Below are positions 1-64,000 of a DNA stretch of 64,000 nucleotides, piece after piece (the stretch's first letter is position 1; each line of letters starts with the position of its first letter). A program made the position numbers and the translations under genes. The stretch covers positions 2,552-66,551 of the forward strand of contig CAZILH010000001.1 of NCBI GenBank assembly GCA_964540095.1. The letters run 5' to 3'. The notes under the pieces were generated by a model. The model worked only from the letters and a program-made list of their open reading frames with translations. It ran no database searches and was not told the DNA's origin. Source of the stretch: an uncultured Gammaproteobacteria bacterium (GTDB lineage: Bacteria > Patescibacteriota > Patescibacteriia > UBA1558 > GWA2-36-10).

Positions 1-33
1 TCGTCGAGCTTAGCTCGATTTCGTCAGGAGGTA

Positions 34-477
34 GTGGCCATGATCGTCAAGAAAGACATTACCGTGATTTTCATCGGCTTGAATGAGACCTTGGTCCTGG
101 AGAGAATTTTGGCAGACCTCATCTTCTTTCTCTGCCAAAACAGGTTCAAAAACCTTGCGGATCGTCTCGGGTTAGAGAAGGGGGTTTCCCTACACTTCTC
201 AGAAGTCGGACCGCGCGGTAGATTCTGCATTGAGCTGCGCGTAGCTGAGACTGATCAGAGCTTCACGACCATTTCCTTTGACCTGTTCAAAGGCGTGAAA
301 CCAAACTTCATCCTGGAGTATCTAACCAGCAGACTTTCACAACTGGTGTCTGTTCAGGGCTACTACATGATCAGAAGTGACGTGCAATTCAGGGAAACGA
401 CAGAGCAAGACACTGCCTTCACTCCTCGTCCCAATGGCGACGCCTGGATATTGATCAGAATCACCAAGAATACTTGA
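34..477 (+). CDS. hypothetical protein (moderately GC-rich cassette, AGGAGG RBS upstream)
   Basis: Complete ORF preceded by aggagg; GC higher than flanking AT-rich DNA; no recognisable motif; followed by hairpin terminator at ~513-540. Confidence 0.3.
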   Translation: MAMIVKKDITVIFIGLNETLVLERILADLIFFLCQNRFKNLADRLGLEKGVSLHFSEVGPRGRFCIELRVAETDQSFTTISFDLFKGVKPNFILEYLTSRLSQLVSVQGYYMIRSDVQFRETTEQDTAFTPRPNGDAWILIRITKNT

Positions 478-512
478 TCAGACCAAGTGAATTCTCTGAA
501 AAAAACCCAAAA

Positions 513-540
513 GGGAGCGACCCTCGTCGCTCCCTTTTTC
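513..540. terminator. bidirectional intrinsic terminator (gggagcgac / gtcgctccc stem, T-runs on both sides)
   Basis: 9-bp perfect stem flanked by A-run upstream and T-run downstream; sits between convergent ORF 34-477 (+) and trmD (-). Confidence 0.6.
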
Positions 541-542
541 AT

Positions 543-1244
543 TTATCTAAATTTTTTTTGTTTCTCCCGCCACTCCTTAATCAATTTATGATTACCAGAA
601 AGCAAAACTTTCGGTACTTTCAAATTCATAAATTTATCTGGTCTAGTATATTGTGGGTATTCAACATTAAATTTTTTTGCCTGCTTATCATAGACCCCAA
701 AAGATTCATCAGCCACTGATTCTTCTTTGCCTACCACTCCTTTGACCAGACGAGAGACGCTGTCAACTACACAAGCCGCAGCCAGCTCTCCGCCAGTCAA
801 AACAAAATTGCCTAAAGAAATTTTTTCATCAATAAACTTATCAATGCGCGCATCAATTGCCTCATAGTGCCCAGCAATCAAAATCAGGCGATCATATTTG
901 ACTAATTGTTTTACTTTATTTTGATCCAAAGTATTGCCACGCGGTGTCAATAAAATAATCCTAGTTGTCTTGCTTTTGATCTTGCATATTTTTTTCAAAG
1001 TTTTGACAACCGGTTCGATTTTTATGACCATACCTGGTCCACCGCCATAGGGGGTGTCATCAACTGTTTTCCTTTTATCAGTCGCGGCTTGACGGATATC
1101 ATGAGTACGAATATCAATTAACTTTTTATCGCGCGCTCTTTTTAAAATTGAAGAATCAAAATAGCTATCTAAAATATTGGGAAAAATTGTCAGGATATCA
1201 AATTTCACCCGGTTAGAAATCATTTTTTGTTTATCTTTTTTCAT
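543..1244 (-). CDS. trmD: tRNA (guanine37-N1)-methyltransferase
   Basis: DILTIFP...YGGGPGMV motifs typical of TrmD/SPOUT; about 233 aa; lies downstream of rpsP and the KH-domain protein, as in the canonical operon. Confidence 0.9.
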   Translation of the reverse strand: MKKDKQKMISNRVKFDILTIFPNILDSYFDSSILKRARDKKLIDIRTHDIRQAATDKRKTVDDTPYGGGPGMVIKIEPVVKTLKKICKIKSKTTRIILLTPRGNTLDQNKVKQLVKYDRLILIAGHYEAIDARIDKFIDEKISLGNFVLTGGELAAACVVDSVSRLVKGVVGKEESVADESFGVYDKQAKKFNVEYPQYTRPDKFMNLKVPKVLLSGNHKLIKEWREKQKKFR

Positions 1245-1324
1245 AAAGTAAAATATATAACTTATTTATTTTTACATTTTCACACAAACCCTCTTAGAAT
1301 AAATTTCTAACCGGGCTCATAAAA

Positions 1325-2230
1325 TTATTGTAACCCCATTTCTTTTTTATAGCCCTCCAGCCATTCCGGCAAATTGACTTGCGGTTCCCAACCCAACAAT
1401 TTTTTAGCTTTTCTGTTATCAGCCAAACTTTCTTTTGGTTCCAAGCGAGCCGGGATATTTACACTTGGTCCGCCAATCATTTTGGCCAGCTCATTGATAC
1501 TGTAGCTGTGTCCTCGACCTAAGTTTATGACCTCGCCCTGACCCACAGTAGCACTTTCCATGGCTAACATATTTCCGCGGACAATATCAGCTACATTGGT
1601 ATAGTCGCGGCGATTTTCGCCATCACCGACTATGGTCATTGGCTCATTTTTTAATCTCTGCGACACAAAAATTCCCATGACCAGACAATAGGCGCCTTCC
1701 AGGGCTTGTCTTTTGCCGTAGACATTAAAATAACGCAAACAAACAGTTGGCAGATCATAGACCTGAGTGAACAAGCGACAATACATTTCGCCAACATATT
1801 TTTGCAAACCATAGGGACTCAAAGGTTTTGCTGGCATATCTTCCACTAGAGGCATTTTGTCTTGATCACCATAAGCCGAAGACGAGGCGCTGTAAATAAC
1901 TTTTTTTACTTTGGCATCTCGAGCCGCCACCAAAACATTGAGTGTGCAGGTCAGATTCATTTCGTTAGAAAATATCGGATCCTGGATAGATGGCTGAACG
2001 CGGGGAAAAGCCGCTAGATGAAAAACATAATCAACGCCCTGAAACAAGGGTTTGATGTCTGCAATATTTTTTAAGTCCAACAAATGAAACTTGGCCCTAG
2101 AATTGATATTTTCTTTTTTGCCAGTAGAAAGATTGTCAATAACCACTACTTCGTGGCCCTTGGCTACCAAAGCGTCAACTAGATTTGATCCTATAAAACC
2201 GGCTCCGCCGGTCACTAAACATTTTGACAT
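1325..2230 (-). CDS. NAD-dependent epimerase/dehydratase (UDP-sugar 4-epimerase family)
   Basis: N-terminal TGGAGFIGS Rossmann motif, SASSSAYGD and YxxxK (YGLQKY) short-chain dehydrogenase catalytic signature; start moved to MSKCLVTGG (2230) rather than upstream in-frame Met. Confidence 0.85.
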   Translation of the reverse strand: MSKCLVTGGAGFIGSNLVDALVAKGHEVVVIDNLSTGKKENINSRAKFHLLDLKNIADIKPLFQGVDYVFHLAAFPRVQPSIQDPIFSNEMNLTCTLNVLVAARDAKVKKVIYSASSSAYGDQDKMPLVEDMPAKPLSPYGLQKYVGEMYCRLFTQVYDLPTVCLRYFNVYGKRQALEGAYCLVMGIFVSQRLKNEPMTIVGDGENRRDYTNVADIVRGNMLAMESATVGQGEVINLGRGHSYSINELAKMIGGPSVNIPARLEPKESLADNRKAKKLLGWEPQVNLPEWLEGYKKEMGLQ

Positions 2231-2404
2231 AATATTTTTCTTAATATTATTAAAGATACTATAAATTTGAAAAAATACCAAACAGCTATACGCATATACC
2301 CTCCACAAACCATTGACAAAATGTTTTATATATGATATAAAACATGGTCAACTTGCCGCAAGATACTATCTTGCTTCTCTGCACCTTTTCATTGGAGGCA
2401 TGTC

Positions 2405-2974
2405 ATGAACACGCTCAAATTCAAGCAAATGCTGCGCTGGTCACTGTTGAGTGCTGGGGGAATCGCTCTCTTCTGGATGATCTACTACATTATTCGCGGC
2501 TTTGTCCCGGTGAGCGACACCATCCGATGGAGTCGAGACAACACTATTATGCCTCCGTTCACACTGTCCCGCTGGTGGGACATTATGATGGGACCCATTT
2601 TCTCCGTTTTTGTCGTCTCGATCCTCAATTCGAACAGATCAAAGAAGGACGAAGACGAAGACTGGTACACTGGCTTTAACTGCGATCCACTCCTCGTGTT
2701 GGTTGCTGGTCTAATCCTTGGCCTAATAATTGGCCTGGATTTGACTTCGCTGCTGCCCATCAACGGCTGCTTGATGTACAGTGTTCTACTTATGATCATC
2801 GGTGAACTCATGGGTCTGGGCTTTTTACTGACCCTTGGCCTGGCCATCGGTTTTGGTGTCAGCCTACGCTGCGGACTGGTGGTTGGTCTGGGCTTCAGCC
2901 TCATTTTTCTACTGCTATGGCTTTTGGGGAAGAAACTCATAATCCGACTCTGGAAATGGCTCATGATTCGATGA
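2405..2974 (+). CDS. GC-rich cassette: multi-pass membrane protein, unknown function
   Basis: GGAGG RBS 8 nt upstream, TTGACA-17-TATAAA promoter at ~2312-2340; GC about 55% versus about 35% flanks; several hydrophobic helices; terminator ~3083-3125. Confidence 0.5.
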   Translation: MNTLKFKQMLRWSLLSAGGIALFWMIYYIIRGFVPVSDTIRWSRDNTIMPPFTLSRWWDIMMGPIFSVFVVSILNSNRSKKDEDEDWYTGFNCDPLLVLVAGLILGLIIGLDLTSLLPINGCLMYSVLLMIIGELMGLGFLLTLGLAIGFGVSLRCGLVVGLGFSLIFLLLWLLGKKLIIRLWKWLMIR

Positions 2975-3179
2975 GTACCCCCACCTTACTCTTGCCACTT
3001 GGCGATTTGGGAAGTTGCTGTGAAAGGCTGAGCCAAATGGCCAACTGACCTCGCCATCAAACCCAGAGCATGTCTCTGGGTCTGCTCGAGCCCGACGCAA
3101 CACACGCGCCGGGCTTTTCTTTTTATACCAAATTTATGCTAAAATATAATTATTAATAACCTTTAAAATACAAAAAGCT

Positions 3180-4310
3180 ATGAAACTCAAATTAATCGTC
3201 TTGGCTATGATGCTTATTTGGCCACTAAGCAGTTTGGCCATAGAAGCCCACAACAACAATTACCTTACTTTGGCTGAAGATCAAACGGTCAATGGTAATT
3301 ATTACGCGGCCGGCAACAAAATAGAAATTTTCGGCACAGTCAACGGTGATGTGTTTGCGGTTGGTAATGATATTGTCATTGATTCAGACAACATCAATGG
3401 TGATATTTTTGCCGCTGGCAACACTATCAGCATCAAAGGCAAGGTCAATGGTTCGCTTCGCTTAGTCGGACAAAAATTGGTAGTCGACGCTGAAGTGACT
3501 AGAAATATTTTGGCCGCTGGACAGAACTTGGATATAAATAAAGACGCAAAAATCCAAGGGCATGTCACTTTTGCCGGACAATCAGCCAGTGTCTATGGCA
3601 CAGTAGGCGGCCGCTTAGAATCGGCCTTGGAAAATCTACGACTCAGTGGACAGATTGCTGGTGATGCTGATGTTTATTTGGGTAGCAAAGACAAAAAGTT
3701 AGCCAATATTGATTTAGCGAATGGCGCCAAGATCAATGGCCATCTCAAATACTGGTCTAGCCAAACTTTGAACCTTGATCAGACAAAGGTTTCTCAAGGC
3801 ATTGAGCATCAGTCCATTACGCAAGTTGTTAAACGCCAAGCCAAACAGGGCTTCGGTCTCTTTGGCTGGCTATGGGAATTTTTATCAATGTTAGTTATTG
3901 CTTTGCTGTGGTGGCGCTGGCACAACAAATTTTTCTACCAAGCTCATGAGTTGGTCCAGAAGAACAAAGGCAAAAGTTTGCTGTGGGGCTTTCTTTCTTT
4001 GATTGCCATACCAGTATTGATTATCCTCCTGATGATCACAGTAATCGGCATACCTTTGGCTCTGATACTCTTGGCTAGCTGGTTGATTGCTTTGTGCTTG
4101 GCCAAAATTTTGGCTGCCTGGATTTTGATCCGTTTTGTCCAACAAGCTTGGTGGAAAAAATATCATGGTAAGGATTGGGCCTTACTCACCTTAGGTATTT
4201 TTATTATGAGTTTACTGGCCAAAATACCAGTGATCGGCTGGTTAATATGTTTTATCTTTTACCTGTGGGCTTGGGGGGCAATCATTCACTATTTTTACAA
4301 CAAAAAATAA
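3180..4310 (+). CDS. exported beta-helix repeat protein (bactofilin-like polymer-forming repeats) with C-terminal multi-TM anchor
   Basis: Signal peptide, then about 8 repeats of the xVNGDvFAaGNxIxIxG pattern typical of bactofilin/DUF583 beta-helix, then 4-5 TM helices. Confidence 0.6.
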   Translation: MKLKLIVLAMMLIWPLSSLAIEAHNNNYLTLAEDQTVNGNYYAAGNKIEIFGTVNGDVFAVGNDIVIDSDNINGDIFAAGNTISIKGKVNGSLRLVGQKLVVDAEVTRNILAAGQNLDINKDAKIQGHVTFAGQSASVYGTVGGRLESALENLRLSGQIAGDADVYLGSKDKKLANIDLANGAKINGHLKYWSSQTLNLDQTKVSQGIEHQSITQVVKRQAKQGFGLFGWLWEFLSMLVIALLWWRWHNKFFYQAHELVQKNKGKSLLWGFLSLIAIPVLIILLMITVIGIPLALILLASWLIALCLAKILAAWILIRFVQQAWWKKYHGKDWALLTLGIFIMSLLAKIPVIGWLICFIFYLWAWGAIIHYFYNKK

Positions 4311-4334
4311 AATTAATATCTCCGTAAAACGAAA

Positions 4335-4373
4335 CCAGCCCAGCTTCTCGCGAGAGGCTTGGCTGGGTTTTTT
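4335..4373 (+). terminator. intrinsic terminator containing palindromic core TTCTCGCGAGAGG
   Basis: Long GC stem ccagcccagc...gcttggctgg followed by tttttt. Confidence 0.6.
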
Positions 4374-4408
4374 GTCTATAAATTATATTTCAAAATATTA
4401 AAATTTTC

Positions 4409-4447
4409 TTTAAAATGGAAAGGCACGAGACCGCAGGGTCTCGTGCC
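4409..4447 (-). terminator. intrinsic terminator of GC-rich cassette gene 4473-4952
   Basis: Perfect 11-bp stem ggcacgagacc/ggtctcgtgcc, T-run on minus strand. Confidence 0.6.
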
Positions 4448-4472
4448 TTGAGTTGTTTGGCGGCCGGCCGCC

Positions 4473-4952
4473 TCAGTTCAGCGGCAGATCCACCTTCACG
4501 GGCCAGTCGCTCTCCCGCACCGTCAGCAGAGCGTAGAGGACATTGTTGTCCATGAGATCTTGCACTTGAGGTGTGCCCAACCTGCGGAACGGTGCCCAGC
4601 GGAATTTGATCGTCGGCGTCGTCGCCGACTCGTCGATCTTGACGCGGAACTTCTCCATGGGAAGGGAAGAAATGGCGTAGGTGCCGTCGTTCATTTCCCA
4701 GGAGAACTTCAGATTGACGCTGGTGCTGACCTGACTGTCCAAGCTGCCGACAATTAAGAAGAAGCTGGCGGAGGTGCTCGAGTTGACCTCCGTCCGCTCC
4801 ACCATCTTGCGCAGCCGGTGCTCGCCGCCCAGAAGTGCCTCGGTCAGTGACTTCTTCGGATGCTTCTGCTCGTTTTGAACGCTCAGGATACAAACAACGG
4901 CCAGGGCTACGACAACGATCGTAACGATAATCCAAATCCAACGCTTCGACAT
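4473..4952 (-). CDS. GC-rich cassette: N-terminally membrane-anchored hypothetical protein
   Basis: AAGGAGAG RBS and TTGACA-17-TATAAG promoter upstream (RC of ~4953-5040); about 58% GC; single N-terminal TM then about 130-aa domain; overlapping ORFs in other frames judged GC artefacts. Confidence 0.5.
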   Translation of the reverse strand: MSKRWIWIIVTIVVVALAVVCILSVQNEQKHPKKSLTEALLGGEHRLRKMVERTEVNSSTSASFFLIVGSLDSQVSTSVNLKFSWEMNDGTYAISSLPMEKFRVKIDESATTPTIKFRWAPFRRLGTPQVQDLMDNNVLYALLTVRESDWPVKVDLPLN

Positions 4953-5084
4953 GGCCCTCTCCTTTCAGGGATGAATGTTCCGATAAAACATTTACTTATA
5001 TCATATATTTCATTTTTTGTCAACCTATAAAAACCAAAACGAAAAACCGAGCTTAGCTCGGTCTTTCTATTTTTTATGTACAAA

Positions 5085-5402
5085 TTATAATTTCAAATCG
5101 TCGACTTCTTCGTGTTTTGTTTCCACACGTGGCATTGGGGCAGCCATTGGTCTACCTTCTTTTTCTGGTTCGTAGACCTTCAAGTTCACGTAAGAATTAT
5201 TTTTGTTGCCCATGATGCGCAACAAAGTTCTCAATGACCTGGCGGTCTGACCTTGCTTGCCGATAATCTTACCCATCTCCGCTGGGTTGACCTTTAGGGT
5301 CAAAAGTACACCTCTCTCGTCGATGGTCCTTTCGACAACTACGTCTTCCGGCTTCTCAACTAGAGCTTTTACAATCATCTCCAAAAATTCTTTGTCATTC
5401 AT
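5085..5402 (-). CDS. KH-domain RNA-binding protein (YlqC/UPF0109 family)
   Basis: GKIIGKQGQTARSLRTLL KH motif; located immediately downstream of rpsP as in the rpsP-KH-rimM-trmD operon. Confidence 0.8.
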   Translation of the reverse strand: MNDKEFLEMIVKALVEKPEDVVVERTIDERGVLLTLKVNPAEMGKIIGKQGQTARSLRTLLRIMGNKNNSYVNLKVYEPEKEGRPMAAPMPRVETKHEEVDDLKL

Positions 5403-5498
5403 ATTTTTTCTTTAATAACTTCTTAGCATTATTCTTACAAAGGTCAAGAATAACTTAAGGCATTATAATATAATTTTAAAAAACGGTCAAACCAATCC

Positions 5499-5861
5499 CT
5501 AAACAGCCGCTTCAACAACTTCTTCTTTTTTTTCTTCAACTGGTTTTTCGACTTCGGCTGGTTTTTTCTTGGCGGCAATTTTTTCGCGACGAGCATTGGA
5601 CAAGCTCACGGCCTTGGCTTTCTGGCCAGTGATGACCTTTTGTTTGATCAACAAATTGTGCAAAGTAGCTGAAGCTACAGCACCTTGTGACAACCAATAT
5701 TTGATACGCTCAACCTTAAGTACTGCCACTTTAGTGTGGGGGTTGTAATTACCGACAATTTCTAGGTGGTCACCATACATATCACGTTTCTTTTCAGAAA
5801 CAACTATTCTGTAGGCAGCTTGCTTTTTACGACCGACTCTAGCCATTCTTATAGCTAACAT
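5499..5861 (-). CDS. rpsP: 30S ribosomal protein S16 with Lys/Glu-rich C-terminal extension
   Basis: MLAIRMARVGRKKQAAYRIVV matches S16 N-terminus (MLKIRLARxGxKKxPFYRIVV). Confidence 0.9.
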   Translation of the reverse strand: MLAIRMARVGRKKQAAYRIVVSEKKRDMYGDHLEIVGNYNPHTKVAVLKVERIKYWLSQGAVASATLHNLLIKQKVITGQKAKAVSLSNARREKIAAKKKPAEVEKPVEEKKEEVVEAAV

Positions 5862-6001
5862 CCTTTTTTAGAAATTAATTATTAAAAGGTGCCAAAATAT
5901 TACTATATTTGATAAAGTTTGTCAATGTCGACCCCACTCACCAAAACTCCTGGACTAATCTTTTATCTTTTTGTATAATATCCAGCAGCAAAAACAACTT
6001 T

Positions 6002-6865
6002 ATGATAAAAAAAGAAAAAATTGGGTTTATTGGACAAGGTTTTATTGGCAGAAGCTATGCTGACGATTATGAGGCCCGCGGTTATGAGGTCATTCGCTAT
6101 GATCGTCGACAATTCCCGCAAAACAAAGACCTGATTGCCACTTGCGATTTTGTTTTTATTGCCGTACCTACTCCCACCACGCCCCAGGGGTTTGACGACA
6201 GCGTTGTGCAAGAGGTCTTGAAATTAGTCGGCTCTGGAAAAATTGCGATTATCAAATCAACTATCAAAGTCGGAACCTGCAAAAAAATGCAGGCTCTATA
6301 CCCAGATATTGTGATCATGCATAGTCCAGAATTTTTGACAGAAAAAACCGCCCTAGCAGATGCCCAGCATCCTGATAGAAATATTGTTGGCATCACTGAT
6401 ATAAATAATCCGGATCTCAAAAACAAAGCCCAAACAGTAATCAACTCACTACCAAAAGCTCCCTTTGAATTGATTTGCTCAGCCGAGCACGCGGAGATGA
6501 TCAAGTACGCCAACAACTGCTGGTTTTACTTCAAGGTTGTTTTTATGAACACGCTCTATGACTTGGAGCAAAAACACGGCTTGAATCATGAAATAATAAA
6601 AGAAGCCCTGGCTCATGATCCGCGTATCGGCTCCACTCATCTTGATGTCGTGCATTCCGGACGCGTCGATGTTGTGCATCAAGGCGGACGAGGCGCTGGT
6701 GGCCATTGTTTTATCAAGGATTTTGAAACTTATATCAGCATGCTCAAAGAAGCCGGACTTTACGATCAACAAAAGGCCTGCGAAGCCATCCGCGATATTA
6801 ATTTGCAATATTTAAAAAACACCGGCAAGGACTTGGATCTCTTGAAAGGTGTCTACGGGGAATAA
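6002..6865 (+). CDS. NAD-binding dehydrogenase, nucleotide-sugar (UDP-glucose/GDP-mannose) dehydrogenase-like N-terminal domain
   Basis: IGFIGQGFIG Rossmann motif, FIAVPTPT motif reminiscent of the UgdH family; start set at MIKKEKIGF. Confidence 0.55.
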   Translation: MIKKEKIGFIGQGFIGRSYADDYEARGYEVIRYDRRQFPQNKDLIATCDFVFIAVPTPTTPQGFDDSVVQEVLKLVGSGKIAIIKSTIKVGTCKKMQALYPDIVIMHSPEFLTEKTALADAQHPDRNIVGITDINNPDLKNKAQTVINSLPKAPFELICSAEHAEMIKYANNCWFYFKVVFMNTLYDLEQKHGLNHEIIKEALAHDPRIGSTHLDVVHSGRVDVVHQGGRGAGGHCFIKDFETYISMLKEAGLYDQQKACEAIRDINLQYLKNTGKDLDLLKGVYGE

Positions 6866-6874
6866 ACTTGCCAA

Positions 6875-6905
6875 ATCCAGCCTCTCGCGAGAGGCTGGAT
6901 TATTT
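6875..6905. terminator. palindromic bidirectional terminator (ATCCAGCCTCTCGCGAGAGGCTGGAT)
   Basis: 26-bp perfect palindrome between convergent genes; shares CTCTCGCGAGAG core with terminator at 4335-4373. Confidence 0.55.
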
Positions 6906-9464
6906 AGCGGCTATTTCATCAGCTTGATCAAAACTCATGGAAAGCAGTTTTGAGACACCATCATCGCCCATGGTCACACCATAAATAATTTTGGCGTTAT
7001 GCATGGTGGCTCGATTGTGCGTGATGGCAATAAATTGAGTTTTATTGGAAATTTCTTGCAGTATCTGACTAAAACGAACTGAGTTGGCTTCATCCAAAGC
7101 AGCATCAACCTCGTCTAAGAATACAAACGGCGAGGGATTGTTGGAAATAATAGCGCAAATCAGAGCAATAGAGGTCAGCGCTTTTTCTCCGCCAGACAGC
7201 ATGCTGATACCCGACAATCTTTTACCTGGAGGCGTGGCTTTGATCTCAATACCATATTGTTTTTGAATTTTCTTTTCTGGAATTTCGCCATCAACACCTT
7301 CGACTTCCTCACCATTGCTGATAATATTTTCTTTAATATCCAAAATCAATTCAGCTTTGCCACCAGCAAACAATTTTTTGAAATAAGAATCAAATAGTTT
7401 GTTGATATTGTGAAAGGCCTGATCAAATTGTTTGGATATTGACTCATCTAGATCTTTGATTATTTTTTCTAAGTGCGCTATGGCCTCATTCAGATCGTCG
7501 CTCTGTGTTTTCAAGAATTGATAGCGTTCATTGACTTGGCTATATTCTTCCATGACAGCCGGATCAATGCCACCAATTATTTGTAATTGATTTTTTAAAC
7601 TAGCGATTTGAACCCGACTGGCCTCAGTATCAATCTGCCCCACTTTCTTGACCTGAAAGTCGGCCATTTCCTCGCCAATTTCTCGATTCAAATCTTCTTG
7701 CTTGGTCTCCAGACGAGCCAAAACAACTTTAATTTCATTTAACTTGCTATTTTTAGTATTAAACTCCTGCTGTATTTCGCGAAAATCTTTTTGGGACTGT
7801 ACCAAGCTGCTTTTCTTTTTTTCCTCTTGCTCATTGAAAGCGCGCACTTCTTTTTCAATGCTGGCAATTTTTTTATTCTGCGAATCAATTTTGGCTAGCA
7901 GAATTTCTAGTTGATCTTTCAAGCCCTTATTGTCCTGCTTATTTTCAGCTAGATTTTTACGCTCATTCTCTAACTTTATTAACTCTTGTTTGTCTTTGTT
8001 TAATTGTTGATTGATCAAAGCAATTTCTTGATCGGCCATGGCCAATCTAGTCTTGGCCTCATTGACCTCGGCCACCATATTATCCTTGGTCAGTAATAAT
8101 TGATTGAATTTTTCCGTCCAATCTTGATTGGTGTTTTTGGCTGGCCGAGAAAAATAATTTTTCACTTCCCACAAACTAGCGGTTATTTGCTGACACAATT
8201 TTTTCAATGACTCCAATTTGTCTAGAGCATCAATGTTTTCCAAAGCGCGTTCAAAATCTTGCTGTTTATCCAACAGCGCCGTCACCTTGTGGCTTATTTT
8301 TTCATTTGACCACTCATCATTGTTGTTCTTGACTTCGTCTTCTAATTTTTTAAAATCGGCTAAGATAACTTTTTGCTTGTTTTCTAAATCCAAAACCTGC
8401 TCTTGGGTTTGTTTTTGGCGGTGCTGTTTTTCCTCTAGGTGCAAATTTTGCAAATTAACTTCATTGGCTAGTGTATCTAATCTTTTTTTCAGCCAAACTA
8501 TATCTACCTGGCCAGTAGAAATCAATTGCACATCCATCTGCCCCTCAATAATGGCTTTTTCTTTGAGCGAACTATTGAGCTCATCCTGCGCTTGGCTCAG
8601 GCGATTTTGCAGATGATCAAAACTATCTTGACGACTGCGCCCTTTTTCTTCTTTTTCCAAACTAGTTTGCAAATCAACTAATTTTTGATTCAAATTTGAA
8701 ACTTCTTTGACTGAGGTCTGATACTGATCTTTATGACTAGACAATTCGCTGTTCAATTGATTGCTCAAAAAACTATAATAATCAGTTTGTAAATTATTCA
8801 AATCCCTAATTAATTGTTCTCTTTTTTCCAACCTTTTTACTTGCCGAGTCAAGCTACGCAAGTGTGGCTCCAATTCATTCAAAATCTGGCTGGTCTGACC
8901 TAGATTATTTTTGGCGCCTTCTAGCTTATTAATGGCTTGCTCTTTTTTGATCTGAAATTGACGAACGCCAGTGGCTTCATCAAAAAATTCTTTGCGCTCA
9001 GCCGATGATGAGGTCAGGATAGAGTCAATCATTCCCTGGCCAATGACGCTATAAGTCTTCTGGCCAAAATTGGCCTTGGCCAAGAGTAATTGCACATCCA
9101 TCAAGCGCACTCGGCTGTTATTAATCAAATACTCGCTCTCACCATTGCGATCAATTTTGCGAGTAATAATAATTTGCTCAAAATCTACATCAGCCAGATG
9201 GTCTTGATTGTTGAGATACAAACTAACTTGCGCAAAGCCCAAGCGCCCTTTTTTATCAGAGCCAGCAAAAATTACATCTTCTGATTTTTTGCCACGCAAA
9301 GTTTTGGAGCTTTGCTCGCCCAAGACCCAGCGGACAGCGTCAGCAATGTTTGACTTGCCTGAGCCATTTGGTCCGACTATGGCTGTCAATTCACGATTAA
9401 AAAAAAGCTCTGTGCTGTTGGCAAAAGATTTGAACCCCTGAATTTCTAGTTTTTCCAAATACAT
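6900..9464 (-). CDS. smc: chromosome segregation protein SMC (short form)
   Basis: N-terminal Walker A GPNGSGKSN, long coiled coils, C-terminal LSGGEKALTSIALICAI signature and Walker B FLDEVDAALD; start at MYLEKLEIQGFKSF. Confidence 0.9.
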   Translation of the reverse strand: MYLEKLEIQGFKSFANSTELFFNRELTAIVGPNGSGKSNIADAVRWVLGEQSSKTLRGKKSEDVIFAGSDKKGRLGFAQVSLYLNNQDHLADVDFEQIIITRKIDRNGESEYLINNSRVRLMDVQLLLAKANFGQKTYSVIGQGMIDSILTSSSAERKEFFDEATGVRQFQIKKEQAINKLEGAKNNLGQTSQILNELEPHLRSLTRQVKRLEKREQLIRDLNNLQTDYYSFLSNQLNSELSSHKDQYQTSVKEVSNLNQKLVDLQTSLEKEEKGRSRQDSFDHLQNRLSQAQDELNSSLKEKAIIEGQMDVQLISTGQVDIVWLKKRLDTLANEVNLQNLHLEEKQHRQKQTQEQVLDLENKQKVILADFKKLEDEVKNNNDEWSNEKISHKVTALLDKQQDFERALENIDALDKLESLKKLCQQITASLWEVKNYFSRPAKNTNQDWTEKFNQLLLTKDNMVAEVNEAKTRLAMADQEIALINQQLNKDKQELIKLENERKNLAENKQDNKGLKDQLEILLAKIDSQNKKIASIEKEVRAFNEQEEKKKSSLVQSQKDFREIQQEFNTKNSKLNEIKVVLARLETKQEDLNREIGEEMADFQVKKVGQIDTEASRVQIASLKNQLQIIGGIDPAVMEEYSQVNERYQFLKTQSDDLNEAIAHLEKIIKDLDESISKQFDQAFHNINKLFDSYFKKLFAGGKAELILDIKENIISNGEEVEGVDGEIPEKKIQKQYGIEIKATPPGKRLSGISMLSGGEKALTSIALICAIISNNPSPFVFLDEVDAALDEANSVRFSQILQEISNKTQFIAITHNRATMHNAKIIYGVTMGDDGVSKLLSMSFDQADEIAAK

Positions 9465-9521
9465 AAATAAAAAAATAACAACTGTTAGCGTTATTATTTT
9501 AACATAATTTATACTTTTAAT

Positions 9522-9730
9522 AAATATAAAGCCCCCGTCGACAAGTTGTTGTGTCTTGGATGAGACGGGGGCAAAGAATGAACGGGCGCCACAGCTATGA
9601 GTGGTCACTAGCCCTATCATGGGCTAGAGCTCCAGACACAGGGTCCGCGGCTACGGCTGAAGGACTCGCCTCAATTTCAACGAGTTCCACTCGTTACCTC
9701 TGTGGCGCCCGAAACGAAAACGAACAACGA
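9522..9730 (-). ncRNA. putative structured small RNA B (about 200 nt, GC-rich); identity unresolved
   Basis: Minus-strand TTGACA-17-TATCAT promoter (RC of ~9737-9765); 11-bp long-range stem gggcgccacag/ctgtggcgccc enclosing several hairpins; ends in 9-bp stem-loop gcccccgtc...gacgggggc plus T-run; no convincing ORF. Confidence 0.3.
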
Positions 9731-9782
9731 ATACAGATGATAGCAAACTAACCAGTAAATGTCAATGCCAGCCAAATACTTT

Positions 9783-10050
9783 AATAAAAAAATTAACCCT
9801 CCCATAGCCGTAGCTTTTGGGAGGGTTGAGGTAGTGGGTCGCCGCATCAATCGAAGAGGCATCGCTGTGGTTTAGCAGTTTTGAACACCGCAAGTGCATC
9901 TTGTCTCTACAGGAGGAAACGCTCTTGGTCTTGGCACGAAACTGTCCCGCCGGATCCCAGACTTCGATCTCGATCTAGACCGTGTGACCACAGCGATGAA
10001 GGCCTTTCCTCTTTGCTCGCGACGACCCCACAAAGGTGGCATGAGCGAAC
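9783..10050 (-). ncRNA. putative structured small RNA A (about 265 nt, GC-rich rod-like fold); SRP-RNA/6S-like candidates, identity unresolved
   Basis: Perfect minus-strand TTGACA-17-TATAAT promoter (RC of ~10057-10085); 12-bp perfect long-range pairing catcgctgtggt/accacagcgatg nested in outer stem gggtcgtcgc/gcggcgaccc; apical UCC-GGCG-GGA resembles SRP domain IV UCC-GGAA-GGA; terminator aaccctccc...gggagggtt plus T-run. Confidence 0.3.
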
Positions 10051-10109
10051 ACAATAATTATATTATGCCTTAATTTTTTTGTCAAAGTTTATTTATTAAA
10101 AAAAGGGAT

Positions 10110-10802
10110 TTACCATCCCTTTACTTTCAGGGCCTTAGTAGCGGCCGCTGTCTGGGCCTCTTGCTTGCTATAGCCCTCACCATCAGCCACCAATTCTTTA
10201 TCTAAGTATACACCGATAATAAATTTTTTATTATGATCTGGCCCTGATTCTGACAACACCCGATAACGCGGGGTGACATTGTTTATCTCTTGGGCTTTTT
10301 CTTGAAAGCGACTTTTGGCGTCAATATATGTTTGCGAAGCAATGATGTCTGGCAAAGTCACTAGTATATTTTTTTTAATAAACTTATCAACTACGCGAAA
10401 TCCTTGATCAAGGTAGATGGCTCCCAATAGAGCTTCCATGGCATTGGCCAAGATATAACCGCGGGCTTTTTTGTTGGTGTCTTGGGACTCACCCTTACTC
10501 AAATACAAAAAACCATAAACACCCAGCTTCTCCGCAATCGTGGCTAGGTGCGTAGCATTGACTAAAGCTGAACGCCAGTTAGTCAGAGTTCCTTCATTCT
10601 CCTGATAATTGTGATACAAATAATCAGTGACCGACAGTTCCAAAACCGCGTCACCCAAAAACTCCAAACGCTCATTTTGCTCTATTGGAAAATCTTTATG
10701 TTCATTCAAATAAGAGCGATGCACCAAAGCGTTTTTCAAAATATCCGTATCCTTAAATTTCACTTCCAGCTTGTCTTCCAATAAAGAAATATTTTTTTGC
10801 AT
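10110..10802 (-). CDS. rnc: ribonuclease III
   Basis: ERLEFLGDAVLELSV RNase III signature; C-terminal dsRBD. Confidence 0.9.
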   Translation of the reverse strand: MQKNISLLEDKLEVKFKDTDILKNALVHRSYLNEHKDFPIEQNERLEFLGDAVLELSVTDYLYHNYQENEGTLTNWRSALVNATHLATIAEKLGVYGFLYLSKGESQDTNKKARGYILANAMEALLGAIYLDQGFRVVDKFIKKNILVTLPDIIASQTYIDAKSRFQEKAQEINNVTPRYRVLSESGPDHNKKFIIGVYLDKELVADGEGYSKQEAQTAAATKALKVKGW

Positions 10803-10803
10803 A

Positions 10804-11667
10804 CTATTCCAAATTTAACTTTTGCCAAGCCATGTTAAAAATATCCTTGGCATTGTCATAGCCCAAAACATCCAAAACCTCGTGCCTAGGGTACCACTTT
10901 ACATCCAGCAATTCAGAAACTTTTGGCACTATGATTTCCTTGTCTTTGGTCTCGACCAAAAAATATTTTATTAGTTTGCGGTAGGGCTTCACCTCTGGCT
11001 TATGTACCTTGACTTGGGTCTCACCCAGATAATCTTTGACTACTAGATTTTTCAAGCCGGTCTCTTCAAACAACTCTCGAGCTACGGCCTTTTCCAAGCT
11101 TTCACCTTCATTGACGTGACCTTTGGGGAAAGTCCACTTACCATAAGCATCCAGCAACAATACAAAATAATAACCATCTTCTTCCTGACGATAAATCACA
11201 CCGCCGGCTGACACTTCTTTGATACCCTGACTGACTAAGGTCTGTTTTTCACCTTTACTAATCATTTCTTTGTAGATGCTACCCAAAACGCCATTAACAA
11301 ATTTGCCGCTAGCATCACCGCCAAAAGCTTTGGCTAGCTCTATGGCTTCATTGATGGCTACTTTTGGTGGTATGTCATGATCCATCTTCAACTCACAAAT
11401 ACCAATGCGCAAAACATTACGGTCAATCAAAGTAATTTGGTCTATCGGCCACTCTGGGGCAAATTTACCAATCAACTTATCAATGGACTTCTGATTGGCT
11501 ACCACTTTTTCAATCAAATTCAAAGCAAAACCTTGATCGTCAAATTCCGGAGCAAATTCTTTTTGATTAAATTTCAAAATGTCACCAATATTTCCTTGGT
11601 GATTATTAAAATCCCACTCAAAGAGTGCTTGTAAAACAATAGTTCGAGCTAAATGACGATTAGCCAT
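10804..11667 (-). CDS. nusB: NusB antitermination factor fused to a C-terminal NUDIX hydrolase domain
   Basis: N-terminal half near-identical to NusB core ([32 protein letters not shown] versus E. coli [32 protein letters not shown]); C-terminal half carries Nudix box [23 protein letters not shown]. Confidence 0.85.
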   Translation of the reverse strand: [287 protein letters not shown]

Positions 11668-11670
11668 TGC

Positions 11671-11865
11671 TTATTTTTTGTTTACTTGGCTTTTGGTGGC
11701 TACTTTTTTTTCACCCTTATAGTAACCACATTTATTGCAAGCGCGGTGTGGCAATAATATTGCTCCGCAATTTTTACACTTGGTGGTACTGGCTTTTTTC
11801 AAAGCAAAATGCGACGCCCTGCGACGCGCTGAACTCTTGGTAAGTTTCTTTGTAGGTAAACCCAT
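11671..11865 (-). CDS. rpmF: 50S ribosomal protein L32
   Basis: Basic about 64-aa protein with C-x2-C...C-x2-C zinc ribbon (CKNCGA...CNKCGYY), typical L32. Confidence 0.85.
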   Translation of the reverse strand: MGLPTKKLTKSSARRRASHFALKKASTTKCKNCGAILLPHRACNKCGYYKGEKKVATKSQVNKK

Positions 11866-11962
11866 AATTTTTTTATTAGTTTCGTGATTTTAGCTAAATT
11901 TCCTATTTTGGTCAAGGAAGACCAAGTAAATCCCCGTCAATTATACCAAAGTTTAGGACTAT

Positions 11963-12195
11963 TGACAAACATAAAAAAACATGATATTATGACCCATCTA
12001 TTTAGAAAAGCACCTTAATTAGCGTTTTTAATATTTTTTCAGGCAACTGTGTCCACGACAAGCATGGGAATCATTTTTTTCGTCTAATTTGGCTACGGCT
12101 GAATTATTTCAAAAAATGGTTTTCTTGGACACAGCTGCTTGGAAAAATAATCTATCGTGGCCATATAAAAAAACGTCCCGCACTGCGGGACGTTT
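11963..12195 (+). ncRNA. orphan promoter-to-terminator unit (about 200 nt), candidate sRNA
   Basis: TTGACA-17-TATTAT promoter at 11963-11991; 13-bp long-range inverted repeat gcaactgtgtcca/tggacacagctgc; terminator aaaaaacgtcccgcactgcgggacgttttttt; only tiny ORFs (7 and 18 aa). Confidence 0.3.
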
Positions 12196-12197
12196 TT

Positions 12198-14075
12198 TTA
12201 TTGACTTGGTGTTGTACTAGGAGTGGTGGTGGCCGTACCTCCACTAGCTTCAGCAGCAATTTCTTCGGCCGTAGCACCCACCAGGCAAACTGCCTGCCAA
12301 GGCACATAGTGACTAGAAAAAGTGACTTTGACTGGTTCTGGTTTGTTTAAATATTGAACAATATAATCAAACTTAGCATCAGCTCCGGCGTGGGCACTCT
12401 CCGTACACTTAGTTTGGCCTACTGGTAAATTGGTGGTTTTTACAATTTTTTTCGGCGCTGGAGAAACTACATTATAGATTATCGGCTTGGTGGTAGTAGC
12501 CACGCGACCATCTGCTGTCCCCCAAAAATCAAAATATAATTTTGTGCCCTCTATTCTGGTTTGAATCAAAATATAATTACCAGTGTCATTCAAAAATTTT
12601 AAATCTGGCTTAGGGTCATAAATCGTGGCATCCATGCCAGCGGGCTCATAATAAACCACCCGATAAGAATGATTGCGTCTTTCGGTGATTGGCAGACCAG
12701 TACTCAGAGCCGCTCGAAAAACAGTGGTGCCGATCTGACACAAACCCCCGCCATACTCTGGTATTGTTTTGCTGCCCTTGATCACCAACTCCTGCTTGTA
12801 GCCATGCTCACCATCAATGTCGCCCAAGGCCGTAATCAAAGAAAACTCTTCGTCAACATTGATAAGCAAACCATTGAGCGTGTCCGCCCCAACTCCTATA
12901 TTGTGTATGCGATTGGGGGGACTGCCCTTGAAATCCGATTCGCCAGTACCCAAAAGCGTGCCAATACCCAAATCATTGGCGTCGCTATTCATTATTTTTG
13001 GTTTGACTGTTTCTACAACAATATCAAAATTATTTTTATTAGAACCCAATATCTTTTCGGCATTAGCTATTGTCTTGGTCCAATCAATCATCTTGCCTTC
13101 TTGGCTAGCCATAAATTCCGAAACCTTGCCGTTGTTTAATTTGAACTTGGCATCCTGAACCAAAACTTCAATATCTGAACTTAAGCCCTGATCATCAAAA
13201 TATTTTTTTGCTTTTTCAATGTCAAAACCTAAATACGGTTTATTTTTATTAAATTTAATTTGTAGCCACTGTCGCCAATCAGCATTAGCAATAGTTGTTG
13301 CCTGCTCATTATAATGAGCTACCAAATCTCCTTGCTGAGTGGTGTTGATAATTTGACTACGAAACTTATCTATTACCGCGCTAGTGACTATGGGTTTGTC
13401 CTCGACCACTACTAAATTAATTTCTCCTGTCTGCAATTTTTTTATTTGCTCCTCAGTGTCTGACATGGCCTGCTCATAGGTAAATGTCTGGCCAATAATC
13501 TCTGGATTTATCTTCAAGCCACCGGCTGATTCAAACTCAAAACTAGCTTCTTTTTTGCTAGGCAACAAACCCTTGAAATCTTCCTCCAAAATACTGCGAT
13601 GACGCTCCTTATCCCAAGTATAATCAAGCGACCAAGTTTTGCCTCCCAGCATTACGCTAATTTTATTCAACAAATTAGCGGGCCGCTCATCTTTTTGAAA
13701 TTTTAAAATTTTATCCAAACTTTTTTCCATCTGCCACATGACCAAAGGAAAAGAGCTGTCAGCCGAACCAGCGCTAATAATAGGATAAATGGTGGACTTT
13801 TTGCCTTGTCCCATATAGACGAAGCCATCGCGACTAAAAGTGTCCAAATGCTCTTGGGTTTTCTTTTTGGCCTGCTCATAGGTCAGCCCGCCAATATTAA
13901 CACTGCCAAGTTTTGTTCCTGGCAAAAAAACATTGGCATACTTGTAGTTGACAGTGGCATTAGCCACAAAAACAGCTACCAATAAAAAACAAAAAACCGC
14001 TGCTACAATCAGAATTATTTTTAGCGGCCAATGCTTGTGCTTTTCTTCTGCAACAATTTTATCCTTCAGTGTCAT
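12198..14075 (-). CDS. VanW-family protein with N-terminal TM anchor
   Basis: EYGGGLCQIGTTVFRAAL matches the VanW domain GGGxCQxSTT motif; single N-terminal TM. Confidence 0.7.
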   Translation of the reverse strand: MTLKDKIVAEEKHKHWPLKIILIVAAVFCFLLVAVFVANATVNYKYANVFLPGTKLGSVNIGGLTYEQAKKKTQEHLDTFSRDGFVYMGQGKKSTIYPIISAGSADSSFPLVMWQMEKSLDKILKFQKDERPANLLNKISVMLGGKTWSLDYTWDKERHRSILEEDFKGLLPSKKEASFEFESAGGLKINPEIIGQTFTYEQAMSDTEEQIKKLQTGEINLVVVEDKPIVTSAVIDKFRSQIINTTQQGDLVAHYNEQATTIANADWRQWLQIKFNKNKPYLGFDIEKAKKYFDDQGLSSDIEVLVQDAKFKLNNGKVSEFMASQEGKMIDWTKTIANAEKILGSNKNNFDIVVETVKPKIMNSDANDLGIGTLLGTGESDFKGSPPNRIHNIGVGADTLNGLLINVDEEFSLITALGDIDGEHGYKQELVIKGSKTIPEYGGGLCQIGTTVFRAALSTGLPITERRNHSYRVVYYEPAGMDATIYDPKPDLKFLNDTGNYILIQTRIEGTKLYFDFWGTADGRVATTTKPIIYNVVSPAPKKIVKTTNLPVGQTKCTESAHAGADAKFDYIVQYLNKPEPVKVTFSSHYVPWQAVCLVGATAEEIAAEASGGTATTTPSTTPSQ

Positions 14076-14286
14076 TGTCTATCAAATCATTTAAAATTCT
14101 TTTTTGATCCTCGGCTGTCATTTTAATAGCGCTTGAATCCAAGGAAATATAGTAATTTATACTTTGATCAAATTTTTCACCCAACAGGGAGCTAGCCATA
14201 ATGACTTCCGCGCCAGTCGCGGTTTGAAAAACTAGTTTATCTCCCTCTGACCTAATATATTTTAGTAATAAATTTTTTGGCAACAT
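14059..14286 (-). CDS. small hypothetical protein (75 aa)
   Basis: ORF beginning right after hsp20 stop; no motif. Confidence 0.3.
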   Translation of the reverse strand: MLPKNLLLKYIRSEGDKLVFQTATGAEVIMASSLLGEKFDQSINYYISLDSSAIKMTAEDQKRILNDLIDNDTEG

Positions 14287-14287
14287 A

Positions 14288-14707
14288 CTAATTGTCGTCT
14301 TCCACCGAAATCTTCTTGCCATCAGCGTGATGAACTTTTGGCAAAACAATTGTCAGTATTCCATTTTTTATGGTGGCCTTTATTTTATCGGCTTGCACTT
14401 CTAATGGCAAAATAATCGAACGAGAAAAGCTACCCCAATAACATTCTTTGTAGAAATAATCATCTTCACTAATAGTTTGGTCTTGCTGTCGTTCACCGCG
14501 GATAGTCAACATGTCATTGTGAAAACTAATATCAATGTTGTCTGGATCTACTCCGGCTATGGTTGACTTGATAACAATATTATTTTTATCCTGATAAACA
14601 TCTACTGAGAGCTGACCCTCTTCGTCAAAGGCCTCTTCTTTATGCTCGATTGGCGCGGCTTCAAGCTCTTTAGCTGGCTGATTTTTTTTATTTTTCTTTT
14701 TAAACAT
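14288..14707 (-). CDS. Hsp20/alpha-crystallin family small heat-shock protein
   Basis: Alpha-crystallin domain pattern (GSFSRSIILP...GILTIVLPK). Confidence 0.85.
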   Translation of the reverse strand: MFKKKNKKNQPAKELEAAPIEHKEEAFDEEGQLSVDVYQDKNNIVIKSTIAGVDPDNIDISFHNDMLTIRGERQQDQTISEDDYFYKECYWGSFSRSIILPLEVQADKIKATIKNGILTIVLPKVHHADGKKISVEDDN

Positions 14708-14821
14708 AGTTATTGTTTATGCTTGTATTATAAAATCTTTCGAGTGACTTGTAAAGCAAAATTTGCCTTATCAGGATGATTATGATAAAAGAAAAGTGTA
14801 GGCACCAACCAAGGAGGAATT

Positions 14822-15082
14822 ATGGCCAACGTCATCAACGTCGACCAAGCTCCGCGGATCTCTCGGCGCCCCTTCTGGTACACCCTAGCGGTTTTTGCCT
14901 TTGTGGGCATGCTGATCCTGACGATCGGCTCGCTGTTCTTACCATCTCTAGCCGTCCTACTGCTCGAAGCACTCGTCCTGGGCCTCGCCCTGCTCTTTAC
15001 CTTGAGTTACTGGGTGATCGACATCGTTTGTCGAAGATTCGTTGACTGCCGCCAATTTCGGTGGCAAAAAAAAGGAGGCTGA
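14822..15082 (+). CDS. GC-rich cassette: small 2-TM membrane protein
   Basis: AAGGAGGA RBS at ~14808; GC-rich; two hydrophobic helices. Confidence 0.5.
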   Translation: MANVINVDQAPRISRRPFWYTLAVFAFVGMLILTIGSLFLPSLAVLLLEALVLGLALLFTLSYWVIDIVCRRFVDCRQFRWQKKGG

Positions 15083-15232
15083 GTGGGGATCGTGGCAGGT
15101 CCCAACAGAGAACAGATCCTGCATCAGTGGCCAACAAACGGCGCTGGTGCAGGATTTTTATTTTTAACAAAATTAAGAGCCCCCGTTCTGTGAAAAAACG
15201 GGGACTCATATTCGACAAGCTCCTAGCTAGAA

Positions 15233-15661
15233 TCAATCTGTGCGCAGATTGTAGATGAAGCTCTGCCTACGCAGATGATCAAGGATTGATTTGGTGACTG
15301 TTTGAGTGTCGCTGGTAGTCGTCAGGCCGATAGCTGTCCAACACACATCGTCAATTTGCAAAAGCCGAATGTCCCAATTCAGCTTCTGCTTATGCTGATA
15401 GTCGGTGAGCTCTTGACGCTGCGTGGGATCCAGTGGATAGCTGAATACCAGATAGACCTGATCCGGTGCCTCATACAAGACAAGGTAGATGAAGTCGATT
15501 TGGTACGGACTAATGACACCCTTACCCCATGTCAAACACTGGGTATTGTTGTGACTCGGTAATGTGGGCCAAATCAAAGGCATCACCGACGGCTCGTTGT
15601 TGCCAAGGGCCGGCATGGCCAAACACAGGAAGCAAAAGGCCAACAAAACAAAACGACACAT
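15233..15661 (-). CDS. GC-rich cassette: secreted hypothetical protein (signal peptide)
   Basis: N-terminal signal peptide MCRFVLLAFCFLCLAMPALG; GGAGG RBS; GC-rich. Confidence 0.5.
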   Translation of the reverse strand: MCRFVLLAFCFLCLAMPALGNNEPSVMPLIWPTLPSHNNTQCLTWGKGVISPYQIDFIYLVLYEAPDQVYLVFSYPLDPTQRQELTDYQHKQKLNWDIRLLQIDDVCWTAIGLTTTSDTQTVTKSILDHLRRQSFIYNLRTD

Positions 15662-15799
15662 GATGCCCCTCCTTGAGCGCTAGAAGTGATGAAAGAACTG
15701 GGACAATTGAGTAGTATATAGTAAATAAATAATTTGTAAAGAAAAAACAGGCTCGGATAATTCCGAGGCCTGCTTGTCTGGCCGACTCTGCTAAATACT

Positions 15800-16210
15800 T
15801 CACGCTTCCATCATGCGGACGAGACAAAGACGATTTTCATTGATCCGCCCAATAATCGACGGGGATTTGGCAAGCGCCTCCTCACTTCTTACTGCGCCCT
15901 CAATTCTATCTAGCTCTTGGCTAGTTAGCCGCCTTGCTGTGTAGCCAACCCCGCCGACACGACCATAAAAATCCAACAGCGAAGTTAGCACGCCATATCT
16001 CACATCCACGTTGAGCGTTTTGTCTTCTAGTTTTGCCAGAAGATAACTTATGTGAGTATCAGCCTCACGCTCAGTTCTGGCTCTACTAATTTCATTTTCT
16101 AACCTGCAAGCTTCCTCCTTTTTCTTGTCGCGATGTATTTGCCACCACATAGAAAAAGTTGCAACAAAAATGACCGAGCAGATTATCAGAATAGGAGTAA
16201 GGTAATGCAT
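15800..16210 (-). CDS. GC-rich cassette: N-terminal TM-anchored hypothetical protein
   Basis: GGAGG RBS; TM then charged coiled region; terminator hairpin ~15745-15780 downstream. Confidence 0.5.
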   Translation of the reverse strand: MHYLTPILIICSVIFVATFSMWWQIHRDKKKEEACRLENEISRARTEREADTHISYLLAKLEDKTLNVDVRYGVLTSLLDFYGRVGGVGYTARRLTSQELDRIEGAVRSEEALAKSPSIIGRINENRLCLVRMMEA

Positions 16211-16359
16211 GGCAACGCCTCCAAATCATCACTCTCTTGGCCAGACACTTAAAGAACTAATTTAAGTATATACTCTCTTTACCCTGGCCTGTCAATGGTG
16301 TATTTTTAATTCGTTTTATCAAAATTTCACAACTAAAAAACATCCTGTTTTGGGATGTC

Positions 16360-16437
16360 TGGTGGTCGCAGGAGGACTCGAACCTCCGACCTCTACAATG
16401 TCAATGTAGCGCTCTAACCAGCTGAGCTATGCGACCC
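16360..16437 (-). tRNA. tRNA-Val: tRNA-Val (anticodon GAC), CCA encoded
   Basis: RC folds as cloverleaf: GGGTCGCATAGCTCAGCTGGTTAGAGCGCTACATTGACATTGTAGAGGTCGGAGGTTCGAGTCCTCCTGCGACCACCA. Confidence 0.85.
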
Positions 16438-16940
16438 TATTTAATATATAAATACATGGCTGACCGACCAACTGGCTTATCAATTATTGTCGGCTGCCAA
16501 CCCTCTATTGGCCAGACATAGGCAATCACCCGTGTACCCGGCTTTAATTCTTTGGCCAATTTATTTTTTAATTGATCATAAATACGCGGAATCAAAAAGA
16601 AATATACTACATCTGCCTCTTTCAAGTCAACCAGCCAAAAATCACGAAATTTTATCTGTGCCTTACTACCTGAAAATATTTTTCTGATATACGCACCAAC
16701 AAATGGCAATATAGATACTTCCAAACCAATTGCCTTGGCACCCTGTTTGGCAGCCGCCATTACCAGTCGCCCGTCGCCGCAACCCAAATCATACACTACT
16801 TGTCCGGGCTTGATTTCTGCTAAACGCAAAAATCTTTCCACATCCTTTTGCCAGGTCGGCACCCAGCCAATACCACGAACCAGAGAATAGATGGTTGTAA
16901 CGGCAATGGCTATAACTAATATTAACAACAAATAATACAT
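16437..16940 (-). CDS. class I SAM-dependent methyltransferase with N-terminal TM helix
   Basis: VYDLGCGDGRL motif I of SAM MTases; stop codon abuts 5' end of tRNA-Val. Confidence 0.7.
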   Translation of the reverse strand: MYYLLLILVIAIAVTTIYSLVRGIGWVPTWQKDVERFLRLAEIKPGQVVYDLGCGDGRLVMAAAKQGAKAIGLEVSILPFVGAYIRKIFSGSKAQIKFRDFWLVDLKEADVVYFFLIPRIYDQLKNKLAKELKPGTRVIAYVWPIEGWQPTIIDKPVGRSAMYLYIK

Positions 16941-16943
16941 AAA

Positions 16944-17528
16944 TTATTCAATCATTTTCAAAAGTTCTTGTAGGACAATTGGCAGTTCTTTGGTGTTGTC
17001 TCGTTGGCCACTAAAATGTCCCTGTTTATGTTCTATAATTATTTTGGACCCCAACTTCTCGCGAAAATCATTTTGGTTTTCAAGTGGTACCCAAGGATCG
17101 TCGTCAGAAAAGATGGCCACACTTTTGCTTAGATGTTTTTTTATTTTATCAAAATCGATAGGCGCATCCAGCCACTCTTTGGCAACACTGCGAACCGTGT
17201 CGTCATCTTCTAGACCTACTAAACTTTTAAAAAAACCAGCCACAAAAACTGCCCCGCCAATTTTAGTATCCTTTGATAAATTTTCTAGATAACGCACAAT
17301 AGCTTGGCAGCCCATACTATGCCCAACAAAATAAGTGTCTTGATCGGGGCCTTTTACAAAATCCCTTAGAGCCGAAACCCAATTTTTTATTCTTGGTTCA
17401 TCGGCCTGAGGAAGTTGCGGAACAAAAACTTCAAAACCATGACTTTCTAACTGTCCTTTCAGCCAAGGAAACCACCCCTCTTCGGGATAACCGTCCCAAC
17501 CATGAATTATGTATACTTTTTTTGACAT
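16944..17528 (-). CDS. alpha/beta hydrolase (YdeN/RBBP9-like serine hydrolase)
   Basis: VYIIHGW...GHSMGC nucleophile elbow; start set at MSKKVYIIHGW to avoid overlap with tRNA-Leu. Confidence 0.7.
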   Translation of the reverse strand: MSKKVYIIHGWDGYPEEGWFPWLKGQLESHGFEVFVPQLPQADEPRIKNWVSALRDFVKGPDQDTYFVGHSMGCQAIVRYLENLSKDTKIGGAVFVAGFFKSLVGLEDDDTVRSVAKEWLDAPIDFDKIKKHLSKSVAIFSDDDPWVPLENQNDFREKLGSKIIIEHKQGHFSGQRDNTKELPIVLQELLKMIE

Positions 17529-17541
17529 GTCCTTAAATACT

Positions 17542-17638
17542 TGGTGCCGGGGAGAGGACTCGAACCTCCACACCCTTACGAGTACCAGCTCCTAAGGCTG
17601 GCGTGTCTACCAATTTCACCACCCCGGCATAAAACTAT
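17542..17638 (-). tRNA. tRNA-Leu: tRNA-Leu (anticodon TAG), long variable arm, CCA encoded
   Basis: RC: GCCGGGGTGGTGAAATTGGTAGACACGCCAGCCTTAGGAGCTGGTACTCGTAAGGGTGTGGAGGTTCGAGTCCTCTCCCCGGCACCA. Confidence 0.85.
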
Positions 17639-17771
17639 AAATTAAAACTTTTAAAAATACTGAACCACCCCACAATGACGCTGTTATTTATACTAAAAAA
17701 TGAAAAAAAAGTCAAAGTAACCAAGCCCACACAAAAAACAAGAGGGGCACCGGCTGTGTTGCCGACGCCCC

Positions 17772-18200
17772 CTAGAAACGAGTCTTATAGCAGACTGTCT
17801 CTTGACGACCATAAACCACTAAGTAGTCACGGCCGTATTCGCTGACAATGGCGATTGTGCCCTTGTCCGCCTTTTCATAAATGCGGTCAAAGAAGTGTGG
17901 CTCAGTCATACGGCCAGTAAAGGCGTTAGGCAGACAGTTGCTGTCAGGCAGTGTGCTGGCAAAGCTTCGACCATCAGGAAAACGATCAAGTAGAGACCAT
18001 GGCATTCGACCGGTAGCAGAGCGGAAATCCTTGATCGCTGGCTCAAGAAGCTGCGCCTGTGCTTCGGCTTTTTCTTGTTGTTGACCATCTTGATGTGCAT
18101 CTTTAAAAGCCCTGGCAATCCACATAACCAAACCAACTACCACGACAAGGGCCACGATAAGCACCGCCGCCCTTACTGCGCCTTTTTTAATTTTGTGCAT
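17772..18200 (-). CDS. GC-rich cassette: N-terminal TM-anchored hypothetical protein
   Basis: Strong AAGGAGGTGA RBS; divergent promoter region shared with 18384 gene; GC-rich. Confidence 0.5.
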   Translation of the reverse strand: MHKIKKGAVRAAVLIVALVVVVGLVMWIARAFKDAHQDGQQQEKAEAQAQLLEPAIKDFRSATGRMPWSLLDRFPDGRSFASTLPDSNCLPNAFTGRMTEPHFFDRIYEKADKGTIAIVSEYGRDYLVVYGRQETVCYKTRF

Positions 18201-18383
18201 AATGCAATCACCTCCTTCAAGGTGAAATGTGAAGTACTCTATCCCGCCCTGAAATTATCATTTTGCTGACACTGTGTCAAACTGCGCCTTACTAAATATT
18301 GACAAAATAGCCCTCATATAATAATATAATGCGTTCTTCACTGTCCTTCGCATCCCAACAAAAAACCCGAAATAATCGGGGAG

Positions 18384-18971
18384 GTGAAAATCATGTCTTT
18401 CTGGCAATGGTTGGAAAAGCGGCTGGTCACGGCTGACGATCCTCTTCCTCGTGGCTCAGCAGTCATCATTGGTGTTGGCATCGATGTGTCATCTAATGGT
18501 CGCTCTGCCAGCCCCTACTCCAGAGCCGTGGCTCAGAAGAGTGCTCTGCTCTTCCGTCTCGGCTGCGCTCGCCGGATTATCTTCACGGGTGGCTATTTCA
18601 AGCCCGGTGTTAGTGGCGTCACCGAAGCCTGGGGTATGGCCAACTGCCTCTTCCTTTACAAGCCGACCATACCAAGAGACAGGGTGGGGCTGGAGATCTA
18701 CGCCAACCGCACCTACCTGAACGCCGACTATACCTTACCCCTGCTTCGACCGGGTGAGAAAAGCGTGATCATTGTGGCCCAGCAGTGGCACGCTCGTCGT
18801 GTCCGTGCCACCTTCAAGAAACGCTGGGCTGGCTCAGGTATCGAAATCCGGGTCGTCAAGGCCTGGTCTAACTACGGTGGAGGAAGCCAGAAACGCCTCG
18901 ACCACTTCTGGTCATTTTTCCTCTGGGATTCACTCGCCTTCGTTGTCAGCAAGCTGAAGGGCTACTGCTGA
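18384..18971 (+). CDS. GC-rich cassette: DUF218/YdcF (ElyC/SanA-like) family protein
   Basis: GGAGGTG RBS, TTGACA-17-TAATAT promoter at ~18299-18327; pattern (IIFTGGY...VIIVAQQWHARR) resembles DUF218. Confidence 0.55.
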   Translation: MKIMSFWQWLEKRLVTADDPLPRGSAVIIGVGIDVSSNGRSASPYSRAVAQKSALLFRLGCARRIIFTGGYFKPGVSGVTEAWGMANCLFLYKPTIPRDRVGLEIYANRTYLNADYTLPLLRPGEKSVIIVAQQWHARRVRATFKKRWAGSGIEIRVVKAWSNYGGGSQKRLDHFWSFFLWDSLAFVVSKLKGYC

Positions 18972-19035
18972 CTCCTTGAGCTCCTTGCCCGCGCTACACA
19001 CGCCGGATAAGGAGCTTATTTTATTTTTAAAAAAT

Positions 19036-21540
19036 TTATTTTTTCTTTTTTAGCTTAGTAGTCAACACATAAAAAATACTTATTACTAAAAATCCCAGCA
19101 AGACAAATTTTAATATTTTTTTGGCTTGTGAGGATCCCTGATTGGCTTCCACCGTACTAGTGCTATTAGTGCTTGTTGAAATTTTTTCGCCCAAAACTTT
19201 TTGCTCCATTTGTAAATCACTTTTATCAAAAACATCCAGACGCACTACTTTTTCATCAAACTGCAATAAGCCACTAGCAATCACTTCAGTGCCTTTGTCT
19301 AGCTTTAAATCCTTGGTGTCAAACTTAAGACTCAGGCGCAAATTATATTCTTGATCAACATCATCAGCTAAATAAATATTTTTGCCATTTTTTTTGACCA
19401 CTACTCCGCGCGCAATCACTAATTGCCCGTTATGTTCTTCATTGAGATCTGTGCTGTCTATAATCTCTGGCTTAACTATTTCCTGGTCACCTTCTAAAAT
19501 ACTTATTTCCTGATCACTGGCAATTTTTACTCTGGGCCAGGGATCAACTCTGGTAATTTTGCCAGATAAATAAATTGCGTCGCCTCTTTTATACTTGGCA
19601 AAATCTAAAGCACCGTAGACCTCAACTAAACGATTTTCATAATCTAACAAATATAATATTTTATTATTCTGGCCCCAAACCGTGGCTGTAATATTTCTAT
19701 TTTCTCCTTTTTTATATTCCAAGTTTTCACTAGCCGCCTGGAGAGTGTTCGCAATGTTTGCTTGCTCCGGACTTGGGCTTTCACTAACAAACCATTCGTT
19801 ATTGGCTAAGTCCCAAGCATAGGACTGACCCTCGGGGATTTTTTCATATTTTACTTCTTGCCAAACTTCATTCAATGGTGTAAGTAGGCGTACGCTGTCT
19901 ATGGTGTTGTTCAAAGTAATTTGACTGGTATTTCTATCAATCACCAAAAAACTGCCAGCTGAAATAATCGTGCTAGTGGCAAAAACATACGACTTACTGC
20001 CACCCTCCTCATCGTCTAATTGCCAGCCAAGTAAATCAATGTTTTTGGCGCTGACGTTGTATAGTTCTATCCACTCACCATCATCATTGCCAACTGGATT
20101 GGGCAACAATTCGGTGATTAACAAATCTTCTGTTCTAAAATCTATGGACTTAACATCGGCTAACTTCAAGTCAACTGCTTTATTTTCCACAACAATATTT
20201 TTGGTGACTTCATTGCTTAGTCCAGTAGAATCAGTGACTTTTAATTTAACCAAATAATTACCCGCTTTTTCGTAGACGTGATTTTCTTTGGCCTCATCGC
20301 CATTTTGATTATCGCCAAAATCCCAAAAATACTTTAACTCCCCTTCTTCAGGATCGGTGGATTCAGCACCTGAAAAAATTATTTTTGTATTAGCAAAAAA
20401 TTTATCACCTTCGATTTTTAGCACAGCTTGCGGCGCTTGATTCTCTGGCAAGACATTGGCCTGGCCAGGTGTAGGACTTGGCGTCCAAGCCAATGACCCA
20501 TTTATCAAGGCCCAGCTCTTGCCCTCTGGCGCCGAAGCATCATAAACAGCGCTATCTAATATATTGTTGTCTGGCGAATAAACTTTCACACTATCACCGC
20601 CAGTGTTATTCAAAGATATTTTTGTTTGATTTTTGTAGAGTACCAAATACGAGTTGCCAGCCAAAAGCAAACCCTGCCCAATAGTATATTGTCCGGCCGA
20701 ATTGTCCTGCACCTTGAAGCCAGACAGATCAACTGTGTTTTGTCCTTGATTAAATAATTCTATCCATTCAGCGTCGTCACTGCCCACTGGATTGGGCAAC
20801 AACTCTGATATTTTTATTTGTGACCAATAATTAGTCGGCACTCTGGTGCCACTACTAACCGGCGCTTCGGGAGCTGGCGTCTCCGGCTCCTCATCAGCCG
20901 GTGGATCGTCACCATCGCCACCATCATCTGGCGGTAAAGGTGGTAGGTCTGTGCCTTGACTTTTCACTGCGCCCGGAGTGCCACCCAAGACAAAGCTCTC
21001 TTGCCAGTTACTCACTGCACTTTCTTGCGTCAAATTTATTTTTTCTAGTGTTTTGCCATTGCCACTTGCGCCCCAAGTAGAATCATAAATAGCGCTGATA
21101 CTTTGAGTTTGACCGCCATCAAAACTCAAAGCAATGGTACTGCTAGAATTACCCAAGCTCATGACTGTGTCAAAAACCGCTAAGGCAAATCCCGGATGCT
21201 CAGTCAAAAAATTCTGCGCATCAGAGGCAATGATAAAATATTCGCTCACGGCAATAGTACTGGTGCCATTGACCAAATTCAAAATATGATTTGAGCCATC
21301 AAAAAAACGCCAAGTATCAGCACCCGACCCAGTTAAAACTTCTACGGCTTCTGAGCCACCATTGTAGACCTCAATCCACTCACGACCACTATCTGATCCA
21401 TCCAAATCGTACATGATTTCAGAAATCACCAAGTCGCTACTCCCTGCTTGAATGGTCTGCGGACAAAGCAAAACAAATATTAAAATAACAAGCGCCCAAA
21501 GGGCGACCGCCCTTTGGGCGGAAATCGCTTTTCTTTTCAT
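19036..21540 (-). CDS. large surface protein with three lamin-tail domains (LTD), a PKD-like domain and C-terminal TM anchor
   Basis: Signal peptide; three repeats of the LTD signature (ISEIMY..GSD..EWIELYN); YFWDFGDNQNGDEAKENHVYEKAGNYLVKLKVTD PKD-like motif; C-terminal hydrophobic helix plus KKKK. Confidence 0.75.
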   Translation of the reverse strand: MKRKAISAQRAVALWALVILIFVLLCPQTIQAGSSDLVISEIMYDLDGSDSGREWIEVYNGGSEAVEVLTGSGADTWRFFDGSNHILNLVNGTSTIAVSEYFIIASDAQNFLTEHPGFALAVFDTVMSLGNSSSTIALSFDGGQTQSISAIYDSTWGASGNGKTLEKINLTQESAVSNWQESFVLGGTPGAVKSQGTDLPPLPPDDGGDGDDPPADEEPETPAPEAPVSSGTRVPTNYWSQIKISELLPNPVGSDDAEWIELFNQGQNTVDLSGFKVQDNSAGQYTIGQGLLLAGNSYLVLYKNQTKISLNNTGGDSVKVYSPDNNILDSAVYDASAPEGKSWALINGSLAWTPSPTPGQANVLPENQAPQAVLKIEGDKFFANTKIIFSGAESTDPEEGELKYFWDFGDNQNGDEAKENHVYEKAGNYLVKLKVTDSTGLSNEVTKNIVVENKAVDLKLADVKSIDFRTEDLLITELLPNPVGNDDGEWIELYNVSAKNIDLLGWQLDDEEGGSKSYVFATSTIISAGSFLVIDRNTSQITLNNTIDSVRLLTPLNEVWQEVKYEKIPEGQSYAWDLANNEWFVSESPSPEQANIANTLQAASENLEYKKGENRNITATVWGQNNKILYLLDYENRLVEVYGALDFAKYKRGDAIYLSGKITRVDPWPRVKIASDQEISILEGDQEIVKPEIIDSTDLNEEHNGQLVIARGVVVKKNGKNIYLADDVDQEYNLRLSLKFDTKDLKLDKGTEVIASGLLQFDEKVVRLDVFDKSDLQMEQKVLGEKISTSTNSTSTVEANQGSSQAKKILKFVLLGFLVISIFYVLTTKLKKKK

Positions 21541-21582
21541 ATTTAATTGTTAATTGTAATTATTGACTAAAAAAATTTATTT

Positions 21583-22098
21583 TTATCTAAAATAATTGTT
21601 AATTAATTCTTCTGTTTCTGTGCACTTTATAAATTCCGCATACCCCGGATCTTCTGGTTCTAGCATCCGCCCAGTACTACAAGCATCGGCCCATAATAAA
21701 TAATCTTTATAAGCGTGCTTTGGCCCAATAATACCGGCATTACAAAAAGCTTCTGGTTGAACTGTTAAAAAACTCAAAAATTTTTCATTGCTCCAATGAT
21801 AATAATTTGGAGTAATAATGGTCTTAATTCCCCCGGGCAAATCCAAACCCTTCATACTGCCACTCTCAGTGAGTTTTAAAAATTCATTAAACTCTTCATT
21901 GGGACAAGTCTTATCAAAAGATCTTTCTACTGGATTAGTTATTTCTTGATAGAGACTAAAATTTTCTATTTGTTTAATTATTGGGTTATTTTTTTTATTT
22001 GCTATAAAAAAATATAAGCCAACTAAAAACAATGGAATTAAAAATAAAATAATTAATAAATGCTTTTTATTTAATAAAAACATATTAAAAATCACCAC
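21583..22098 (-). CDS. hypothetical membrane-anchored protein
   Basis: N-terminal TM; AT-rich host-like composition; no motif. Confidence 0.4.
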   Translation of the reverse strand: MVIFNMFLLNKKHLLIILFLIPLFLVGLYFFIANKKNNPIIKQIENFSLYQEITNPVERSFDKTCPNEEFNEFLKLTESGSMKGLDLPGGIKTIITPNYYHWSNEKFLSFLTVQPEAFCNAGIIGPKHAYKDYLLWADACSTGRMLEPEDPGYAEFIKCTETEELINNYFR

Positions 22099-23105
22099 AT
22101 ATCAATTAAACTCCAATTAGCATATTTGTCCTCTCTTGTCCACGGCCAATAAACTCGCTTCGTGGAAATGTCCACTAAATGAAGTCCGCCAGCACCAGAA
22201 AAAATATAATATTTGTCATTGTTTGACCAAAAACCATCTATAAACATGCCCTCATTGTTTGTAAATAATAAATAATCTTTATCACTATCTATATCCCATA
22301 AAATAAACCGACAAAAATCAGTATTGTCACATTTCTGCTTAATAGCAAAATGACCATTGCTAGAAAGATGAAAGCCCAAATTATCTTCTGTCTTCTTGTC
22401 TTCTATTGCTCCAGAGGCCAAATCTAGTTTGCGTAAAAATGTATCTACTTCGTATAAAATTTTATTACCCTGTTTGGCAACCGTAAAGTACGGCCATAAA
22501 TTATCCACCAATTTATATTGAGTATTGCCATCATTCGTGACATATATAAAATCTTGCTGACCCTCCATGCCGCCCCGAACTAGGCCCATGATGTGAAAAT
22601 CTACTTTGCCAAAGTCATCAATACTCCCTACAATTTGATCATCTTTTTTGGCAAATGTTATTTGTTTTTTTTCGCTAGTATTATTAGTCAAATCAAAAAC
22701 CCAATAATACCTCCCTTCTTCTTTTCCTGTAAACAAAACCGTAAAGCGACCATTATTAGAAATGGAAAAGACCGGGTCGCCATCCTCTGGTGATAGCTTG
22801 TAAATTTCATTCTCACTGCGATTTAAGAGATTCCTAGCCAACAATGATCCATTTTTAATAAAATATAACAAATGTCTATCGGCATCCAACTCCACATCTG
22901 TTCGTTGATTAATGCTAACTTGATCAATTGTTTGACATTTATTATAAACGCATTGTTCCACCACAAAACCAACGGGGGTACTCCACAATCTGTAGTGTGG
23001 TTTCATAAATATTAGTTTTGTTCTGTCTTCAACTTTTTTTAAAAAAATAAAAGACCCACCAACTAAAATCAAACTTATTATCAAAATTATTATTTTTCTT
23101 TTCAT
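22092..23105 (-). CDS. hypothetical membrane-anchored protein (possible beta-propeller-like periplasmic domain)
   Basis: N-terminal TM; W/Y/D/G-rich repeats; no confident family. Confidence 0.4.
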   Translation of the reverse strand: MKRKIIILIISLILVGGSFIFLKKVEDRTKLIFMKPHYRLWSTPVGFVVEQCVYNKCQTIDQVSINQRTDVELDADRHLLYFIKNGSLLARNLLNRSENEIYKLSPEDGDPVFSISNNGRFTVLFTGKEEGRYYWVFDLTNNTSEKKQITFAKKDDQIVGSIDDFGKVDFHIMGLVRGGMEGQQDFIYVTNDGNTQYKLVDNLWPYFTVAKQGNKILYEVDTFLRKLDLASGAIEDKKTEDNLGFHLSSNGHFAIKQKCDNTDFCRFILWDIDSDKDYLLFTNNEGMFIDGFWSNNDKYYIFSGAGGLHLVDISTKRVYWPWTREDKYANWSLIDMW

Positions 23106-23140
23106 ATTTATAATTATAATATTATTGTAACATAAAATTA

Positions 23141-23176
23141 GTGCCGGACGGAGAGTGGGGACTCTCCGTCCGGACT
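23141..23176 (-). terminator. intrinsic terminator of GC-rich lipoprotein gene
   Basis: Perfect 12-bp stem ccggacggagag/ctctccgtccgg with tgggg loop. Confidence 0.6.
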
Positions 23177-23184
23177 TTCACGCA

Positions 23185-23808
23185 TCACCCACCAATCACG
23201 TAGTAGCAGGTGTAAAGTGACACCTGGGACTCGAAGGTGGAAAAAGAAACGAAGCGTTCACGAACATAGTTCGTGGCAACCCAGTTGCTTTCGATGATGT
23301 TCATGCCAGCCGAACCAGTCGCCGTCACAATGAATGTGTGTGGTGTGACGCCCTTGGACGTTTTCCAGTTGGTTTGCACGATGCAACCAGGAAAAACCGT
23401 CCTGATGTTGCCTAGGGGCCTCAGATAGGGACTGCTGGCGAAATACCAGCCACTGGCATTCGGGAGTGTGCTGGGCAAGTTCACCACATTCCGCGAGGCA
23501 GCCAAGACAACGGCACGAGCCCAATCCTTGCAGTTCAGGCCAACGTAACGCCCGTTGTCCACCCACGCCCTCTCAATGATCGCCTGATTCCGCGTAGCCT
23601 GACTCAAGCCACGCCACCACGCCTTGTCGGCGGCAGTCGGAATCGCCTTATCCACCTGCCCACTGGGAACATCCGGGTTCTCTCCGCCCGGCTGAACACT
23701 CGTGGTCGGAGCCGTGACCATCGGCTCCTCCCCATCACAGCCCGCCATCCAGGACAGCAGGCCCAGGGCCAGCAGTACGCTGACCAGCAAACTCACTCTG
23801 CTCTTCAT
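23185..23808 (-). CDS. GC-rich cassette: lipoprotein of unknown function
   Basis: Signal peptide with lipobox LSWMAGC; GGAGGA RBS; about 60% GC. Confidence 0.5.
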   Translation of the reverse strand: MKSRVSLLVSVLLALGLLSWMAGCDGEEPMVTAPTTSVQPGGENPDVPSGQVDKAIPTAADKAWWRGLSQATRNQAIIERAWVDNGRYVGLNCKDWARAVVLAASRNVVNLPSTLPNASGWYFASSPYLRPLGNIRTVFPGCIVQTNWKTSKGVTPHTFIVTATGSAGMNIIESNWVATNYVRERFVSFSTFESQVSLYTCYYVIGG

Positions 23809-24044
23809 GACAAGTCCTCCAATGAAAAAGACCTAGGAACAAACACGCGTCTGACTCTTGAGGGTAGTGGCAAAAATAAACCTCCTTTGTTGTAAAGAAC
23901 AAGTGCTCGCTCTTTTACCCTCACAAAAAATTGAGCCAGCTAAAAACTTTCGCTTTTCTTAGCTTGGACAAGGCCCGAAAGATACAGGCAAACTTTTTAG
24001 GCCTTGCTCCAAGATAAAAAAATATCTTAAAAAATTATGATAAA

Positions 24045-24458
24045 TTAATTATCTTCTTCAATTTGAATTTCCTCGATATCAATTTCTTCTTCCTTGGCGT
24101 TTTCGTCGCCTTTGGATTCCTTCTTTTGACTGCCACCGAGCATGATCAGATCAGAAGCCACAATCTCGGTCATATATTTTTTGACCTTATTCTTGTCTTC
24201 CCAAGATCTGTTCTGCAGACGGCCTTCGATGAAAACTTTGGAGCCCTTTTTCAAATAGGCGGTGATTATTTCGGCCAAATGTCCCCAAGCCACTACGCGG
24301 TGAAACTCGGCTCGATTCTTTTTTTCCTTGGTTTTGGCATCGCGCCACACATAATTGGTGGCCAAGGTCATGGTGGCTACCGCTTGCCCGCTGGGCAAAT
24401 TCTTGCTGATCGGATCTTTGGTAATGTTGCCGATCATACTAACCTTGTTTAGGTCCAT
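24045..24458 (-). CDS. ssb: single-stranded DNA-binding protein
   Basis: OB-fold SSB N-terminus (MIGNITKDP...ATNYVWRD...FHRVVAWG), Gly/acidic tail. Confidence 0.85.
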   Translation of the reverse strand: MDLNKVSMIGNITKDPISKNLPSGQAVATMTLATNYVWRDAKTKEKKNRAEFHRVVAWGHLAEIITAYLKKGSKVFIEGRLQNRSWEDKNKVKKYMTEIVASDLIMLGGSQKKESKGDENAKEEEIDIEEIQIEEDN

Positions 24459-24557
24459 ATCGCTTTTCCTTTCTTTGCCTGCCGTTTTCCGACAGAATAA
24501 TTATTAAAGTCAAACCAAAAACCCCTATTTAACCCATGCCAAAATAGGGGTAAGTGG

Positions 24558-24690
24558 ATTGACAAAAATGATTATTTATTTTAGAATCTAAATTGAGGTT
24601 AACCATTCCTTCAGGGGATATGGCAATCTCAAAATCGCTTTTCTTAACAAAGTCCCGCCCATAAAGCGGGGTTTTGTTTTTTATATAAAA
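24558..24690 (+). ncRNA. orphan promoter-terminator unit (about 95-nt transcript), candidate sRNA
   Basis: TTGACA-17-TAGAAT promoter at 24558-24586; nested stems ttgag/ctcaa; terminator cccgcc-cataaa-gcggg plus gttttgtttttt; no plus-strand ORF. Confidence 0.3.
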
Positions 24691-24857
24691 TAAATAATCG
24701 TAAAAAATGTTATTAATCCAGGTGGATTTAGCAGAAAAATTTGTTTTATTGTTAAAAATATAAAACATATCTTGGCTTTTCTTATAGCCGTCTATAAAAA
24801 CAATGACGGCTTACTCTGCCGTCATCTTAGCACTCGATATTTTGTTGTCAAGACCTA

Positions 24858-25454
24858 TTATAAATATTTTCCCAAAAAACTGCGCCGATGCAGTGGGCAT
24901 AAGCCGTGTTCTTTTATTAGGCGCAAATGCTCTTTGGTGCCATAGCCCTTATGTTGATCAAAATTATAGGCTGGAAATTCTTTGTGCCAATCAGTCATTA
25001 GTTGGTCACGAAACACTTTGGCAATAATTGAGGCGGCGGCAATTTCTTCATGCACACTTTCGCCGTGTTGGAAAAATTCAAGTTTAGTGTCTGGCCAATA
25101 TTTTTTGGCTGCGCCCACATAGTCAGCTACAATATTTATTTCTCCATGATTGATGTTGATAATTTTTTTTAATAAATCATTAAGCGCTTCTTGCATGACC
25201 AAAATATTAACCATTTGAATACCGCGCTGATCAATGATCTGACTATCAATTATTTTAATACTAAACAAAAAATTTTCCACTATCAACTCACTTAAAGCTT
25301 CTCTTTTTTTCTGAGACAACAATTTGGAATCCCGAACTTGCTTTAAAATATTTTTTTGCTCTTCCGAACCCATAGAAAAAACTGCCGCCCCGACAATCGG
25401 CCCAGCTACCGGTCCCCTACCCACTTCGTCAATGCCAATTTTGTATTTAGCCAT
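24858..25454 (-). CDS. rnhB: ribonuclease HII
   Basis: IGIDEVGRGPVAGPIVGAAV N-terminal RNase HII signature. Confidence 0.9.
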   Translation of the reverse strand: MAKYKIGIDEVGRGPVAGPIVGAAVFSMGSEEQKNILKQVRDSKLLSQKKREALSELIVENFLFSIKIIDSQIIDQRGIQMVNILVMQEALNDLLKKIININHGEINIVADYVGAAKKYWPDTKLEFFQHGESVHEEIAAASIIAKVFRDQLMTDWHKEFPAYNFDQHKGYGTKEHLRLIKEHGLCPLHRRSFLGKYL

Positions 25455-25543
25455 ATTTATATATTATACTTTTTTGACATAAAAAAGAAATGCCAGCTAT
25501 ACTTCTTGTGATGCACCAGAACCTAACAAATAGGGAGGTGGTC

Positions 25544-26047
25544 ATGGGACAACAACTCAAAGCCAAAATGGTGGTTTTTGAAAAACCGCAAATCGACGGT
25601 TTCGATTCAGAATGTTGGCTTGAGGGCATTTCAGTACTTACTCTTCCTCTCTTCTATTTTCTGGAACACGGGTGTGTCTTACCACAAGAAACCCAGCAAA
25701 ACGATTGCTCCTACATACACCCCTACTTCCAGATCCGAGAGACAAGAATAGAAGAGAACTGCCCCGTTGATGAGGCAATGGAGGCAGAAGGCGAAGAGTT
25801 GGACATGTCTCTAGCTGACCGAGATGTTGATTGGAAAGAACATGATGCTTTGGAAAGGCAATTTGATCTTGAAAATGAAGCTGGAACAGATGGCTTTGTA
25901 ATTATCACTTTGCCAAAATCAATCCTTTCCCTGACACCTTGGGATGCCCCCTGTGAAAACGAGGAAGAAATGCTGTGGGGCTTTGACCTCACTGCCAGCG
26001 ACATCCCTCGCACACCCATAACCTGCCAATACAGCAGGTACTCCTAA
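25544..26047 (+). CDS. moderately GC-rich cassette: acidic hypothetical protein
   Basis: GGGAGGTGG RBS before ATG at 25544; about 47% GC; strong terminator caccccgcgg...gcggggtg plus T-run at ~26052-26085. Confidence 0.45.
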   Translation: MGQQLKAKMVVFEKPQIDGFDSECWLEGISVLTLPLFYFLEHGCVLPQETQQNDCSYIHPYFQIRETRIEENCPVDEAMEAEGEELDMSLADRDVDWKEHDALERQFDLENEAGTDGFVIITLPKSILSLTPWDAPCENEEEMLWGFDLTASDIPRTPITCQYSRYS

Positions 26048-26093
26048 AACACCCCGCGGACAATTCTGCGGGGTGTTCACTTTTTTATTAATT

Positions 26094-27317
26094 TTACTTG
26101 CTCATGGCTTCAGCTATCCGCTCAATAGCCAATACAAAAGCCGCTGTTCGATAATCTATTTTTTTCTCCTTGGCTATGTCAAAAACTTTTTGCCAAGCAT
26201 TAATCATTTTGTCTTTGAGCTTGGTATTTACTTCTTCCTCACTCCAATATTGGTCAGCTTTGTTTTGCAACCACTCAAAATAAGAAACAGTCACGCCACC
26301 GGCATTAGCCAAAACATCAGGTATTAGCTCCACCCCTTTAGCAAACAATATTTCGTCGGCCTCGGGCGTAGTTGGGCCATTGCCCATTTCCAAAATCACC
26401 TTGGCCTTGATGCTTGGCGCATTGTCGGCTGTAATTTGATTTTCCAAAGCTGCTGGTACCAAAACATCAAGCTCTAAGGCAAAAAATTCTTCCAAAGAAA
26501 TTTCTTTGGTGTTGGGCAAATCGTTCAATGATTGTTTATTTTTTTTGCGCTCCAAAATCTCTGGGATATTGAGCCCGCTTTCGCTGTAAATAACATTTTT
26601 AGAATCAGCCACAGCCACCACCTTGTAGCCCTGCTCAAATAGCGCCTTGGCTATACCACCACCCACATTACCAAGACCCTGTATGGCTACTGACATTTTT
26701 TGTTCTTCCCAAGATCTTTTATTGACTAAATCATTCAAGACTATCATCCCGCCACTAGCCGTGGCCTGATCTCTGCCCTTAGAACCACCCATATCCAGTG
26801 GCTTACCAGTGACCACTCCCAGTTGTTTTTCACCAACTAATTTTGAATATTCGTCAGCCATCCAAGCCATTGTTTGAGGGTTGGTGTAAACATCTGGCGC
26901 TGGGATGTCTTTGTCTGGCCCAATCACATCCTGAAAAGCCCGAACCCAAGCGCGAGAAATTTTTTCCAATTCATTGACGCTCAATGACTTGGTGTCTATC
27001 ACTACTCCGCCCTTGGCTCCGCCCATAGGTATATCAACTACGGCTGTTTTGATGCTCATCCAAAAAGCCAAGGCCTTGACCTCATTGATATCGACTTGCG
27101 AATGAAAACGAATACCTCCTTTGTATGGACCACGAGCGTTGTTGTACTGCACACGATAACCCTCATATATTTCCAAAGTGTTGTCGTCTTTTTTTATGGC
27201 CAAATTAGCCGTGATTATTTTATCGGGCACGCTTAGTTTTTTCAATATTTCCGGACTCAATTTAATTATAGCAGCTGCTTTTGTCAGCTGTTGTAAAGCA
27301 TTATCAAATGGATTCAT
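26094..27317 (-). CDS. gdhA: Glu/Leu/Phe/Val dehydrogenase (glutamate dehydrogenase)
   Basis: Catalytic DIPMGGAKGGV motif and Rossmann GLGNVGG. Confidence 0.9.
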   Translation of the reverse strand: MNPFDNALQQLTKAAAIIKLSPEILKKLSVPDKIITANLAIKKDDNTLEIYEGYRVQYNNARGPYKGGIRFHSQVDINEVKALAFWMSIKTAVVDIPMGGAKGGVVIDTKSLSVNELEKISRAWVRAFQDVIGPDKDIPAPDVYTNPQTMAWMADEYSKLVGEKQLGVVTGKPLDMGGSKGRDQATASGGMIVLNDLVNKRSWEEQKMSVAIQGLGNVGGGIAKALFEQGYKVVAVADSKNVIYSESGLNIPEILERKKNKQSLNDLPNTKEISLEEFFALELDVLVPAALENQITADNAPSIKAKVILEMGNGPTTPEADEILFAKGVELIPDVLANAGGVTVSYFEWLQNKADQYWSEEEVNTKLKDKMINAWQKVFDIAKEKKIDYRTAAFVLAIERIAEAMSK

Positions 27318-27326
27318 TTTTTTGGT

Positions 27327-28268
27327 TTATTTACTCCAGTCCGGACCAGAGACCTGGCCTTTCTGAAGATATTTATAAGCTTGTAAGGCGGCTTTGGCTC
27401 CTTCGCCAGCCGAGATAACCACCTGTTTGTAGGCAATCTGAGAAATGTCGCCAGCCGCAAATATGCCCGGCACATTGGTTTCACAATCAGCGTTGATTCT
27501 GATCTCGTGCAATTCGGTCAGGTCCAGTAGATCTTTGACCCAATCGGTTTTGGCGATATGACCAATTTCCACAAATACGCCATCAACTTTTATTTCTTTG
27601 CTTTCATTTTTTGATTCGTAGACCAAGCTTTCTACTTTTGCACTGCCTTTTATTTCTTTAGTGACAGCTTCGAATATTATTTCTACTTTAGGGTCGCGAC
27701 TTACCCGCTGAATCAAGACATCCTCACCTTTTAGTTTTGGCTGGCGCACCAAAAGATAAACCTTGGCTACAATTTTACTCAAGTATTCAGCCGCATCCAT
27801 GGCGGAATTTCCTCCACCAACTACGACCACTGTTTTGCCTTTGTATAGCGGGCCATCGCAAGTAGCACAATAAGCCACTCCTCGACCAGCCAGCTCTTTT
27901 TCACCAGGCACATCTAGATTCCTGGGGGTCAGGCCAAAGGCCATAATTATTGCTTTGGTTTCTAGTTGTTTCCCGTCGGCTAGTTGTAATACGAAGTTGT
28001 CATCTTTTTTTTCCACACCAACTACTTCACTCAAAACCAATTCTGCCCCACTCTTTTCGGCCTGCGTTAGCATTTTTTGACCCAAAGTCGGTCCATCAAT
28101 TTCCTCATAGCCGGGATAATTTTCAATGCTGTTGGTCAAAGCCATCTGACCGCCAACGTCCATGGAAACAATCAGGGTCTTGAGAGCTCTCCGCGCCGCA
28201 TAAATAGCCGCGGTCAGCCCAGCTGGTCCGCCACCAACAACCACCAGATCGTATTTGTTGTCCGTCAT
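27327..28268 (-). CDS. trxB: thioredoxin-disulfide reductase
   Basis: VVVGGGPAGLTAA FAD motif, CATCDG redox-active site, GGGNSA NADPH motif. Confidence 0.9.
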   Translation of the reverse strand: MTDNKYDLVVVGGGPAGLTAAIYAARRALKTLIVSMDVGGQMALTNSIENYPGYEEIDGPTLGQKMLTQAEKSGAELVLSEVVGVEKKDDNFVLQLADGKQLETKAIIMAFGLTPRNLDVPGEKELAGRGVAYCATCDGPLYKGKTVVVVGGGNSAMDAAEYLSKIVAKVYLLVRQPKLKGEDVLIQRVSRDPKVEIIFEAVTKEIKGSAKVESLVYESKNESKEIKVDGVFVEIGHIAKTDWVKDLLDLTELHEIRINADCETNVPGIFAAGDISQIAYKQVVISAGEGAKAALQAYKYLQKGQVSGPDWSK

Positions 28269-28274
28269 AAAAAA

Positions 28275-28598
28275 TTATAGTTGTTTATTAATTTTTTCTA
28301 ACAAAACATTTTTGGACTGCATGCCCACCATGTCCTCTACTACTTTTCCGTTCTTAAAAATTTTTAAAGCCGGTATGGACATTATTTCAAATTCTTGGGA
28401 CTTAAGTTGGTTTTCTTCGACATTAAGCTTGGCGATTTTTATATTGCTTTTGTCTTTGAACTCTTCGGCCAACTGATCAATGATTGGTCCTTGCATTTTG
28501 CAAGGCATACACCACGAGGCCCAAAAATCTACCAAGGCCACTCCCTCAAATTTTTTTATTTCTTGATCAAAATTTTGATCGTTTAATTCTAGCGCCAT
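28275..28598 (-). CDS. trxA: thioredoxin
   Basis: WASWCMPCK (WCxxC) active site; about 107 aa. Confidence 0.9.
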   Translation of the reverse strand: MALELNDQNFDQEIKKFEGVALVDFWASWCMPCKMQGPIIDQLAEEFKDKSNIKIAKLNVEENQLKSQEFEIMSIPALKIFKNGKVVEDMVGMQSKNVLLEKINKQL

Positions 28599-28616
28599 AA
28601 ATTTAAAAATTAATTA

Positions 28617-28880
28617 TTAACTGGTCTTAAATAATATTTCTATTAATTTATTTAATTCTTTTTTCTTGTTTTTGCTTCCTGACTGATAACAGCCGTTCAC
28701 CTTGTCAGTGATCAGTAAGCGCGTGACTGAGTCCAGCGAAGCGCGCGCGGCCATAACAACTCGCACCACTTCTTCCACTTCTCTTTTTTCGCCGTACATT
28801 TTTTCAATCGCGCGAATCTGACCCTCAATACGATGAAGTTGGGAATATATTTTTTGTGGATGACAAACTTGTTTGCTCAT
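28617..28880 (-). CDS. CsoR/RcnR/FrmR-family metal- or stress-sensing transcriptional repressor
   Basis: HRIEGQIRAIEKM core helix of the DUF156/CsoR family; about 87 aa. Confidence 0.7.
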   Translation of the reverse strand: MSKQVCHPQKIYSQLHRIEGQIRAIEKMYGEKREVEEVVRVVMAARASLDSVTRLLITDKVNGCYQSGSKNKKKELNKLIEILFKTS

Positions 28881-29172
28881 ATACCCTCTAGGGGTATTAT
28901 AGCAAGGGCATAAAAATACGTCAAGTGGTGGGGTGCTGGTGACTAGTTATACTTCTCGACTCTCTCTCGACGAGCTCGAGATCGCTCGAAGAAATAAGCT
29001 TTTGTTCGAGTAAGGTTATGCAAAGCATAACTGCATCGAGAACTACGTATGTTCAGAACTTCTCGACTCCACCTTTCGGTGTCGCTCGAAGAAATGTGCT
29101 CTCTCAAATATTTGACAATAATCCTAATAGGTGATATAATATAGTGTTTCCATAACCCGGGAGGTTCTTTCT

Positions 29173-29445
29173 ATGACAGACCGCAAGGGTCCTTCGCCCG
29201 TAAGTGCGCTCTGCATCTGGGTGGCGTATCTGGCGGCAATCGCACTCGAGTCCCTGCTTCTCTGCCATACTTGGTGGCAGGTCGCGGCGCTGGTGGTAAT
29301 CGGGGTCGTGGTGTTCCTGATCATTATGGTTCCAGCTGGCGTGCTCAACATCAAGCGCTATGCCTCAGTACACATCCTTCTCATCGCCATCCTCGTCCTT
29401 TCTGCCCTCGTCTACAAGGCCCTCTACAAAACCATCTTCGGGTGA
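29173..29445 (+). CDS. GC-rich cassette: small 2-3 TM membrane protein
   Basis: GGGAGG RBS; hydrophobic; terminator gccccgc...gcggggc plus T-run at ~29455-29510. Confidence 0.45.
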   Translation: MTDRKGPSPVSALCIWVAYLAAIALESLLLCHTWWQVAALVVIGVVVFLIIMVPAGVLNIKRYASVHILLIAILVLSALVYKALYKTIFG

Positions 29446-29878
29446 CAACACATCACCCAGAATGGAGATTGAGCCCCGCGGTACACACGCTGCGGGGCCT
29501 TAATTTTGTTTAATTTTAATAATAAATTGGCTAACCCAGTTAGAAATTTACCTTAGTTTGCATATTAGATGAACTTATCGGCAACTAAGTGACAATTTTA
29601 CTAATAATGTAACGTGAAATACTCAAAATAATTTCTAACTGGGCTAATATTAGCCAAATATATTGCTTCTGTAAAGAAACGATAATAAATACTGGCCTTG
29701 ACAAATACTGATAAATAATATATTATTTTATGTTATTTTAAGTACTTTAAATTACTTGCAAAAACGCGGTAGTCATAGCCAAAAACGGCTTAAAAATAGG
29801 CCTTTTCTGGCTATGACTACCAATTCCGGTGGTCCGCTGGCGCCAAATGGCACATGTGCCAAAAAAAGGAGTGAAGAC

Positions 29879-30442
29879 ATGTCTTCATATTCCGAGGGCC
29901 AAGTCCACCAGCTAGTGGACAAGCTGGAGGCCGCCGGCTACACCGCCGACGACATTACCAAGCTTGGGCAGTCCAAGCACCTGCTCGAGATCAGGGATGT
30001 CTTGAACGACCGTGCTGTCATCAGCTACCCCAAGCACCTCATCGACTGCGACGCCTTGCCCTTCACCCCCAACGGCTGGGAAGTCGTCGAGCACAAGCAG
30101 GGTGGTCAGTTAGAGTGGAACCCCGCGCGGGTGAAGCTCTATCTGGCCAAGAGTCAGAAGCCCGGCAAGCTCGTCGAGGGCAGCAAGCTCCGCAATGAGC
30201 TGGAAGGCCAGATGGTCTTGAATGCCAACCTTCTCGACTACCTGCTGAAGAACCCTGAACTCATCCCCGACGAGTGGAAGAGAAAGGGAATTTTCTTCTG
30301 GGGCACAATCTACCGTTACTCGCTCGACGGCCTGTGTGTCCGCTACCTCTACTGGGACGGCAGCAGGTGGTACTGGAGCTACCGCTGGCTCTACGACAGC
30401 TTCTATTCCAACGATCTGGCTGCAGTGTCTGCAAGTATCTAG
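29879..30442 (+). CDS. GC-rich cassette: hypothetical protein with aromatic-rich C-terminus
   Basis: AAGGAG RBS before ATG 29879; upstream TTGACA-17-TATTAT promoter (~29707-29735) and 13-bp perfect palindrome in 5' UTR; about 60% GC. Confidence 0.45.
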   Translation: MSSYSEGQVHQLVDKLEAAGYTADDITKLGQSKHLLEIRDVLNDRAVISYPKHLIDCDALPFTPNGWEVVEHKQGGQLEWNPARVKLYLAKSQKPGKLVEGSKLRNELEGQMVLNANLLDYLLKNPELIPDEWKRKGIFFWGTIYRYSLDGLCVRYLYWDGSRWYWSYRWLYDSFYSNDLAAVSASI

Positions 30443-30621
30443 GTCCCTTGGACTTTGGATCTCGGGATCTCCTTTGATCCTTGGACCCCAGTCCTCTGGA
30501 CACACACAGAAGCCTCGTACTCCCATTGCGGATGCGGGGCTTCTTCTTTTTTTAAATAAAAAAACCGATAACATCGGCCCGTCTAAGTAAATTAAAATTG
30601 ATTAAAAATATAATCAAAATA

Positions 30622-30697
30622 TGGTGTCCTTGAGAGGAATCGAACCTCTATTTAGGCCTTAGGAGAGCCTTGTTCTATCCATTGAACTACAAGGACC
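30622..30697 (-). tRNA. tRNA-Arg: tRNA-Arg (anticodon CCT), CCA encoded
   Basis: RC: GGTCCTTGTAGTTCAATGGATAGAACAAGGCTCTCCTAAGGCCTAAATAGAGGTTCGATTCCTCTCAAGGACACCA. Confidence 0.85.
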
Positions 30698-30742
30698 AAC
30701 GTTTTGTCCCTAATCTTAGCTAAAGTTTTGAGTCGTAATATA

Positions 30743-30871
30743 TTATTGAAGCATTTTGGTCAAAAACTGCGTGCGACTCTCGATCATATAAACCGCTAAA
30801 TAAATTACCAAGATTGCTCCAACAATGATTCCCAATCTTTTTAACTCTACTTTGATATTTTCATCAGTCAT
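30743..30871 (-). CDS. possible small single-TM protein (42 aa)
   Basis: ATG-initiated ORF MTDENIKVELKRLGIIVGAILVIYLAVYMIESRTQFLTKMLQ; below ORF-track cutoff. Confidence 0.2.
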   Translation of the reverse strand: MTDENIKVELKRLGIIVGAILVIYLAVYMIESRTQFLTKMLQ

Positions 30872-31003
30872 AATGGTGTTTATTAATTAATGCCGTGTAA
30901 TTTTAGTATATACGGCTGTTTTTGTCCACAATCTTTTGTTTCTTTGACAATTTTGACTCCTTAAACTAAAATTAAGGTCGTTAATTTATAATAAAAAAAT
31001 AAT

Positions 31004-31447
31004 ATGTTTGGCAAAAAAGAAACCGTAGTAAGCACAAAAAATATTGAAACAATAATCGGCCCTTCAGTGCGAGTTGAGGGTAATTTTGCTGGCGAAGGCG
31101 ACCTAATTATTGAGGGTATGCTGGTCGGCACCTTAAACACCAAGAATAACCTCAAAATCGGCTCTAGCGCCGTAGTAGAGGCCACCGTCAAAGCCAATAA
31201 CGCCTTTATTGCCGGTCGCGTAAAGGGCAACATCGCTATCAAGGGACGTCTAGAAATCACTGGCTCGGCTGTAATTGTTGGCGACATCAAAGCCGCGATT
31301 CTGTCCATAGAAAGCGGTGCCTTGATCCAGGGAAATGTAGCCATGCCTCTTAGTGAGCCAAAACATGACGAGCATCGCGCTAACCCCAAAAAAGAAGTAA
31401 AGCGAACTGAAAATGAGTTGCCAGAAGAAAAACTTTTGGAATCATAA
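31004..31447 (+). CDS. bactofilin (polymer-forming cytoskeletal protein, DUF583)
   Basis: Cytoplasmic beta-helix repeats (VEGNFAGEGDLIIEG...VKANNAFIAGRVKGNIAIKGRLEITGSAVIVGDIKA) typical of bactofilin/CcmA. Confidence 0.75.
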   Translation: MFGKKETVVSTKNIETIIGPSVRVEGNFAGEGDLIIEGMLVGTLNTKNNLKIGSSAVVEATVKANNAFIAGRVKGNIAIKGRLEITGSAVIVGDIKAAILSIESGALIQGNVAMPLSEPKHDEHRANPKKEVKRTENELPEEKLLES

Positions 31448-31455
31448 ATTTTGTT

Positions 31456-32202
31456 ATGTATCTTTACATATACGATTCATTTTTAAGTGACAAAAAATAT
31501 TCTGATCTCTTGGTCCAAATTGAAAAACGCGTCACTGATTTGGGCATCAAAGGAAGAATTGCGCGTCTTTCGATTCTAAAAAACATGAAAGAGTTGATCA
31601 CCGACGGCATCAAGTCCGGAGTTCAGACCGTGGTGGTCATTGGCAATGTCCAAACTTTTGCCAAAGTTATTAATATTGTGGCTGGCTTGGAGGTGGTGCT
31701 AGGTTTGATACCAGTAGAGAACGACAACAAGATTGCCAAGATGCTGGGCATACCACCAAAACTTTTGGCTTGCGATGTTATTGCTTCGCGCATTATAAAA
31801 AAAATTGATCTGGGGCTAATCAATGGTCATTTTTTTGTGGGGCAAGCGGAAATCAATGACGCCAATGTTTTGATTGAGTATGACGGCTACAACGTGCGAC
31901 CAACTACGGCCAACAACAATATTACTGTCTATAATTTTGCCGATAAATCAACAATACCAAATTCAACACCAGTTGATGGCATCCTTGAGGTGGTAATCAC
32001 ACCAATGAAGTCCGGGGTCTTTGGCAAAAAAAATATTACTGGCACTATTTTACCTTTTTCCAAAATAAAAATAAGTACTGATGGCGAGGAGCAGGTCTCT
32101 ATCTTGACTGACGAACAAGTGATTATGAAAACTCCAGCCGAGATAAGTGTGGCACCTCAAAAACTCCGGGTGATAGTGGGTCCGGAAAGATGCTTTGAAT
32201 AA
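31456..32202 (+). CDS. putative lipid/diacylglycerol kinase catalytic-domain protein (NAD kinase/DAGK_cat superfamily)
   Basis: Weak resemblance only; about 248 aa soluble protein. Confidence 0.35.
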   Translation: MYLYIYDSFLSDKKYSDLLVQIEKRVTDLGIKGRIARLSILKNMKELITDGIKSGVQTVVVIGNVQTFAKVINIVAGLEVVLGLIPVENDNKIAKMLGIPPKLLACDVIASRIIKKIDLGLINGHFFVGQAEINDANVLIEYDGYNVRPTTANNNITVYNFADKSTIPNSTPVDGILEVVITPMKSGVFGKKNITGTILPFSKIKISTDGEEQVSILTDEQVIMKTPAEISVAPQKLRVIVGPERCFE

Positions 32203-32232
32203 AATCTAATTGAAGATGTACAAAAAAACCGC

Positions 32233-32931
32233 CTAAGTTGAGGCGGTCTTTTTTTTGAAACCCAGCACCATATATTGCTGGAGTATTGAGAAAAGTGTAG
32301 TAAATAGCCAATAAAGCGTCAAACCAGCGGGCAAGTTGCCACCAATGACAATCGTAAAAATCGGCATAAAATAAATCATTTGGTTGGTCATCATTTTGGA
32401 CATGCCGGTTTGCTGTGATTTGCCCATCAACATCTTGGACTGCCAGAATTGAGCCGCGCCAGCCAATATAGCGATAATCCAATTCTTGCTGGCCAAATTT
32501 ATAAAACCAAAGGCAATTATGTTTAGCTGTCCGGGATTCTGGACAAAAGAATATAGCAGGTCGCCGTTACCATTGTCTTTGGTCAAGCCGTTTAAGAAGA
32601 CCTGGTAGAGGGCAATCAAAAATGGTAATTGGATTAGCGTTGGCAAGCAAGAAGAAAATGGATTTATTTTTCTTTCTTTGTAGAGAGCCATGAGCTCGGG
32701 CGCCATCTTTTCCTTGTCGTCTTTGTATTTTTCTTTGATCTTTTCTATTTCCGGCTGAATAGTTTGCAATTCTTTTTGGGACTTGATGGCTTTTTTGGAA
32801 AAGGGATACAAAATCAATCTAATGATCAGGGTTATTAGAATAATAGCCACACCCAAATCGTGACCAGGGACCAGGTTGTATAAAAAAATTAATAAGTTGT
32901 AAATTGGCTGATAAAAAATTGTAGTAAACAT
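32233..32931 (-). CDS. yidC: membrane protein insertase YidC (short form)
   Basis: Five predicted TM helices, conserved region after TM1 (MQPEIEKIKEKYKDDKEKM); downstream of rnpA-yidD. Confidence 0.85.
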   Translation of the reverse strand: MFTTIFYQPIYNLLIFLYNLVPGHDLGVAIILITLIIRLILYPFSKKAIKSQKELQTIQPEIEKIKEKYKDDKEKMAPELMALYKERKINPFSSCLPTLIQLPFLIALYQVFLNGLTKDNGNGDLLYSFVQNPGQLNIIAFGFINLASKNWIIAILAGAAQFWQSKMLMGKSQQTGMSKMMTNQMIYFMPIFTIVIGGNLPAGLTLYWLFTTLFSILQQYMVLGFKKKTAST

Positions 32932-32932
32932 A

Positions 32933-33208
32933 TTATTTTATTGGATCAATTCCACCCTTTGACCAAGGATTACAGCGCAGTATGCGCCAAAGTGATAAAT
33001 AAATTCCTTTTATGGTTCCGTGTTTTTCAAATGCTTGTCGACTGTATTCTGAACAATGCGGATGAAAGCGACAAAAACCATGAGGGAAAAATATTTTTAA
33101 CCACCCTTGGTCTGGTGAAAGTGTTTTTTGATAAATTTTAATTAAAAAAATAAATATACTAGCCAACAATCGGTCGATTGTCTTTATTACTTTTAACATT
33201 ACTTTCAA
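32933..33208 (-). CDS. yidD: membrane protein insertion efficiency factor YidD
   Basis: CRFHPHCSEYSRQAFEKHGTIKGIYLSLWRILRCNPWSKGGIDP matches YidD consensus. Confidence 0.8.
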   Translation of the reverse strand: MKVMLKVIKTIDRLLASIFIFLIKIYQKTLSPDQGWLKIFFPHGFCRFHPHCSEYSRQAFEKHGTIKGIYLSLWRILRCNPWSKGGIDPIK

Positions 33209-33545
33209 TATACAGGCGCGTTGTTTTTAAAGCAAATTGGAATTGTTTCTGCAGATCTCGCAGAGTAAGCTCAGCACAACTTTTTTTGGCTATAAATAAG
33301 AGATCCACGCCGGTCTTAATTTTGGTCAGCTCTGGTCTGATGGCTTCCCGCATACGACGCTTGGTTTTGTTTCTGATAACAGCCCGTTTATCTACCTTGG
33401 TAGAAACCACAAAACCCAGACGCAGTAGGTTTTGGTTATTATATTGATATTTTAGCGTTAATTGGGGTAAAAAAAAAGTTTTGCCCCCTCGGACCAAGTT
33501 TTTGATATCCTTATCTGCGTGTAGCCTAAATTTTTTAGGCAACAT
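33159..33545 (-). CDS. rnpA: ribonuclease P protein component
   Basis: Basic about 128-aa protein with RNR-like motif (KTKRRMREAIR); positioned between rpmH and yidD. Confidence 0.85.
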   Translation of the reverse strand: MLPKKFRLHADKDIKNLVRGGKTFFLPQLTLKYQYNNQNLLRLGFVVSTKVDKRAVIRNKTKRRMREAIRPELTKIKTGVDLLFIAKKSCAELTLRDLQKQFQFALKTTRLYIESNVKSNKDNRPIVG

Positions 33546-33548
33546 AAT

Positions 33549-33689
33549 TTAGAGACTTATTTTCTTTCGGCCCCTAGCTTTTCGTCTTTTTAAGACCTTG
33601 CGACCATCTTTGGTGGCCATGCGCTTCATAAAGCCGTGTTTTCTGGCTCTTTTTCTTTTCTTTGGTTGGTATGTCCTTTTTGTTGCCAT
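33549..33689 (-). CDS. rpmH: 50S ribosomal protein L34
   Basis: Unannotated 46-aa [49 protein letters not shown] matching L34 consensus. Confidence 0.85.
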
Positions 33690-33848
33690 ATAAAATTAAA
33701 TTACCTAAATAAAATAACATATTTACTTAATTTAATCAAGGGGAGCCCTTGGCTCAGCTATACCCACATTTTATTAACAATTTATACACTTTCAATCTTA
33801 TTTGAGCATTTAAAAATATGTGGTATATTTACTGCAGTTTGTAAAAAC
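33690..33848. promoter_or_regulatory. oriC: candidate chromosomal replication origin (oriC) / dnaA promoter region
   Basis: AT-rich intergenic between divergent rpmH and dnaA; degenerate DnaA-box-like 9-mers (ATACCCACA, TTATACACT); second box-like cluster (TTATCAACA, TGCCCACA) in dnaA-dnaN spacer 35220-35452. Confidence 0.45.
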
Positions 33849-35219
33849 ATGGATAATTACGAAAAAATTTGGCAAAGTGTCCTTGGTCAACTGGAATTGT
33901 TGATCAGTAGGGCTAATTTTACCACCTGGTTCAAAAATACTTTTTTGGCCGAGTTTGATAACCAGCAAGTTGTGGTTGGGGTGCCCAATTCCTTTACCAA
34001 GGTTTGGTTAGAAAAAAAATACCACGACCATATTACTAAAGCCCTAGAAGACACCTTATCAAAAAGTAATCTACAAGTTATCTACAGGGTCGAAAATAGA
34101 GAAAATTTAGCTAATATTAGCAAAAATGTTGAGATTGTTGATAAGCCAATTGAGGAGCTTGTGCACAGTCCAAGTCCACAGCCAAAAACAAGCAATAAGT
34201 ATGGTTTAAACCAAAATTATACCTTTAATTCCTTTGTTGTTGGTCCAGGTAATGAGCTGGCCCAGGCAGCGGCCATGGCCGCCGCCCAAAAACCAGGGGA
34301 AATGTATAATCCTTTGTTTATATATGGTGGCGTTGGTTTGGGCAAAACTCACCTAGCTCAGGCCGTTGGCAACTATATTTTGGCTAAAAATCCACAAAAA
34401 AAGGTGCTTTATATAAACAGTGAGAAATTCACCAATGACTTTATTTTTGCCATAAAAAGGGGTCAAACAGACGAATTTAAGAACATTTATCGCAATGTAG
34501 ACGTCTTATTAATAGACGATATTCAGTTTATTGCCGGAAAAGAGCAGACACAAGAGGAGTTTTTTCATACTTTCAATGCTCTACACCAAAATAATAAGCA
34601 AATTGTACTTTCTTCTGATCGGCCACCAAAAGCGCTTGGCGGTGTGGAAAATAGACTAATTTCCCGCTTTGAGTGGGGTATGATTGCTGATATTTCTTTC
34701 CCAGACCTAGAAACTAGAGTGGCTATTTTGGAAATAAAATGCCAACAAAAAAATTATCATTTAGAAAAAGCTTTGACCCAGCTAGTGGCCGAAAGCATTC
34801 AAGAAAATATTCGTGAGCTAGAAGGAGCGCTAAACAGGATTATTGCTTTTCACCAACTGAACAATACGCGACCATCTTTAGAAAGTGTGCGCTCATTGTT
34901 GGGCGGTATTTCCGCTAATCCAAAAAAAGCCGGACTAACCACTAAAAAATTATTAAAAACTGTTATTGAATTTTTTGATATCAGCATGGACGAGTTGCTT
35001 GGTGCTAGTCGCAAAAAAGAATTGGTCATGCCCCGACAAATTGCCATGTACTTGATGCGCGAGCAACTGAAATCATCTTTCCCAAACATTGGACACGAGA
35101 TTGGCAGTCGCGATCACACCACGGCCATGCATGCTTGTGTAAAAATATCTGAATTAGTGGCGACCGATGAGCGCGTAAAAAACGACATTGCTGTGCTCAA
35201 ACAAAAGCTCTATGAATAA
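33849..35219 (+). CDS. dnaA: chromosomal replication initiator protein DnaA
   Basis: AAA+ Walker A GGVGLGKTHL, sensor motifs, C-terminal DNA-binding domain; start set at MDNYEKIWQ. Confidence 0.9.
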   Translation: MDNYEKIWQSVLGQLELLISRANFTTWFKNTFLAEFDNQQVVVGVPNSFTKVWLEKKYHDHITKALEDTLSKSNLQVIYRVENRENLANISKNVEIVDKPIEELVHSPSPQPKTSNKYGLNQNYTFNSFVVGPGNELAQAAAMAAAQKPGEMYNPLFIYGGVGLGKTHLAQAVGNYILAKNPQKKVLYINSEKFTNDFIFAIKRGQTDEFKNIYRNVDVLLIDDIQFIAGKEQTQEEFFHTFNALHQNNKQIVLSSDRPPKALGGVENRLISRFEWGMIADISFPDLETRVAILEIKCQQKNYHLEKALTQLVAESIQENIRELEGALNRIIAFHQLNNTRPSLESVRSLLGGISANPKKAGLTTKKLLKTVIEFFDISMDELLGASRKKELVMPRQIAMYLMREQLKSSFPNIGHEIGSRDHTTAMHACVKISELVATDERVKNDIAVLKQKLYE

Positions 35220-35452
35220 ACTGTTGATTAGTTAGAGCGAAGCTGTGGGCATCTCTTTAAAAATAATTTTTTTCTAAAACTAAAACCAAAATTTCTTTTT
35301 TCTACACAGAGTTATCAGGTGGTGGTGCACAAGGAGAGTTGATAAATAATTGCAAAATCACTGAACAAATACTTTATACAGCGCTAACTTATCAACATAT
35401 GCACCGTGCCTACTACGGCTATATAATATATATATAAATTAATAATAAGTAT

Positions 35453-36559
35453 ATGAAAATCATTTGTACGCAAGAAAATTTAAATTATGGATTGGGGTTG
35501 GTCTCACATATTGCCAATAAAAACAGTAATTTACCCATATTAAACAACGTTTTGATAAAAGCCGAGAAAGAAGGCATTACTTTAATAACCACTGACCTAG
35601 AGATTGGTGTAAAGGTTTTTGTACGCAGTAAAGTAGAGGAGGAGGGCGCCTTTACTGTGGATGCCAAACTATTAAACAGCTTTATTAATTTATTGCCAAA
35701 AGAAAATATTATCCTGACCCTGGGCGAGGACAATAGCTTGGAAGTGAAAAGCAAAAATCAAGACACGGCCATTCGCGGTATGGAAGCTGAGGATTTTCCC
35801 CTTATACCAGAAATCTCCAAAGACAACGAAATTGAGGTTTCGTCCTTGGACCTTAAAAAAAGTTTGAGCCAAGTAATATTTGCCGCCTCACTAGACAACA
35901 CTAGGGTGGAAATAAATGCGGTTAATTTTAATTTCAAAGGAGAACAATTGACCTTGGCCGCTACCGATAGCTATCGTCTGGCTGAAAAGAAAATAAAAAT
36001 TGCCAACCAGAGCAAAGAAAGCAATTTGATAATCCCCCTAAAAACCCTCCAAGAATTACTGCGCATTTTAAATGAAAATTCGGAAAAAAGTTTAAAAATA
36101 TATTTTAATGAAAATCAAATAATGTTTTCACTGGATGGTGTGGAGTTGGTCTCGCGGGTGATTGATGGCAACTATCCGGACTACAAGCAAATTATTCCTG
36201 ATAAATTTAACACCAACATCAAGTGTGATGCCGATAAATTGTTGCCAGCCATAAAAGCGGTGTCGCTTTTTTGTAAGCAGGGGATTAATGATATTCGGGT
36301 TAGTTTTGATAATGCCACTAACGAAATTGTTATTACCACCGCCTCATCGCACGCCGGCAAAAGCTTAGCCAAGGTGCCAGCCGAAATAAAAGGAGAAAAT
36401 AACGACATTATTTTTAACTACCGCTACATTATAGACGGACTAAATAATATTGATCAAAAAGAGGTGTTTATTAATATAAACAACAACACCTCCCCAGGAC
36501 TAATAGGGCCAGTGGGTCAGGAGGACTATATTTATTTGGTTATGCCCATTAGGCAATAG
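35453..36559 (+). CDS. dnaN: DNA polymerase III beta sliding clamp
   Basis: Three-domain clamp about 368 aa, N-terminus MKIICTQENLNYGLGLV; follows dnaA. Confidence 0.9.
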   Translation: MKIICTQENLNYGLGLVSHIANKNSNLPILNNVLIKAEKEGITLITTDLEIGVKVFVRSKVEEEGAFTVDAKLLNSFINLLPKENIILTLGEDNSLEVKSKNQDTAIRGMEAEDFPLIPEISKDNEIEVSSLDLKKSLSQVIFAASLDNTRVEINAVNFNFKGEQLTLAATDSYRLAEKKIKIANQSKESNLIIPLKTLQELLRILNENSEKSLKIYFNENQIMFSLDGVELVSRVIDGNYPDYKQIIPDKFNTNIKCDADKLLPAIKAVSLFCKQGINDIRVSFDNATNEIVITTASSHAGKSLAKVPAEIKGENNDIIFNYRYIIDGLNNIDQKEVFININNNTSPGLIGPVGQEDYIYLVMPIRQ

Positions 36560-36574
36560 CTTGTGGAAATGTTT

Positions 36575-36725
36575 TTTGGCAAATTATTATAAATTTGCTA
36601 TAATATATGGACACTCGAAAATCCCTGCGTCGAACAGGAGTTTCTCGGGCGCTATAGAGATATGTAATTTCAGAAATGAAGCAAAAAACATCCGTGCGCG
36701 ATCTAGGGTGTTTTTTGTTTAAAAA
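36575..36725 (+). ncRNA. small promoter-terminator unit downstream of dnaN (about 100-nt transcript), candidate sRNA or micro-ORF (16 aa)
   Basis: TTGGCA-17-TATAAT promoter ~36578-36606, terminator acatcc...gggtgt plus TTTTTT at ~36695-36720. Confidence 0.25.
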
Positions 36726-36734
36726 AAATTCCCC

Positions 36735-36771
36735 CGCCCCTGGACTGTGGTCCGGGTGGGGCGGGGGTAAG
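36735..36771 (-). terminator. intrinsic terminator of GC-rich basic-protein gene
   Basis: 10-bp stem cccccgcccc/ggggcggggg, A-run upstream on plus strand (T-run on minus). Confidence 0.6.
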
Positions 36772-36787
36772 AAGCGGCATGAGCCCG

Positions 36788-37348
36788 CTACTTCTTGGGC
36801 TTGGTTCTGGCCTTGGCCTTGGTCAGGGCCAAGGCAAAGCGCTGGAAGGCGCGCTTGACCTGGCGCTCGTAGACCAGGCCATAACGCTTGGCCAGGCGCC
36901 GGCCTTCGCGCTCCAGAGCACGATCATCACTTCTGAGTTGCATCCACACCTCGTGGAGGTGTGAGGTCTGCGCTGGCTTGATGCGGAAATCAACGTGCCG
37001 ACGGCGCTTTCCACTGCCACGGTGGCGGGGTTGCTGGGCCAGCCGTTTGCGTAGCTTGCCCTGCCTGGAGCGCAAGCCACGGACCTCTTGCCGTAGACGA
37101 GAACACTGGGCCGACTGGCGCTTGTTGGCGGCCTCCAGGCGTGAGACCCTGGCCCGAGACATTGCCAGGTCAGCGGCCAGGTCTTTGAGCGCCTTTTTCA
37201 CTAGACGCTCAAAGCGCGTTTGCTCAGCAGCGGCCGAGCGGCGCAGACCGGCTAGGGTTTGTTTTCGACGAGTCACGTAAGGACCCTCCTGGTGTTGGGG
37301 TGGAACAGCGGCTGAATTGCCGAACATTATCTTATACACCATAATCAC
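36788..37348 (-). CDS. GC-rich cassette (about 66% GC): highly basic Arg-rich coiled-coil protein
   Basis: TTGACA-17-TATAAG promoter upstream (RC of ~37349-37400); Arg/Lys-rich heptad-like sequence; other-frame ORFs considered GC artefacts. Confidence 0.45.
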   Translation of the reverse strand: MIMVYKIMFGNSAAVPPQHQEGPYVTRRKQTLAGLRRSAAAEQTRFERLVKKALKDLAADLAMSRARVSRLEAANKRQSAQCSRLRQEVRGLRSRQGKLRKRLAQQPRHRGSGKRRRHVDFRIKPAQTSHLHEVWMQLRSDDRALEREGRRLAKRYGLVYERQVKRAFQRFALALTKAKARTKPKK

Positions 37349-37401
37349 GTTTTTGTCAATAGTAAATTGCCCAGATATTTTAAATTTGTTATTATAAGGG
37401 C

Positions 37402-37968
37402 ATGATAGCTTATTTAAAAGGAAGTGTATTAAAAAAAGACCAAAAAGCCACCATAATAAACGTTAATGGTGTTGGTTATGAGGTTTTTTTAAAAAACAAA
37501 GACATTGCCAACCTCCAGGTTAACGAATTTGTGGAGTTTTTTATTCATTCTTATATAAAAGAAGACGCCCTAGATCTTTACGGTTTTGTTAATCCCGAAG
37601 AACTGGTTTTTTTCAAACAACTACTTCAGGTGTCTGGTATTGGTCCTAGGACGGCCATGAGTGTTATGTCTTTAGCCGAAGTGCTAGATTTGAAGCGAGC
37701 CATCACCAGTGGCAACCCCAGCTTCTTGCAACAGGTCTCTGGTATTGGCAAAAAAACAGCTGAGCGCCTAGTGGTGGAGCTGAAAGAAAAATTTATTGAC
37801 GAGGTGTCAGCCGATGGCGCTCTTATCAACACTGATCAACAAGTAATATCAGCCCTGGTTTCCTTGGGATACAAAGAGCGCGAGGTCATGGAAATGACCA
37901 GGGGCTTAGAACTTGAGGGCGACTTGTCAGACAAAATAAAACAGGTCTTAAAAAATACCAAAAAATAA
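37402..37968 (+). CDS. ruvA: Holliday junction branch migration complex subunit RuvA
   Basis: MIAYLKGSV...VNGVGYEV N-terminus, HhH motifs LLQVSGIGPRTAMSVMS / VSGIGKKTAERLV. Confidence 0.9.
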   Translation: MIAYLKGSVLKKDQKATIINVNGVGYEVFLKNKDIANLQVNEFVEFFIHSYIKEDALDLYGFVNPEELVFFKQLLQVSGIGPRTAMSVMSLAEVLDLKRAITSGNPSFLQQVSGIGKKTAERLVVELKEKFIDEVSADGALINTDQQVISALVSLGYKEREVMEMTRGLELEGDLSDKIKQVLKNTKK

Positions 37969-37970
37969 TT

Positions 37971-38990
37971 ATGAACATAGTTGTTGACCAAGAAAAAAAC
38001 TATGATAATTTGTTGTCTCGAAATTTTATTTCGGGCAACTTTTTGCAGAGTAGTGTTTGGAAAGATTTTTTAAAAAAGCAGAATAAAAAATATTGGCCAC
38101 TGATCGCCACCGATGAGGGTGTTGTTTTGGCTTTGTGCTTGGTATATGAGACCGACTTGCCCTTGGGCTTGAGTTATTTGACAGCACCAAAGGGTCCAAT
38201 CTTTTTAAAAAAAATCAGCGCCGAAAAAAAACAAGAATTAAGCAAATTACTTTTGTCAAAGGCCAGAGACATTTGCTTGTCTACAAAAAAAAGAGAAGAA
38301 ATATTTTTTCGCCTAGAGCCAAATACCGAAATCAAAATTCCTAAATTAAGAAAAAGCAAGGACATTCACCCGCGCGATACTTGGATTTTGGACTTGCAAC
38401 AGAGTGAAGAAGAAATTTTGAGTAAGATGCGCCCTAAGACCAGATACAACATTGCCTTAGCCAAAAAAAATGGCGTGCAAATAAAATTTAGTCGAGAAAA
38501 AAGTGATCTTAAAGAATTTTTGCGCTTAATAAAACTAACCGCCACTCGCAATCAGATCTCTATGCACGGTGACGAGTACTATAAACTGCTGTGGGAAACG
38601 TTAGTGGATAATCGCGCTGGTATTTTGGCTGTAGCCGAATATCGTGGTCAGGTAATTGCCGCCAACCTTTTGGTAAATTTTGGCCAGAGCTGTACTTATT
38701 TGCACGGCGGTTCAGATTATGAACATCGACACTTGATGGCCCCCCATCTTTTGCAGTGGGAAAGTATTAGGCAAGCCCAGGCCGCCGGTTTCTTGGTTTA
38801 TGATTTTTGGGGCATTGCGCCCAAGGATAATAGCCACCCTCGCTGGGAGGGCATTACGCGCTTTAAGAAGGGCTTTGGTGGGCAACGTGTAGTTTCGTGT
38901 GGGGCTTATGATTTTATTTATCACCCCACCTGGTATCAGGTTTATTATCTCGGTCGAAAGCTAGTTAATAAAGTAAGAAATTTACGATGA
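37971..38990 (+). CDS. FemAB-family peptidyltransferase (peptidoglycan interpeptide-bridge formation)
   Basis: Length and pattern resemble the FemX/MurM family (two GNAT-like halves; TYLHGGSDYEHRHLMAPHLLQWESI). Confidence 0.65.
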   Translation: MNIVVDQEKNYDNLLSRNFISGNFLQSSVWKDFLKKQNKKYWPLIATDEGVVLALCLVYETDLPLGLSYLTAPKGPIFLKKISAEKKQELSKLLLSKARDICLSTKKREEIFFRLEPNTEIKIPKLRKSKDIHPRDTWILDLQQSEEEILSKMRPKTRYNIALAKKNGVQIKFSREKSDLKEFLRLIKLTATRNQISMHGDEYYKLLWETLVDNRAGILAVAEYRGQVIAANLLVNFGQSCTYLHGGSDYEHRHLMAPHLLQWESIRQAQAAGFLVYDFWGIAPKDNSHPRWEGITRFKKGFGGQRVVSCGAYDFIYHPTWYQVYYLGRKLVNKVRNLR

Positions 38991-39709
38991 TCAAAAAAGT
39001 TTTGATTTCAGCGGCCGGTCGTGGCACCCGCATGCTTGATTTGGGTAAAGACAAGCCCAAACATTTAATCGAGGTTAATAACAAGCCCTTTTTGTATTAT
39101 TTACTAAGTAATTTAAAAAAAGCTGGTTTTACCGACATAACCATGGTAGTTGGCTACAAAAAAGAATTTATGGAAAAATTTTTTAGCCAGCACCAGGATG
39201 AGTTCAACATCACCTTAGTAAATCAGTTTGAAATTTTGGGAGACCAGCGCTATGGCACAGCTTGCCCACTAGAGTGTGTTCGCCAGCTAATGAGTGGTGA
39301 CAACTTTTTATCAGTGAACGGGGATAACATTTATGCTGTGGAAGATTTGGCCAACTTAAATACAGATGATGGTTTTTCTTATGTGGCTGGCTTCCCACAC
39401 CCTGAGCCACAAAATTATGGCGTCTTACAAGTAGATGAAAATGGTCTGCTAAAAAATATTGTTGAAAAACCAAAAAAGTTTGTTGGCAACCTCATCAACA
39501 CTGGCCTTTACAAATTCAGCCCAGAGGTGTTTAGTTATTTAGACAGAATTGGTTTGTCACCGCGCGGTGAGTATGAGCTGACCGACGTCGTCAATTTGAT
39601 GGCCAAAGATAGCAAAGTCAAAGCGATGAGTGTTAAGGGAATTTGGTTGGATTTTGGAAAACCGGCGGATATACCAAAGGTGGAAAACTATTTAAATGGG
39701 CATGATTAA
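38987..39709 (+). CDS. sugar-phosphate nucleotidyltransferase
   Basis: N-terminal ISAAGRGTRM...KPKHLIEV G-x-G-T-R motif of the NTP_transferase family. Confidence 0.75.
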   Translation: MIKKVLISAAGRGTRMLDLGKDKPKHLIEVNNKPFLYYLLSNLKKAGFTDITMVVGYKKEFMEKFFSQHQDEFNITLVNQFEILGDQRYGTACPLECVRQLMSGDNFLSVNGDNIYAVEDLANLNTDDGFSYVAGFPHPEPQNYGVLQVDENGLLKNIVEKPKKFVGNLINTGLYKFSPEVFSYLDRIGLSPRGEYELTDVVNLMAKDSKVKAMSVKGIWLDFGKPADIPKVENYLNGHD

Positions 39710-41012
39710 AAAAATAATAAAAAAATTAATCGGAAAAAAAATATTATCACGCTATCATTATTTTTTGGCGCGAACCGCTTCTTTTGTCTATGGATCGCCC
39801 AGTGAAAAAATGATTGTCATTGGCGTGACCGGCACCAACGGCAAAACCACTACCGTCAACATTATTTCCCAATACCTAGATTGCCTGCAAAAGAAAAATG
39901 GCCTAGCTTCAACCGTGAATTTCAAGGTTAACGACAAAAAGTGGCTCAACAAAAAAAAGATGACCATGCTTGGTCGTTTTCAAACTCAAAGATTACTTAG
40001 GCAGATGTTAAAAGCTGGTTGCGAATATGCCATTATTGAAACATCTTCGCAGGGTATTGAACAACACCGTCAGATTGGTATCAATTACGACGTGTTGCTT
40101 TTTACTAATTTAAGTCCGGAGCACATTGAGGCGCACGGTAGCTTTGAAAACTATCGGGCAGCCAAAGAAAAACTTTTTGCAGAGTTTGGTTCCTTGCCAA
40201 AGAAAAATATCAATGGCCAGGAAATAAAAAAAATTATAATTAGCAACATTGATGATCCAGAAACAGCGCGCTTGAAAAAACACCAGGTTGATAAATTTTT
40301 AACTTACGGATTTGAAAATAGCAGCGACTACCAAGGGACGGATTTGCAGGCCGGAGAGGGGAGAGTTTCATTCAAGTTAAGTGGCCAAGAAATTAGCGCT
40401 AAATATTTAGGCAAGTTCAATGCTTATAATATTTTGGCCGCCCTGGCTTGTTTGGATGCTTTGGGGCTAGACACTAAGCAGGCAATTTCTTGCGGTTTGC
40501 GCAACATACCCGGTCGCCAAGAATGGATTAAATTGGGGCAAAACTTTAAAATAATGGTTGATTATGCCCCAGAGCCAGAGAGCTTGACACAGCTTTATGA
40601 GGCCATAAAAGAAGTAAACAGAAATAAGCTCATTCATGTTTTGGGCTCTTGTGGCGGTGGTCGTGATCAAGCCAGGCGCCCGATTTTGGGTAAAATGGCC
40701 GGCAAAATGGCTGATTTGGTGATAGTAACCAACGAAGACCCCTATGACGACGATCCACAAATGATCATTGATAATGTGGCGCAAGGAGCATTGGAGGCCG
40801 GAAAAGAACTTGATAAAACCCTATTAAAATACCTTGATCGCCGAAAAGCCATCAAAAAAGCACTGTCTGAGGCCAAAGAGAATGATTTTGTTTTGATAAC
40901 TGGTAAGGGCGCCGAACAATTTATTTGTGTGGCCAACGAAAAAAAGATACCCTGGGACGATAGAATGGTTGTCAAAGAAGAGTTACAAAATCTTAATTTA
41001 TCAACAAAATAG
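39696..41012 (+). CDS. Mur ligase family protein (MurE/MurT-like)
   Basis: GVTGTNGKTTT P-loop about 45 aa from N-terminus (MurT-like short N-terminus), Mur ligase middle and C-terminal domains. Confidence 0.65.
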   Translation: MGMIKKIIKKLIGKKILSRYHYFLARTASFVYGSPSEKMIVIGVTGTNGKTTTVNIISQYLDCLQKKNGLASTVNFKVNDKKWLNKKKMTMLGRFQTQRLLRQMLKAGCEYAIIETSSQGIEQHRQIGINYDVLLFTNLSPEHIEAHGSFENYRAAKEKLFAEFGSLPKKNINGQEIKKIIISNIDDPETARLKKHQVDKFLTYGFENSSDYQGTDLQAGEGRVSFKLSGQEISAKYLGKFNAYNILAALACLDALGLDTKQAISCGLRNIPGRQEWIKLGQNFKIMVDYAPEPESLTQLYEAIKEVNRNKLIHVLGSCGGGRDQARRPILGKMAGKMADLVIVTNEDPYDDDPQMIIDNVAQGALEAGKELDKTLLKYLDRRKAIKKALSEAKENDFVLITGKGAEQFICVANEKKIPWDDRMVVKEELQNLNLSTK

Positions 41013-41066
41013 GGGTTTTTTAGTAAAATAAAGTTTTTTAAAGTAGGTGGCAATGCTTGCACCGCC

Positions 41067-41096
41067 AGGCGCAAGGCGCCTGGCGGTGTGGATAAG
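41067..41096. terminator. GC-rich 13-bp perfect hairpin (caccgccaggcgc/gcgcctggcggtg) downstream of Mur ligase gene
   Basis: Perfect inverted repeat with aagg loop in otherwise AT-rich spacer; weak T-run. Confidence 0.4.
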
Positions 41097-41243
41097 GTGT
41101 GTGCAAAGAGTGGTTTTTGTGGATATTTTAGCAAAAATTCATTAAAATTTGACAAACATAAAAAATTGTATATATAGTATTTTTGGCCAATATTGGCGAT
41201 TTGTTTATAAAAAAAATATTTAAAGCAAAAAAATGGGTCAAAT

Positions 41244-41275
41244 CCTTGACACGGACCCTAAATTTTGTTATCATC
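41244..41275 (+). promoter_or_regulatory. sigma70-like promoter upstream of rpoB (TTGACA-17-TATCAT); second candidate at ~41150-41180
   Basis: Near-consensus hexamers with 17-nt spacer in 400-bp intergenic before rpoB. Confidence 0.4.
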
Positions 41276-41425
41276 CAGACATGAATTTTTTCGCGACTAA
41301 TATAGATTAGTCAATTTGTAATCAAAGACTGACCCAAAATATATGGGTGAGCTTCTTTTTTTATGCTACAAAATAAGCAATTTTGTGACGCTTAGCTAAA
41401 TATTTATTACTAAATATAAAGGTTT

Positions 41426-44400
41426 ATGTCTCAAACCAAGCTTGCGACCTCTCGTAAATATTTCACACCCCTGCGCGAGGCAATTCCCTTGCCCGACTTA
41501 ATAGAAATCCAAAAAAAATCGTATCATTGGTTTTTTCAGGATGGCTTAAAAGAATTATTTGATGAGATTTCGCCCATTAAAGATTTTATTGGCCGAGATT
41601 TAGAATTATTCTTTTTAGAATATTATTTGGATGAGCCAAAGTTTGACGAGGTGACTGCCAAAAGTAAAAACCTTACTTTTGAGGCGCCACTGAGAGTCAA
41701 TGTCCGCTTATCAAACAAACGCACCAACGAAGTCAAGGAGCAGGAGATTTATCTGGGAGATTTTCCTCTGATGACTGATCGCGGTACTTTCATAGTCAAT
41801 GGCGTGGAAAGAGTGGTGGTCTCACAATTGATTCGCAGTGCTGGAGTTTTCTTTTCCTCAGAAGTACATCGTGGTCGTCGTTACTATGGCGCCAAAATTA
41901 TTCCTAATCGTGGAGCTTGGTTGGAAATAGAAACTGATGCCAGCAATGTAATCTATGTAAAAATCGATCGCAAGCGCAAGGTGCCCGTCACTTCACTGCT
42001 TCGGGCCTTTGGTGTTTCTAGCGACGAAGAGATATTAAAATTATTTTCTGATGTTGATACCCACCCTGAGGTGAAGTTTATCAAAGCAACTATTGCCAAA
42101 GATATTGCTCACAATGAAGCTGATGGTTTGCGGGAAGTATATCGTCGCATCAGACCAGGCGATCTAGCCACGGTTGATAATGCGCGTAGTTTGATCCGCT
42201 CTATATTTTTTAATTTTGATCGTTATGATTTTGGGCGCGTGGGTCGCTACAAAATAAACGCGCGTTTTAGTTTGGATATTCCCAACAACAAAGAAACTAG
42301 AGTATTGCGCGTGGAGGATTTGGTTTTGGTCATTAAAGAAATTATTAGACTGAATCTTACTCAAGACGAAGCCGACGATATTGATCACTTGGGTAATAGA
42401 CGCGTCAGAGCAGTTGGTGAGTTGGTGCAAAATAGATTCAGGATTGGTTTGGCTCGCATGGAGCGCATTGTCAAGGATCGCATGAGCACCCTGGATATCA
42501 ATAATTTGACGCCTAGCCAATTGATTAATGCGCGGCCGGTTATTGGTGTTATTAAGGAGTTTTTTATGAGCTCCCAACTTTCACAATTTATGGACCAAGT
42601 AAATCCTTTGGCCGAACTAGAACACAAGCGCCGACTTTCTGCTATGGGACCAGGTGGTCTTTCTCGCGAAAGAGCGGGCTTTGAGGTTCGTGATGTGCAC
42701 CGCACCCACTATGGTCGCATTTGTCCAATTGCTACACCAGAAGGACCAAACATTGGTTTGGTCGGACACCTAGCTTCTTATGCTAGGGTCAATGATTTTG
42801 GTTTTATTGAAACACCATTTAGAAAAGTTTTGCATGATATTGAAAATGATCCAAAAATCACTGAAGGCAAGATTGCCCGAGTAGACATCAAGGATCCCAA
42901 TAGCAAAAAAGTTTTGATAAGCGCCAACGAAGTTATTAGTGCCAGTAAGGCCAAAGAACTAGCCAAGATAAAAGAAATAGAAGTGGTGCCCATTAAACCA
43001 TTGGTCACCAAAGAGATTGTTTATTTGGACGCCTTTGAAGAAGAAAAATACAACACCTGCGCTTCAACTGCAGCTACCGACGAGCATGGTTATTTTGAAA
43101 ATGGTTTTGCCGAAATTAGAATCAAAGGCAACCCAACCTTTGATACGGTTGATAAAATAGATTTGATGGATGTGGCACCGCACCAGATTATTAGTATTGC
43201 CACGGCCCTGATTCCTTTTTTGGAAAACGATGATGCTACTCGCGCTTTGATGGGTACCAATATGCAGCGCCAATCCGTTTCTTTGATCAAACCCGAAGCG
43301 CCAATTGTGGGCACTGGTGTTGAAGCTAAGGCCGCTATTGACTCAGGACAAGTAGTGGTCAGCAAAGAAGAGGGCGAAATTACCATGGTTGATGGACGCC
43401 GCATTGAAGTGACCAACAAAGATGGTGTGGCTACTATTTATCATTTGAATAAATTTGCTCGTTCCAACACCTCGACTAGCATGAACCAGCACCCTATAGT
43501 CAATAAAGCCGAGCATGTCAAAAAAGGTCAAGCCATTGCTGATGGTGCGGCCACTGACCAGGGTGAACTAGCCCTGGGCCGTAATGTTTTGGTGGCCTAT
43601 ATGACTTGGGATGGCGGAAACTACGAAGATGCTATTTTGATTTCTGAACGAGTAGTTAAAGAAGATTTTTATACCTCAATCAGCATCGAAGATTATTCTA
43701 TTGATGTACGCGATACTAAGTTAGGACCAGAGATGGTCACCAGAGACATCCCCAATGTCAGCGAAGAAAAATTAAAAGATCTAGATCGCGAAGGCGTGGT
43801 GCGCATCGGTGCCAACGTTTCTTCGGGGGATATTTTGGTTGGCAAGATCACGCCCAAAGGTGAGACCGAGCTTTCGGCTGAAGAAAAATTGTTGCGCGCT
43901 ATTTTTGGCGAAAAAGCCAAAGATGTTCGCGACACTTCATTGTATATAAAACACGGTGAGCGCGGAAAAGTAATTGATATAAAAATATTTTCTAGGGACA
44001 AGGGTGATAAATTACCAGCTGGCGTGATTAAAACAATCCAGATTACCATTGCCCAACTTAGAAAGATTCAGGTTGGCGATAAAATGGCTGGTCGTCATGG
44101 TAATAAGGGAGTTATTTCTAGGGTGGTAGCTGATGCTGACATGCCTTTCTTGGCTGATGGTACTCCGGTAGATATTATTTTAAACCCACTTGGCGTTATT
44201 TCTCGTATGAACTTAGGTCAGTTATTAGAAACCCACCTTGGTTTGGCAGCTAGAACCTTGGGTTACAAAGTGGCTAGTCCGTCTTTGAATAGTGTGCCTG
44301 AAGAAATAATTCGCACCGAGTTGAAGCGCGCTGGTTTGCCAGAAAGTGGTAAATTACAACTTTATGATGGTCGCAATGGCCGAGCCTTTGAACACAAGAC

Positions 44401-44863
44401 AACCGTTGGCGTGGCCTATATGATGAAGTTGAATCACTTGGTAGAAGATAAGATTCACCAAAGATCAATTGGACCATACTCCTTAGTTACTCAGCAACCC
44501 TTGGGTGGCAAGGCTCAATTTGGCGGACAGCGTTTTGGTGAAATGGAAGTTTGGGCTCTGGAGGCCTATGGCGCTTCCAATACTTTGCAAGAAATGATCA
44601 CCATCAAGTCCGATGATGTGCCTGGTCGCTCCAAGGCCTACGAATCAATCATTAAGGGTGAGCCCATAACTCGCTTGAATATACCAGAGTCATTCAATGT
44701 TTTGGTCAGGGAATTAAAGGGCCTGGGCTTGGAAGTCGAACTAATTGGTCAGCGAGAAAGAAAGATTGAGGAAGTGGATTATGAGACCAGAGAAATTTTG
44801 GATGAACAGGCCCCAATCATCATGGATGCGCCAGCCAATGGTCCGCTTGAGAACGAAGAATAA
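41426..44863 (+). CDS. rpoB: DNA-directed RNA polymerase subunit beta
   Basis: 1145 aa, conserved rif-cluster and catalytic regions. Confidence 0.95.
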   Translation: MSQTKLATSRKYFTPLREAIPLPDLIEIQKKSYHWFFQDGLKELFDEISPIKDFIGRDLELFFLEYYLDEPKFDEVTAKSKNLTFEAPLRVNVRLSNKRTNEVKEQEIYLGDFPLMTDRGTFIVNGVERVVVSQLIRSAGVFFSSEVHRGRRYYGAKIIPNRGAWLEIETDASNVIYVKIDRKRKVPVTSLLRAFGVSSDEEILKLFSDVDTHPEVKFIKATIAKDIAHNEADGLREVYRRIRPGDLATVDNARSLIRSIFFNFDRYDFGRVGRYKINARFSLDIPNNKETRVLRVEDLVLVIKEIIRLNLTQDEADDIDHLGNRRVRAVGELVQNRFRIGLARMERIVKDRMSTLDINNLTPSQLINARPVIGVIKEFFMSSQLSQFMDQVNPLAELEHKRRLSAMGPGGLSRERAGFEVRDVHRTHYGRICPIATPEGPNIGLVGHLASYARVNDFGFIETPFRKVLHDIENDPKITEGKIARVDIKDPNSKKVLISANEVISASKAKELAKIKEIEVVPIKPLVTKEIVYLDAFEEEKYNTCASTAATDEHGYFENGFAEIRIKGNPTFDTVDKIDLMDVAPHQIISIATALIPFLENDDATRALMGTNMQRQSVSLIKPEAPIVGTGVEAKAAIDSGQVVVSKEEGEITMVDGRRIEVTNKDGVATIYHLNKFARSNTSTSMNQHPIVNKAEHVKKGQAIADGAATDQGELALGRNVLVAYMTWDGGNYEDAILISERVVKEDFYTSISIEDYSIDVRDTKLGPEMVTRDIPNVSEEKLKDLDREGVVRIGANVSSGDILVGKITPKGETELSAEEKLLRAIFGEKAKDVRDTSLYIKHGERGKVIDIKIFSRDKGDKLPAGVIKTIQITIAQLRKIQVGDKMAGRHGNKGVISRVVADADMPFLADGTPVDIILNPLGVISRMNLGQLLETHLGLAARTLGYKVASPSLNSVPEEIIRTELKRAGLPESGKLQLYDGRNGRAFEHKTTVGVAYMMKLNHLVEDKIHQRSIGPYSLVTQQPLGGKAQFGGQRFGEMEVWALEAYGASNTLQEMITIKSDDVPGRSKAYESIIKGEPITRLNIPESFNVLVRELKGLGLEVELIGQRERKIEEVDYETREILDEQAPIIMDAPANGPLENEE

Positions 44864-44884
44864 ATAAATTAGCCAATAAAATAT

Positions 44885-47800
44885 ATGCCAACTCCATCGT
44901 CAACCAAAACAACCTTTGTCGGTAATGACAAAAACACGGTTTTGGAATTTGATGCCATAAAATTACGCCTGGCCTCACCAGAAGATATTCATGGCTGGTC
45001 ACACGGCGAGGTCTTGAAGCCAGAGACGCTGAATTATCGCACTCAAAAGCCAGAAAAAGATGGTTTGTTTTGCGAAAAAATATTTGGACCAACCAAGGAT
45101 TGGGAGTGTTATTGCGGCAAATATAAACGCATCAGATACAAAGGCATTGTTTGCGACAAATGCGGAGTCGAAGTCACTAGGGCTGTAGTCCGTCGTGAGC
45201 GCATGGGCCACATTGATTTGGCTGCTCCGGTGTCTCACATTTGGTTTTTACGAGGCATTCCCTCAAAGATCGGTTTGGTGCTTGACCTAAGCATCCAGTC
45301 ATTAGAAAAAATAATTTATTTTGCTTCTTTTATTGTGATCAAAATTGACGAGCCAGCTCGTCAGGAGACCCTAGAGCAAATAAAAACTGAGTTAAAAAGC
45401 AAGCGTAAGCAAATTGATAACGAGTTCAATCAACGTTCCCAGGAAATAAATAAAAGCAAAGTAAAAATGTTGGCTAATGGTGAGGCCAAAGAAAAAGTAG
45501 ACAGAAAAACCGAACAAGAGTTGTTGGCGCTAAACGTTGCCAAAATTGATAAAGTTAAAACCCTAGAAGAGGCCGCTGAAACCGCCATTAAAGAGCTTAA
45601 GGATTTGCACGAGCTACAAATTGTTTCTGAAAACAAATATCAGGAACTTTCTTTGCGCTATGGCCATGTTTTTGAGGCCGGTATTGGTGCTGAAGCAATC
45701 TTTGATTTACTCAAAAAAATTAGCTTGCCAAAATTGTTAAACGATTTAGAGGAAGAAATCAAAACAGCTCTACCATCCAAGACCAAAAAACTTATTAGAC
45801 GCTCGCGCTTGATTAAGAGTTTGGTTATAAATAAAATCAGACCAGAATGGATGATAATGTCGGCCATACCAGTCATACCTCCGGATTTGCGTCCCATGGT
45901 TCAGCTAGATGGTGGACGCTTTGCTTCCTCTGATCTCAATGATTTGTATCGTCGAGTGATCAATCGCAACAACCGCTTGAAGAGATTGAAGGAGTTGAAT
46001 GCCCCAGAAGTTATACAGCGCAATGAAAAAAGAATGTTGCAAGAGGCCGTTGATGCCTTGATAGATAATAATGCCAGACACGGCAAAACAGTGACGGCCT
46101 CCACTGGGCAAAAACGCATGCTCAAGAGTATTGCTGATATGCTGAAAGGTAAGCAAGGTCGTTTTCGTCAGAACCTGCTTGGCAAAAGGGTCGACTACTC
46201 TGGTCGCTCGGTAATTGTTGTTGGTCCGCACTTAAAATTACATCAATGTGGTTTGCCAAAAATAATGGCCCTAGAACTATTCAGACCATTTGTAATTTCT
46301 AAATTGATCAAAGCCGAACTAGTGCACAATGTGCGTAGTGCTAATAAATATATTGAGGCCGGTCATCCTGAGGTTTGGGCCATATTGGAAGACATTATTA
46401 AGGACGCTCATGTTTTACTTAACCGTGCTCCAACTTTACATCGTTTGGGTATTCAAGCCTTTCGGCCAATATTGATTGAGGGTAAAGCCATACAACTACA
46501 CCCACTTGTTTGCACGGCTTTCAATGCCGACTTTGATGGCGATCAAATGGCCGTACACGTGCCCTTGACCGAAGAAGCTAAGTTTGAGGCCTCAAGCTTG
46601 ATGTTGTCATCCAACAACCTATTAAAACCAGCTACTGGAGAACCAGTGACCATGCCAACGCAAGATATGGTATGGGGTGGCTACTACATGACCTACATCC
46701 GCAAAGACGCCAAAGTAGTTAAAGTATTTACCGATGAAGATGAGGCCGAGAAGGTGTTTACTATGGGCCTGATAAAATTACAAGATCTAATTAAAGTCAG
46801 AGTCGGGAAAGTAAATAATCAAATTTTAGAAACCTCAATTGGTCGTATTTTATTTAATAAGATTTTACCAAAAGAAATTTCTTTTGTGAACAACGCCGTG
46901 GACAAAAAAGCCATGAAGAATATTGTGGCTGAAGCTTTCCGTATTTTGCCACACGACAGGACAGTTCGTTTGTTAGACGACATCAAAGATTTGGCCTTCC
47001 GTTATATCACTGATTCGGGTATGTCTTGGGGCATGGATGACATACCGCGAGTGGAGGCCAAGGCCGCTTTGATCAAGGAAGCAGAAAAACAAGTAGAAGA
47101 AATAAAGGAACAATATAATAATGGTTTATTGACCAACCATGAGCGTTACATAAAAGTAATTGAGGTTTGGAATGAGATTAAAAATCGTATTAGTGAACAG
47201 TGCAAACTAGTGTTCAACCAAGAAAACTCCATTGCTTCAATTATCAACTCCGGCGCTCGTGGTACTTGGTCACAGATGTTACAGATCATGGGTTTGAAAG
47301 GCACGGTTATCAATCCAGCTGGTGAGGTTATTGAATTGCCCATCAAAGCCAGCTTTCGTGAGGGCTTGGACGTTTTGGAGTATTTTATTTCTACTCATGG
47401 CACCAGAAAAGGATTGTCTGATACGGCCTTGCGTACAGCCAGCGCCGGTTATTTGACTAGACGCTTGGTTGACGTTTCTCAAGATGTGGTAGTTTTGGAG
47501 GAAGATTGTGGAGACAAAGAGGGCCTACTCATTGACAAGGAGGAGAGCGCCAATTTTAATGAGCCCTTGCATGAACGCATCATTGGCCGCGTTTTGATAA
47601 ATGACATCAAGGATCCAAACAGTAAAAAAGTTTTAATTAAAAAAGGAGTACTAGTCACCAAAGAATTAGCCGACCACGTTGCCAAAGTTGATTTGGAGTC
47701 CATCCGCATTCGTTCTGTTTTGACCTGTAAGGCCATACGCGGCGTGTGTCAAAAGTGCTATGGTTATGATTTGGGCTATAATCGTTTGGTGGAAAAGGGT

Positions 47801-48778
47801 ACGGCCGTTGGTATAGTGGCCGCCCAAAGTATTGGTGAGCCCGGTACTCAATTGACCATGCGCACCTTCCACACGGGTGGTGTGTCCGAGGGTGATATTA
47901 CCCAAGGTCTACCCAGAGTTGAAGAGTTGTTTGAAGCACGCCTACCAAAGAAGCCAGCCATCATTGCTCCGGTCAATGGCGTGGTCTTGATTACGGAAAC
48001 AAACAAATTGATTAGCAAGGATAACCAGGTCATCAAAATAGAGCCACAGGGAGCGCGTATTGCTAAATATGATTTAGACAAATCCACCGAGCTCAAAGTC
48101 AAAGACGGCGAAGAGGTGGCCAAAGAACAATTGTTGATCATCAACGAAGAACAAGAGATAAGAGCCACCTTTGCTGGTATTGCTAAGTTGACCGACGATC
48201 AATTACAAATTATAAGTCACAAAAACGAAGTGATTGACGTTATTATACCAGCCGGCTACAAACTTTATGTAAAAAATAAAGACATAGTGGTTGAGGGTCA
48301 ATCCATGACCGAGGGTAGTGTTGATTTACACGAACTGTATCAGATCAAAGGACAGCTAGCCGTGCAGAAATATATTATCAAAGAGATTAAGAGCATTTAT
48401 TCTTTGCAGGGACAAAATTTGAACGACAAGCACGTAGAGCTCATTGTCAAACAAATGTTTTCCAGAATTTTTATCAAGGACATTGGTGATACCGATTTAT
48501 TGCCAGGGGAAATTATTACTAGCACTCAGTTTAGTGAGGCCAATCGCAAGACCAAGGGCCAAGAGGCCAAGGGAGAAGTCCTATTGATGGGCATTACTAA
48601 GGCAGCCCTAACCTCAGACTCATTCTTGTCAGCGGCCTCGTTCCAAGAAACAGCTAGAGTTTTAATCGACGCTGCTATTTCTGGTCGCATCGATCATCTC
48701 AAAGGATTGAAAGAGAATGTGATTATTGGTCGCAAAATACCAGCTGGTACAGGATTCATAGACAAAACAACCAAATAA
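44885..48778 (+). CDS. rpoC: DNA-directed RNA polymerase subunit beta'
   Basis: Zn-finger [20 protein letters not shown], catalytic NADFDGD, trigger loop; terminator aaaagcccccaatattgggggctttttt follows. Confidence 0.95.
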
Positions 48779-48885
48779 AAAAAGCCCCCAATATTGGGGG
48801 CTTTTTTGGTAGGACGGGATTTTATTTTTATACTAGATTGTGATAAAATATACCGATAAGATAGCTGTATAATAAGCTTTTTATT

Positions 48886-51117
48886 ATGTCTAGAAAAAAC
48901 AAACGAAAGCAGGAGGAAAAATTGGGTCAAGATTTGGCCGTGGGCTTTAGTATGTCGCCAGACACCAAGGGTGCCATAATTACCATTGTGGTCTTTTTGG
49001 TAGCCTTTTTGTCCATCCTGTCACTTTTTAATTTGGCCGGGCCATTTGGTCGGGGCCTAAACTATGGTTTGGGCTTCTTATTTGGCTGGGCTGATTGGCT
49101 GTTTATTATTATCCTATTGTTGGTTGGCTATTTTCTTTTGCGCAGCCAAAGTCATCGCTTGAAATTTGTGACTTACCTGGGTTTATTTTTATTGATATTG
49201 GCCATCACTGGTCTGCTTAATTTTTTGGTGCAAGATTATACTTTTTCTGAAATTAGCAAAACCGGCATTGGCGGTGGTTCTTTGGGCTTTGGCGCTGGTT
49301 ATCTTTTTTCTACTTTTTTAGGTTTTTGGGGCTCATTGGGAGTTTTGATAGCCATGATGATAATCGGTTTGTTTATTAGTTTCAACACCTCGTTCAAGGA
49401 TATTAGCGCGCGAGCCAGATCCTTCGGTTTGTTGAAAGAAAAAATAATTCCCCCCACCCCCCAAGAAGAGGAAGATGAGGAAGAATTTGTTCCTGAGGAA
49501 ATATTAAACACAGAAAAAGAAGCACCCCTTGAACCAGAAGAAATAATCGAGACCGACAAGAGTACTGAAATGGGCACGGAAGCAAGCGAACCTAGTCGTA
49601 GGCCCAGGAAAAAAATTGTTATACCAATGGATTTGCTGACCAGGTCAAATACCAAGCCAGATTCTGGAGATATCGATGCTAACACGCAAAAAATAAAAAA
49701 AACATTTGAAAATTTTGGTATTGAGGTTACTATGGGCGAAGTCAATGTTGGCCCAACTGTCACTCAATATACTTTACGCCCAGCTGAGGGTGTGCGCTTG
49801 GCTCAAGTTTTGACTTTGCAAAATGATTTGGCTCTGGCATTGGCCGCGCATCCTATCAGAATGGAAGCTCCTATCCCTGGAAAATCTTTGGTGGGCATAG
49901 AGGTGCCAAACCAGAGTATTTCTATAGTTAAGGTTAGAGATGTTTTGGAGAGTCCGGCCTATACTAGGCGCAAGAGCAACTTAAGTATTGTTTTGGGCAA
50001 AGATGTTTCTGGTACAGCTGTAATGGCTAACCTAGCTAGTATGCCCCATCTTTTGATAGCTGGTTCCACTGGCTCGGGAAAATCTATTTGCATCAACAGT
50101 ATTATTTTGAGTTTGATGTATCAAAACTCGCCAGATGATTTACGTTTTATTTTAATTGACCCCAAGCGAGTAGAGCTTTCAATTTACAATGACATTATTT
50201 ATTTAGAGTCGCCAGTTATTACCGACACCGATAAAATTATCAATGCTTTGCGTTTTGTGGTCAATGAAATGCATGAGCGTTATAAATTATTACAGGCGGC
50301 CAACAAAAAAAATATTGACTCCTACAACAAAGCAGTGATTGTCAATCGTTTGCCATATTACGTGGTAATAGTCGATGAATTTGCTGCCCTGATGTCATTG
50401 GCGTCCAAAGAAGTAGAGGCAGCCGTAGTAAGTTTAGCTCAATTAGGTCGAGCCGCTGGCATTCACTTGATTTTGGCTACCCAGCGCCCTTCGGTTGATG
50501 TTATCACCGGTTTAATCAAGGCCAATATTACCTCACGCATTGCTTTTGCAGTGGCTTCGGCCATGGATTCACGGACTATTTTGGATTCATCGGGCGCTGA
50601 TAAACTACTTGGCAAGGGAGACATGTTGTTTATGACTTCAGATTCATCAAAATTAAAACGCATCCAGGGCGCCTATGTTACTGATGAGGAGATTTCTGAC
50701 GTAGTGGCTTTCTTGAAAGAGCAAGGTGAGCCACAATACAACCCCAAAGTCACCGAGCACCAGGGCGGAGCAACAATCGTTGGTGGGGGGTATAATAATC
50801 AAGAAGACACACTTTCTCAAGAAGCTAAGGAAATAGTAATCAGGGCTGGTAAGGCCTCAGCCACGCTATTACAGCGACGCTTGAGAGTTGGTTATGCGCG
50901 AGCTGCTAGGTTGCTGGATATTTTGGAAGAAATGGGAGTAGTGGGTCCAGCGGATGGCTCCAAGGCCAGAGATGTATTAATCAAGCAGGATGATTTGGAA
51001 GAAAATTTTTCATCGGCCCTAGATGAAGAAGTGGTGGCCGATGACGAAACAGGCGAAGACGAAAAAGAAGATGGCGGAGAAGATTATCTGGCCAGCCAAG
51101 ATCATAAAAATTATTAG
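48886..51117 (+). CDS. ftsK: DNA translocase FtsK/SpoIIIE
   Basis: N-terminal TM helices, acidic linker, motor domain Walker A GSTGSGKS, C-terminal gamma winged-helix (LLQRRLRVGYARAARLLDILEEMGVV). Confidence 0.9.
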   Translation: MSRKNKRKQEEKLGQDLAVGFSMSPDTKGAIITIVVFLVAFLSILSLFNLAGPFGRGLNYGLGFLFGWADWLFIIILLLVGYFLLRSQSHRLKFVTYLGLFLLILAITGLLNFLVQDYTFSEISKTGIGGGSLGFGAGYLFSTFLGFWGSLGVLIAMMIIGLFISFNTSFKDISARARSFGLLKEKIIPPTPQEEEDEEEFVPEEILNTEKEAPLEPEEIIETDKSTEMGTEASEPSRRPRKKIVIPMDLLTRSNTKPDSGDIDANTQKIKKTFENFGIEVTMGEVNVGPTVTQYTLRPAEGVRLAQVLTLQNDLALALAAHPIRMEAPIPGKSLVGIEVPNQSISIVKVRDVLESPAYTRRKSNLSIVLGKDVSGTAVMANLASMPHLLIAGSTGSGKSICINSIILSLMYQNSPDDLRFILIDPKRVELSIYNDIIYLESPVITDTDKIINALRFVVNEMHERYKLLQAANKKNIDSYNKAVIVNRLPYYVVIVDEFAALMSLASKEVEAAVVSLAQLGRAAGIHLILATQRPSVDVITGLIKANITSRIAFAVASAMDSRTILDSSGADKLLGKGDMLFMTSDSSKLKRIQGAYVTDEEISDVVAFLKEQGEPQYNPKVTEHQGGATIVGGGYNNQEDTLSQEAKEIVIRAGKASATLLQRRLRVGYARAARLLDILEEMGVVGPADGSKARDVLIKQDDLEENFSSALDEEVVADDETGEDEKEDGGEDYLASQDHKNY

Positions 51118-51120
51118 TCC

Positions 51121-51798
51121 ATGTCAAATTTTGAACGCAAAGAACTTCGGCGCACTCACACCATGGCTGACAAGCTAAAAAATTTGCGGCTAAACAAAGA
51201 AATAACCGTAGAAGTTTTGGCTAAAAAAATAAATATTCCAGCTAAATATATTGTATGCTTGGAAGATGGTAAGCACGATAATTTACCCGGCGATATTTAT
51301 GTGCGCGCTTGGCTAAAAAAAATAGCTAGTTTTTATGAAATTGACGCCAATGGTTTGCTGGTTGATTATCATCTAGAAAAAAACATAAATCACAAGATCA
51401 ACAAAGACCTAAAAACAGAAAACAAGAAGGCAATCAAAAGCAGTCGATTTTTGCGACCAAGAACCTTGCGTTGGTTAGTGGTTGGAGGAGTAGTTTTGGC
51501 TCTGTTGGTCTACTTGGTCTTCGAAATAGTTAATATCATTTTCCCACCATATTTGAATATCACTCAGCCCAGTAATAATTTCAAAACCAAAGAGGCCAGC
51601 GTAGAAATAATCGGCCAGACCAAAAGCGAGGCCCAAGTCATGATCAATGGAGAGTTGATAGCCCTAGATCAGGAGGGAAAATTCAAAAAAGCGGTCAATT
51701 TGACAATCGGCTTGAATAATTTACAGATTAGTGCTAAAAAGAAGCATAGTCGAACTAGATATTTGGAATTATTAATTTTAAGAGAATCATTAGAATAA
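51121..51798 (+). CDS. RodZ-like HTH (XRE-type) membrane protein
   Basis: N-terminal HTH, central TM helix, C-terminal domain; architecture of RodZ. Confidence 0.55.
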   Translation: MSNFERKELRRTHTMADKLKNLRLNKEITVEVLAKKINIPAKYIVCLEDGKHDNLPGDIYVRAWLKKIASFYEIDANGLLVDYHLEKNINHKINKDLKTENKKAIKSSRFLRPRTLRWLVVGGVVLALLVYLVFEIVNIIFPPYLNITQPSNNFKTKEASVEIIGQTKSEAQVMINGELIALDQEGKFKKAVNLTIGLNNLQISAKKKHSRTRYLELLILRESLE

Positions 51799-51841
51799 TT
51801 AATAGCAAGCTTTCGCAGGCAGGTTTGCAGAAAGGAGCTAT

Positions 51842-52873
51842 TTGTATATGGCACAAGAGAAAGAGAAAAGAGTGAAGAATAACTTTGATCAAGCCACCAA
51901 GACGGCTATCGATCAGATACGCGAGCGTTTTGGTGAGGGCGCGATCATGAGCTTGGGAGATGCCAAGGCCATGAATGTTGACACCATTAGCACGGGCTGT
52001 TTGTCTTTGGATTTAGCTTTGGGTGTAGGGGGCGTGCCAAAGGGCAGGATTATTGAAATATATGGTCCAGAGGCCTCAGGCAAAACCACCCTGGCTCAGC
52101 ACATTGTATCAGAAGCCCAAAAAGCTGGCATAGTAGCCGCCTTTATTGATGCCGAACACGCTTTAGACCCGGATTACGCCAAACGCATTGGGGTAAATGT
52201 CAATGAATTGTTGATTTCCCAGCCAGACACTGGTGAACAAGCTTTGGAGATAGTAGAGGCCTTGGTCAGGTCTGGAGGAGTTGGGGTCATTGTGGTTGAC
52301 TCAGTAGCCGCTCTAGTGCCCAAGGCGGAAATAGAGGGTGAAATGGGTGCTCAGCACATGGGTTTGCAAGCTAGATTGATGAGTCAGGCCTTACGCAAAC
52401 TAGCCGGCATAGTCAGTAAGAGCAATACTTTGGTAATTTTTATCAACCAGATTAGGATGAAAATTGGAGTGTTTTTTGGCAATCCCGAAACCACCACTGG
52501 TGGTAATGCTTTAAAATTTTATTCTTCGGTCAGGATAGAAGTCAGGCGCTCAGCTCAAATCAAGCAAGGCGAAAAGATTATTGGCAATCAAGTCAAGGCC
52601 AAGGTCGTAAAAAATAAAGTAGCCGCTCCATTCAAGGCCTGTACTTTTGACATCATGTACAATGAGGGCATTTCTGTGGCTGGTGATGTTTTGGATATGG
52701 GTTTGGAATATCATATTATCAATAAGAGTGGCAATTCTTATTCTTATGGAGAAACCAAACTGGGAGTTGGCCGTGAAAATGCCAAGAATTATTTGAAAGA
52801 AAATCCTGATTTAATAGCCAGTATAAAAAAAGAAGTTTGGAAGGTGCATAAGTCAGCGGAAATTGAAAATTAG
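51842..52873 (+). CDS. recA: recombinase RecA
   Basis: Walker [11 protein letters not shown]1/L2 loops; alternative start MAQEKEK at 51848; terminator ccgccccgccc-ttctcgaa-gggcggggcgg follows. Confidence 0.95.
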
Positions 52874-52959
52874 GGGTTATATTTTATAGGTTCCGCCCCG
52901 CCCTTCTCGAAGGGCGGGGCGGGTTTGTTTTATTCGCGACAAGTTAGTATAATAAGCAT

Positions 52960-54381
52960 ATGTCTGTAATGAATAAAATATTTACCAACACTATTTGGCA
53001 GATAATAATAAGGTTTTTTGATGTTATTGTTGGTATTATAAATATCGGAATAATTACTCGTGTTTTGGGTCAAACACAATTTGGTTTTTATACCACGATT
53101 TTTGTATTTTTGCAGACAGTGATGACTATCGGCGATTTTGGTTTGTATTTGACCCTGTTGAATGAAGTATCGGCTACTCAGGACAAAAAAGAAGAGAAAA
53201 AAAGAATCGATAATATTTTTGCTATTCGTCTTGTTTCGGCGTTGGTAATTTTTGCTCTAGCGCCACTATTGATAAAGATTTTTCCTTATGACCAGACAGT
53301 GAAGGTTGGGGTGATTTTTTTAGCAGGCGCATTTTTTTGGCAAAGTTTAGTTTCTACTTTGACAGCCGTGTTTGCCAAGTATTTGGATATGGCCAAAGCA
53401 ACTTTGGCTTATTTGATGGCTAGGGTGATTTATTTATTATCACTCATATACATCTATCAACACAGTGGCACTTTAAATCAAATACTTTTTTGGAACACAC
53501 TTAGCGCGGCCATTGGCTTTTTTGTTTTATTGATTTTTATAAAAAAACACCAGCGTTTGGGGATGGCTTGGGATTTTTTGTATTGGAAAAAAGTTTTTAA
53601 AATTGCTTGGCCATTATCTTTGGGCGTGGTACTCAATCTAGTGTATTTCAAGGCCGACACCTTGATTTTGTCCGCTTATCATTCAGCCGAAAAAGTCGGC
53701 CTCTATGGTGCTGCTTACAAAGTATTGGAGGTCTTAGTGACTTTTCCGCACATGTTTATGGGTTTGATTCTACCACTCTTTGTGGCTTCTTGGGTGAAAA
53801 AAGATTTGGAAAAACTAAGGATCATTCAACAGCATACCTTTGATTTTTTCTCCATTATCAATATTTGGATGATTTTGGTTGTTTGGCTGATGAGCGAAAA
53901 AATTATGCTGTTGATTACTGGTCAAGAGTTTGTCCAGTCAGCACCGATTCTAAACATTTTGGTTTTGGCTGTGGTGGCCATATTTTTTGGCACCATGTTC
54001 ACCTATCTAGTTGTGGCCATGGGTTTGCAGAAAAAAATGCTTAAGTATTATTTTTTGACCGCCATATTTGGCTTGGTCGCTTATTTTCTATTTATTCCCA
54101 AGTATGGCTATTGGGCGGCTGCCATTATTACGGTGCTGGCCGAGGCTTTTGTTTGGGTAGCTGCTTATTTTCTGGTTAAAAAAAGTGCTAATATTAGCTT
54201 AAAAACAGGAGTTTTGGGACGCGCCATATTAGCGGCTATGCTTAGTTTTATTTTATTTTGGTCATTCCGTGATTGGCCAGTAATATTTTTGGGGCTGGCT
54301 GTTTCGGCTTTTTATTTCTTTATGCTTTTTGTTTTACGGGCCATCAAAAAAGACGAGCTAAAAATTATATTAAATAAGTAA
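52960..54381 (+). CDS. MOP-superfamily oligosaccharide/lipid-II flippase (Wzx/MurJ-like)
   Basis: About 473 aa, 12-14 predicted TM helices, Wzx-like pattern; no soluble domains. Confidence 0.55.
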   Translation: MSVMNKIFTNTIWQIIIRFFDVIVGIINIGIITRVLGQTQFGFYTTIFVFLQTVMTIGDFGLYLTLLNEVSATQDKKEEKKRIDNIFAIRLVSALVIFALAPLLIKIFPYDQTVKVGVIFLAGAFFWQSLVSTLTAVFAKYLDMAKATLAYLMARVIYLLSLIYIYQHSGTLNQILFWNTLSAAIGFFVLLIFIKKHQRLGMAWDFLYWKKVFKIAWPLSLGVVLNLVYFKADTLILSAYHSAEKVGLYGAAYKVLEVLVTFPHMFMGLILPLFVASWVKKDLEKLRIIQQHTFDFFSIINIWMILVVWLMSEKIMLLITGQEFVQSAPILNILVLAVVAIFFGTMFTYLVVAMGLQKKMLKYYFLTAIFGLVAYFLFIPKYGYWAAAIITVLAEAFVWVAAYFLVKKSANISLKTGVLGRAILAAMLSFILFWSFRDWPVIFLGLAVSAFYFFMLFVLRAIKKDELKIILNK

Positions 54382-54382
54382 A

Positions 54383-55666
54383 ATGTTGAATTTATTTTTT
54401 ATTTTAATCGCTGGGTTTATCTTTGCTTATGTTGCTAAAAAAAATATTTTGTGGGGTCTGTCACTAATTATTATTTTTTTGCCAAGTTATCTCTGGCGTT
54501 TTCAGATATTGTCCTTACCCTCAACTTTTTTAGAGTTGATGATTTTAATTTTATTTTTTATTTGGCTGATTTATGCCAAGCCCTATAAAAAAGAATTTTG
54601 CTTGGCACAAAAAATAGAAAAAAAATGGTTTTATTTAGCAATGCTCTGGCTAGTAGTCAGCGTGATAGCTTGGCTGTATAATCCAACCATAAAATCTTTG
54701 GGTCTTTGGCGCGCTTATTTTTTGGAGCCGCTATTATTTTTTGTGGTGCTTATCACCAGCTTGAAAAATGAAAAAGATTATCAGACAATAATAAAATCAA
54801 CAGCCATTTTAATTTTTTGGTTGGCTATTTTTGCTATCATCCAAAATTTTACCGGCATCAATTTACCAGCGGCCTTCGATTTTCCGAAAACCAAGAGATT
54901 AACCAGTGTCTTTTTGTATCCCAATTCTTTGAGCTTGCTGACGGCCGGTATTAGCGGATTTTTGGTGGCTTATTATATTTGTGTTCAGCGAAAATGGGAA
55001 TATTTGGCCATCGGGATCTTGGGAATTTTTTTATCTTGGTGGGCAGTCAGTCAAGGGGCCTTGCTGGCCATTTTGTTTGCTCTTATTTTTTTTGGAACAG
55101 TGAAATTATATAAAAAATTAAAAAACAAAAAACAAAAATATTTATTTTTTTTAGTAATCATTTCTTTGTTGTTAATATTTTTTAGTAGTCGCTTAAGAGA
55201 CGACTTTAGCCAACAGCTTTTTCATCCAGTTCTTGATTTGCAGGCCACATCGCTAGAAATACGTAGTAGTCAGTGGCAAGAAACTTATGCCCTGCTCAAA
55301 GACAATTGGCTAAAAGGTGCTGGGCTTAATGGTTACCAAATAAAATCAGTGCCTTATCATAAGACAGCCTGGCTAGAAATATACTTATATCCGCACAATA
55401 TATTTTTAAATTTTTGGGTGGAGTTGGGATTCCTTGGCTTGCTGGCTTTTTTGTCCTTACTTTATTTTATTGCCCAAGAAATAAAAAAAATATTTTTGTC
55501 CAAGAATAAATTGGCTTGGCCACTGTTGATTTTTTGGCTTATCTGGTTGATTCATGGCCTGGTTGATGCGCCTTATTTCAAAAATGACCTAAGTTTATTG
55601 TTTTTTGTATTTTTAGCACTGACCGCACAAGCTAAAAATATAAAAACAATTTACAAAGAAGCGTAA
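54383..55666 (+). CDS. Wzy_C-domain membrane protein (O-antigen ligase / PglL-like O-oligosaccharyltransferase family)
   Basis: Multi-TM protein with the larger periplasmic loop toward the C-terminal third, as in the Wzy_C family. Confidence 0.5.
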   Translation: MLNLFFILIAGFIFAYVAKKNILWGLSLIIIFLPSYLWRFQILSLPSTFLELMILILFFIWLIYAKPYKKEFCLAQKIEKKWFYLAMLWLVVSVIAWLYNPTIKSLGLWRAYFLEPLLFFVVLITSLKNEKDYQTIIKSTAILIFWLAIFAIIQNFTGINLPAAFDFPKTKRLTSVFLYPNSLSLLTAGISGFLVAYYICVQRKWEYLAIGILGIFLSWWAVSQGALLAILFALIFFGTVKLYKKLKNKKQKYLFFLVIISLLLIFFSSRLRDDFSQQLFHPVLDLQATSLEIRSSQWQETYALLKDNWLKGAGLNGYQIKSVPYHKTAWLEIYLYPHNIFLNFWVELGFLGLLAFLSLLYFIAQEIKKIFLSKNKLAWPLLIFWLIWLIHGLVDAPYFKNDLSLLFFVFLALTAQAKNIKTIYKEA

Positions 55667-55684
55667 TTTTAGTATAATATACAT

Positions 55685-56551
55685 ATGCAAAAGATTAGGA
55701 AGGCAGTAATTCCGGTGGCGGGATTTGGCACTAGATTTTTACCAGCCACCAAAGCCCAGCCCAAGGAAATGTTGACTGTGGTTGATAAACCAATCATCCA
55801 ATACATTGTGGAAGAGGCCGTGCAGTCCGGTATTGAAGAAATAATTTTTGTTACTTCAGCTAATAAGCGCGCCATTGAAGATCATTTTGATCGCAATTTT
55901 GAACTAGAATACCGCCTTCGTCAGAAGGGGAAAAAAACAGAATTGGCCGAGATGCTAAAAATTTCGGACATGGCCAAATTTATTTATGTCCGACAAAAAA
56001 CACCAAAGGGCTTGGGACACGCTGTATTGACTGCTCGAGAGCTGATTGGTGACGAGCCATTTGTGGTAATTGCTGGCGATGACATTATTGATTCCAAGGT
56101 GCCAGCCATAAAACAATTAATGCGGGTTTATGAAAAATACGAAGACATAGTTTTGGGTGTCACCAAAGTCAACAAAAAAGAAACCCACAAATACGGCATT
56201 ATTGATCCCCTAAAAATTGATGAGCACACAGCGGAAATAAAAAAGTTAATTGAAAAACCTGCCCCCAGCAAAGCGCCTTCCAACTTGGCTGTCACTGGCC
56301 GCTATATATTGACCCCAGAGATATTTGATTTCTTGGCCAAGCAAAAAGCCGGCGCTGGCAATGAGATTCAGCTGACTGATGCTATTGCCCGCTATATCAA
56401 AGAGCGAGCTGGCTACGCCTGTCTTTATGAGGGAGATTATTATGACTGTGGCAACAAGCTGGAGTTCATGAAGGCCATTATAAATTTTGGTCTAAAAAGA
56501 TCGGCCTTCAAGAAAGAATTAAAAAAATATTTACGTCAAATAGTAAATTAA
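55685..56551 (+). CDS. galU: UTP--glucose-1-phosphate uridylyltransferase
   Basis: KAVIPVAGFGTRFLPATKAQPKEML N-terminal GalU signature. Confidence 0.85.
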   Translation: MQKIRKAVIPVAGFGTRFLPATKAQPKEMLTVVDKPIIQYIVEEAVQSGIEEIIFVTSANKRAIEDHFDRNFELEYRLRQKGKKTELAEMLKISDMAKFIYVRQKTPKGLGHAVLTARELIGDEPFVVIAGDDIIDSKVPAIKQLMRVYEKYEDIVLGVTKVNKKETHKYGIIDPLKIDEHTAEIKKLIEKPAPSKAPSNLAVTGRYILTPEIFDFLAKQKAGAGNEIQLTDAIARYIKERAGYACLYEGDYYDCGNKLEFMKAIINFGLKRSAFKKELKKYLRQIVN

Positions 56552-56552
56552 T

Positions 56553-57917
56553 ATGCGTGGCTACAAAATAATTACATTATTATTAATCGGAGTGTTTGTC
56601 ATCACCTCTGGTTTTGGTTGTAAGGGCTTGGGTTGTTCTACAGATGTTGCTAGTCAACCCGTAGCTTTGACCTACTGGGGAGTGTGGGATAGCCCCACGC
56701 AAGTAGCTGGTTTGATACAGGATTATCAGGCTAGCCACCCTACTGTGAAAATCATCTACAAACAACTTCGCTATGAAGAATACGAAAGAAAATTATTAGA
56801 GGCCTGGGCTGATGATCGGGGGCCAGATATTTTTGCCATTCCCGCTAGCTGGCTCAATAAATACCAAAATCGCATTGTGCCCATGCCTAGTAAAGTCCAA
56901 ATTCCAGTGCAAGAAATAAAAGGCACTATAAAAAAAGAAACGGTTGTCACCTTGCAGACAGTCACAGGACTTCGTGCTGATGAAGTCAAAAATCAGTATG
57001 TTGATGTGGTATACAACAATGTTGTCAAAAATAATCAAATCTATGCTCTGCCATATTCGCTAGACACACTGGTCACTTTTTATAACGAAGATTTGCTTGA
57101 TCAGGCTAGCTTGCCTGAAAAAATTATCACCTTCAATGATCTGGTGGACCAGACCAGTCAGCTGACCAAAGTGACTACTGATAATAAAATAGTCCAATCA
57201 GGCGTGGCTTTGGGTACTGCCGACAATATACCAAGATTTTTTGATATAGTTTCTAGTTTGATGCTCCAGACCGAGGTTAATCTGAAGGGCGCAAAGTTTA
57301 ATCCAGTTGGCGGAGAGCAATCAGCCGCCAGATTTCGAGAAGCCATAAATTTTTATATCAGCTTTGCTCGACCGGGCTTGGCCTCATATTCTTGGGATAA
57401 GAGTTTGCCCAATGCTTTTGATATGTTTAGCTCTGGCAAACTAGCTTACTTCTTTGGCTATAGCTATCACGCTGACGCTTTGCGTAAAGCGGGCGTGCCA
57501 TTTGAATGGGGTATTACCAATTTTCCACAAACTGAAGGATCACAAGGTACAAAATATTATGCTGATTACTGGGTCAATGTTGTGGCCAAAAAGTCCAAGA
57601 ACCAAGGCGTGGCTTGGAACTTTGTTCAAAACACCGCTAGCGCCCAAAATGTCAAAAAATATTTGGATCAAAACAAAAAACCAACTGCCTTGCGTTCATT
57701 GATCACTGAGCAAAAGAATAACCCCGACATTGCTCCTTTTGCCAATCAGGTTTTGACAGCCGACAACTGGTATACTGGTTATGATTATCCCAAAGCTGAA
57801 AGTTACATGGCCGAGTTTATCAATGGTCTAGCTGACAACAAAATTGATATCAACAACCAGTCAGATTTGAAATTATTTATTGATAGAATAAATCAAACCT
57901 ACCAACCCAGCCAATGA
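56553..57917 (+). CDS. extracellular solute-binding lipoprotein (ABC transporter SBP family 1, sugar-type)
   Basis: Lipoprotein signal (ITSGFGC), SBP_bac_1-like length and pattern; no adjacent permease genes. Confidence 0.7.
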   Translation: MRGYKIITLLLIGVFVITSGFGCKGLGCSTDVASQPVALTYWGVWDSPTQVAGLIQDYQASHPTVKIIYKQLRYEEYERKLLEAWADDRGPDIFAIPASWLNKYQNRIVPMPSKVQIPVQEIKGTIKKETVVTLQTVTGLRADEVKNQYVDVVYNNVVKNNQIYALPYSLDTLVTFYNEDLLDQASLPEKIITFNDLVDQTSQLTKVTTDNKIVQSGVALGTADNIPRFFDIVSSLMLQTEVNLKGAKFNPVGGEQSAARFREAINFYISFARPGLASYSWDKSLPNAFDMFSSGKLAYFFGYSYHADALRKAGVPFEWGITNFPQTEGSQGTKYYADYWVNVVAKKSKNQGVAWNFVQNTASAQNVKKYLDQNKKPTALRSLITEQKNNPDIAPFANQVLTADNWYTGYDYPKAESYMAEFINGLADNKIDINNQSDLKLFIDRINQTYQPSQ

Positions 57918-58600
57918 AATATTTTAAAATAATAATTTTAGTAGCCCTTGCTTTGCCGCTAATAGCTTTTGCGCAAACAACACCGCCAGGGTTTTTGGAC
58001 TCCTTGAGTTGTGTCACTGATGGGGATTGCCAATTAGCTGATGTGGCCACGGGTTTTATTTTGTTGACCAAGTTATTGCTTGGCGCTATGGGAGCGGTGG
58101 CCTTGTTGTACTTTGTGATTGGTGGCTTCCAGTGGATGACCTCACAGGGCAACCAAGAAAAAGTGCGTAAAGGCCAGCAGACCATGACCAACACCGTCAT
58201 TGCTTTGTTCATTGCTTTTACTAGTTATTTACTATTGAACTTTTTTGTCAATAATATTTTGGGAGTAAAGAGTGATTATATGATCGGCGATGCCCTAGCT
58301 CAGTGCGATGGCAAGTCAGATGGCACGGCCTGCAACGTGGTTGCTGGTAGCACCTCCATCAATCCCTACGAATGTTTTTCTGAAGAGTGTGTCACTAAAT
58401 GTAAGGTAAAAGCCAATATGACTAGTTTGAATTGGCAGTGTTATACTGTACCGAATCCAGAATTAATATCAACAGACACTACTTATTATGAGAGAAACCT
58501 GTGTCCTGGTGATGAACACACTGTTTGCACTTTATTAAATGCCAGTGGAGAACCAGCTGATCCAGCTTATCAAGCATTCTTGCATCGTTTTGTTCCTTGA
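57914..58600 (+). CDS. pilin-like 2-TM protein (VirB2/TrbC-like topology) fused to C-terminal Cys-rich extracellular domain
   Basis: Sec signal (AFA-QTT), conserved paralog core LLLGAMGAVALLYFVIGGFQWMTSQGNQEKVRKGQQT...IALFIAFTSYLLLNF, then about 100-aa domain with at least 10 Cys. Confidence 0.5.
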   Translation: MKYFKIIILVALALPLIAFAQTTPPGFLDSLSCVTDGDCQLADVATGFILLTKLLLGAMGAVALLYFVIGGFQWMTSQGNQEKVRKGQQTMTNTVIALFIAFTSYLLLNFFVNNILGVKSDYMIGDALAQCDGKSDGTACNVVAGSTSINPYECFSEECVTKCKVKANMTSLNWQCYTVPNPELISTDTTYYERNLCPGDEHTVCTLLNASGEPADPAYQAFLHRFVP

Positions 58601-58616
58601 TTATAAAATTATATAT

Positions 58617-58943
58617 ATGAAAAAAATAATAAATTTGTTTTGGCTGGCCACTCTTCCTATTTCTGCTTGGGCAGCCGATGGAAAAATTGAGCTAGAAAAT
58701 CCGGTGTCAGCAAACAGTGTGCCGGAGCTCATCAACACGGTAATCAAAGCTATCTTAGGTATAGTTGGCGCCGTAGCTTTGTTGTATCTGGTTTTGGGTG
58801 GCTTTACTTGGCTCACTTCCCAAGGCAATCCGGAAAAAGTAAAGAAAGGTAGAGAAACACTGGTCTGGGCAATATTTGGCCTAGCTATGATTTTCTTTAG
58901 CTACGTGATATTAAATTATGTCTTTACCGAATTTTTGTCTTGA
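58617..58943 (+). CDS. pilin-like 2-TM small secreted protein (VirB2/TrbC-like), paralog 2
   Basis: Sec signal (AWA-ADG); core AILGIVGAVALLYLVLGGFTWLTSQGNPEKVKKGRETLVWAIFGLAMIFFSYVILNYV. Confidence 0.5.
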   Translation: MKKIINLFWLATLPISAWAADGKIELENPVSANSVPELINTVIKAILGIVGAVALLYLVLGGFTWLTSQGNPEKVKKGRETLVWAIFGLAMIFFSYVILNYVFTEFLS

Positions 58944-59032
58944 TGTTTTGTGGTTTTTGGACTATAATATTATTAGTAAAAAGTACCTTGTTATTAATTA
59001 TTAAAATCTTAAAAATGAGAGGAGGTGAAGAA

Positions 59033-59398
59033 ATGAAAAAATTATTAGTTGCTTTAATGCTTTTAGCGCCAAGTATGGCCATGGCTCAAGCTCCTGACAT
59101 AAGTGAAGATCCATTTGGTCGCAATACCCTAGGAGAGCTTTCAACAGCGGGTGAAAGCAAAGACATATTTGTGGTAATTTCAAATATTACGAATATCATC
59201 TTGACTTTCTTAGGCGCGATTGCCGTCTTGTTATTCCTTTATGGTGGATTCAAATGGTTCACTTCTCAGGGTAACAGTGAGCAAATTGAAGCTGCCAAGA
59301 AAATCATGGGCGCCGCCGTTGTTGGCTTGGCCATTATTTTCGCTTCATACGCCGCCGCTCAATACATCTTTGATCAATTATCAAATCAACTTTTATAG
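59033..59398 (+). CDS. pilin-like 2-TM small secreted protein (VirB2/TrbC-like), paralog 3
   Basis: GAGGAGGTG RBS; Sec signal (AMA-QAP); core LTFLGAIAVLLFLYGGFKWFTSQGNSEQIEAAKKIMGAAVVGLAIIFASYAAAQYI. Confidence 0.5.
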   Translation: MKKLLVALMLLAPSMAMAQAPDISEDPFGRNTLGELSTAGESKDIFVVISNITNIILTFLGAIAVLLFLYGGFKWFTSQGNSEQIEAAKKIMGAAVVGLAIIFASYAAAQYIFDQLSNQLL

Positions 59399-59471
59399 CG
59401 GTATATTTGAACTCAGACATATAGTCTAGACTATAGTAGGCAAACTTTTTGCCTACTAAGGTGTGAATTAT

Positions 59472-59855
59472 ATGTATCAATATATTATTTCCTTATTTCT
59501 ATTGTTGCCTTTTACTGCCCTAGCAGTGAATCCTTTGGACTCTTTGAATGAAGCGGCTGGAGGCACTGGCTTGGTGAGTAATAAAACTCCGATTCAAATT
59601 ATTACCTCCATTATCAACACCATCCTTTATTTTGTGGGGGCCATAGTTATTGTTCTGATGCTTTGGGCGGGTTTCAAGTGGATGACCTCAGCTGGCAACA
59701 CCGACGCCATCAAAAAATCTAGAGAAACTATTATCAATGCCGTGATTGGCTTGGTAATTATTTTCGCTTCATATGTAATAGTCAATTATGTAATGCTAAG
59801 ATTGATTGAGGGTATTGGTGTTGGGGGTGTAACGGGCTCCACGGTTATTGATTAA
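59472..59855 (+). CDS. pilin-like 2-TM small secreted protein (VirB2/TrbC-like), paralog 4
   Basis: Sec signal (ALA-VNP); core ILYFVGAIVIVLMLWAGFKWMTSAGNTDAIKKSRETIINAVIGLVIIFASYVIVNYV. Confidence 0.5.
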   Translation: MYQYIISLFLLLPFTALAVNPLDSLNEAAGGTGLVSNKTPIQIITSIINTILYFVGAIVIVLMLWAGFKWMTSAGNTDAIKKSRETIINAVIGLVIIFASYVIVNYVMLRLIEGIGVGGVTGSTVID

Positions 59856-59887
59856 TTAATATTAGATTTTTATAAAAATAAATAACG

Positions 59888-59916
59888 GCTCCAATCTATC
59901 ATCGATTGGAGCCGTG
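59888..59916. terminator. bidirectional terminator hairpin ggctccaatc/gattggagcc
   Basis: 10-bp perfect stem, A-run upstream (T-run on minus strand) between convergent pilin paralog 4 and GC-rich lipoprotein gene. Confidence 0.55.
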
Positions 59917-59935
59917 TTGTGACACCGCGGTGATC

Positions 59936-60583
59936 CTAGTGGATCAAGAACACTGCGTCGACAGCGCGACCTTTATAAGGCACCTTATGGCCAGGTGCCA
60001 AGTAATGATAGCGATGTCCTATTGTGGCATAGGTGTTTGCGTTTGCGAGTCGCCAGCTGAGAAAGTACTCACCATCGACAACGAACAAGGTTTTGTCCTC
60101 AAAGGTTTTGAGGATAAAGGTATTACCTCGCCCATCAGCAAAGCTCAGGGGCATCGGGCTGGTGTTCTCCACAACGATTTCCAACTTTGCCCAGTTGCGG
60201 AGTAGATCCTCGGTGATGGTGATGGCTTGGTTGAATAGGCCAACACCCCTGTAGTGTTGTACTCGCAACTCGCCGTTGTAGCCAACCACTTCCTTCCAGG
60301 AGACTTCGTAGTCGAAGTACTTCTTGGAGGTGAACTCGACTGGCAGGGAGTCCCTGTAGGCCACCGGCATGAAAACCCCGCCATTCACAGCGATCGATAC
60401 CCAGCCGTCGTATTGCTGGTAAAAACCGATGCTGGTGATCGGTTTATCATCCCCGTAGGGATGATCCAACGGGCGACCTTCTCGGTCTTGGTAATCGACA
60501 CCCAGGCCAAAGGGCAGGCGGCCAGCGCAGCCACAGAGCGGTAGCAGGGCCACCAGGCACAGGGAAACAAACACGTTACGCAT
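59936..60583 (-). CDS. GC-rich cassette: lipoprotein of unknown function
   Basis: Consensus TTGACA-17-TATAAT promoter and GAGGTG RBS upstream (RC of ~60584-60680); lipobox LPLCGC; about 55% GC. Confidence 0.5.
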   Translation of the reverse strand: MRNVFVSLCLVALLPLCGCAGRLPFGLGVDYQDREGRPLDHPYGDDKPITSIGFYQQYDGWVSIAVNGGVFMPVAYRDSLPVEFTSKKYFDYEVSWKEVVGYNGELRVQHYRGVGLFNQAITITEDLLRNWAKLEIVVENTSPMPLSFADGRGNTFILKTFEDKTLFVVDGEYFLSWRLANANTYATIGHRYHYLAPGHKVPYKGRAVDAVFLIH

Positions 60584-60730
60584 ATAGCACCTCACTTGTT
60601 CAAGGTTCGGATTCATGCCCAAAATAGGGCTTTTACTAACATTATATTATATACTAAATATCAATATTTGTCAATGTCACACTTTAAAAACAAGCCGACG
60701 GCTTGAATTTGGTGTGCTATAATTATACTG

Positions 60731-62620
60731 ATGAATTTTGTCAGTAGAATAAAATTCGACATAACCAAACACAGCCCAAGATATCTGTGGGGCAGTATTC
60801 TGGTCTTTATTTTGTTTTTTACTTTTTTGGTTCTCAAGAAATATTATTATTTTGGTTACAACATTTCTGACTTGGGTATTTTTAACCAAACTTTTTTCAA
60901 TACTTTACATGGTCGTTGGTTTGCTGAAACCATTACCTTGAACAATTATCTAGCTGATCATTTTTCACCGGCCCTGCTTTTGCTGTTGCCGTTTTATGCC
61001 ATCAAGCCATCAGCCAGCACCTTGCTGATTATTCAAGTGATAATTACCGCTCTATCAGCTTGGCCAATTTATCTTATTGCCAAAAAATATTCTAGCAATG
61101 TCATCTTTGCTTATGGCGTAGCTTTTTTGTGGCTGACCAATCCTTTTGTGCATCGTCAGGTATTATTTGAGTTTCATATGTTGCACCTGATGGTCTTTTT
61201 GTTTTTTTGGGCTTTTTATTTTTATCAGCAAAAAAAGACCAAGTGGTTTGTATTGTTTTTCATTCTCACCCTACTTACTCGTGAAGATACTGCTTTTTTG
61301 TTTTTGGGTCTGGCCTTGTTTAGTTTGTTAGAAAAAAGGTCACTAAAGTTTAGTATAAATATTTTTATTAGCTCATTAGTATATTTTTTGGTGGCGGTTT
61401 ATATTATCAGTTTGGTTTCGCCAGCCAATAGTTTCAAATTTTTGGTATATTATGATTGGCTGGGGGGCGATAGCATGTTTAGCATTATTTTTAACTGGCT
61501 GAAGCACCCCTTGGCCGTGCTTGGTCACATTTTTACCACAAATAATATTGTTCTTATTTTTTATTATTTTTTACCATTTCTTTTTATTCCGTTTTTAGCC
61601 AAAAAATATTTACTTTTGTCGCTAGTTCCATTTTTGTTATATCTGATGAAGAATGGTGGCATCAATGGCGTCCAGTTACAAACGCACTATGTCATGTTTT
61701 TGATGCCCGGAATTTTCTTGGCCTATATTTTTGGGCTTTGGTTCATATTTAGTAAAAAAAATGTTCAAAAATTAGGACTGGTTTATAAACACCGGCCATT
61801 TTTTATTGCCCTATTTGTTTTTTCAATTTTATTTTTTGTGATATTTGACACACCCATTTTTTCAGTACTTAGCAAGAAATTTTTACCAAATTACCATCAA
61901 GATAGGCAAAAAATAATTGACCTAATTCCAGCCCAGGCAACAGTGTGCGCGGATTCGTCATTTTTACCGGCCTTGAGCACACGCAGAGAGATCTACAATA
62001 TTGATTATGCTTATTACGGCAAGACAATATTTGCGGAAAGAGATTTTAGCTTGCCAAAAGTAGATTATATCTTGATGGATATGAGCCAATTTATTTCCAC
62101 CAAAAATGATAGTAATAGCCCGCTATATTGGAAACATGGCGATCCACTGACTATGCCGGATCGCTGGGGGGCTGTTTTGGCGGATTACAACTTGACTTAT
62201 GCCAAAGATAATATTTTTTTGTGGCAGAGCAAGGGCACTTCTGGCCAAAAGGGCTGGCCTTATTTTGAGCTTGGGTCAGTGGCGAGCGGAGAAGATGGTC
62301 TGCTCAAGGACTGGTCATTAACACGGTCTTCTGAAGGGCAGACATTAAAAATAAATTACAATAATTTGGACTCCAATTATTATCTAGTCAGATTTTATCA
62401 GAACGACCAATATTGGGAAGTGCTTTTTGATTATGGGCTTTATTCTTTGGCACAAAACAAAGCCGGGCAAACAGCAACAGTTTATTATTATTTGAACAGC
62501 CAAGTTGACTCCTTTGAGATTTATCATTATGAGAGTCGCAATGTTTTGGGCGACTGGAGTAACTTGGGCCTGCTTATCAAAAGAGAAAAAGTATTTGACA
62601 GAGCTTATTTTAGCCAATAA
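60731..62620 (+). CDS. large polytopic membrane protein, putative GT-C-type glycosyltransferase (ArnT/PMT/DUF2079-like) with C-terminal soluble domain
   Basis: About 11 TM helices in N-terminal 430 aa plus about 190-aa extracytoplasmic domain; classification by architecture only. Confidence 0.45.
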   Translation: MNFVSRIKFDITKHSPRYLWGSILVFILFFTFLVLKKYYYFGYNISDLGIFNQTFFNTLHGRWFAETITLNNYLADHFSPALLLLLPFYAIKPSASTLLIIQVIITALSAWPIYLIAKKYSSNVIFAYGVAFLWLTNPFVHRQVLFEFHMLHLMVFLFFWAFYFYQQKKTKWFVLFFILTLLTREDTAFLFLGLALFSLLEKRSLKFSINIFISSLVYFLVAVYIISLVSPANSFKFLVYYDWLGGDSMFSIIFNWLKHPLAVLGHIFTTNNIVLIFYYFLPFLFIPFLAKKYLLLSLVPFLLYLMKNGGINGVQLQTHYVMFLMPGIFLAYIFGLWFIFSKKNVQKLGLVYKHRPFFIALFVFSILFFVIFDTPIFSVLSKKFLPNYHQDRQKIIDLIPAQATVCADSSFLPALSTRREIYNIDYAYYGKTIFAERDFSLPKVDYILMDMSQFISTKNDSNSPLYWKHGDPLTMPDRWGAVLADYNLTYAKDNIFLWQSKGTSGQKGWPYFELGSVASGEDGLLKDWSLTRSSEGQTLKINYNNLDSNYYLVRFYQNDQYWEVLFDYGLYSLAQNKAGQTATVYYYLNSQVDSFEIYHYESRNVLGDWSNLGLLIKREKVFDRAYFSQ

Positions 62621-62624
62621 TTAG

Positions 62625-63920
62625 CTAGTAAGCTATTTTATAAATTAGAAAATATTTATCTTCATAGGATAAGGAAATATTCCGGTCTTTTTTTATATTG
62701 GTGATTAAGTTTTCGTGCCGATTTTTTTCCACAAAAATATAGCTACTTTTAAAATTATTTTTGATTTCCCAAGCGAGATTGTCTTTTAGGTCGCCCTTGG
62801 TGATATCAATGTATTTTTTTTGTAAATCCGGATGCGAAAAATACATAAAAGAAAAATCTAAGCCAACAATATAATAATTGTGGTCGTTATAATAAAAAAG
62901 CATTGGCCACTCGTCCCAGTCCTCGTGGAAGATTACGCTATTTTTGGGGGTGTTGTTTTTTAGCCAATTGGCACTTGACTGGTAGCGATCAATTGAGAGA
63001 TCTTTGGGTGTTTTGGTATCTAATATTTTTTTGTAAATATTTGGTTGCGCAATAATACAAAAAACAGCCAAATAAATTAATAAAAATGTTTTTTGCCATT
63101 TAAGCAGAGAGCGCAAGTATTTGGTAATTGTTTTAAAGCCAATTTTTTTAATAATATCAGTCCAAGCACTGGCTGTAAAAATTAATAAAAAAGGAAGATA
63201 ATATTCAACAAAGCGGTATGATTTTAGGGTCAATAACAAAAATAAAAAGCTTAGCAAAAAACTAAACCAGCTTAAATGGCTAATTTTTTTGTAATTGAAA
63301 AACAAAATTATTATGGCCATGATTCCCAAAATAAAAAAATAATCGCCCGAATGTATTACTTGCGGGATTGAGCGACCATACCACTCGCCACCAACAGAAA
63401 AAAGATAGCCATAGTTAATGACTCCGATTAGAAAAAATTGTTCGTAATAAAATTTTAGATTATAAGGAAAGTAGGGGTTGATTATTACGCCAGCCAACAA
63501 ACCGCTCATCAAGAATAGTAAGGTTTTTTTATCAGCAATGAATTTGTTTTTATCATCCCAAGATATGAGTAGGCGCCGGTGAAAGAGCTTGATTTTTTTG
63601 TGGTGTATAAAATCGTAAATGGTTGTCGCTAGCAAAAAAATAAGTCCCAGCAAAAAGGCGATCGGCCAGCCACCATAGAGCCAAACAAAAAGAAATCCCA
63701 AAGTAAAAATCAGCCAGCGCTTTTTGTAATACAAAGCATAAATAAAAAAGCAGATAAATATTAAAGATAAGCTATTTACTTTGATTAGGGTTAGGCGAAA
63801 AGTAAGATCTGGCAAGCTGATTAGCAAAAAAGCCCACAACCACGGCCAGACAATGTTTAGCTTTTTAAATAGCCAGTAGAAAGTTAGCCCCATTAAAGCG
63901 GCAAAAAATACTGTGGCCAC
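62625..63920 (-). CDS. polytopic membrane protein, putative GT-C-like glycosyltransferase/polymerase
   Basis: About 10 TM helices followed by C-terminal soluble domain; convergent with preceding gene. Confidence 0.4.
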   Translation of the reverse strand: MATVFFAALMGLTFYWLFKKLNIVWPWLWAFLLISLPDLTFRLTLIKVNSLSLIFICFFIYALYYKKRWLIFTLGFLFVWLYGGWPIAFLLGLIFLLATTIYDFIHHKKIKLFHRRLLISWDDKNKFIADKKTLLFLMSGLLAGVIINPYFPYNLKFYYEQFFLIGVINYGYLFSVGGEWYGRSIPQVIHSGDYFFILGIMAIIILFFNYKKISHLSWFSFLLSFLFLLLTLKSYRFVEYYLPFLLIFTASAWTDIIKKIGFKTITKYLRSLLKWQKTFLLIYLAVFCIIAQPNIYKKILDTKTPKDLSIDRYQSSANWLKNNTPKNSVIFHEDWDEWPMLFYYNDHNYYIVGLDFSFMYFSHPDLQKKYIDITKGDLKDNLAWEIKNNFKSSYIFVEKNRHENLITNIKKDRNISLSYEDKYFLIYKIAY

Positions 63921-64000
63921 CTTGACCCCGATTAACGGTGATTGAATGTAGGTAAAAGGGACTAATAATAGATGATAAAGCAGGTGGTGGTCAGTAAAGT

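Follow-up and report, generated by a model that had tools for sequence, protein, structure and literature searches.

The GC-rich cassettes beside three tRNA genes on this contig are probably flexible slots for accessory genes within a Patescibacteria (CPR) core chromosome, whose contents would be swapped by homologous recombination and not by integration into tRNAs. The whole stretch of DNA analyzed, referred to here as the window, is 64 kb long and is the dnaA/dnaN region, that is, origin-proximal core chromosome. Pfam scans located rnpA, dnaA, dnaN, ruvA, recA, ftsK, and rpoB/C-sized ORFs, the GC skew has its minimum near 30.7 kb, and the nearest relatives are Patescibacteria metagenome-assembled genomes (MAGs). 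Five to seven related metagenomic assemblies were compared, with five syntenic relatives in the main comparison; relatives carry the prefix L.

The GC content of the whole window is 41.1%, compared to 47.9, 51.5, and 49.1% for the intervals beside tRNA-Val, tRNA-Leu, and tRNA-Arg. These values rank at the 97.2nd, 99.8th, and 99.5th percentiles of same-length windows, so the GC excess reported by the initial annotation is real and lies in the top 0.2–3% of the window. The three tRNAs are located where they had been placed, and ARAGORN and Rfam agree on them. The intervals are not the single cassettes they were taken for. Each holds two or three separate genes, the starts given as 14776 and 29124 are those of ORFs that are out of frame or antisense to the real genes, and positions 29510–29800 within the third interval have a GC content of 26.8%. 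The tRNAs are all encoded on the minus strand, which puts the cassettes 3′ of tRNA-Val and tRNA-Arg and 5′ of tRNA-Leu. The distance to tRNA-Leu is 144 bp rather than ~130 bp, and 180 bp separate tRNA-Arg from the end of the neighboring ORF, with the terminator region alone within ~50 bp (previously ~20 bp). The features are as follows.

2379–3131, 4330–4996, 23127–23922, 36619–37375, and 60094–60654: GC-rich segments not at tRNAs
14822–15082, plus strand: cassette gene, 86 aa, two hydrophobic segments; GC 0.55, GC3 0.68; GGAGG ribosome-binding site
15233–15661, minus strand: cassette gene, 142 aa, signal-peptide-like N terminus; GC3 0.61; promoter-like site 15713–15740; terminator 15177–15207
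15800–16210, minus strand: orphan cassette gene, 136 aa, N-terminal hydrophobic segment; GC 0.46 (45.7%); terminator 15752–15767
16338–16360: hairpin-T terminator directly after tRNA-Val
16360–16436, minus strand: tRNA-Val(gac); 77/77 identical in L003
16437–16940, minus strand: core methyltransferase-like gene between tRNA-Val and tRNA-Leu; native GC; weak Pfam methyltransferase matches
16944–17528, minus strand: Ser_hydrolase gene (PF06821, 7.4e-23); native GC
17542–17628, minus strand: tRNA-Leu(tag); 87/87 identical in L003
17772–18200, minus strand: cassette gene 5′ of tRNA-Leu, 142 aa, N-terminal membrane anchor; GC 0.49 (49.4%, mild); terminator 17743–17772
18393–18971, plus strand: YdcF/DUF218 gene; GC 0.57, GC3 0.66; promoter-like site 18299–18327
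23185–23808, minus strand: lipoprotein-like cassette gene, 207 aa; GC3 0.70; terminator 23144–23173; no adjacent tRNA
25490–26047, plus strand: window-specific single-gene insertion in the RNase HII/gdh gap; no adjacent tRNA
29173–29445, plus strand: cassette gene, 90 aa, three to four hydrophobic segments; GC3 0.74; promoter (12/12 match) 29112–29140; terminator 29473–29498
29879–30442, plus strand: homologue of the variable (target) protein of diversity-generating retroelements (DGRs), 187 aa; GC3 0.81; segment homologous to a variable region (VR) ~30314–30440
30622–30696, minus strand: tRNA-Arg(cct); allele strongly unlike that of the closest relative
36788–37348, minus strand: cassette gene, 186 aa, in the dnaN/ruvA gap; GC 0.61; no adjacent tRNA

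Each cassette consists of one to three single-gene units that have a promoter-like site and, where checked, a ribosome-binding site and a hairpin terminator. The units are 0.3–0.9 kb long and carry one gene with its own promoter and terminator. Most cassette ORFs are framed by such sites. Promoter-like sites were found for 15233–15661, 18393–18971, 29173–29445, and 29879–30442, and terminator-like hairpins for 15233–15661, 15800–16210, 17772–18200, and 29173–29445. The cassette promoters are AT-rich and host-like, and hydrophobic N termini or membrane segments occur in 9 of the 14 cassette proteins. The core genes are 85–99% identical to those of L003/L088, L083, and L084/85 and are still present in L095, L091, and L090. 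The cassette genes are absent, swapped, or 27–86% identical in relatives, yet they occupy the same slots.

The slot directly 3′ of tRNA-Val is filled by 15800–16210, which has only mildly elevated GC. This gene is absent in L003, L083, and L084, and a search of 5.8 billion proteins gave no homologue besides itself. The empty site in a relative that an island would predict does exist for this gene in L003. It is the sole clean insertion/deletion at tRNA-Val, and it is not GC-rich. The variable DNA in this slot in L083 is 2.7 kb at 39% GC, a native value, and the flank has three different contents among close relatives. The two genes in 14822–15661 are conserved in position. Gene 15233–15661 is 76–86% identical in relatives compared to 85–99% for core genes, and its family gave only 10 matches among 1.84 billion representatives. 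The 14822–15082 ORF is 47–54% identical over just 40% of its length, and the flanking DNA is conserved on both sides, outwards from ~14805 and ~15044. On the other side of tRNA-Val, the methyltransferase-like gene is 91–95% identical in close relatives and is also found in L102 and L095.

The 17772–18975 cassette, 5′ of tRNA-Leu, is old. It is in the same place in L003, L083, and L084, and L102 also has its DUF218 gene, with DNA ~72–79% identical. Gene 17772–18200 has counterparts in L003, L083, and L084 that are 75% identical, and none in L102 or L095. The 18393–18971 assignment rests on a PF02698 score of 49.7 bits (cut-off 27.6), and the source names of its homologues are YdcF/DUF218 except for one enoyl-CoA hydratase fusion. 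DUF218 has the same position and equally high GC in L003, L083, and L102. At four-fold degenerate sites, window and L083 DUF218 are 58% identical compared to 76–83% for the flanking gdh and LTD genes, indicating that the cassette alleles are older than the surrounding core. The 3′ side of tRNA-Leu is occupied by the Ser_hydrolase gene, which starts 13 nt past the CCA end of the tRNA, leaving no room for its own promoter. L083, L084, L102, and L095 lack the gene here. In 31 of 76 homologous loci, a tRNA on the same strand precedes the gene by ≤300 bp, and 17 different anticodons are represented. Of the variable genes in the region, Ser_hydrolase has the clearest link to a tRNA.

Close relatives have alternative genes beside tRNA-Arg. 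The promoter and terminator of 29173–29445 are conserved, but its ORF is only 60% (L088) and 27% (L083) identical. Gene 29879–30442, with a conserved post-VR element and terminator that reach ~30565, has 421 homologues in its family and is 49–85% identical to the family members listed; by sequence it belongs to a family mutated by DGRs, like Bordetella phage Mtd and Treponema TvpA. Matches of its predicted fold to C-type-lectin-like proteins are weak, and TvpA and Mtd are among them. In complete elements, reverse transcriptase and Avd copy a template repeat (TR), with adenine-specific errors, into the C-terminal VR of the protein. Target gene, TR, bAvd, and RVT_1 occur together in four independent contexts in other genomes, and the VR/TR mismatches there fall (almost) only at template adenines (16/16, 13/13, 12/15, and 19/21). 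A Patescibacteria-restricted DGR clade 2 has been described (Roux et al. 2021, PMC8144416). Unlike these elements, the window has no reverse transcriptase, Avd, or TR-like repeat in its 64 kb, and tRNA-Arg occupies the place where they would be. The VR differs from that of the 85% identical L115 homologue at ~7 of 43 residues, a divergence not above that of the remaining protein, and looks frozen. These data suggest that 29879–30442 is an orphan or remote (stranded) DGR target. A swap of this gene is seen between L115 and L083. The first 627 bp of L115 are 100% identical to L083, after which L115 carries a 29879-type gene and L083 an unrelated 211-aa gene. The breakpoints are in the promoter region and just past the terminator.

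GC-rich segments are not confined to the neighborhood of tRNAs. The 64 kb contain about 14 similar cassettes at scattered positions, and five large GC-rich cassettes are remote from any tRNA. In relatives, 23185–23808 is in part replaced, and the L102 version is 59% identical. The 25490–26047 gene is a clean insertion compared to L003, L083, and L102 that runs from promoter (25474–25503) to terminator (26048–26077) with no flanking repeats. Gene 36788–37348 has a 64% identical counterpart in L088 and is missing from L095, L091, and L090, whereas dnaN and ruvA are 98% identical. High GC and proximity to a tRNA are two separate properties because the tRNA-Leu cassette is 5′ and old, 14822–15661 is position-conserved, the variable tRNA-Val DNA is native or not GC-rich, and cassettes lie elsewhere too.

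The modules, one to three per slot, are monocistronic and composed of a sigma-70-like promoter, a Shine-Dalgarno site, a small ORF, and a hairpin-T terminator. The encoded proteins are fast-evolving and mostly membrane-anchored or secreted, with YdcF/DUF218 and the DGR-type target in addition. Homologous recombination within the conserved flanks may mediate the gain, loss, and exchange of modules among related strains, with breaks at the promoter and just past the terminator and without site-specific integration into a tRNA. The breakpoints point to recombination as the swap mechanism. Slots would often lie next to tRNAs because tRNA genes are transcribed as units of their own, the flanks of which tolerate, or attract, insertions. 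Simple horizontal transfer followed by drift to host composition fails to explain the lasting GC excess: four-fold-site GC stays at 0.59–0.71 in cassettes of lineages with four-fold sites only 45–50% identical, compared to 0.37–0.49 in core genes.

Old, decayed islands that targeted the tRNAs, and either lost their integrase and att repeats or were mobilized by an integrase encoded elsewhere, are an unlikely source of the slots. The initial annotation favored such islands, and this reading is supported insofar as the genes are accessory, strain-variable, and atypical in composition and the tRNA flanks coincide with flexible slots. Four of seven flexible slots in 6900–41456 touch a tRNA (hypergeometric p = 0.016) and the tRNA 3′ flanks are flexible in 3/3 cases (p = 0.009), both post hoc results from a small sample. 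The tRNA-Leu of L102 is followed, after 52 nt, by a 19-nt remnant of a window-type tRNA-Leu 3′ end (16/19 matches, p ~0.002). Therefore, some tRNA-directed process may have acted in the clade. The tRNA-Arg allele is different in L088 (56/75 identical; acceptor, anticodon, and T stems changed; flanks ~88% identical), but the differences span the whole gene, and integration would change the 3′ part only. Pfam scans of ~50 ORFs detected no integrase, transposase, or reverse transcriptase in the window, bearing out the initial annotation as far as they reach, and no integrase is present at the syntenic loci of relatives. A reverse transcriptase or integrase could sit elsewhere in the genome because only ~64 kb of it were examined. 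The direct repeats expected of tRNA 3′ ends gave no copy above chance in the window, flanks included, nor was a tRNA-derived repeat above chance detected downstream of the hydrolase in the 31 loci. Most of the flagged genes are position-conserved with DNA ~72–90% identical, the GC-rich cassette at tRNA-Leu is on its 5′ side, and equivalent cassettes lie away from tRNAs.

Recent import from high-GC donors outside the CPR, such as host bacteria, with GC yet to drift to the host value, is less probable still. It would account for a GC3 of 0.61–0.81 in the GC-rich cassette genes compared to ~0.40 for the genome, for the absence of cassette genes from more distant syntenic relatives, and for the several orphans. 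However, existing homologues are labeled Patescibacteria or unclassified (for DUF218: Patescibacteria, Kerfeldbacteria, or plain ‘bacterium’), and the promoters are AT-rich and resemble those of the host. DUF218 already had its present locus and high GC before the split from L102, and four-fold sites between the two are only 50% identical. In all genomes examined, the DGR-target family exceeds the host genome in GC (0.50 versus 0.35, 0.51 versus 0.40, and 0.62 versus 0.53), which indicates that high GC travels with the family inside the phylum. An assembly or binning chimera, with foreign GC-rich reads incorporated into an AT-rich MAG contig, would fit the abrupt composition changes and the metagenomic source but is hardly credible: L001 and L002, from two other sequencing runs, have the same junctions (142-aa gene, DUF218, and LTD), L003/L088, L083, L084/85, and L102, from different samples, hold orthologous GC-rich genes in the same order, and the AT-rich promoters and terminators framing the GC-rich ORFs are contiguous with conserved host sequence.

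The cassettes resemble integron arrays in being runs of small, unrelated single-gene cassettes of mostly unknown function; unlike these arrays, they have their own promoters and ordinary terminators and lie on both strands, and no attC-like shared repeat or IntI integrase was found for them. With tRNA-linked islands and integrative elements (pathogenicity islands, ICEs, and P4-type prophages) they share tRNA adjacency (3′ at Val and Arg), atypical GC, strain variability, and one empty site. They differ in having no integrase or tRNA 3′-end duplication, in being single genes with their own promoter and terminator, in one cassette being 5′ of its tRNA, and in being mostly position-conserved and also found away from tRNAs. 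Bacterial pangenomes contain flexible genomic islands, for which an additive and a replacement type are known from marine bacteria, and additive islands are often beside tRNAs. Compared to these islands, the window slots are tiny (one to three genes) and delimited exactly by promoter and terminator, their GC excess is strong and long-lasting, and they show no sign of glycosylation or any other known island function. The slots match flexible islands in their fixed place between core genes, in contents that differ or alleles that are deeply divergent among close strains, and in synonymous divergence above that of the flanks.

High GC and tRNA proximity coincide at three places in the window. ARAGORN and Rfam agree on the three tRNA genes:

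16360-16436, minus strand, tRNA-Val(gac)
17542-17628, minus strand, tRNA-Leu(tag)
30622-30696, minus strand, tRNA-Arg(cct)

The initial annotation placed a GC-rich cassette beside each of them, and both the GC excess and the tRNA proximity are real. The GC contents are 47.9% (14776-16215), 51.5% (17772-18975), and 49.1% (29124-30600) compared to 41.1% for the whole window, which places the three intervals between the 97th and 99.8th percentile among windows of equal length. As GC-rich intervals the cassettes stand, and as single units they do not. Each is a string of separate genes, and the interval starts at 14776 and 29124 come from out-of-frame or antisense ORFs. A position 3' of the tRNA holds for tRNA-Val and tRNA-Arg; with all three tRNAs encoded on the minus strand, 17772-18975 is 5' of tRNA-Leu. 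The real cassette genes and their signals are:

14822-15082, plus strand, cassette gene
15233-15661, minus strand, cassette gene (promoter 15713-15740, terminator 15177-15207)
15800-16210, minus strand, cassette gene
17772-18200, minus strand, cassette gene
18393-18971, plus strand, cassette gene (YdcF/DUF218)
29173-29445, plus strand, cassette gene (promoter 29112-29140, 12/12 match; terminator 29473-29498)
29879-30442, plus strand, cassette gene
18299-18327 and 29698-29726, further cassette promoters
17743-17772, further cassette terminator

Similarly GC-rich segments lie without a nearby tRNA at 2379-3131, 4330-4996, 23127-23922, 36619-37375, and 60094-60654, and about 14 cassette-type ORFs are spread across the window. 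The other GC-rich small ORFs far from tRNAs are 34-477, 2405-2974, 4473-4952, 23185-23808, 36788-37348, and 59936-60622 (GC3 0.63-0.79). None of these six has a Pfam domain above threshold, and several encode membrane anchors or lipoprotein-like signals. Structured RNAs were rejected as the source of the high GC: Rfam at gathering thresholds returned the three tRNAs only, and permissive scans of both regions also gave no credible match.

Most cassette genes lie between a consensus-like promoter and a hairpin-T terminator. Each of 15233-15661, 18393-18971, 25490-26047, 29173-29445, and 29879-30442 has its own promoter-like site, and ribosome-binding sites of the GGAGG type are seen in cassette sequence. 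A hydrophobic N-terminus or membrane segments were found in 9 of 14 cassette proteins. Only 18393-18971 encodes a cassette protein with a Pfam domain above threshold, YdcF/DUF218 (PF02698; 49.7 bits versus a cut-off of 27.6), and its homologues are named YdcF family. The 15800-16210 protein has no homologue but itself among 5.8 billion proteins, and 15233-15661 has ten matches among 1.84 billion cluster representatives.

Five syntenic and two more distant relatives were recovered and compared with the window.

Relatives of the window region (L-numbers are contigs from other assemblies; DNA identity from blastn blocks)
G1: L003 and L088 (one contig), ~79-92% identity, window 6900-41456
G2: L083, ~85-96% identity, window 10268-29758
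G3: L084/L085, ~85-95% identity, window 10124-28931
G4: L095, ~64-89% identity, window 16360-41682
G5: L102, ~69-81% identity, window 16437-27683
G6, G7: L091, L090 (34-35% GC), ~62-84% identity, window ~19800-41700

Core genes are 85-99% identical to those of G1-G3 and still detectable in G4, G6, and G7, and the identity matrix shows cassette genes to be missing or much more diverged than core genes. Their identities in relatives are ~50% over 40% of length for 14822-15082, 76-86% for 15233-15661, 75% for 17772-18200, 74-75% for DUF218, 27-60% for 29173-29445, and 64% for 36788-37348; 15800-16210, 25490-26047, and 29879-30442 have no counterparts in G1. The variable content occupies seven slots: HSP20/tRNA-Val, MTase/tRNA-Leu, tRNA-Leu/LTD, LTD/ssb, rnhB/gdh, csoR/tRNA-Arg, and dnaN/ruvA. 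Four of the seven touch a tRNA, versus 6 of ~30 junctions (hypergeometric p=0.016), and every tRNA 3' junction, three of three, is a slot (p=0.009); these p-values are post hoc, and the enrichment is overstated because operon-internal junctions, which are unable to accept insertions, were counted.

The slots differ in content from genome to genome. The tRNA-Val 3' flank holds the orphan 15800-16210 in the window, a 180-nt non-coding element alone in G1, and a 125-nt element unlike that of G1 in G3. G2 carries the G1-type element plus 2.7 kb of native-GC genes (39% GC) encoding a 286-aa protein, PfkB, a LOG-like protein, and TrpR. The tRNA-Leu 3' flank is occupied by a hydrolase gene (16944-17528) in the window and G1 and by a 120-nt structured element instead in G2 and G3; the hydrolase is missing there in G4 and G5. 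The tRNA-Leu 5' flank carries both 17772-18200 and DUF218 in G1-G3, and G5 shares DUF218. The gene 25490-26047 is a clean insertion from promoter to terminator without flanking repeats. No Pfam domain was seen in the alternative 196-aa gene of the tRNA-Arg slot in L088 or in further slot genes of relatives. By these sequence comparisons, the slots qualify as flexible genomic islands in the pangenome sense, that is, fixed positions bounded by core genes with differing content or divergent alleles. The feature flagged in the initial annotation is real and ordinary in kind: flexible accessory-gene slots in a CPR (Patescibacteria) chromosome.

The LTD-ssb slot (21583-23105) contains two unusually AT-rich ORFs (29% and 34% GC) that are lacking in most relatives, where PsbP_2-like and Peptidase_C39_2 genes are found instead; variable slot content is therefore not only GC-rich. 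Relatives also carry structured non-coding elements, 120-190 nt long, that directly follow the CCA end of tRNA-Val or tRNA-Leu and fill the space up to the terminator or next gene:

L003 11170-11345, post-tRNA element
L083 ~8310-8492 and 9074-9194, post-tRNA elements
L084 8370-8491 and 9073-9193, post-tRNA elements
L095 ~60-211, post-tRNA element
L070 after 9908, post-tRNA element

The fold of one version has a z-score of -5.5, and pairing in the first hairpin is kept despite entirely different sequence between copies. A conserved fold for the post-tRNA-Val elements was rejected, as the consensus from four sequences was weak (-4.6 kcal/mol). The T-loop-like start of these elements (TTCGAYTC) matches tRNA no better than chance. 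The elements have no Rfam match, and the window lacks them at both tRNA-Val and tRNA-Leu.

Integration of islands at the tRNA genes was the reading offered initially, and it fails both defining tests, an integrase and an att repeat. The statement that the window lacks an integrase was borne out: Pfam scans of ~50 window ORFs found no integrase, recombinase, transposase, or reverse transcriptase (RT) domain, and precomputed Pfam annotation of the syntenic loci L083-L085 contains none of these either. The direct repeats of tRNA 3' ends that integration predicts were absent from the window. With up to 3 mismatches allowed, the final 24 nt of each tRNA find no match apart from the tRNAs, the longest words common to a tRNA and its 6 kb flank are at chance level, and permissive Rfam scans (E up to 10) found no partial tRNA copies. 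Empty sites in relatives gave a divided answer. The gene 15800-16210 is absent in L003 and other DNA takes its place in L083 and L084; 14822-15661 and 17772-18975 are in the same places in all three. An integron carries an IntI integrase, attC sites, and promoterless cassettes, features not shared by the cassettes here: the Pfam scans show no integrase, the whole-window repeat search found no repeat family linking cassettes or common to their ends, and several cassettes have promoter-like sites of their own. A phage or defence origin was dismissed because PHROGs and NCBIfam gave no credible match for ten cassette proteins each, the sole match being far below its cut-off.

One possible trace of integration was seen in G5. 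L102 carries at ~555-575 (minus strand) a 19-nt remnant, AGTCCTCTCTCTGGTACCA, 52 nt downstream of tRNA-Leu (627-713). It matches the 3' end of the window-type tRNA-Leu at 16 of 19 positions (p ~0.002 against shuffles), and the T stem of L102's own tRNA-Leu differs from the window type. The remnant may be the scar of an old integration at tRNA-Leu.

The idea of tRNA sites survives in a weaker form, with the flanks as variability hot spots, best shown by the hydrolase, and the tRNA-integrated islands fall away. The hydrolase, which was not flagged initially, is a Ser_hydrolase (PF06821; 16944-17528, minus strand) of native GC that starts 13 nt after the tRNA-Leu CCA end and has no promoter. Its matches in a sequence search come from candidate-phyla MAGs only, the best being a 'Patescibacteria group bacterium' contig at 89% identity. 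The comparison covered 76 hydrolase loci (within L003-L082) from many Patescibacteria lineages and a few labelled DPANN. The hydrolase lies within 300 bp downstream of a same-strand tRNA at 31 of them, versus a 3-6% background (binomial p ~8e-19). The distance is mostly within 90 nt and often 1-36 bp, and 17 different anticodons are represented. No att repeats at p<0.01 surround the hydrolase at the 31 tRNA-adjoining loci. The hydrolase may be the clearest case for landing pads at tRNA 3' flanks. That integrase-less single-gene modules land at tRNA 3' flanks in Patescibacteria and, separately, that a GC-rich cassette pool spans the phylum are tentative propositions that we rate as rather unlikely.

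Recent import from a high-GC donor would also produce GC-rich cassettes, and the age of the excess does not fit it. DUF218 keeps one locus across the window, G1, G2, and G5, and its four-fold-site GC is 0.59-0.66 throughout; of these sites, only 50% agree between the window and G5. The four-fold-site GC of 23185-23808 is likewise high (0.71 and 0.66) compared to 0.37-0.49 for core genes. The equivalent slots of G4 contain GC-rich ORFs that are non-homologous, and the 29879-30442 family is GC-richer than its host genome in three of three genomes checked. Distant DUF218 homologues are native in composition, their GC3 being 0.28 where the genome has 32% GC and 0.44 where it has 38%. The GC excess of the cassettes is long-lived. 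Four-fold-site identity between the window and G2 is 58% for DUF218 compared to 76-83% for its neighbours gdh and LTD, indicating that the cassette DNA, and not the protein alone, is older than its surroundings. Chimeric assembly is unlikely because the cassette junctions are reproduced in independent assemblies (L001/L002; G1-G5).

The tRNA-Arg slot gives evidence of module swapping. G1 and G2 have an unrelated GC-rich gene of ~196-211 aa at this position. Contig L115, from a sample shared with G3, is 100% identical to G2 over 627 bp and then changes over to a 29879-type gene with 86% identity to the window gene; directly after the terminator, G1-like sequence resumes. The breakpoints thus coincide with promoter and terminator. 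At 14822-15082 and 29173-29445, sequence just outside the ORF is conserved on both sides, and the ORF itself is highly divergent. This pattern of swaps and divergence fits recombinational replacement of alleles.

The tRNA-Arg gene itself (30622-30696) is identical to that of the closest relative (L088 9544-9618) at only 56 of 75 positions with compensated changes in the acceptor, anticodon, and T stems; tRNA-Val and tRNA-Leu are 100% identical, and the flanks of tRNA-Arg ~88%. The whole tRNA-Arg gene seems to have been replaced. A GC-richer element at 28927-29100, between the divergent csoR and 29173 promoters, includes TTCTCGACTC...TCGCTCGAAGAAAT twice, with the exact 14-mers at 28982 and 29082; in L083 and L088 the stretch has another length and sequence. 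Both L083 and L088 retain an AT-rich imperfect inverted repeat (TTGGCTAACCCAGTTAGAAATTT / AAATTTCTAACTGGGCTAA..TTAGCCAA) that lies at 29520-29665, in the gap separating the two tRNA-Arg cassettes, and a related half-site lies at 1300-1329 upstream of an epimerase gene. The inverted repeat may be a regulator binding site.

The gene 29879-30442, whose stop codon is 180 bp from tRNA-Arg, has 421 homologues. Identities among the 120 matches listed are 49-85%, and their taxon labels, where given, are Patescibacteria or plain 'bacterium'. It is 55-65% identical over 84-100% of length to the proteins P0072, P0100, P0122, and P0128. In all long readable contexts, the accessory protein bAvd (PF22296) or an RT (RVT_1) is encoded within ~1 kb after the gene, and both follow it in most (P0100, P0122, P0128, P0072). 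In L104, L106, L107/L110, and L113, a second copy of the final 113-129 nt of the gene lies downstream, and adenines of this second copy account for 16/16, 13/13, 12/15, and 19/21 of the mismatches, respectively. This adenine-specific pattern is the defining signature of the variable region (VR) and template repeat (TR) of a diversity-generating retroelement (DGR). The window gene keeps the VR-homologous segment (~30314-30440), the post-VR element, and the terminator. These likenesses place 29879-30442 in a DGR variable (target) protein family.

A complete DGR inside the window was rejected, as no RT, Avd, or TR was found. Pfam scans of window ORFs found no RVT_1 or bAvd, and tblastn queries made from the RT and Avd of L104, L106, L107, and L110 matched neither the window nor its relatives at an E-value under 0.6. 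There is no second copy of 30230-30520 in the window, also by the whole-window repeat search; the same test found the VR/TR pairs in L104, L106, L107/L110, and L113. The C-terminal 43 residues have ~7 differences from P0065 (85% identical), the same rate as the rest of the protein. With no excess C-terminal divergence, there is no sign of ongoing diversification. The gene is an orphan or remote DGR target. Roux et al. 2021 (PMC8144416) described a DGR clade confined to Patescibacteria and noted that remote targets on short contigs escape detection.

A literature search on GC-rich islands in Patescibacteria yielded nothing relevant. In annotating CPR genomes, high GC beside a tRNA is by itself insufficient evidence of an integrative island; what it marks here is a stranded DGR target and a flexible layer of genes for small surface proteins. 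CPR organisms live attached to other cells, and the fast-evolving, swappable membrane or secreted proteins together with a DGR-type ligand-binding protein may plausibly determine how they interact with hosts or phages. Two side results are of interest, the lasting synonymous-site GC excess and the linkage of the hydrolase to many tRNA 3' ends. A gene pool of GC-rich cassettes including DGR targets could be common across the phylum, and some force could maintain high GC at its synonymous sites within genomes of 35-42% GC. Selection, continual re-import, and biased gene conversion at recombination hot spots are candidates.

The flexible layer sits inside an otherwise conserved replication-origin region. 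Pfam identified trmD, rpsP, smc, rnc, a VanW protein, HSP20, ssb, rnhB, gdh, trxB, trx, csoR, bactofilin, yidC, rnpA, dnaA, dnaN, ruvA, femAB, a Mur ligase, ftsK, and recA in the window. The cumulative GC skew minimum at ~30.7-31 kb coincides with the switch in gene orientation, and yidC, rnpA, dnaA, and dnaN are close to it (30700-36560); the window therefore probably spans the replication origin of a chromosome. No DnaA-box cluster that would place oriC was found, the 25 scattered matches versus 17.5 expected being modestly above chance. At 57914-59855, three adjoining paralogues with internal repeats in common match T4SS_pilin/TrbC (VirB2-like pilins), and the GC-rich lipoprotein-like gene 59936-60622 comes after them.

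What the first reader, a model, noticed from the sequence alone, without database searches (positions are those of the whole stretch)
57914..59855. Tandem array of four paralogous Sec-secreted two-TM pilin-like proteins (VirB2/TrbC-like topology), one fused to a Cys-rich domain
Four consecutive genes share the conserved core [IL]xxxGAxAxLxxVxGGFxWxTSxGNxExxxKxxxxxxxxxxGLxxIFxSYxxxNY. This is a cleavable AxA signal peptide, then hydrophobic helix 1, a short polar loop (TSQGN), then hydrophobic helix 2. That topology matches T4SS pilins of the VirB2/TrbC family rather than type IV (prepilin-peptidase) pilins. The first paralog carries an extra C-terminal domain of about 100 aa with at least 10 cysteines. 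No VirB4/VirB6/VirD4 genes are nearby. Instead the array sits between a flippase/Wzy_C/galU/SBP cluster and two GT-C-like polytopic membrane proteins, suggesting a glycosylated surface filament or other non-conjugative use. Intergenic regions contain perfect palindromes (14-bp atagtctagactat and 11-bp tagtaggcaaa/tttgcctacta at ~59420-59459).
Basis: partly seen in the sequence, partly recalled or inferred. Interest (0 to 1): 0.75.

Follow-up and report, generated by a model that had tools for sequence, protein, structure and literature searches.

The report
VirB2-like pilin gene array in Patescibacteria
These four genes are a real array of conjugative-type (VirB2-like) pilin genes from an ultrasmall candidate-phyla-radiation (CPR) bacterium, a kind of array already published, but here it sits in a conserved sugar-related gene module with a conserved RNA hairpin that has not been described.

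Summary
Four adjacent + strand genes (57914-59855) each encode a Sec signal peptide (AxA), two hydrophobic helices and a basic TSxGN loop. All four pass the Pfam gathering cutoff for PF18895 (T4SS_pilin), and two sit at the TrbC/VirB2 cutoff. The organism is a Patescibacteria MAG, and NCBI already calls the ortholog 'pilin'. Arrays of 2-11 VirB2-like pilins in Patescibacteria are published (Wang 2023; Quinonero-Coronel 2025), so the kind is known.

The following was not found in the papers searched:
- The array is one part of a module, galU - solute-binding lipoprotein - Cys-rich pilin - pilins - DUF2079/GT-C. The module recurs in about 45 loci and was recovered independently through the SBP.
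- No P-loop ATPase or T4SS gene lies in the window or in any flank.
- The four genes are 1:1 orthologs across genomes. Gene 3 has its own promoter and a near-perfect Shine-Dalgarno sequence.
It covaries and has no Rfam match. In this window it buries the Shine-Dalgarno sequence and AUG of gene 4.
- The Cys-rich domain matches no Pfam family or PDB fold.

Best reading: gene 3 is the major subunit and gene 1 an adhesin-bearing minor subunit of a T4SS-type pilus. A pilus-independent membrane role is not excluded.

The parts
55650..55678 (+). Promoter-like site (TTTACA-17-TATAAT) in front of galU. It is the likely start of a galU-SBP-P1-P2 transcript.
   Evidence: 11 of 12 consensus matches. The genes downstream are packed: a 1-nt gap, a 4-nt overlap and a 16-nt gap. 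The transcript itself is inferred.
55685..56551 (+). galU (UTP-glucose-1-phosphate uridylyltransferase). It lies immediately upstream of the SBP wherever that flank is present in the related loci examined.
   Evidence: TIGR01099 galU 379.6 bits against a cutoff of 326.8. Synteny.
56553..57917 (+). Carbohydrate-type extracellular solute-binding protein with a lipoprotein-like signal (…SGFGC). Its stop codon overlaps the ATG of pilin 1 (ATGA).
   Evidence: Relatives carry PF01547/PF13416. Weak GanS/MalE matches. Hydrophobic N-terminus with Cys23. The same gene precedes the pilin array in loci found through pilin 1, through the hairpin and through the SBP itself. No ABC permease or ATPase gene lies in the window.
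57914..58600 (+). Pilin 1: signal peptide (aa 1-20), GFLD + CX5C segment, VirB2-like two-helix core (aa ~41-115) and a C-terminal 8-Cys domain (aa ~125-228, nt 58286-58600).
58617..58943 (+). Pilin 2 (108 aa), a short VirB2-like pilin.
   Evidence: PF18895 57.4 bits; PF04956 27.6 bits against a cutoff of 27.9. Topology. Orthologs at the same array position, 49-99% core identity.
58940..58968 (+). Promoter-like site TTGATG-17-TATAAT in the P2-P3 spacer. The -35 hexamer overlaps the P2 stop codon.
   Evidence: 10 of 12 matches. A TTGnnn-17-TATAAT/TATACT site lies in the same spacer in most related loci.
59033..59398 (+). Pilin 3 (121 aa), the candidate major subunit.
   Evidence: PF18895 33.9 bits. 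Preceded by GAGAGGAGGTGA or GAAAGGGGGTGA 6-8 nt before the ATG in 21 of the 22 loci printed and in L067. Followed by the hairpin. Its exposed N-terminal segment is the most variable part: 46% identity against 82-86% for the core. The 'major subunit' role is inferred.
59417..59475 (+). Conserved intercistronic RNA hairpin. It contains the invariant 16-nt palindrome TATAGTCTAGACTATA (59420-59435) and a covarying apical stem. In this window the 3' arm contains the Shine-Dalgarno sequence (AAGGUG, 59457-59462) and the AUG (59472) of pilin 4.
   Evidence: MFE -27.6 kcal/mol, z -6.8 on the sense strand; -20.2 on the antisense strand. 39 distinct copies give 94.7% paired cells against 30-41% when slid. 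Seven pairs have double changes and 0 of 500 shuffles reach the score. One-sided G-C/G-U and U-A/U-G changes favour sense-strand RNA. The covariance model finds exactly one copy per locus searched, 70-80 bits sense against 33-52 antisense. No Rfam match.
59472..59855 (+). Pilin 4 (127 aa) with a short Gly-rich C-terminal tail.
   Evidence: PF18895 36.3 bits; PF04956 27.9 bits, equal to the cutoff. Its start is inside the hairpin. It is the least conserved position, 57% core identity between genomes.
59885..59915 (.). G+C-rich hairpin between the convergent pilin 4 and lipoprotein genes. It is terminator-like.
   Evidence: 12-pair stem with 7 G-C pairs and a T-run on the minus strand. 15-nt arms, 93% complementary.
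59936..60622 (-). Conserved 228-aa predicted lipoprotein of unknown family, convergent with the array. Its G+C content is unusually high.
   Evidence: No Pfam or NCBIfam match. A 210-233-aa minus-strand gene sits at the same place in most related loci. 50-57% G+C against about 40% around it. Its role is unknown.
60731..62620 (+). DUF2079 polytopic membrane protein (GT-C-like, surface glycopolymer formation). It recurs downstream of the array.
   Evidence: PF09852 199.5 bits. Weak NF046093 match. Present after the array in the distant loci L065-L067 and in many others.
62625..63920 (-). 431-aa membrane protein ORF (527-535 aa in relatives) with a weak STT3-like match.
   Evidence: TIGR04154 archaeo_STT3 E 2e-6, far below the cutoff. 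No Pfam match. Conserved position.
52960..55666 (+). Context: Wzx-type flippase (52960-54381) and a Wzy_C family protein (54383-55666). They are often but not always linked to the module.
   Evidence: PF01943/PF13440 and PF04932. Absent upstream of galU in L031, L042 and L067.

Best explanation
The four genes encode VirB2/TrbC-superfamily pilins of the Patescibacteria-specific branch (Pfam PF18895).

Shown here:
- Each product has a Sec-type signal with an AxA cleavage site and two hydrophobic helices joined by a basic loop.
- The four genes are old, non-redundant paralogs kept 1:1 across genomes.
- They belong to a conserved chromosomal module: galU - sugar-type solute-binding lipoprotein - pilin carrying a Cys-rich domain - short pilins - RNA hairpin - pilin(s) - DUF2079/GT-C-like proteins. 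The module lies about 24 kb from dnaA.

Inferred:
- The subunits insert into the membrane with both ends outside and the basic loop inside.
- A VirB4-type machine encoded elsewhere in the genome extracts them and polymerises them into a conjugative-type pilus or pilus stub.
- P3 is the major subunit. It has its own promoter, a near-perfect Shine-Dalgarno sequence, a 3' hairpin and the most variable exposed segment.
- P1 is a low-copy subunit. It is made by translational coupling to the SBP and shows its disulfide-rich domain on the outside, as a tip or adhesin.
- P2 and P4 are minor subunits.
- The hairpin after P3 acts in the mRNA. It protects or ends the P3 message and, in this genome, masks the ribosome-binding site and AUG of P4. 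Together these set the ratio of subunits.
- The constant company of GalU, an SBP and GT-C-like enzymes suggests that the filament is glycosylated or works in sugar capture from a host cell.
For: Family:
- PF18895 is above the cutoff for all four genes, and PF04956 is at the cutoff for two.
- The near-cutoff match to the Mycoplasma ICE pilin-like family NF045849 scores 36.3 against 40.
- NCBI names the 92%-identical ortholog 'pilin' in a Patescibacteria MAG.
- The family is huge: 74,520 clusters at 50% identity match the array's profile at E<=0.001.

Topology.

Orthology: core identity is 57-71% at the same array position and 27-40% between positions, over 11 loci.

Module. It was recovered independently from three SBP homologs of only 41-43% identity.

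P3 expression signals. Its exposed segment is variable.

Hairpin. More distant arrays carry unrelated strong hairpins at the same position (L065 -23 kcal/mol, L066).

Cys-rich domain:
- It is always in the first pilin.
- It is C-terminal here and in L067 but N-terminal (after the signal peptide) in L065 and L066.
- Both ends are extracytoplasmic in this topology.

Literature:
- VirB4 is found in 2,417 of 3,035 Patescibacteria assemblies.
- Pilin genes lie near virB4 in only 1,135 of 1,948 assemblies.
- 441 arrays of 2-11 pilins have been reported (PMC12102498).
- The pilin array of S. epibionticum is essential (PMC10633639).
Against: - No T4SS gene is linked. There is none in 64 kb here.
- No unassigned ORF of >=450 aa with a Walker A motif occurs in any of the 67 fetched loci.
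- Whether this genome has VirB4 at all could not be tested.
- By the reviews read, no T4SS pilus has yet been seen on any Patescibacterium (PMC12857230 speaks of a 'potential to elaborate conjugative pili').
- Sequence and fold searches do not reach any solved VirB2/TraA pilin. No PDB sequence hit appears. The best pilin fold hit, 8dfu, has E 2.2.
- Family members exist as single chains of 2-15 pilin units. This is hard to fit with a helical polymer of free subunits.
- The roles assigned to P1-P4 and to the hairpin rest on gene signals only.
- The hairpin has no U-tract. In the L015-type loci its 3' arm does not contain the start codon.
Confidence: 0.55

Rival explanations
1. The products are VirB2-fold membrane proteins that do not form a T4SS pilus. 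They stay in the membrane as hetero-oligomers. There they work with the solute-binding lipoprotein and the GT-C-like enzymes in sugar uptake or in building a surface glycopolymer.
For: - The array is strictly linked to galU, the SBP and DUF2079, and never to a T4SS ATPase, in about 45 loci.
- The SBP has no ABC permease partner in the window.
- It is translationally coupled to pilin 1.
- Family members occur with 8-15 units fused into one polytopic chain.
Against: - The only homology signals point to conjugative pilins.
- In Saccharibacteria the same family lies inside the T4SS cluster and is essential (PMC10633639, PMC12857230).
- About 40% of Patescibacteria pilin genes lie away from virB4 anyway (PMC12102498).
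- A strongly expressed subunit with a variable exposed end looks like a polymer subunit.
Confidence: 0.27
2. The array serves variation. The paralogs are interchangeable major pilins used in turn to match different hosts or to escape recognition, as proposed for Bartonella and Anaplasma virB2 paralogs.
For: - Divergence within the array is low-identity (27-42% core identity).
- This idea is offered for Patescibacteria arrays in PMC12102498.
- The exposed segments are more variable than the cores.
Against: - Each position has a 1:1 ortholog in all 11 loci compared, and no turnover, gain or conversion is seen among the close relatives.
- The four genes have very different expression signals and architectures: coupled with no Shine-Dalgarno sequence; own promoter with a perfect Shine-Dalgarno sequence; masked Shine-Dalgarno sequence.
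- No recombination repeats are present. The only repeat is the single hairpin.
Confidence: 0.08
3. The palindrome is a DNA operator for a dimeric regulator or a recombinase site, not an RNA element.
For: The 16-nt perfect palindrome TATAGTCTAGACTATA is invariant in all 12 loci found without using it as a query, while the neighbouring stem covaries. That argues for sequence-specific recognition.
Against: - One-sided changes keep G-U pairs on the sense strand only.
- The sense strand scores 25-35 bits higher with the covariance model and folds 7 kcal/mol better.
- There is one copy per locus, so there are no partner sites for inversion.
- The two readings are not exclusive. A protein may bind the RNA.
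Confidence: 0.1

Closest known systems
VirB2-like pilin arrays of Patescibacteria: six essential pilins in the T4SS cluster of Southlakia epibionticum ML1, and 441 arrays of 2-11 genes in 383 assemblies (PMC10633639, PMC12102498, PMC12857230)
   Same: - Same protein family (PF18895/PF04956) and same phylum.
- Tandem, sequence-divergent paralogs; the published figures are 25% average identity within an array and 54% maximum.
- Chromosomal and close to the replication origin.
   Different: - This array is not in or near a T4SS cluster.
- It is embedded in a galU-SBP-...-DUF2079 module.
- The first gene carries a Cys-rich domain.
- A conserved RNA hairpin follows the third gene.
- None of these four points appears in the papers read.
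Conjugative pilins VirB2 (Ti plasmid), TrbC (RP4) and TraA (F)
   Same: - A long signal peptide cleaved by signal peptidase I.
- Two hydrophobic helices with a basic loop that faces the lumen in the pilus.
- Both ends outside.
- HMM score at the PF04956 cutoff.
   Different: - No linked VirB4, VirB6 or other T4SS genes, and a monoderm host.
- No evidence for cyclisation or acetylation.
- No detectable similarity to solved pilins.
- Four subunit types rather than one.
virB2 paralog arrays of Bartonella and Anaplasma
   Same: Several divergent virB2 copies in tandem.
   Different: Those are thought to serve antigenic or host-range variation. Here the copies are stable 1:1 orthologs with distinct expression signals.
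Chaperone-usher fimbrial operons such as pap: a stem-loop after the major subunit gene sets the ratio of major to minor subunits (own knowledge)
   Same: A strongly expressed subunit gene is followed at once by a stable hairpin, with minor subunit genes downstream.
   Different: - The protein family and assembly route are unrelated.
- The hairpin here has an invariant palindrome and, in this genome, also masks the next gene's start site.
O-glycosylation of type IV pilins by Wzy_C-family enzymes (PglL, TfpO/PilO) (own knowledge)
   Same: A Wzy_C gene, a flippase and a nucleotide-sugar enzyme lie next to pilin genes.
   Different: - The pilin class is different.
- No test of glycosylation was possible.
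- The Wzy_C and flippase link is not universal in related loci.

Membership tests
Pfam PF18895 T4SS_pilin | HMM score at or above the curated gathering cutoff (26.6 bits) | tested here: met
   35.2, 57.4, 33.9 and 36.3 bits for P1-P4. The same family is precomputed for the orthologs.
Pfam PF18895 T4SS_pilin | Small secreted protein with a signal peptide and a two-helix hydrophobic hairpin | tested here: met
   Hydropathy and AxA sites. AlphaFold helices 41-76 and 81-115 in P1.
TrbC/VirB2 conjugative pilins (PF04956) | HMM score at or above the gathering cutoff (27.9 bits) | tested here: inconclusive
   P4 27.9 (equal to the cutoff), P2 27.6, P3 17.6, and P1 no match.
TrbC/VirB2 conjugative pilins (PF04956) | Encoded with the T4SS machine (VirB4, VirB6, VirB3/8, coupling protein) | tested here: not met
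   None in the 64-kb window. None within +-10 kb in relatives. No unassigned large Walker-A ORF in any fetched locus. Presence elsewhere in the genome could not be tested.
TrbC/VirB2 conjugative pilins (PF04956) | Similarity to solved pilin structures | tested here: inconclusive
   No PDB sequence hit. The best pilin fold hit, 8dfu (A. pernix conjugation pilus), has E 2.2 and probability 0.41. Helical hairpins are generic.
TrbC/VirB2 conjugative pilins (PF04956) | Polymerises into an extracellular pilus with bound phospholipid | not testable with these tools
   Needs cryo-EM or cryo-ET. No multimer prediction was available.
Patescibacteria VirB2-like pilin arrays (PMC12102498) | Two or more PF18895/PF04956 genes in tandem in a Patescibacteria genome, with low identity within the array | tested here: met
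   Four genes. 27-42% core identity between positions. The organism is a Patescibacteria group MAG.
Type IV (prepilin-peptidase) pilins | Class III signal peptide: short basic leader, G|F/M cleavage site, Glu at +5, and a single N-terminal hydrophobic helix | tested here: not met
   The N-termini are MKYFKIIILVALALPLIAFA|Q and similar, with AxA sites and two later TM helices. No T4P Pfam match at E<=1.
Any Rfam family (for the hairpin) | Covariance-model match | tested here: not met
   Only tRNAs pass gathering scores in the window. Nothing covers 59417-59475 even at E<=10.
ABC-importer solute-binding proteins (PF01547/PF13416), for the upstream gene | SBP fold family match, and adjacent permease and ATPase genes | tested here: inconclusive
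   The family match is recorded for most homologs. The window protein gives only weak NCBIfam matches. No permease or ATPase lies in the window or in the related flanks.

The most novel reading that the evidence does not exclude
The module galU - SBP - Cys-rich pilin - pilins - GT-C enzymes may be a self-contained surface system of Parcubacteria-type CPR bacteria. In it, VirB2-fold subunits assemble without a classical VirB4 machine, or far from one, into a glycosylated filament or membrane array. That structure would present an orphan sugar-binding protein and a new disulfide-rich adhesin domain to a host cell. Subunit ratios would be set by a previously undescribed structured RNA carrying an invariant 16-nt palindrome.
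Probability: 0.2. Interest if true: 0.8.

Novelty: new variant of a known kind. Interest (0 to 1): 0.45.

Why it matters
The role of the T4SS and its pilin arrays is an open question for Patescibacteria. They are essential in the one species tested, and no function or filament is known (PMC11665869, PMC12857230).

This locus shows a second, widespread genomic setting for such arrays. It is unlinked to the secretion machine and fixed next to a sugar-binding lipoprotein, GalU and GT-C-like enzymes. It also carries clear signals for one major and several minor subunits.

This yields concrete, testable predictions:
- which subunit is the major one;
- which subunit is the adhesin;
- that the structure is glycosylated or sugar-directed;
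- that an RNA hairpin sets the stoichiometry.

It also adds a candidate new RNA motif and a new small disulfide-rich domain.

Tried and rejected
- **Type IV pilins:** rejected. There is no class III signal and there are two TM helices.
- **Phage holin or mobile element:** rejected. The neighbours are housekeeping genes (rpoBC, ftsK, recA, dnaA/dnaN) and synteny is stable.
- **The FtsK gene as a disguised coupling protein:** rejected. It has the 4TM, alpha and gamma domains of true FtsK.
- **PDB sequence search with the array profile:** only spurious hits, Pizza proteins at E>=0.05.
- **Palindrome as a sigma-70 promoter:** rejected. The -35-like hexamers lie at different offsets in different loci, and the spacing to TATAGT is only 12-14 nt.
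- **Hairpin as a canonical intrinsic terminator:** not supported. There is no U-tract.
- **Metagenome hits:** five of the 46 hits to the 18-mer lie in TAG-rich low-complexity DNA with no pilin ORFs. They were set aside as chance.
- **L017 and L018:** these solo 297-312-aa pilin fusions in related MAGs were checked as possible T4SS loci. They contain no T4SS genes.
- **VirB4 elsewhere in this genome:** could not be tested.

Full report
**1. Observation**

The region 57914-59855 holds four consecutive + strand ORFs. Judged by start codons and ribosome-binding sites, the genes are:
- P1, 57914-58600 (228 aa);
- P2, 58617-58943 (108 aa);
- P3, 59033-59398 (121 aa, ATG behind GAGGAGGTGA);
- P4, 59472-59855 (127 aa, ATG behind AAGGTG).

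They align over a common core with 18 invariant columns, among them G60, A61, G71, F72, W74, T76, S77, G79, N80, F102, S104 and Y105. Each has the same layout:
- a hydrophobic N-terminal signal ending in AFA, AWA, AMA or ALA;
- a polar segment of about 20-30 residues;
- a hydrophobic helix;
- the loop W-x-TS-x-GN followed by K/R residues;
- a second hydrophobic helix.

The AlphaFold model of P1 gives helices 41-76 and 81-115. P1 has 10 cysteines, two before helix 1 and eight in the C-terminal extension. All ten are invariant in 21 homologs. The palindromes are real.

**2. Family**

All four proteins exceed the Pfam gathering cutoff of PF18895 (T4SS_pilin): 35.2, 57.4, 33.9 and 36.3 bits against 26.6. 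PF04956 (TrbC/VirB2) scores 27.9 for P4 and 27.6 for P2 against a cutoff of 27.9. NCBIfam gives a near-cutoff match to the Mycoplasma ICE pilin-like family NF045849 (36.3 against 40).

A 92%-identical ortholog is named 'MAG: pilin [Patescibacteria group bacterium]' at NCBI. A profile of the four paralogs matches 74,520 clusters (50% identity) at E<=0.001, so the family is very large.

No solved pilin is reached by sequence. None is reached convincingly by fold either. The A. pernix conjugation pilus 8dfu appears only at E 2.2. Type IV pilin features are absent.

**3. Genomic setting**

The window is housekeeping chromosome. It contains trmD, rpsP, smc, rnc, nusB, ssb, rnhB, then yidC-rnpA | dnaA-dnaN, where the GC skew changes sign. 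These are followed by ruvA, femAB, murein ligase, rpoB, rpoC, ftsK, recA, a flippase, Wzy_C, galU and an SBP. After the four pilins come a convergent lipoprotein, DUF2079 and a weakly STT3-like membrane protein.

Every ORF of 400 aa or more is assigned. None is VirB4, VirD4 or VirB6, and the small unassigned ORFs do not look like T4SS parts. The array lies about 24 kb from dnaA.

**4. Conservation of the array and its module**

Relatives with 48-92% identical P1 keep the same gene order: ftsK to galU-SBP-four pilins-lipoprotein-DUF2079. Over 11 loci, core identity is 57-71% between genes at the same array position and only 27-40% between positions. Each window paralog finds its best match at the same position, except P4 in the two most distant loci. 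The duplications are therefore old and each copy is retained.

The SBP stop codon overlaps the P1 start codon (ATGA), and the two ORFs are likewise contiguous or overlapping in relatives.

As an independent test I started from the SBP (795 homologs at E<=1e-10) and looked up three homologs of only 41-43% identity. All three sit in galU-SBP-[Cys-rich pilin]-3 to 8 pilins-DUF2079. In those distant loci the first pilin is again Cys-rich. The Cys-rich domain is N-terminal in L065 and L066 and C-terminal in L067. Both ends of a VirB2-type protein are extracytoplasmic, which suits a disulfide-rich exposed domain.

In none of the 67 fetched loci is there an unassigned ORF of >=450 aa with a Walker A motif. 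Two solo long pilin fusions in related MAGs also lack T4SS neighbours.

**5. The Cys-rich domain**

**6. Expression signals**

- galU, SBP, P1 and P2 are tightly packed behind a promoter-like site at 55650-55678 (11/12).
- P1 has no Shine-Dalgarno sequence and is coupled to the SBP.
- The P2-P3 spacer has a promoter-like TTGATG-17-TATAAT (58940-58968; 10/12). An equivalent site is present in most related loci.
- P3 is preceded by GAGAGGAGGTGA or GAAAGGGGGTGA 6-8 nt before the ATG in 21 of the 22 loci printed and in L067.
- P3's exposed N-terminal segment is the most variable part of the array: 46% against 82-86% for its core.

From this I infer that P3 is the abundant, surface-forming subunit.

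**7. The palindromes are one conserved RNA hairpin**

The two palindromes are parts of a 28-nt-arm inverted repeat, 59417-59444 / 59448-59475. It starts 18 nt after the P3 stop codon.

- **Conservation.** The 18-mer TAGTCTAGACTATAGTAG is identical in all 15 loci first fetched by protein similarity that include this junction, even where the pilins are only 35-60% identical. It occurs once per locus and once in the window, where 0 are expected by chance.
- **Distribution.** An exact-match scan of metagenomes gave 46 loci. In 41 of them the motif lies between two pilin ORFs, 8-32 nt after one and 40-86 nt before the next. The other five are TAG-rich low-complexity DNA.
- **Covariation.** On 39 distinct copies the consensus is a 21-pair stem with small internal loops. 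94.7% of cells pair, against 30-41% when the partner is slid. The covariation score is 0.317 against 0.04-0.10. No shuffle out of 500 reaches it, and seven pairs have changes on both sides.
- **Strand.** Many one-sided changes are G-C to G-U or U-A to U-G, which keep pairing only in sense-strand RNA. The covariance model scores the sense strand 70-80 bits and the antisense strand 33-52, and finds exactly one copy per locus searched. The window copy folds at -27.6 kcal/mol (z -6.8) against -20.2 for the antisense strand.
- **Selection bias.** The left arm is invariant in the metagenome set by construction, because it was the search pattern. In L067, found through the SBP, the 16-nt palindrome TATAGTCTAGACTATA is still intact, while GUAGG/CCUAC has changed to ACCCG/UGGGU. 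The palindrome is therefore constrained in sequence, and the rest in structure.
- **Relation to P4.** In the window type the 3' arm contains the Shine-Dalgarno sequence and the AUG of P4. In the L015 type it does not.
- **Analogous hairpins.** L065 and L066 have unrelated strong hairpins at the same position.
- **Rfam.** There is no match.

I read it as an mRNA element that ends or stabilises the P3 message and limits expression of the downstream pilin(s). RNase III is encoded in the window and is a plausible partner. The invariant palindrome suggests a sequence-specific binding factor. All of this is inference.

**8. What is known**

Three sources cover this kind of array.
- **PMC10633639.** The T4SS cluster of S. 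epibionticum holds a series of predicted pilins that are essential.
- **PMC12102498.** This paper used PF04956 and PF18895 on 3,035 genomes.
  - VirB4 was found in 2,417 assemblies.
  - Pilins were found in 1,948 VirB4-positive assemblies, near virB4 in 1,135 of them.
  - It reports 441 arrays of 2-11 pilin genes in 383 assemblies, with 25% mean identity within arrays.
- **PMC12857230.** This review notes that these are the only monoderm T4SSs with VirB2-like genes and that a pilus is only a possibility.

The tandem VirB2-like array as such is therefore a known kind. In the papers I read and in full-text searches I found none of the following: the galU-SBP linkage, a Cys-rich first pilin, position-specific orthology, or the hairpin.

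**9. Verdict**

The most likely mechanism is a set of one major (P3) and three minor subunits, with P1 carrying an exposed disulfide-rich domain. They would form a T4SS-type pilus assembled by a machine encoded elsewhere, with subunit ratios set by separate promoters, translational coupling and an RNA hairpin. My confidence is about 0.55.

The main rival is a pilus-independent membrane or glycan-related role together with the SBP and GT-C enzymes (about 0.27). It is supported by the complete lack of T4SS linkage and by the existence of poly-pilin chains.

Novelty: a new variant of a known kind. Interest: moderate.

Noticed in passing
proteins P0026, P0032, P0038 and others: Many of the best-scoring family members listed are single polypeptides with 2-15 tandem pilin units behind one signal peptide. 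Examples are P0026 (820 aa, 8 units) and P0038 (1775 aa, 15 matched stretches). P0026 and P0032 read as continuous chains of repeated TM1-loop-TM2 units. Such 'poly-pilins' are hard to fit with a polymer of free subunits.
   Followed up: partly
window 59936-60622 (- strand): The conserved 228-aa lipoprotein gene convergent with the array has 50-57% G+C in a roughly 40% G+C genome. It has no family match. A similar-sized minus-strand gene follows the array in most relatives.
   Followed up: partly
window 29200-30500: Two further G+C-rich islands (55-58%) lie beside tRNA-Arg(CCT), in a stretch (28.3-31 kb) with few convincing ORFs, just before the origin region. The 228-aa ORF 29756-30442 has no Pfam match.
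   Followed up: no
window 31000-36600: This looks like the replication origin region. It has yidC and rnpA on the minus strand and dnaA (33636-35219) and dnaN (35453-36559) on the plus strand, with the GC skew changing sign near 31-33 kb. The pilin module is therefore about 24 kb from the origin on the leading strand.
   Followed up: partly
L017:9905-10843 and L018:9992-10885: Related MAGs also carry solo 297-312-aa PF18895 pilin fusions at other chromosomal sites. Their neighbours include an MgtE-type transporter, a DEAD-box helicase and a GH3 glycosidase. They have no SBP, no hairpin and no T4SS genes.
   Followed up: partly
L012, L013, L014 (record titles): Three MAGs that carry this typical Patescibacteria module are titled 'uncultured Gammaproteobacteria bacterium'. 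This is probably mislabelling or bin contamination.
   Followed up: no
L065:11407-12048, L066:3781-4689: In distant versions of the module the Cys-rich domain of the first pilin sits between the signal peptide and helix 1, instead of after helix 2. The placement is swapped but the domain stays on the extracytoplasmic side.
   Followed up: partly
window 19036-23808 (- strand): An 834-aa protein with three lamin-tail domains and a PKD domain is followed by three secreted or anchored proteins (171, 337 and 207 aa) with no family match. This may be another surface-protein cluster.
   Followed up: no
window 62625-63920 (- strand): The STT3-like membrane protein ORF is 431 aa here (GTG start) but 527-535 aa in relatives. 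It may be truncated, frameshifted or wrongly started near the window end.
   Followed up: no
window 3180-4310 and 31004-31447: There are two bactofilin-domain genes, one of them 376 aa long.
   Followed up: no
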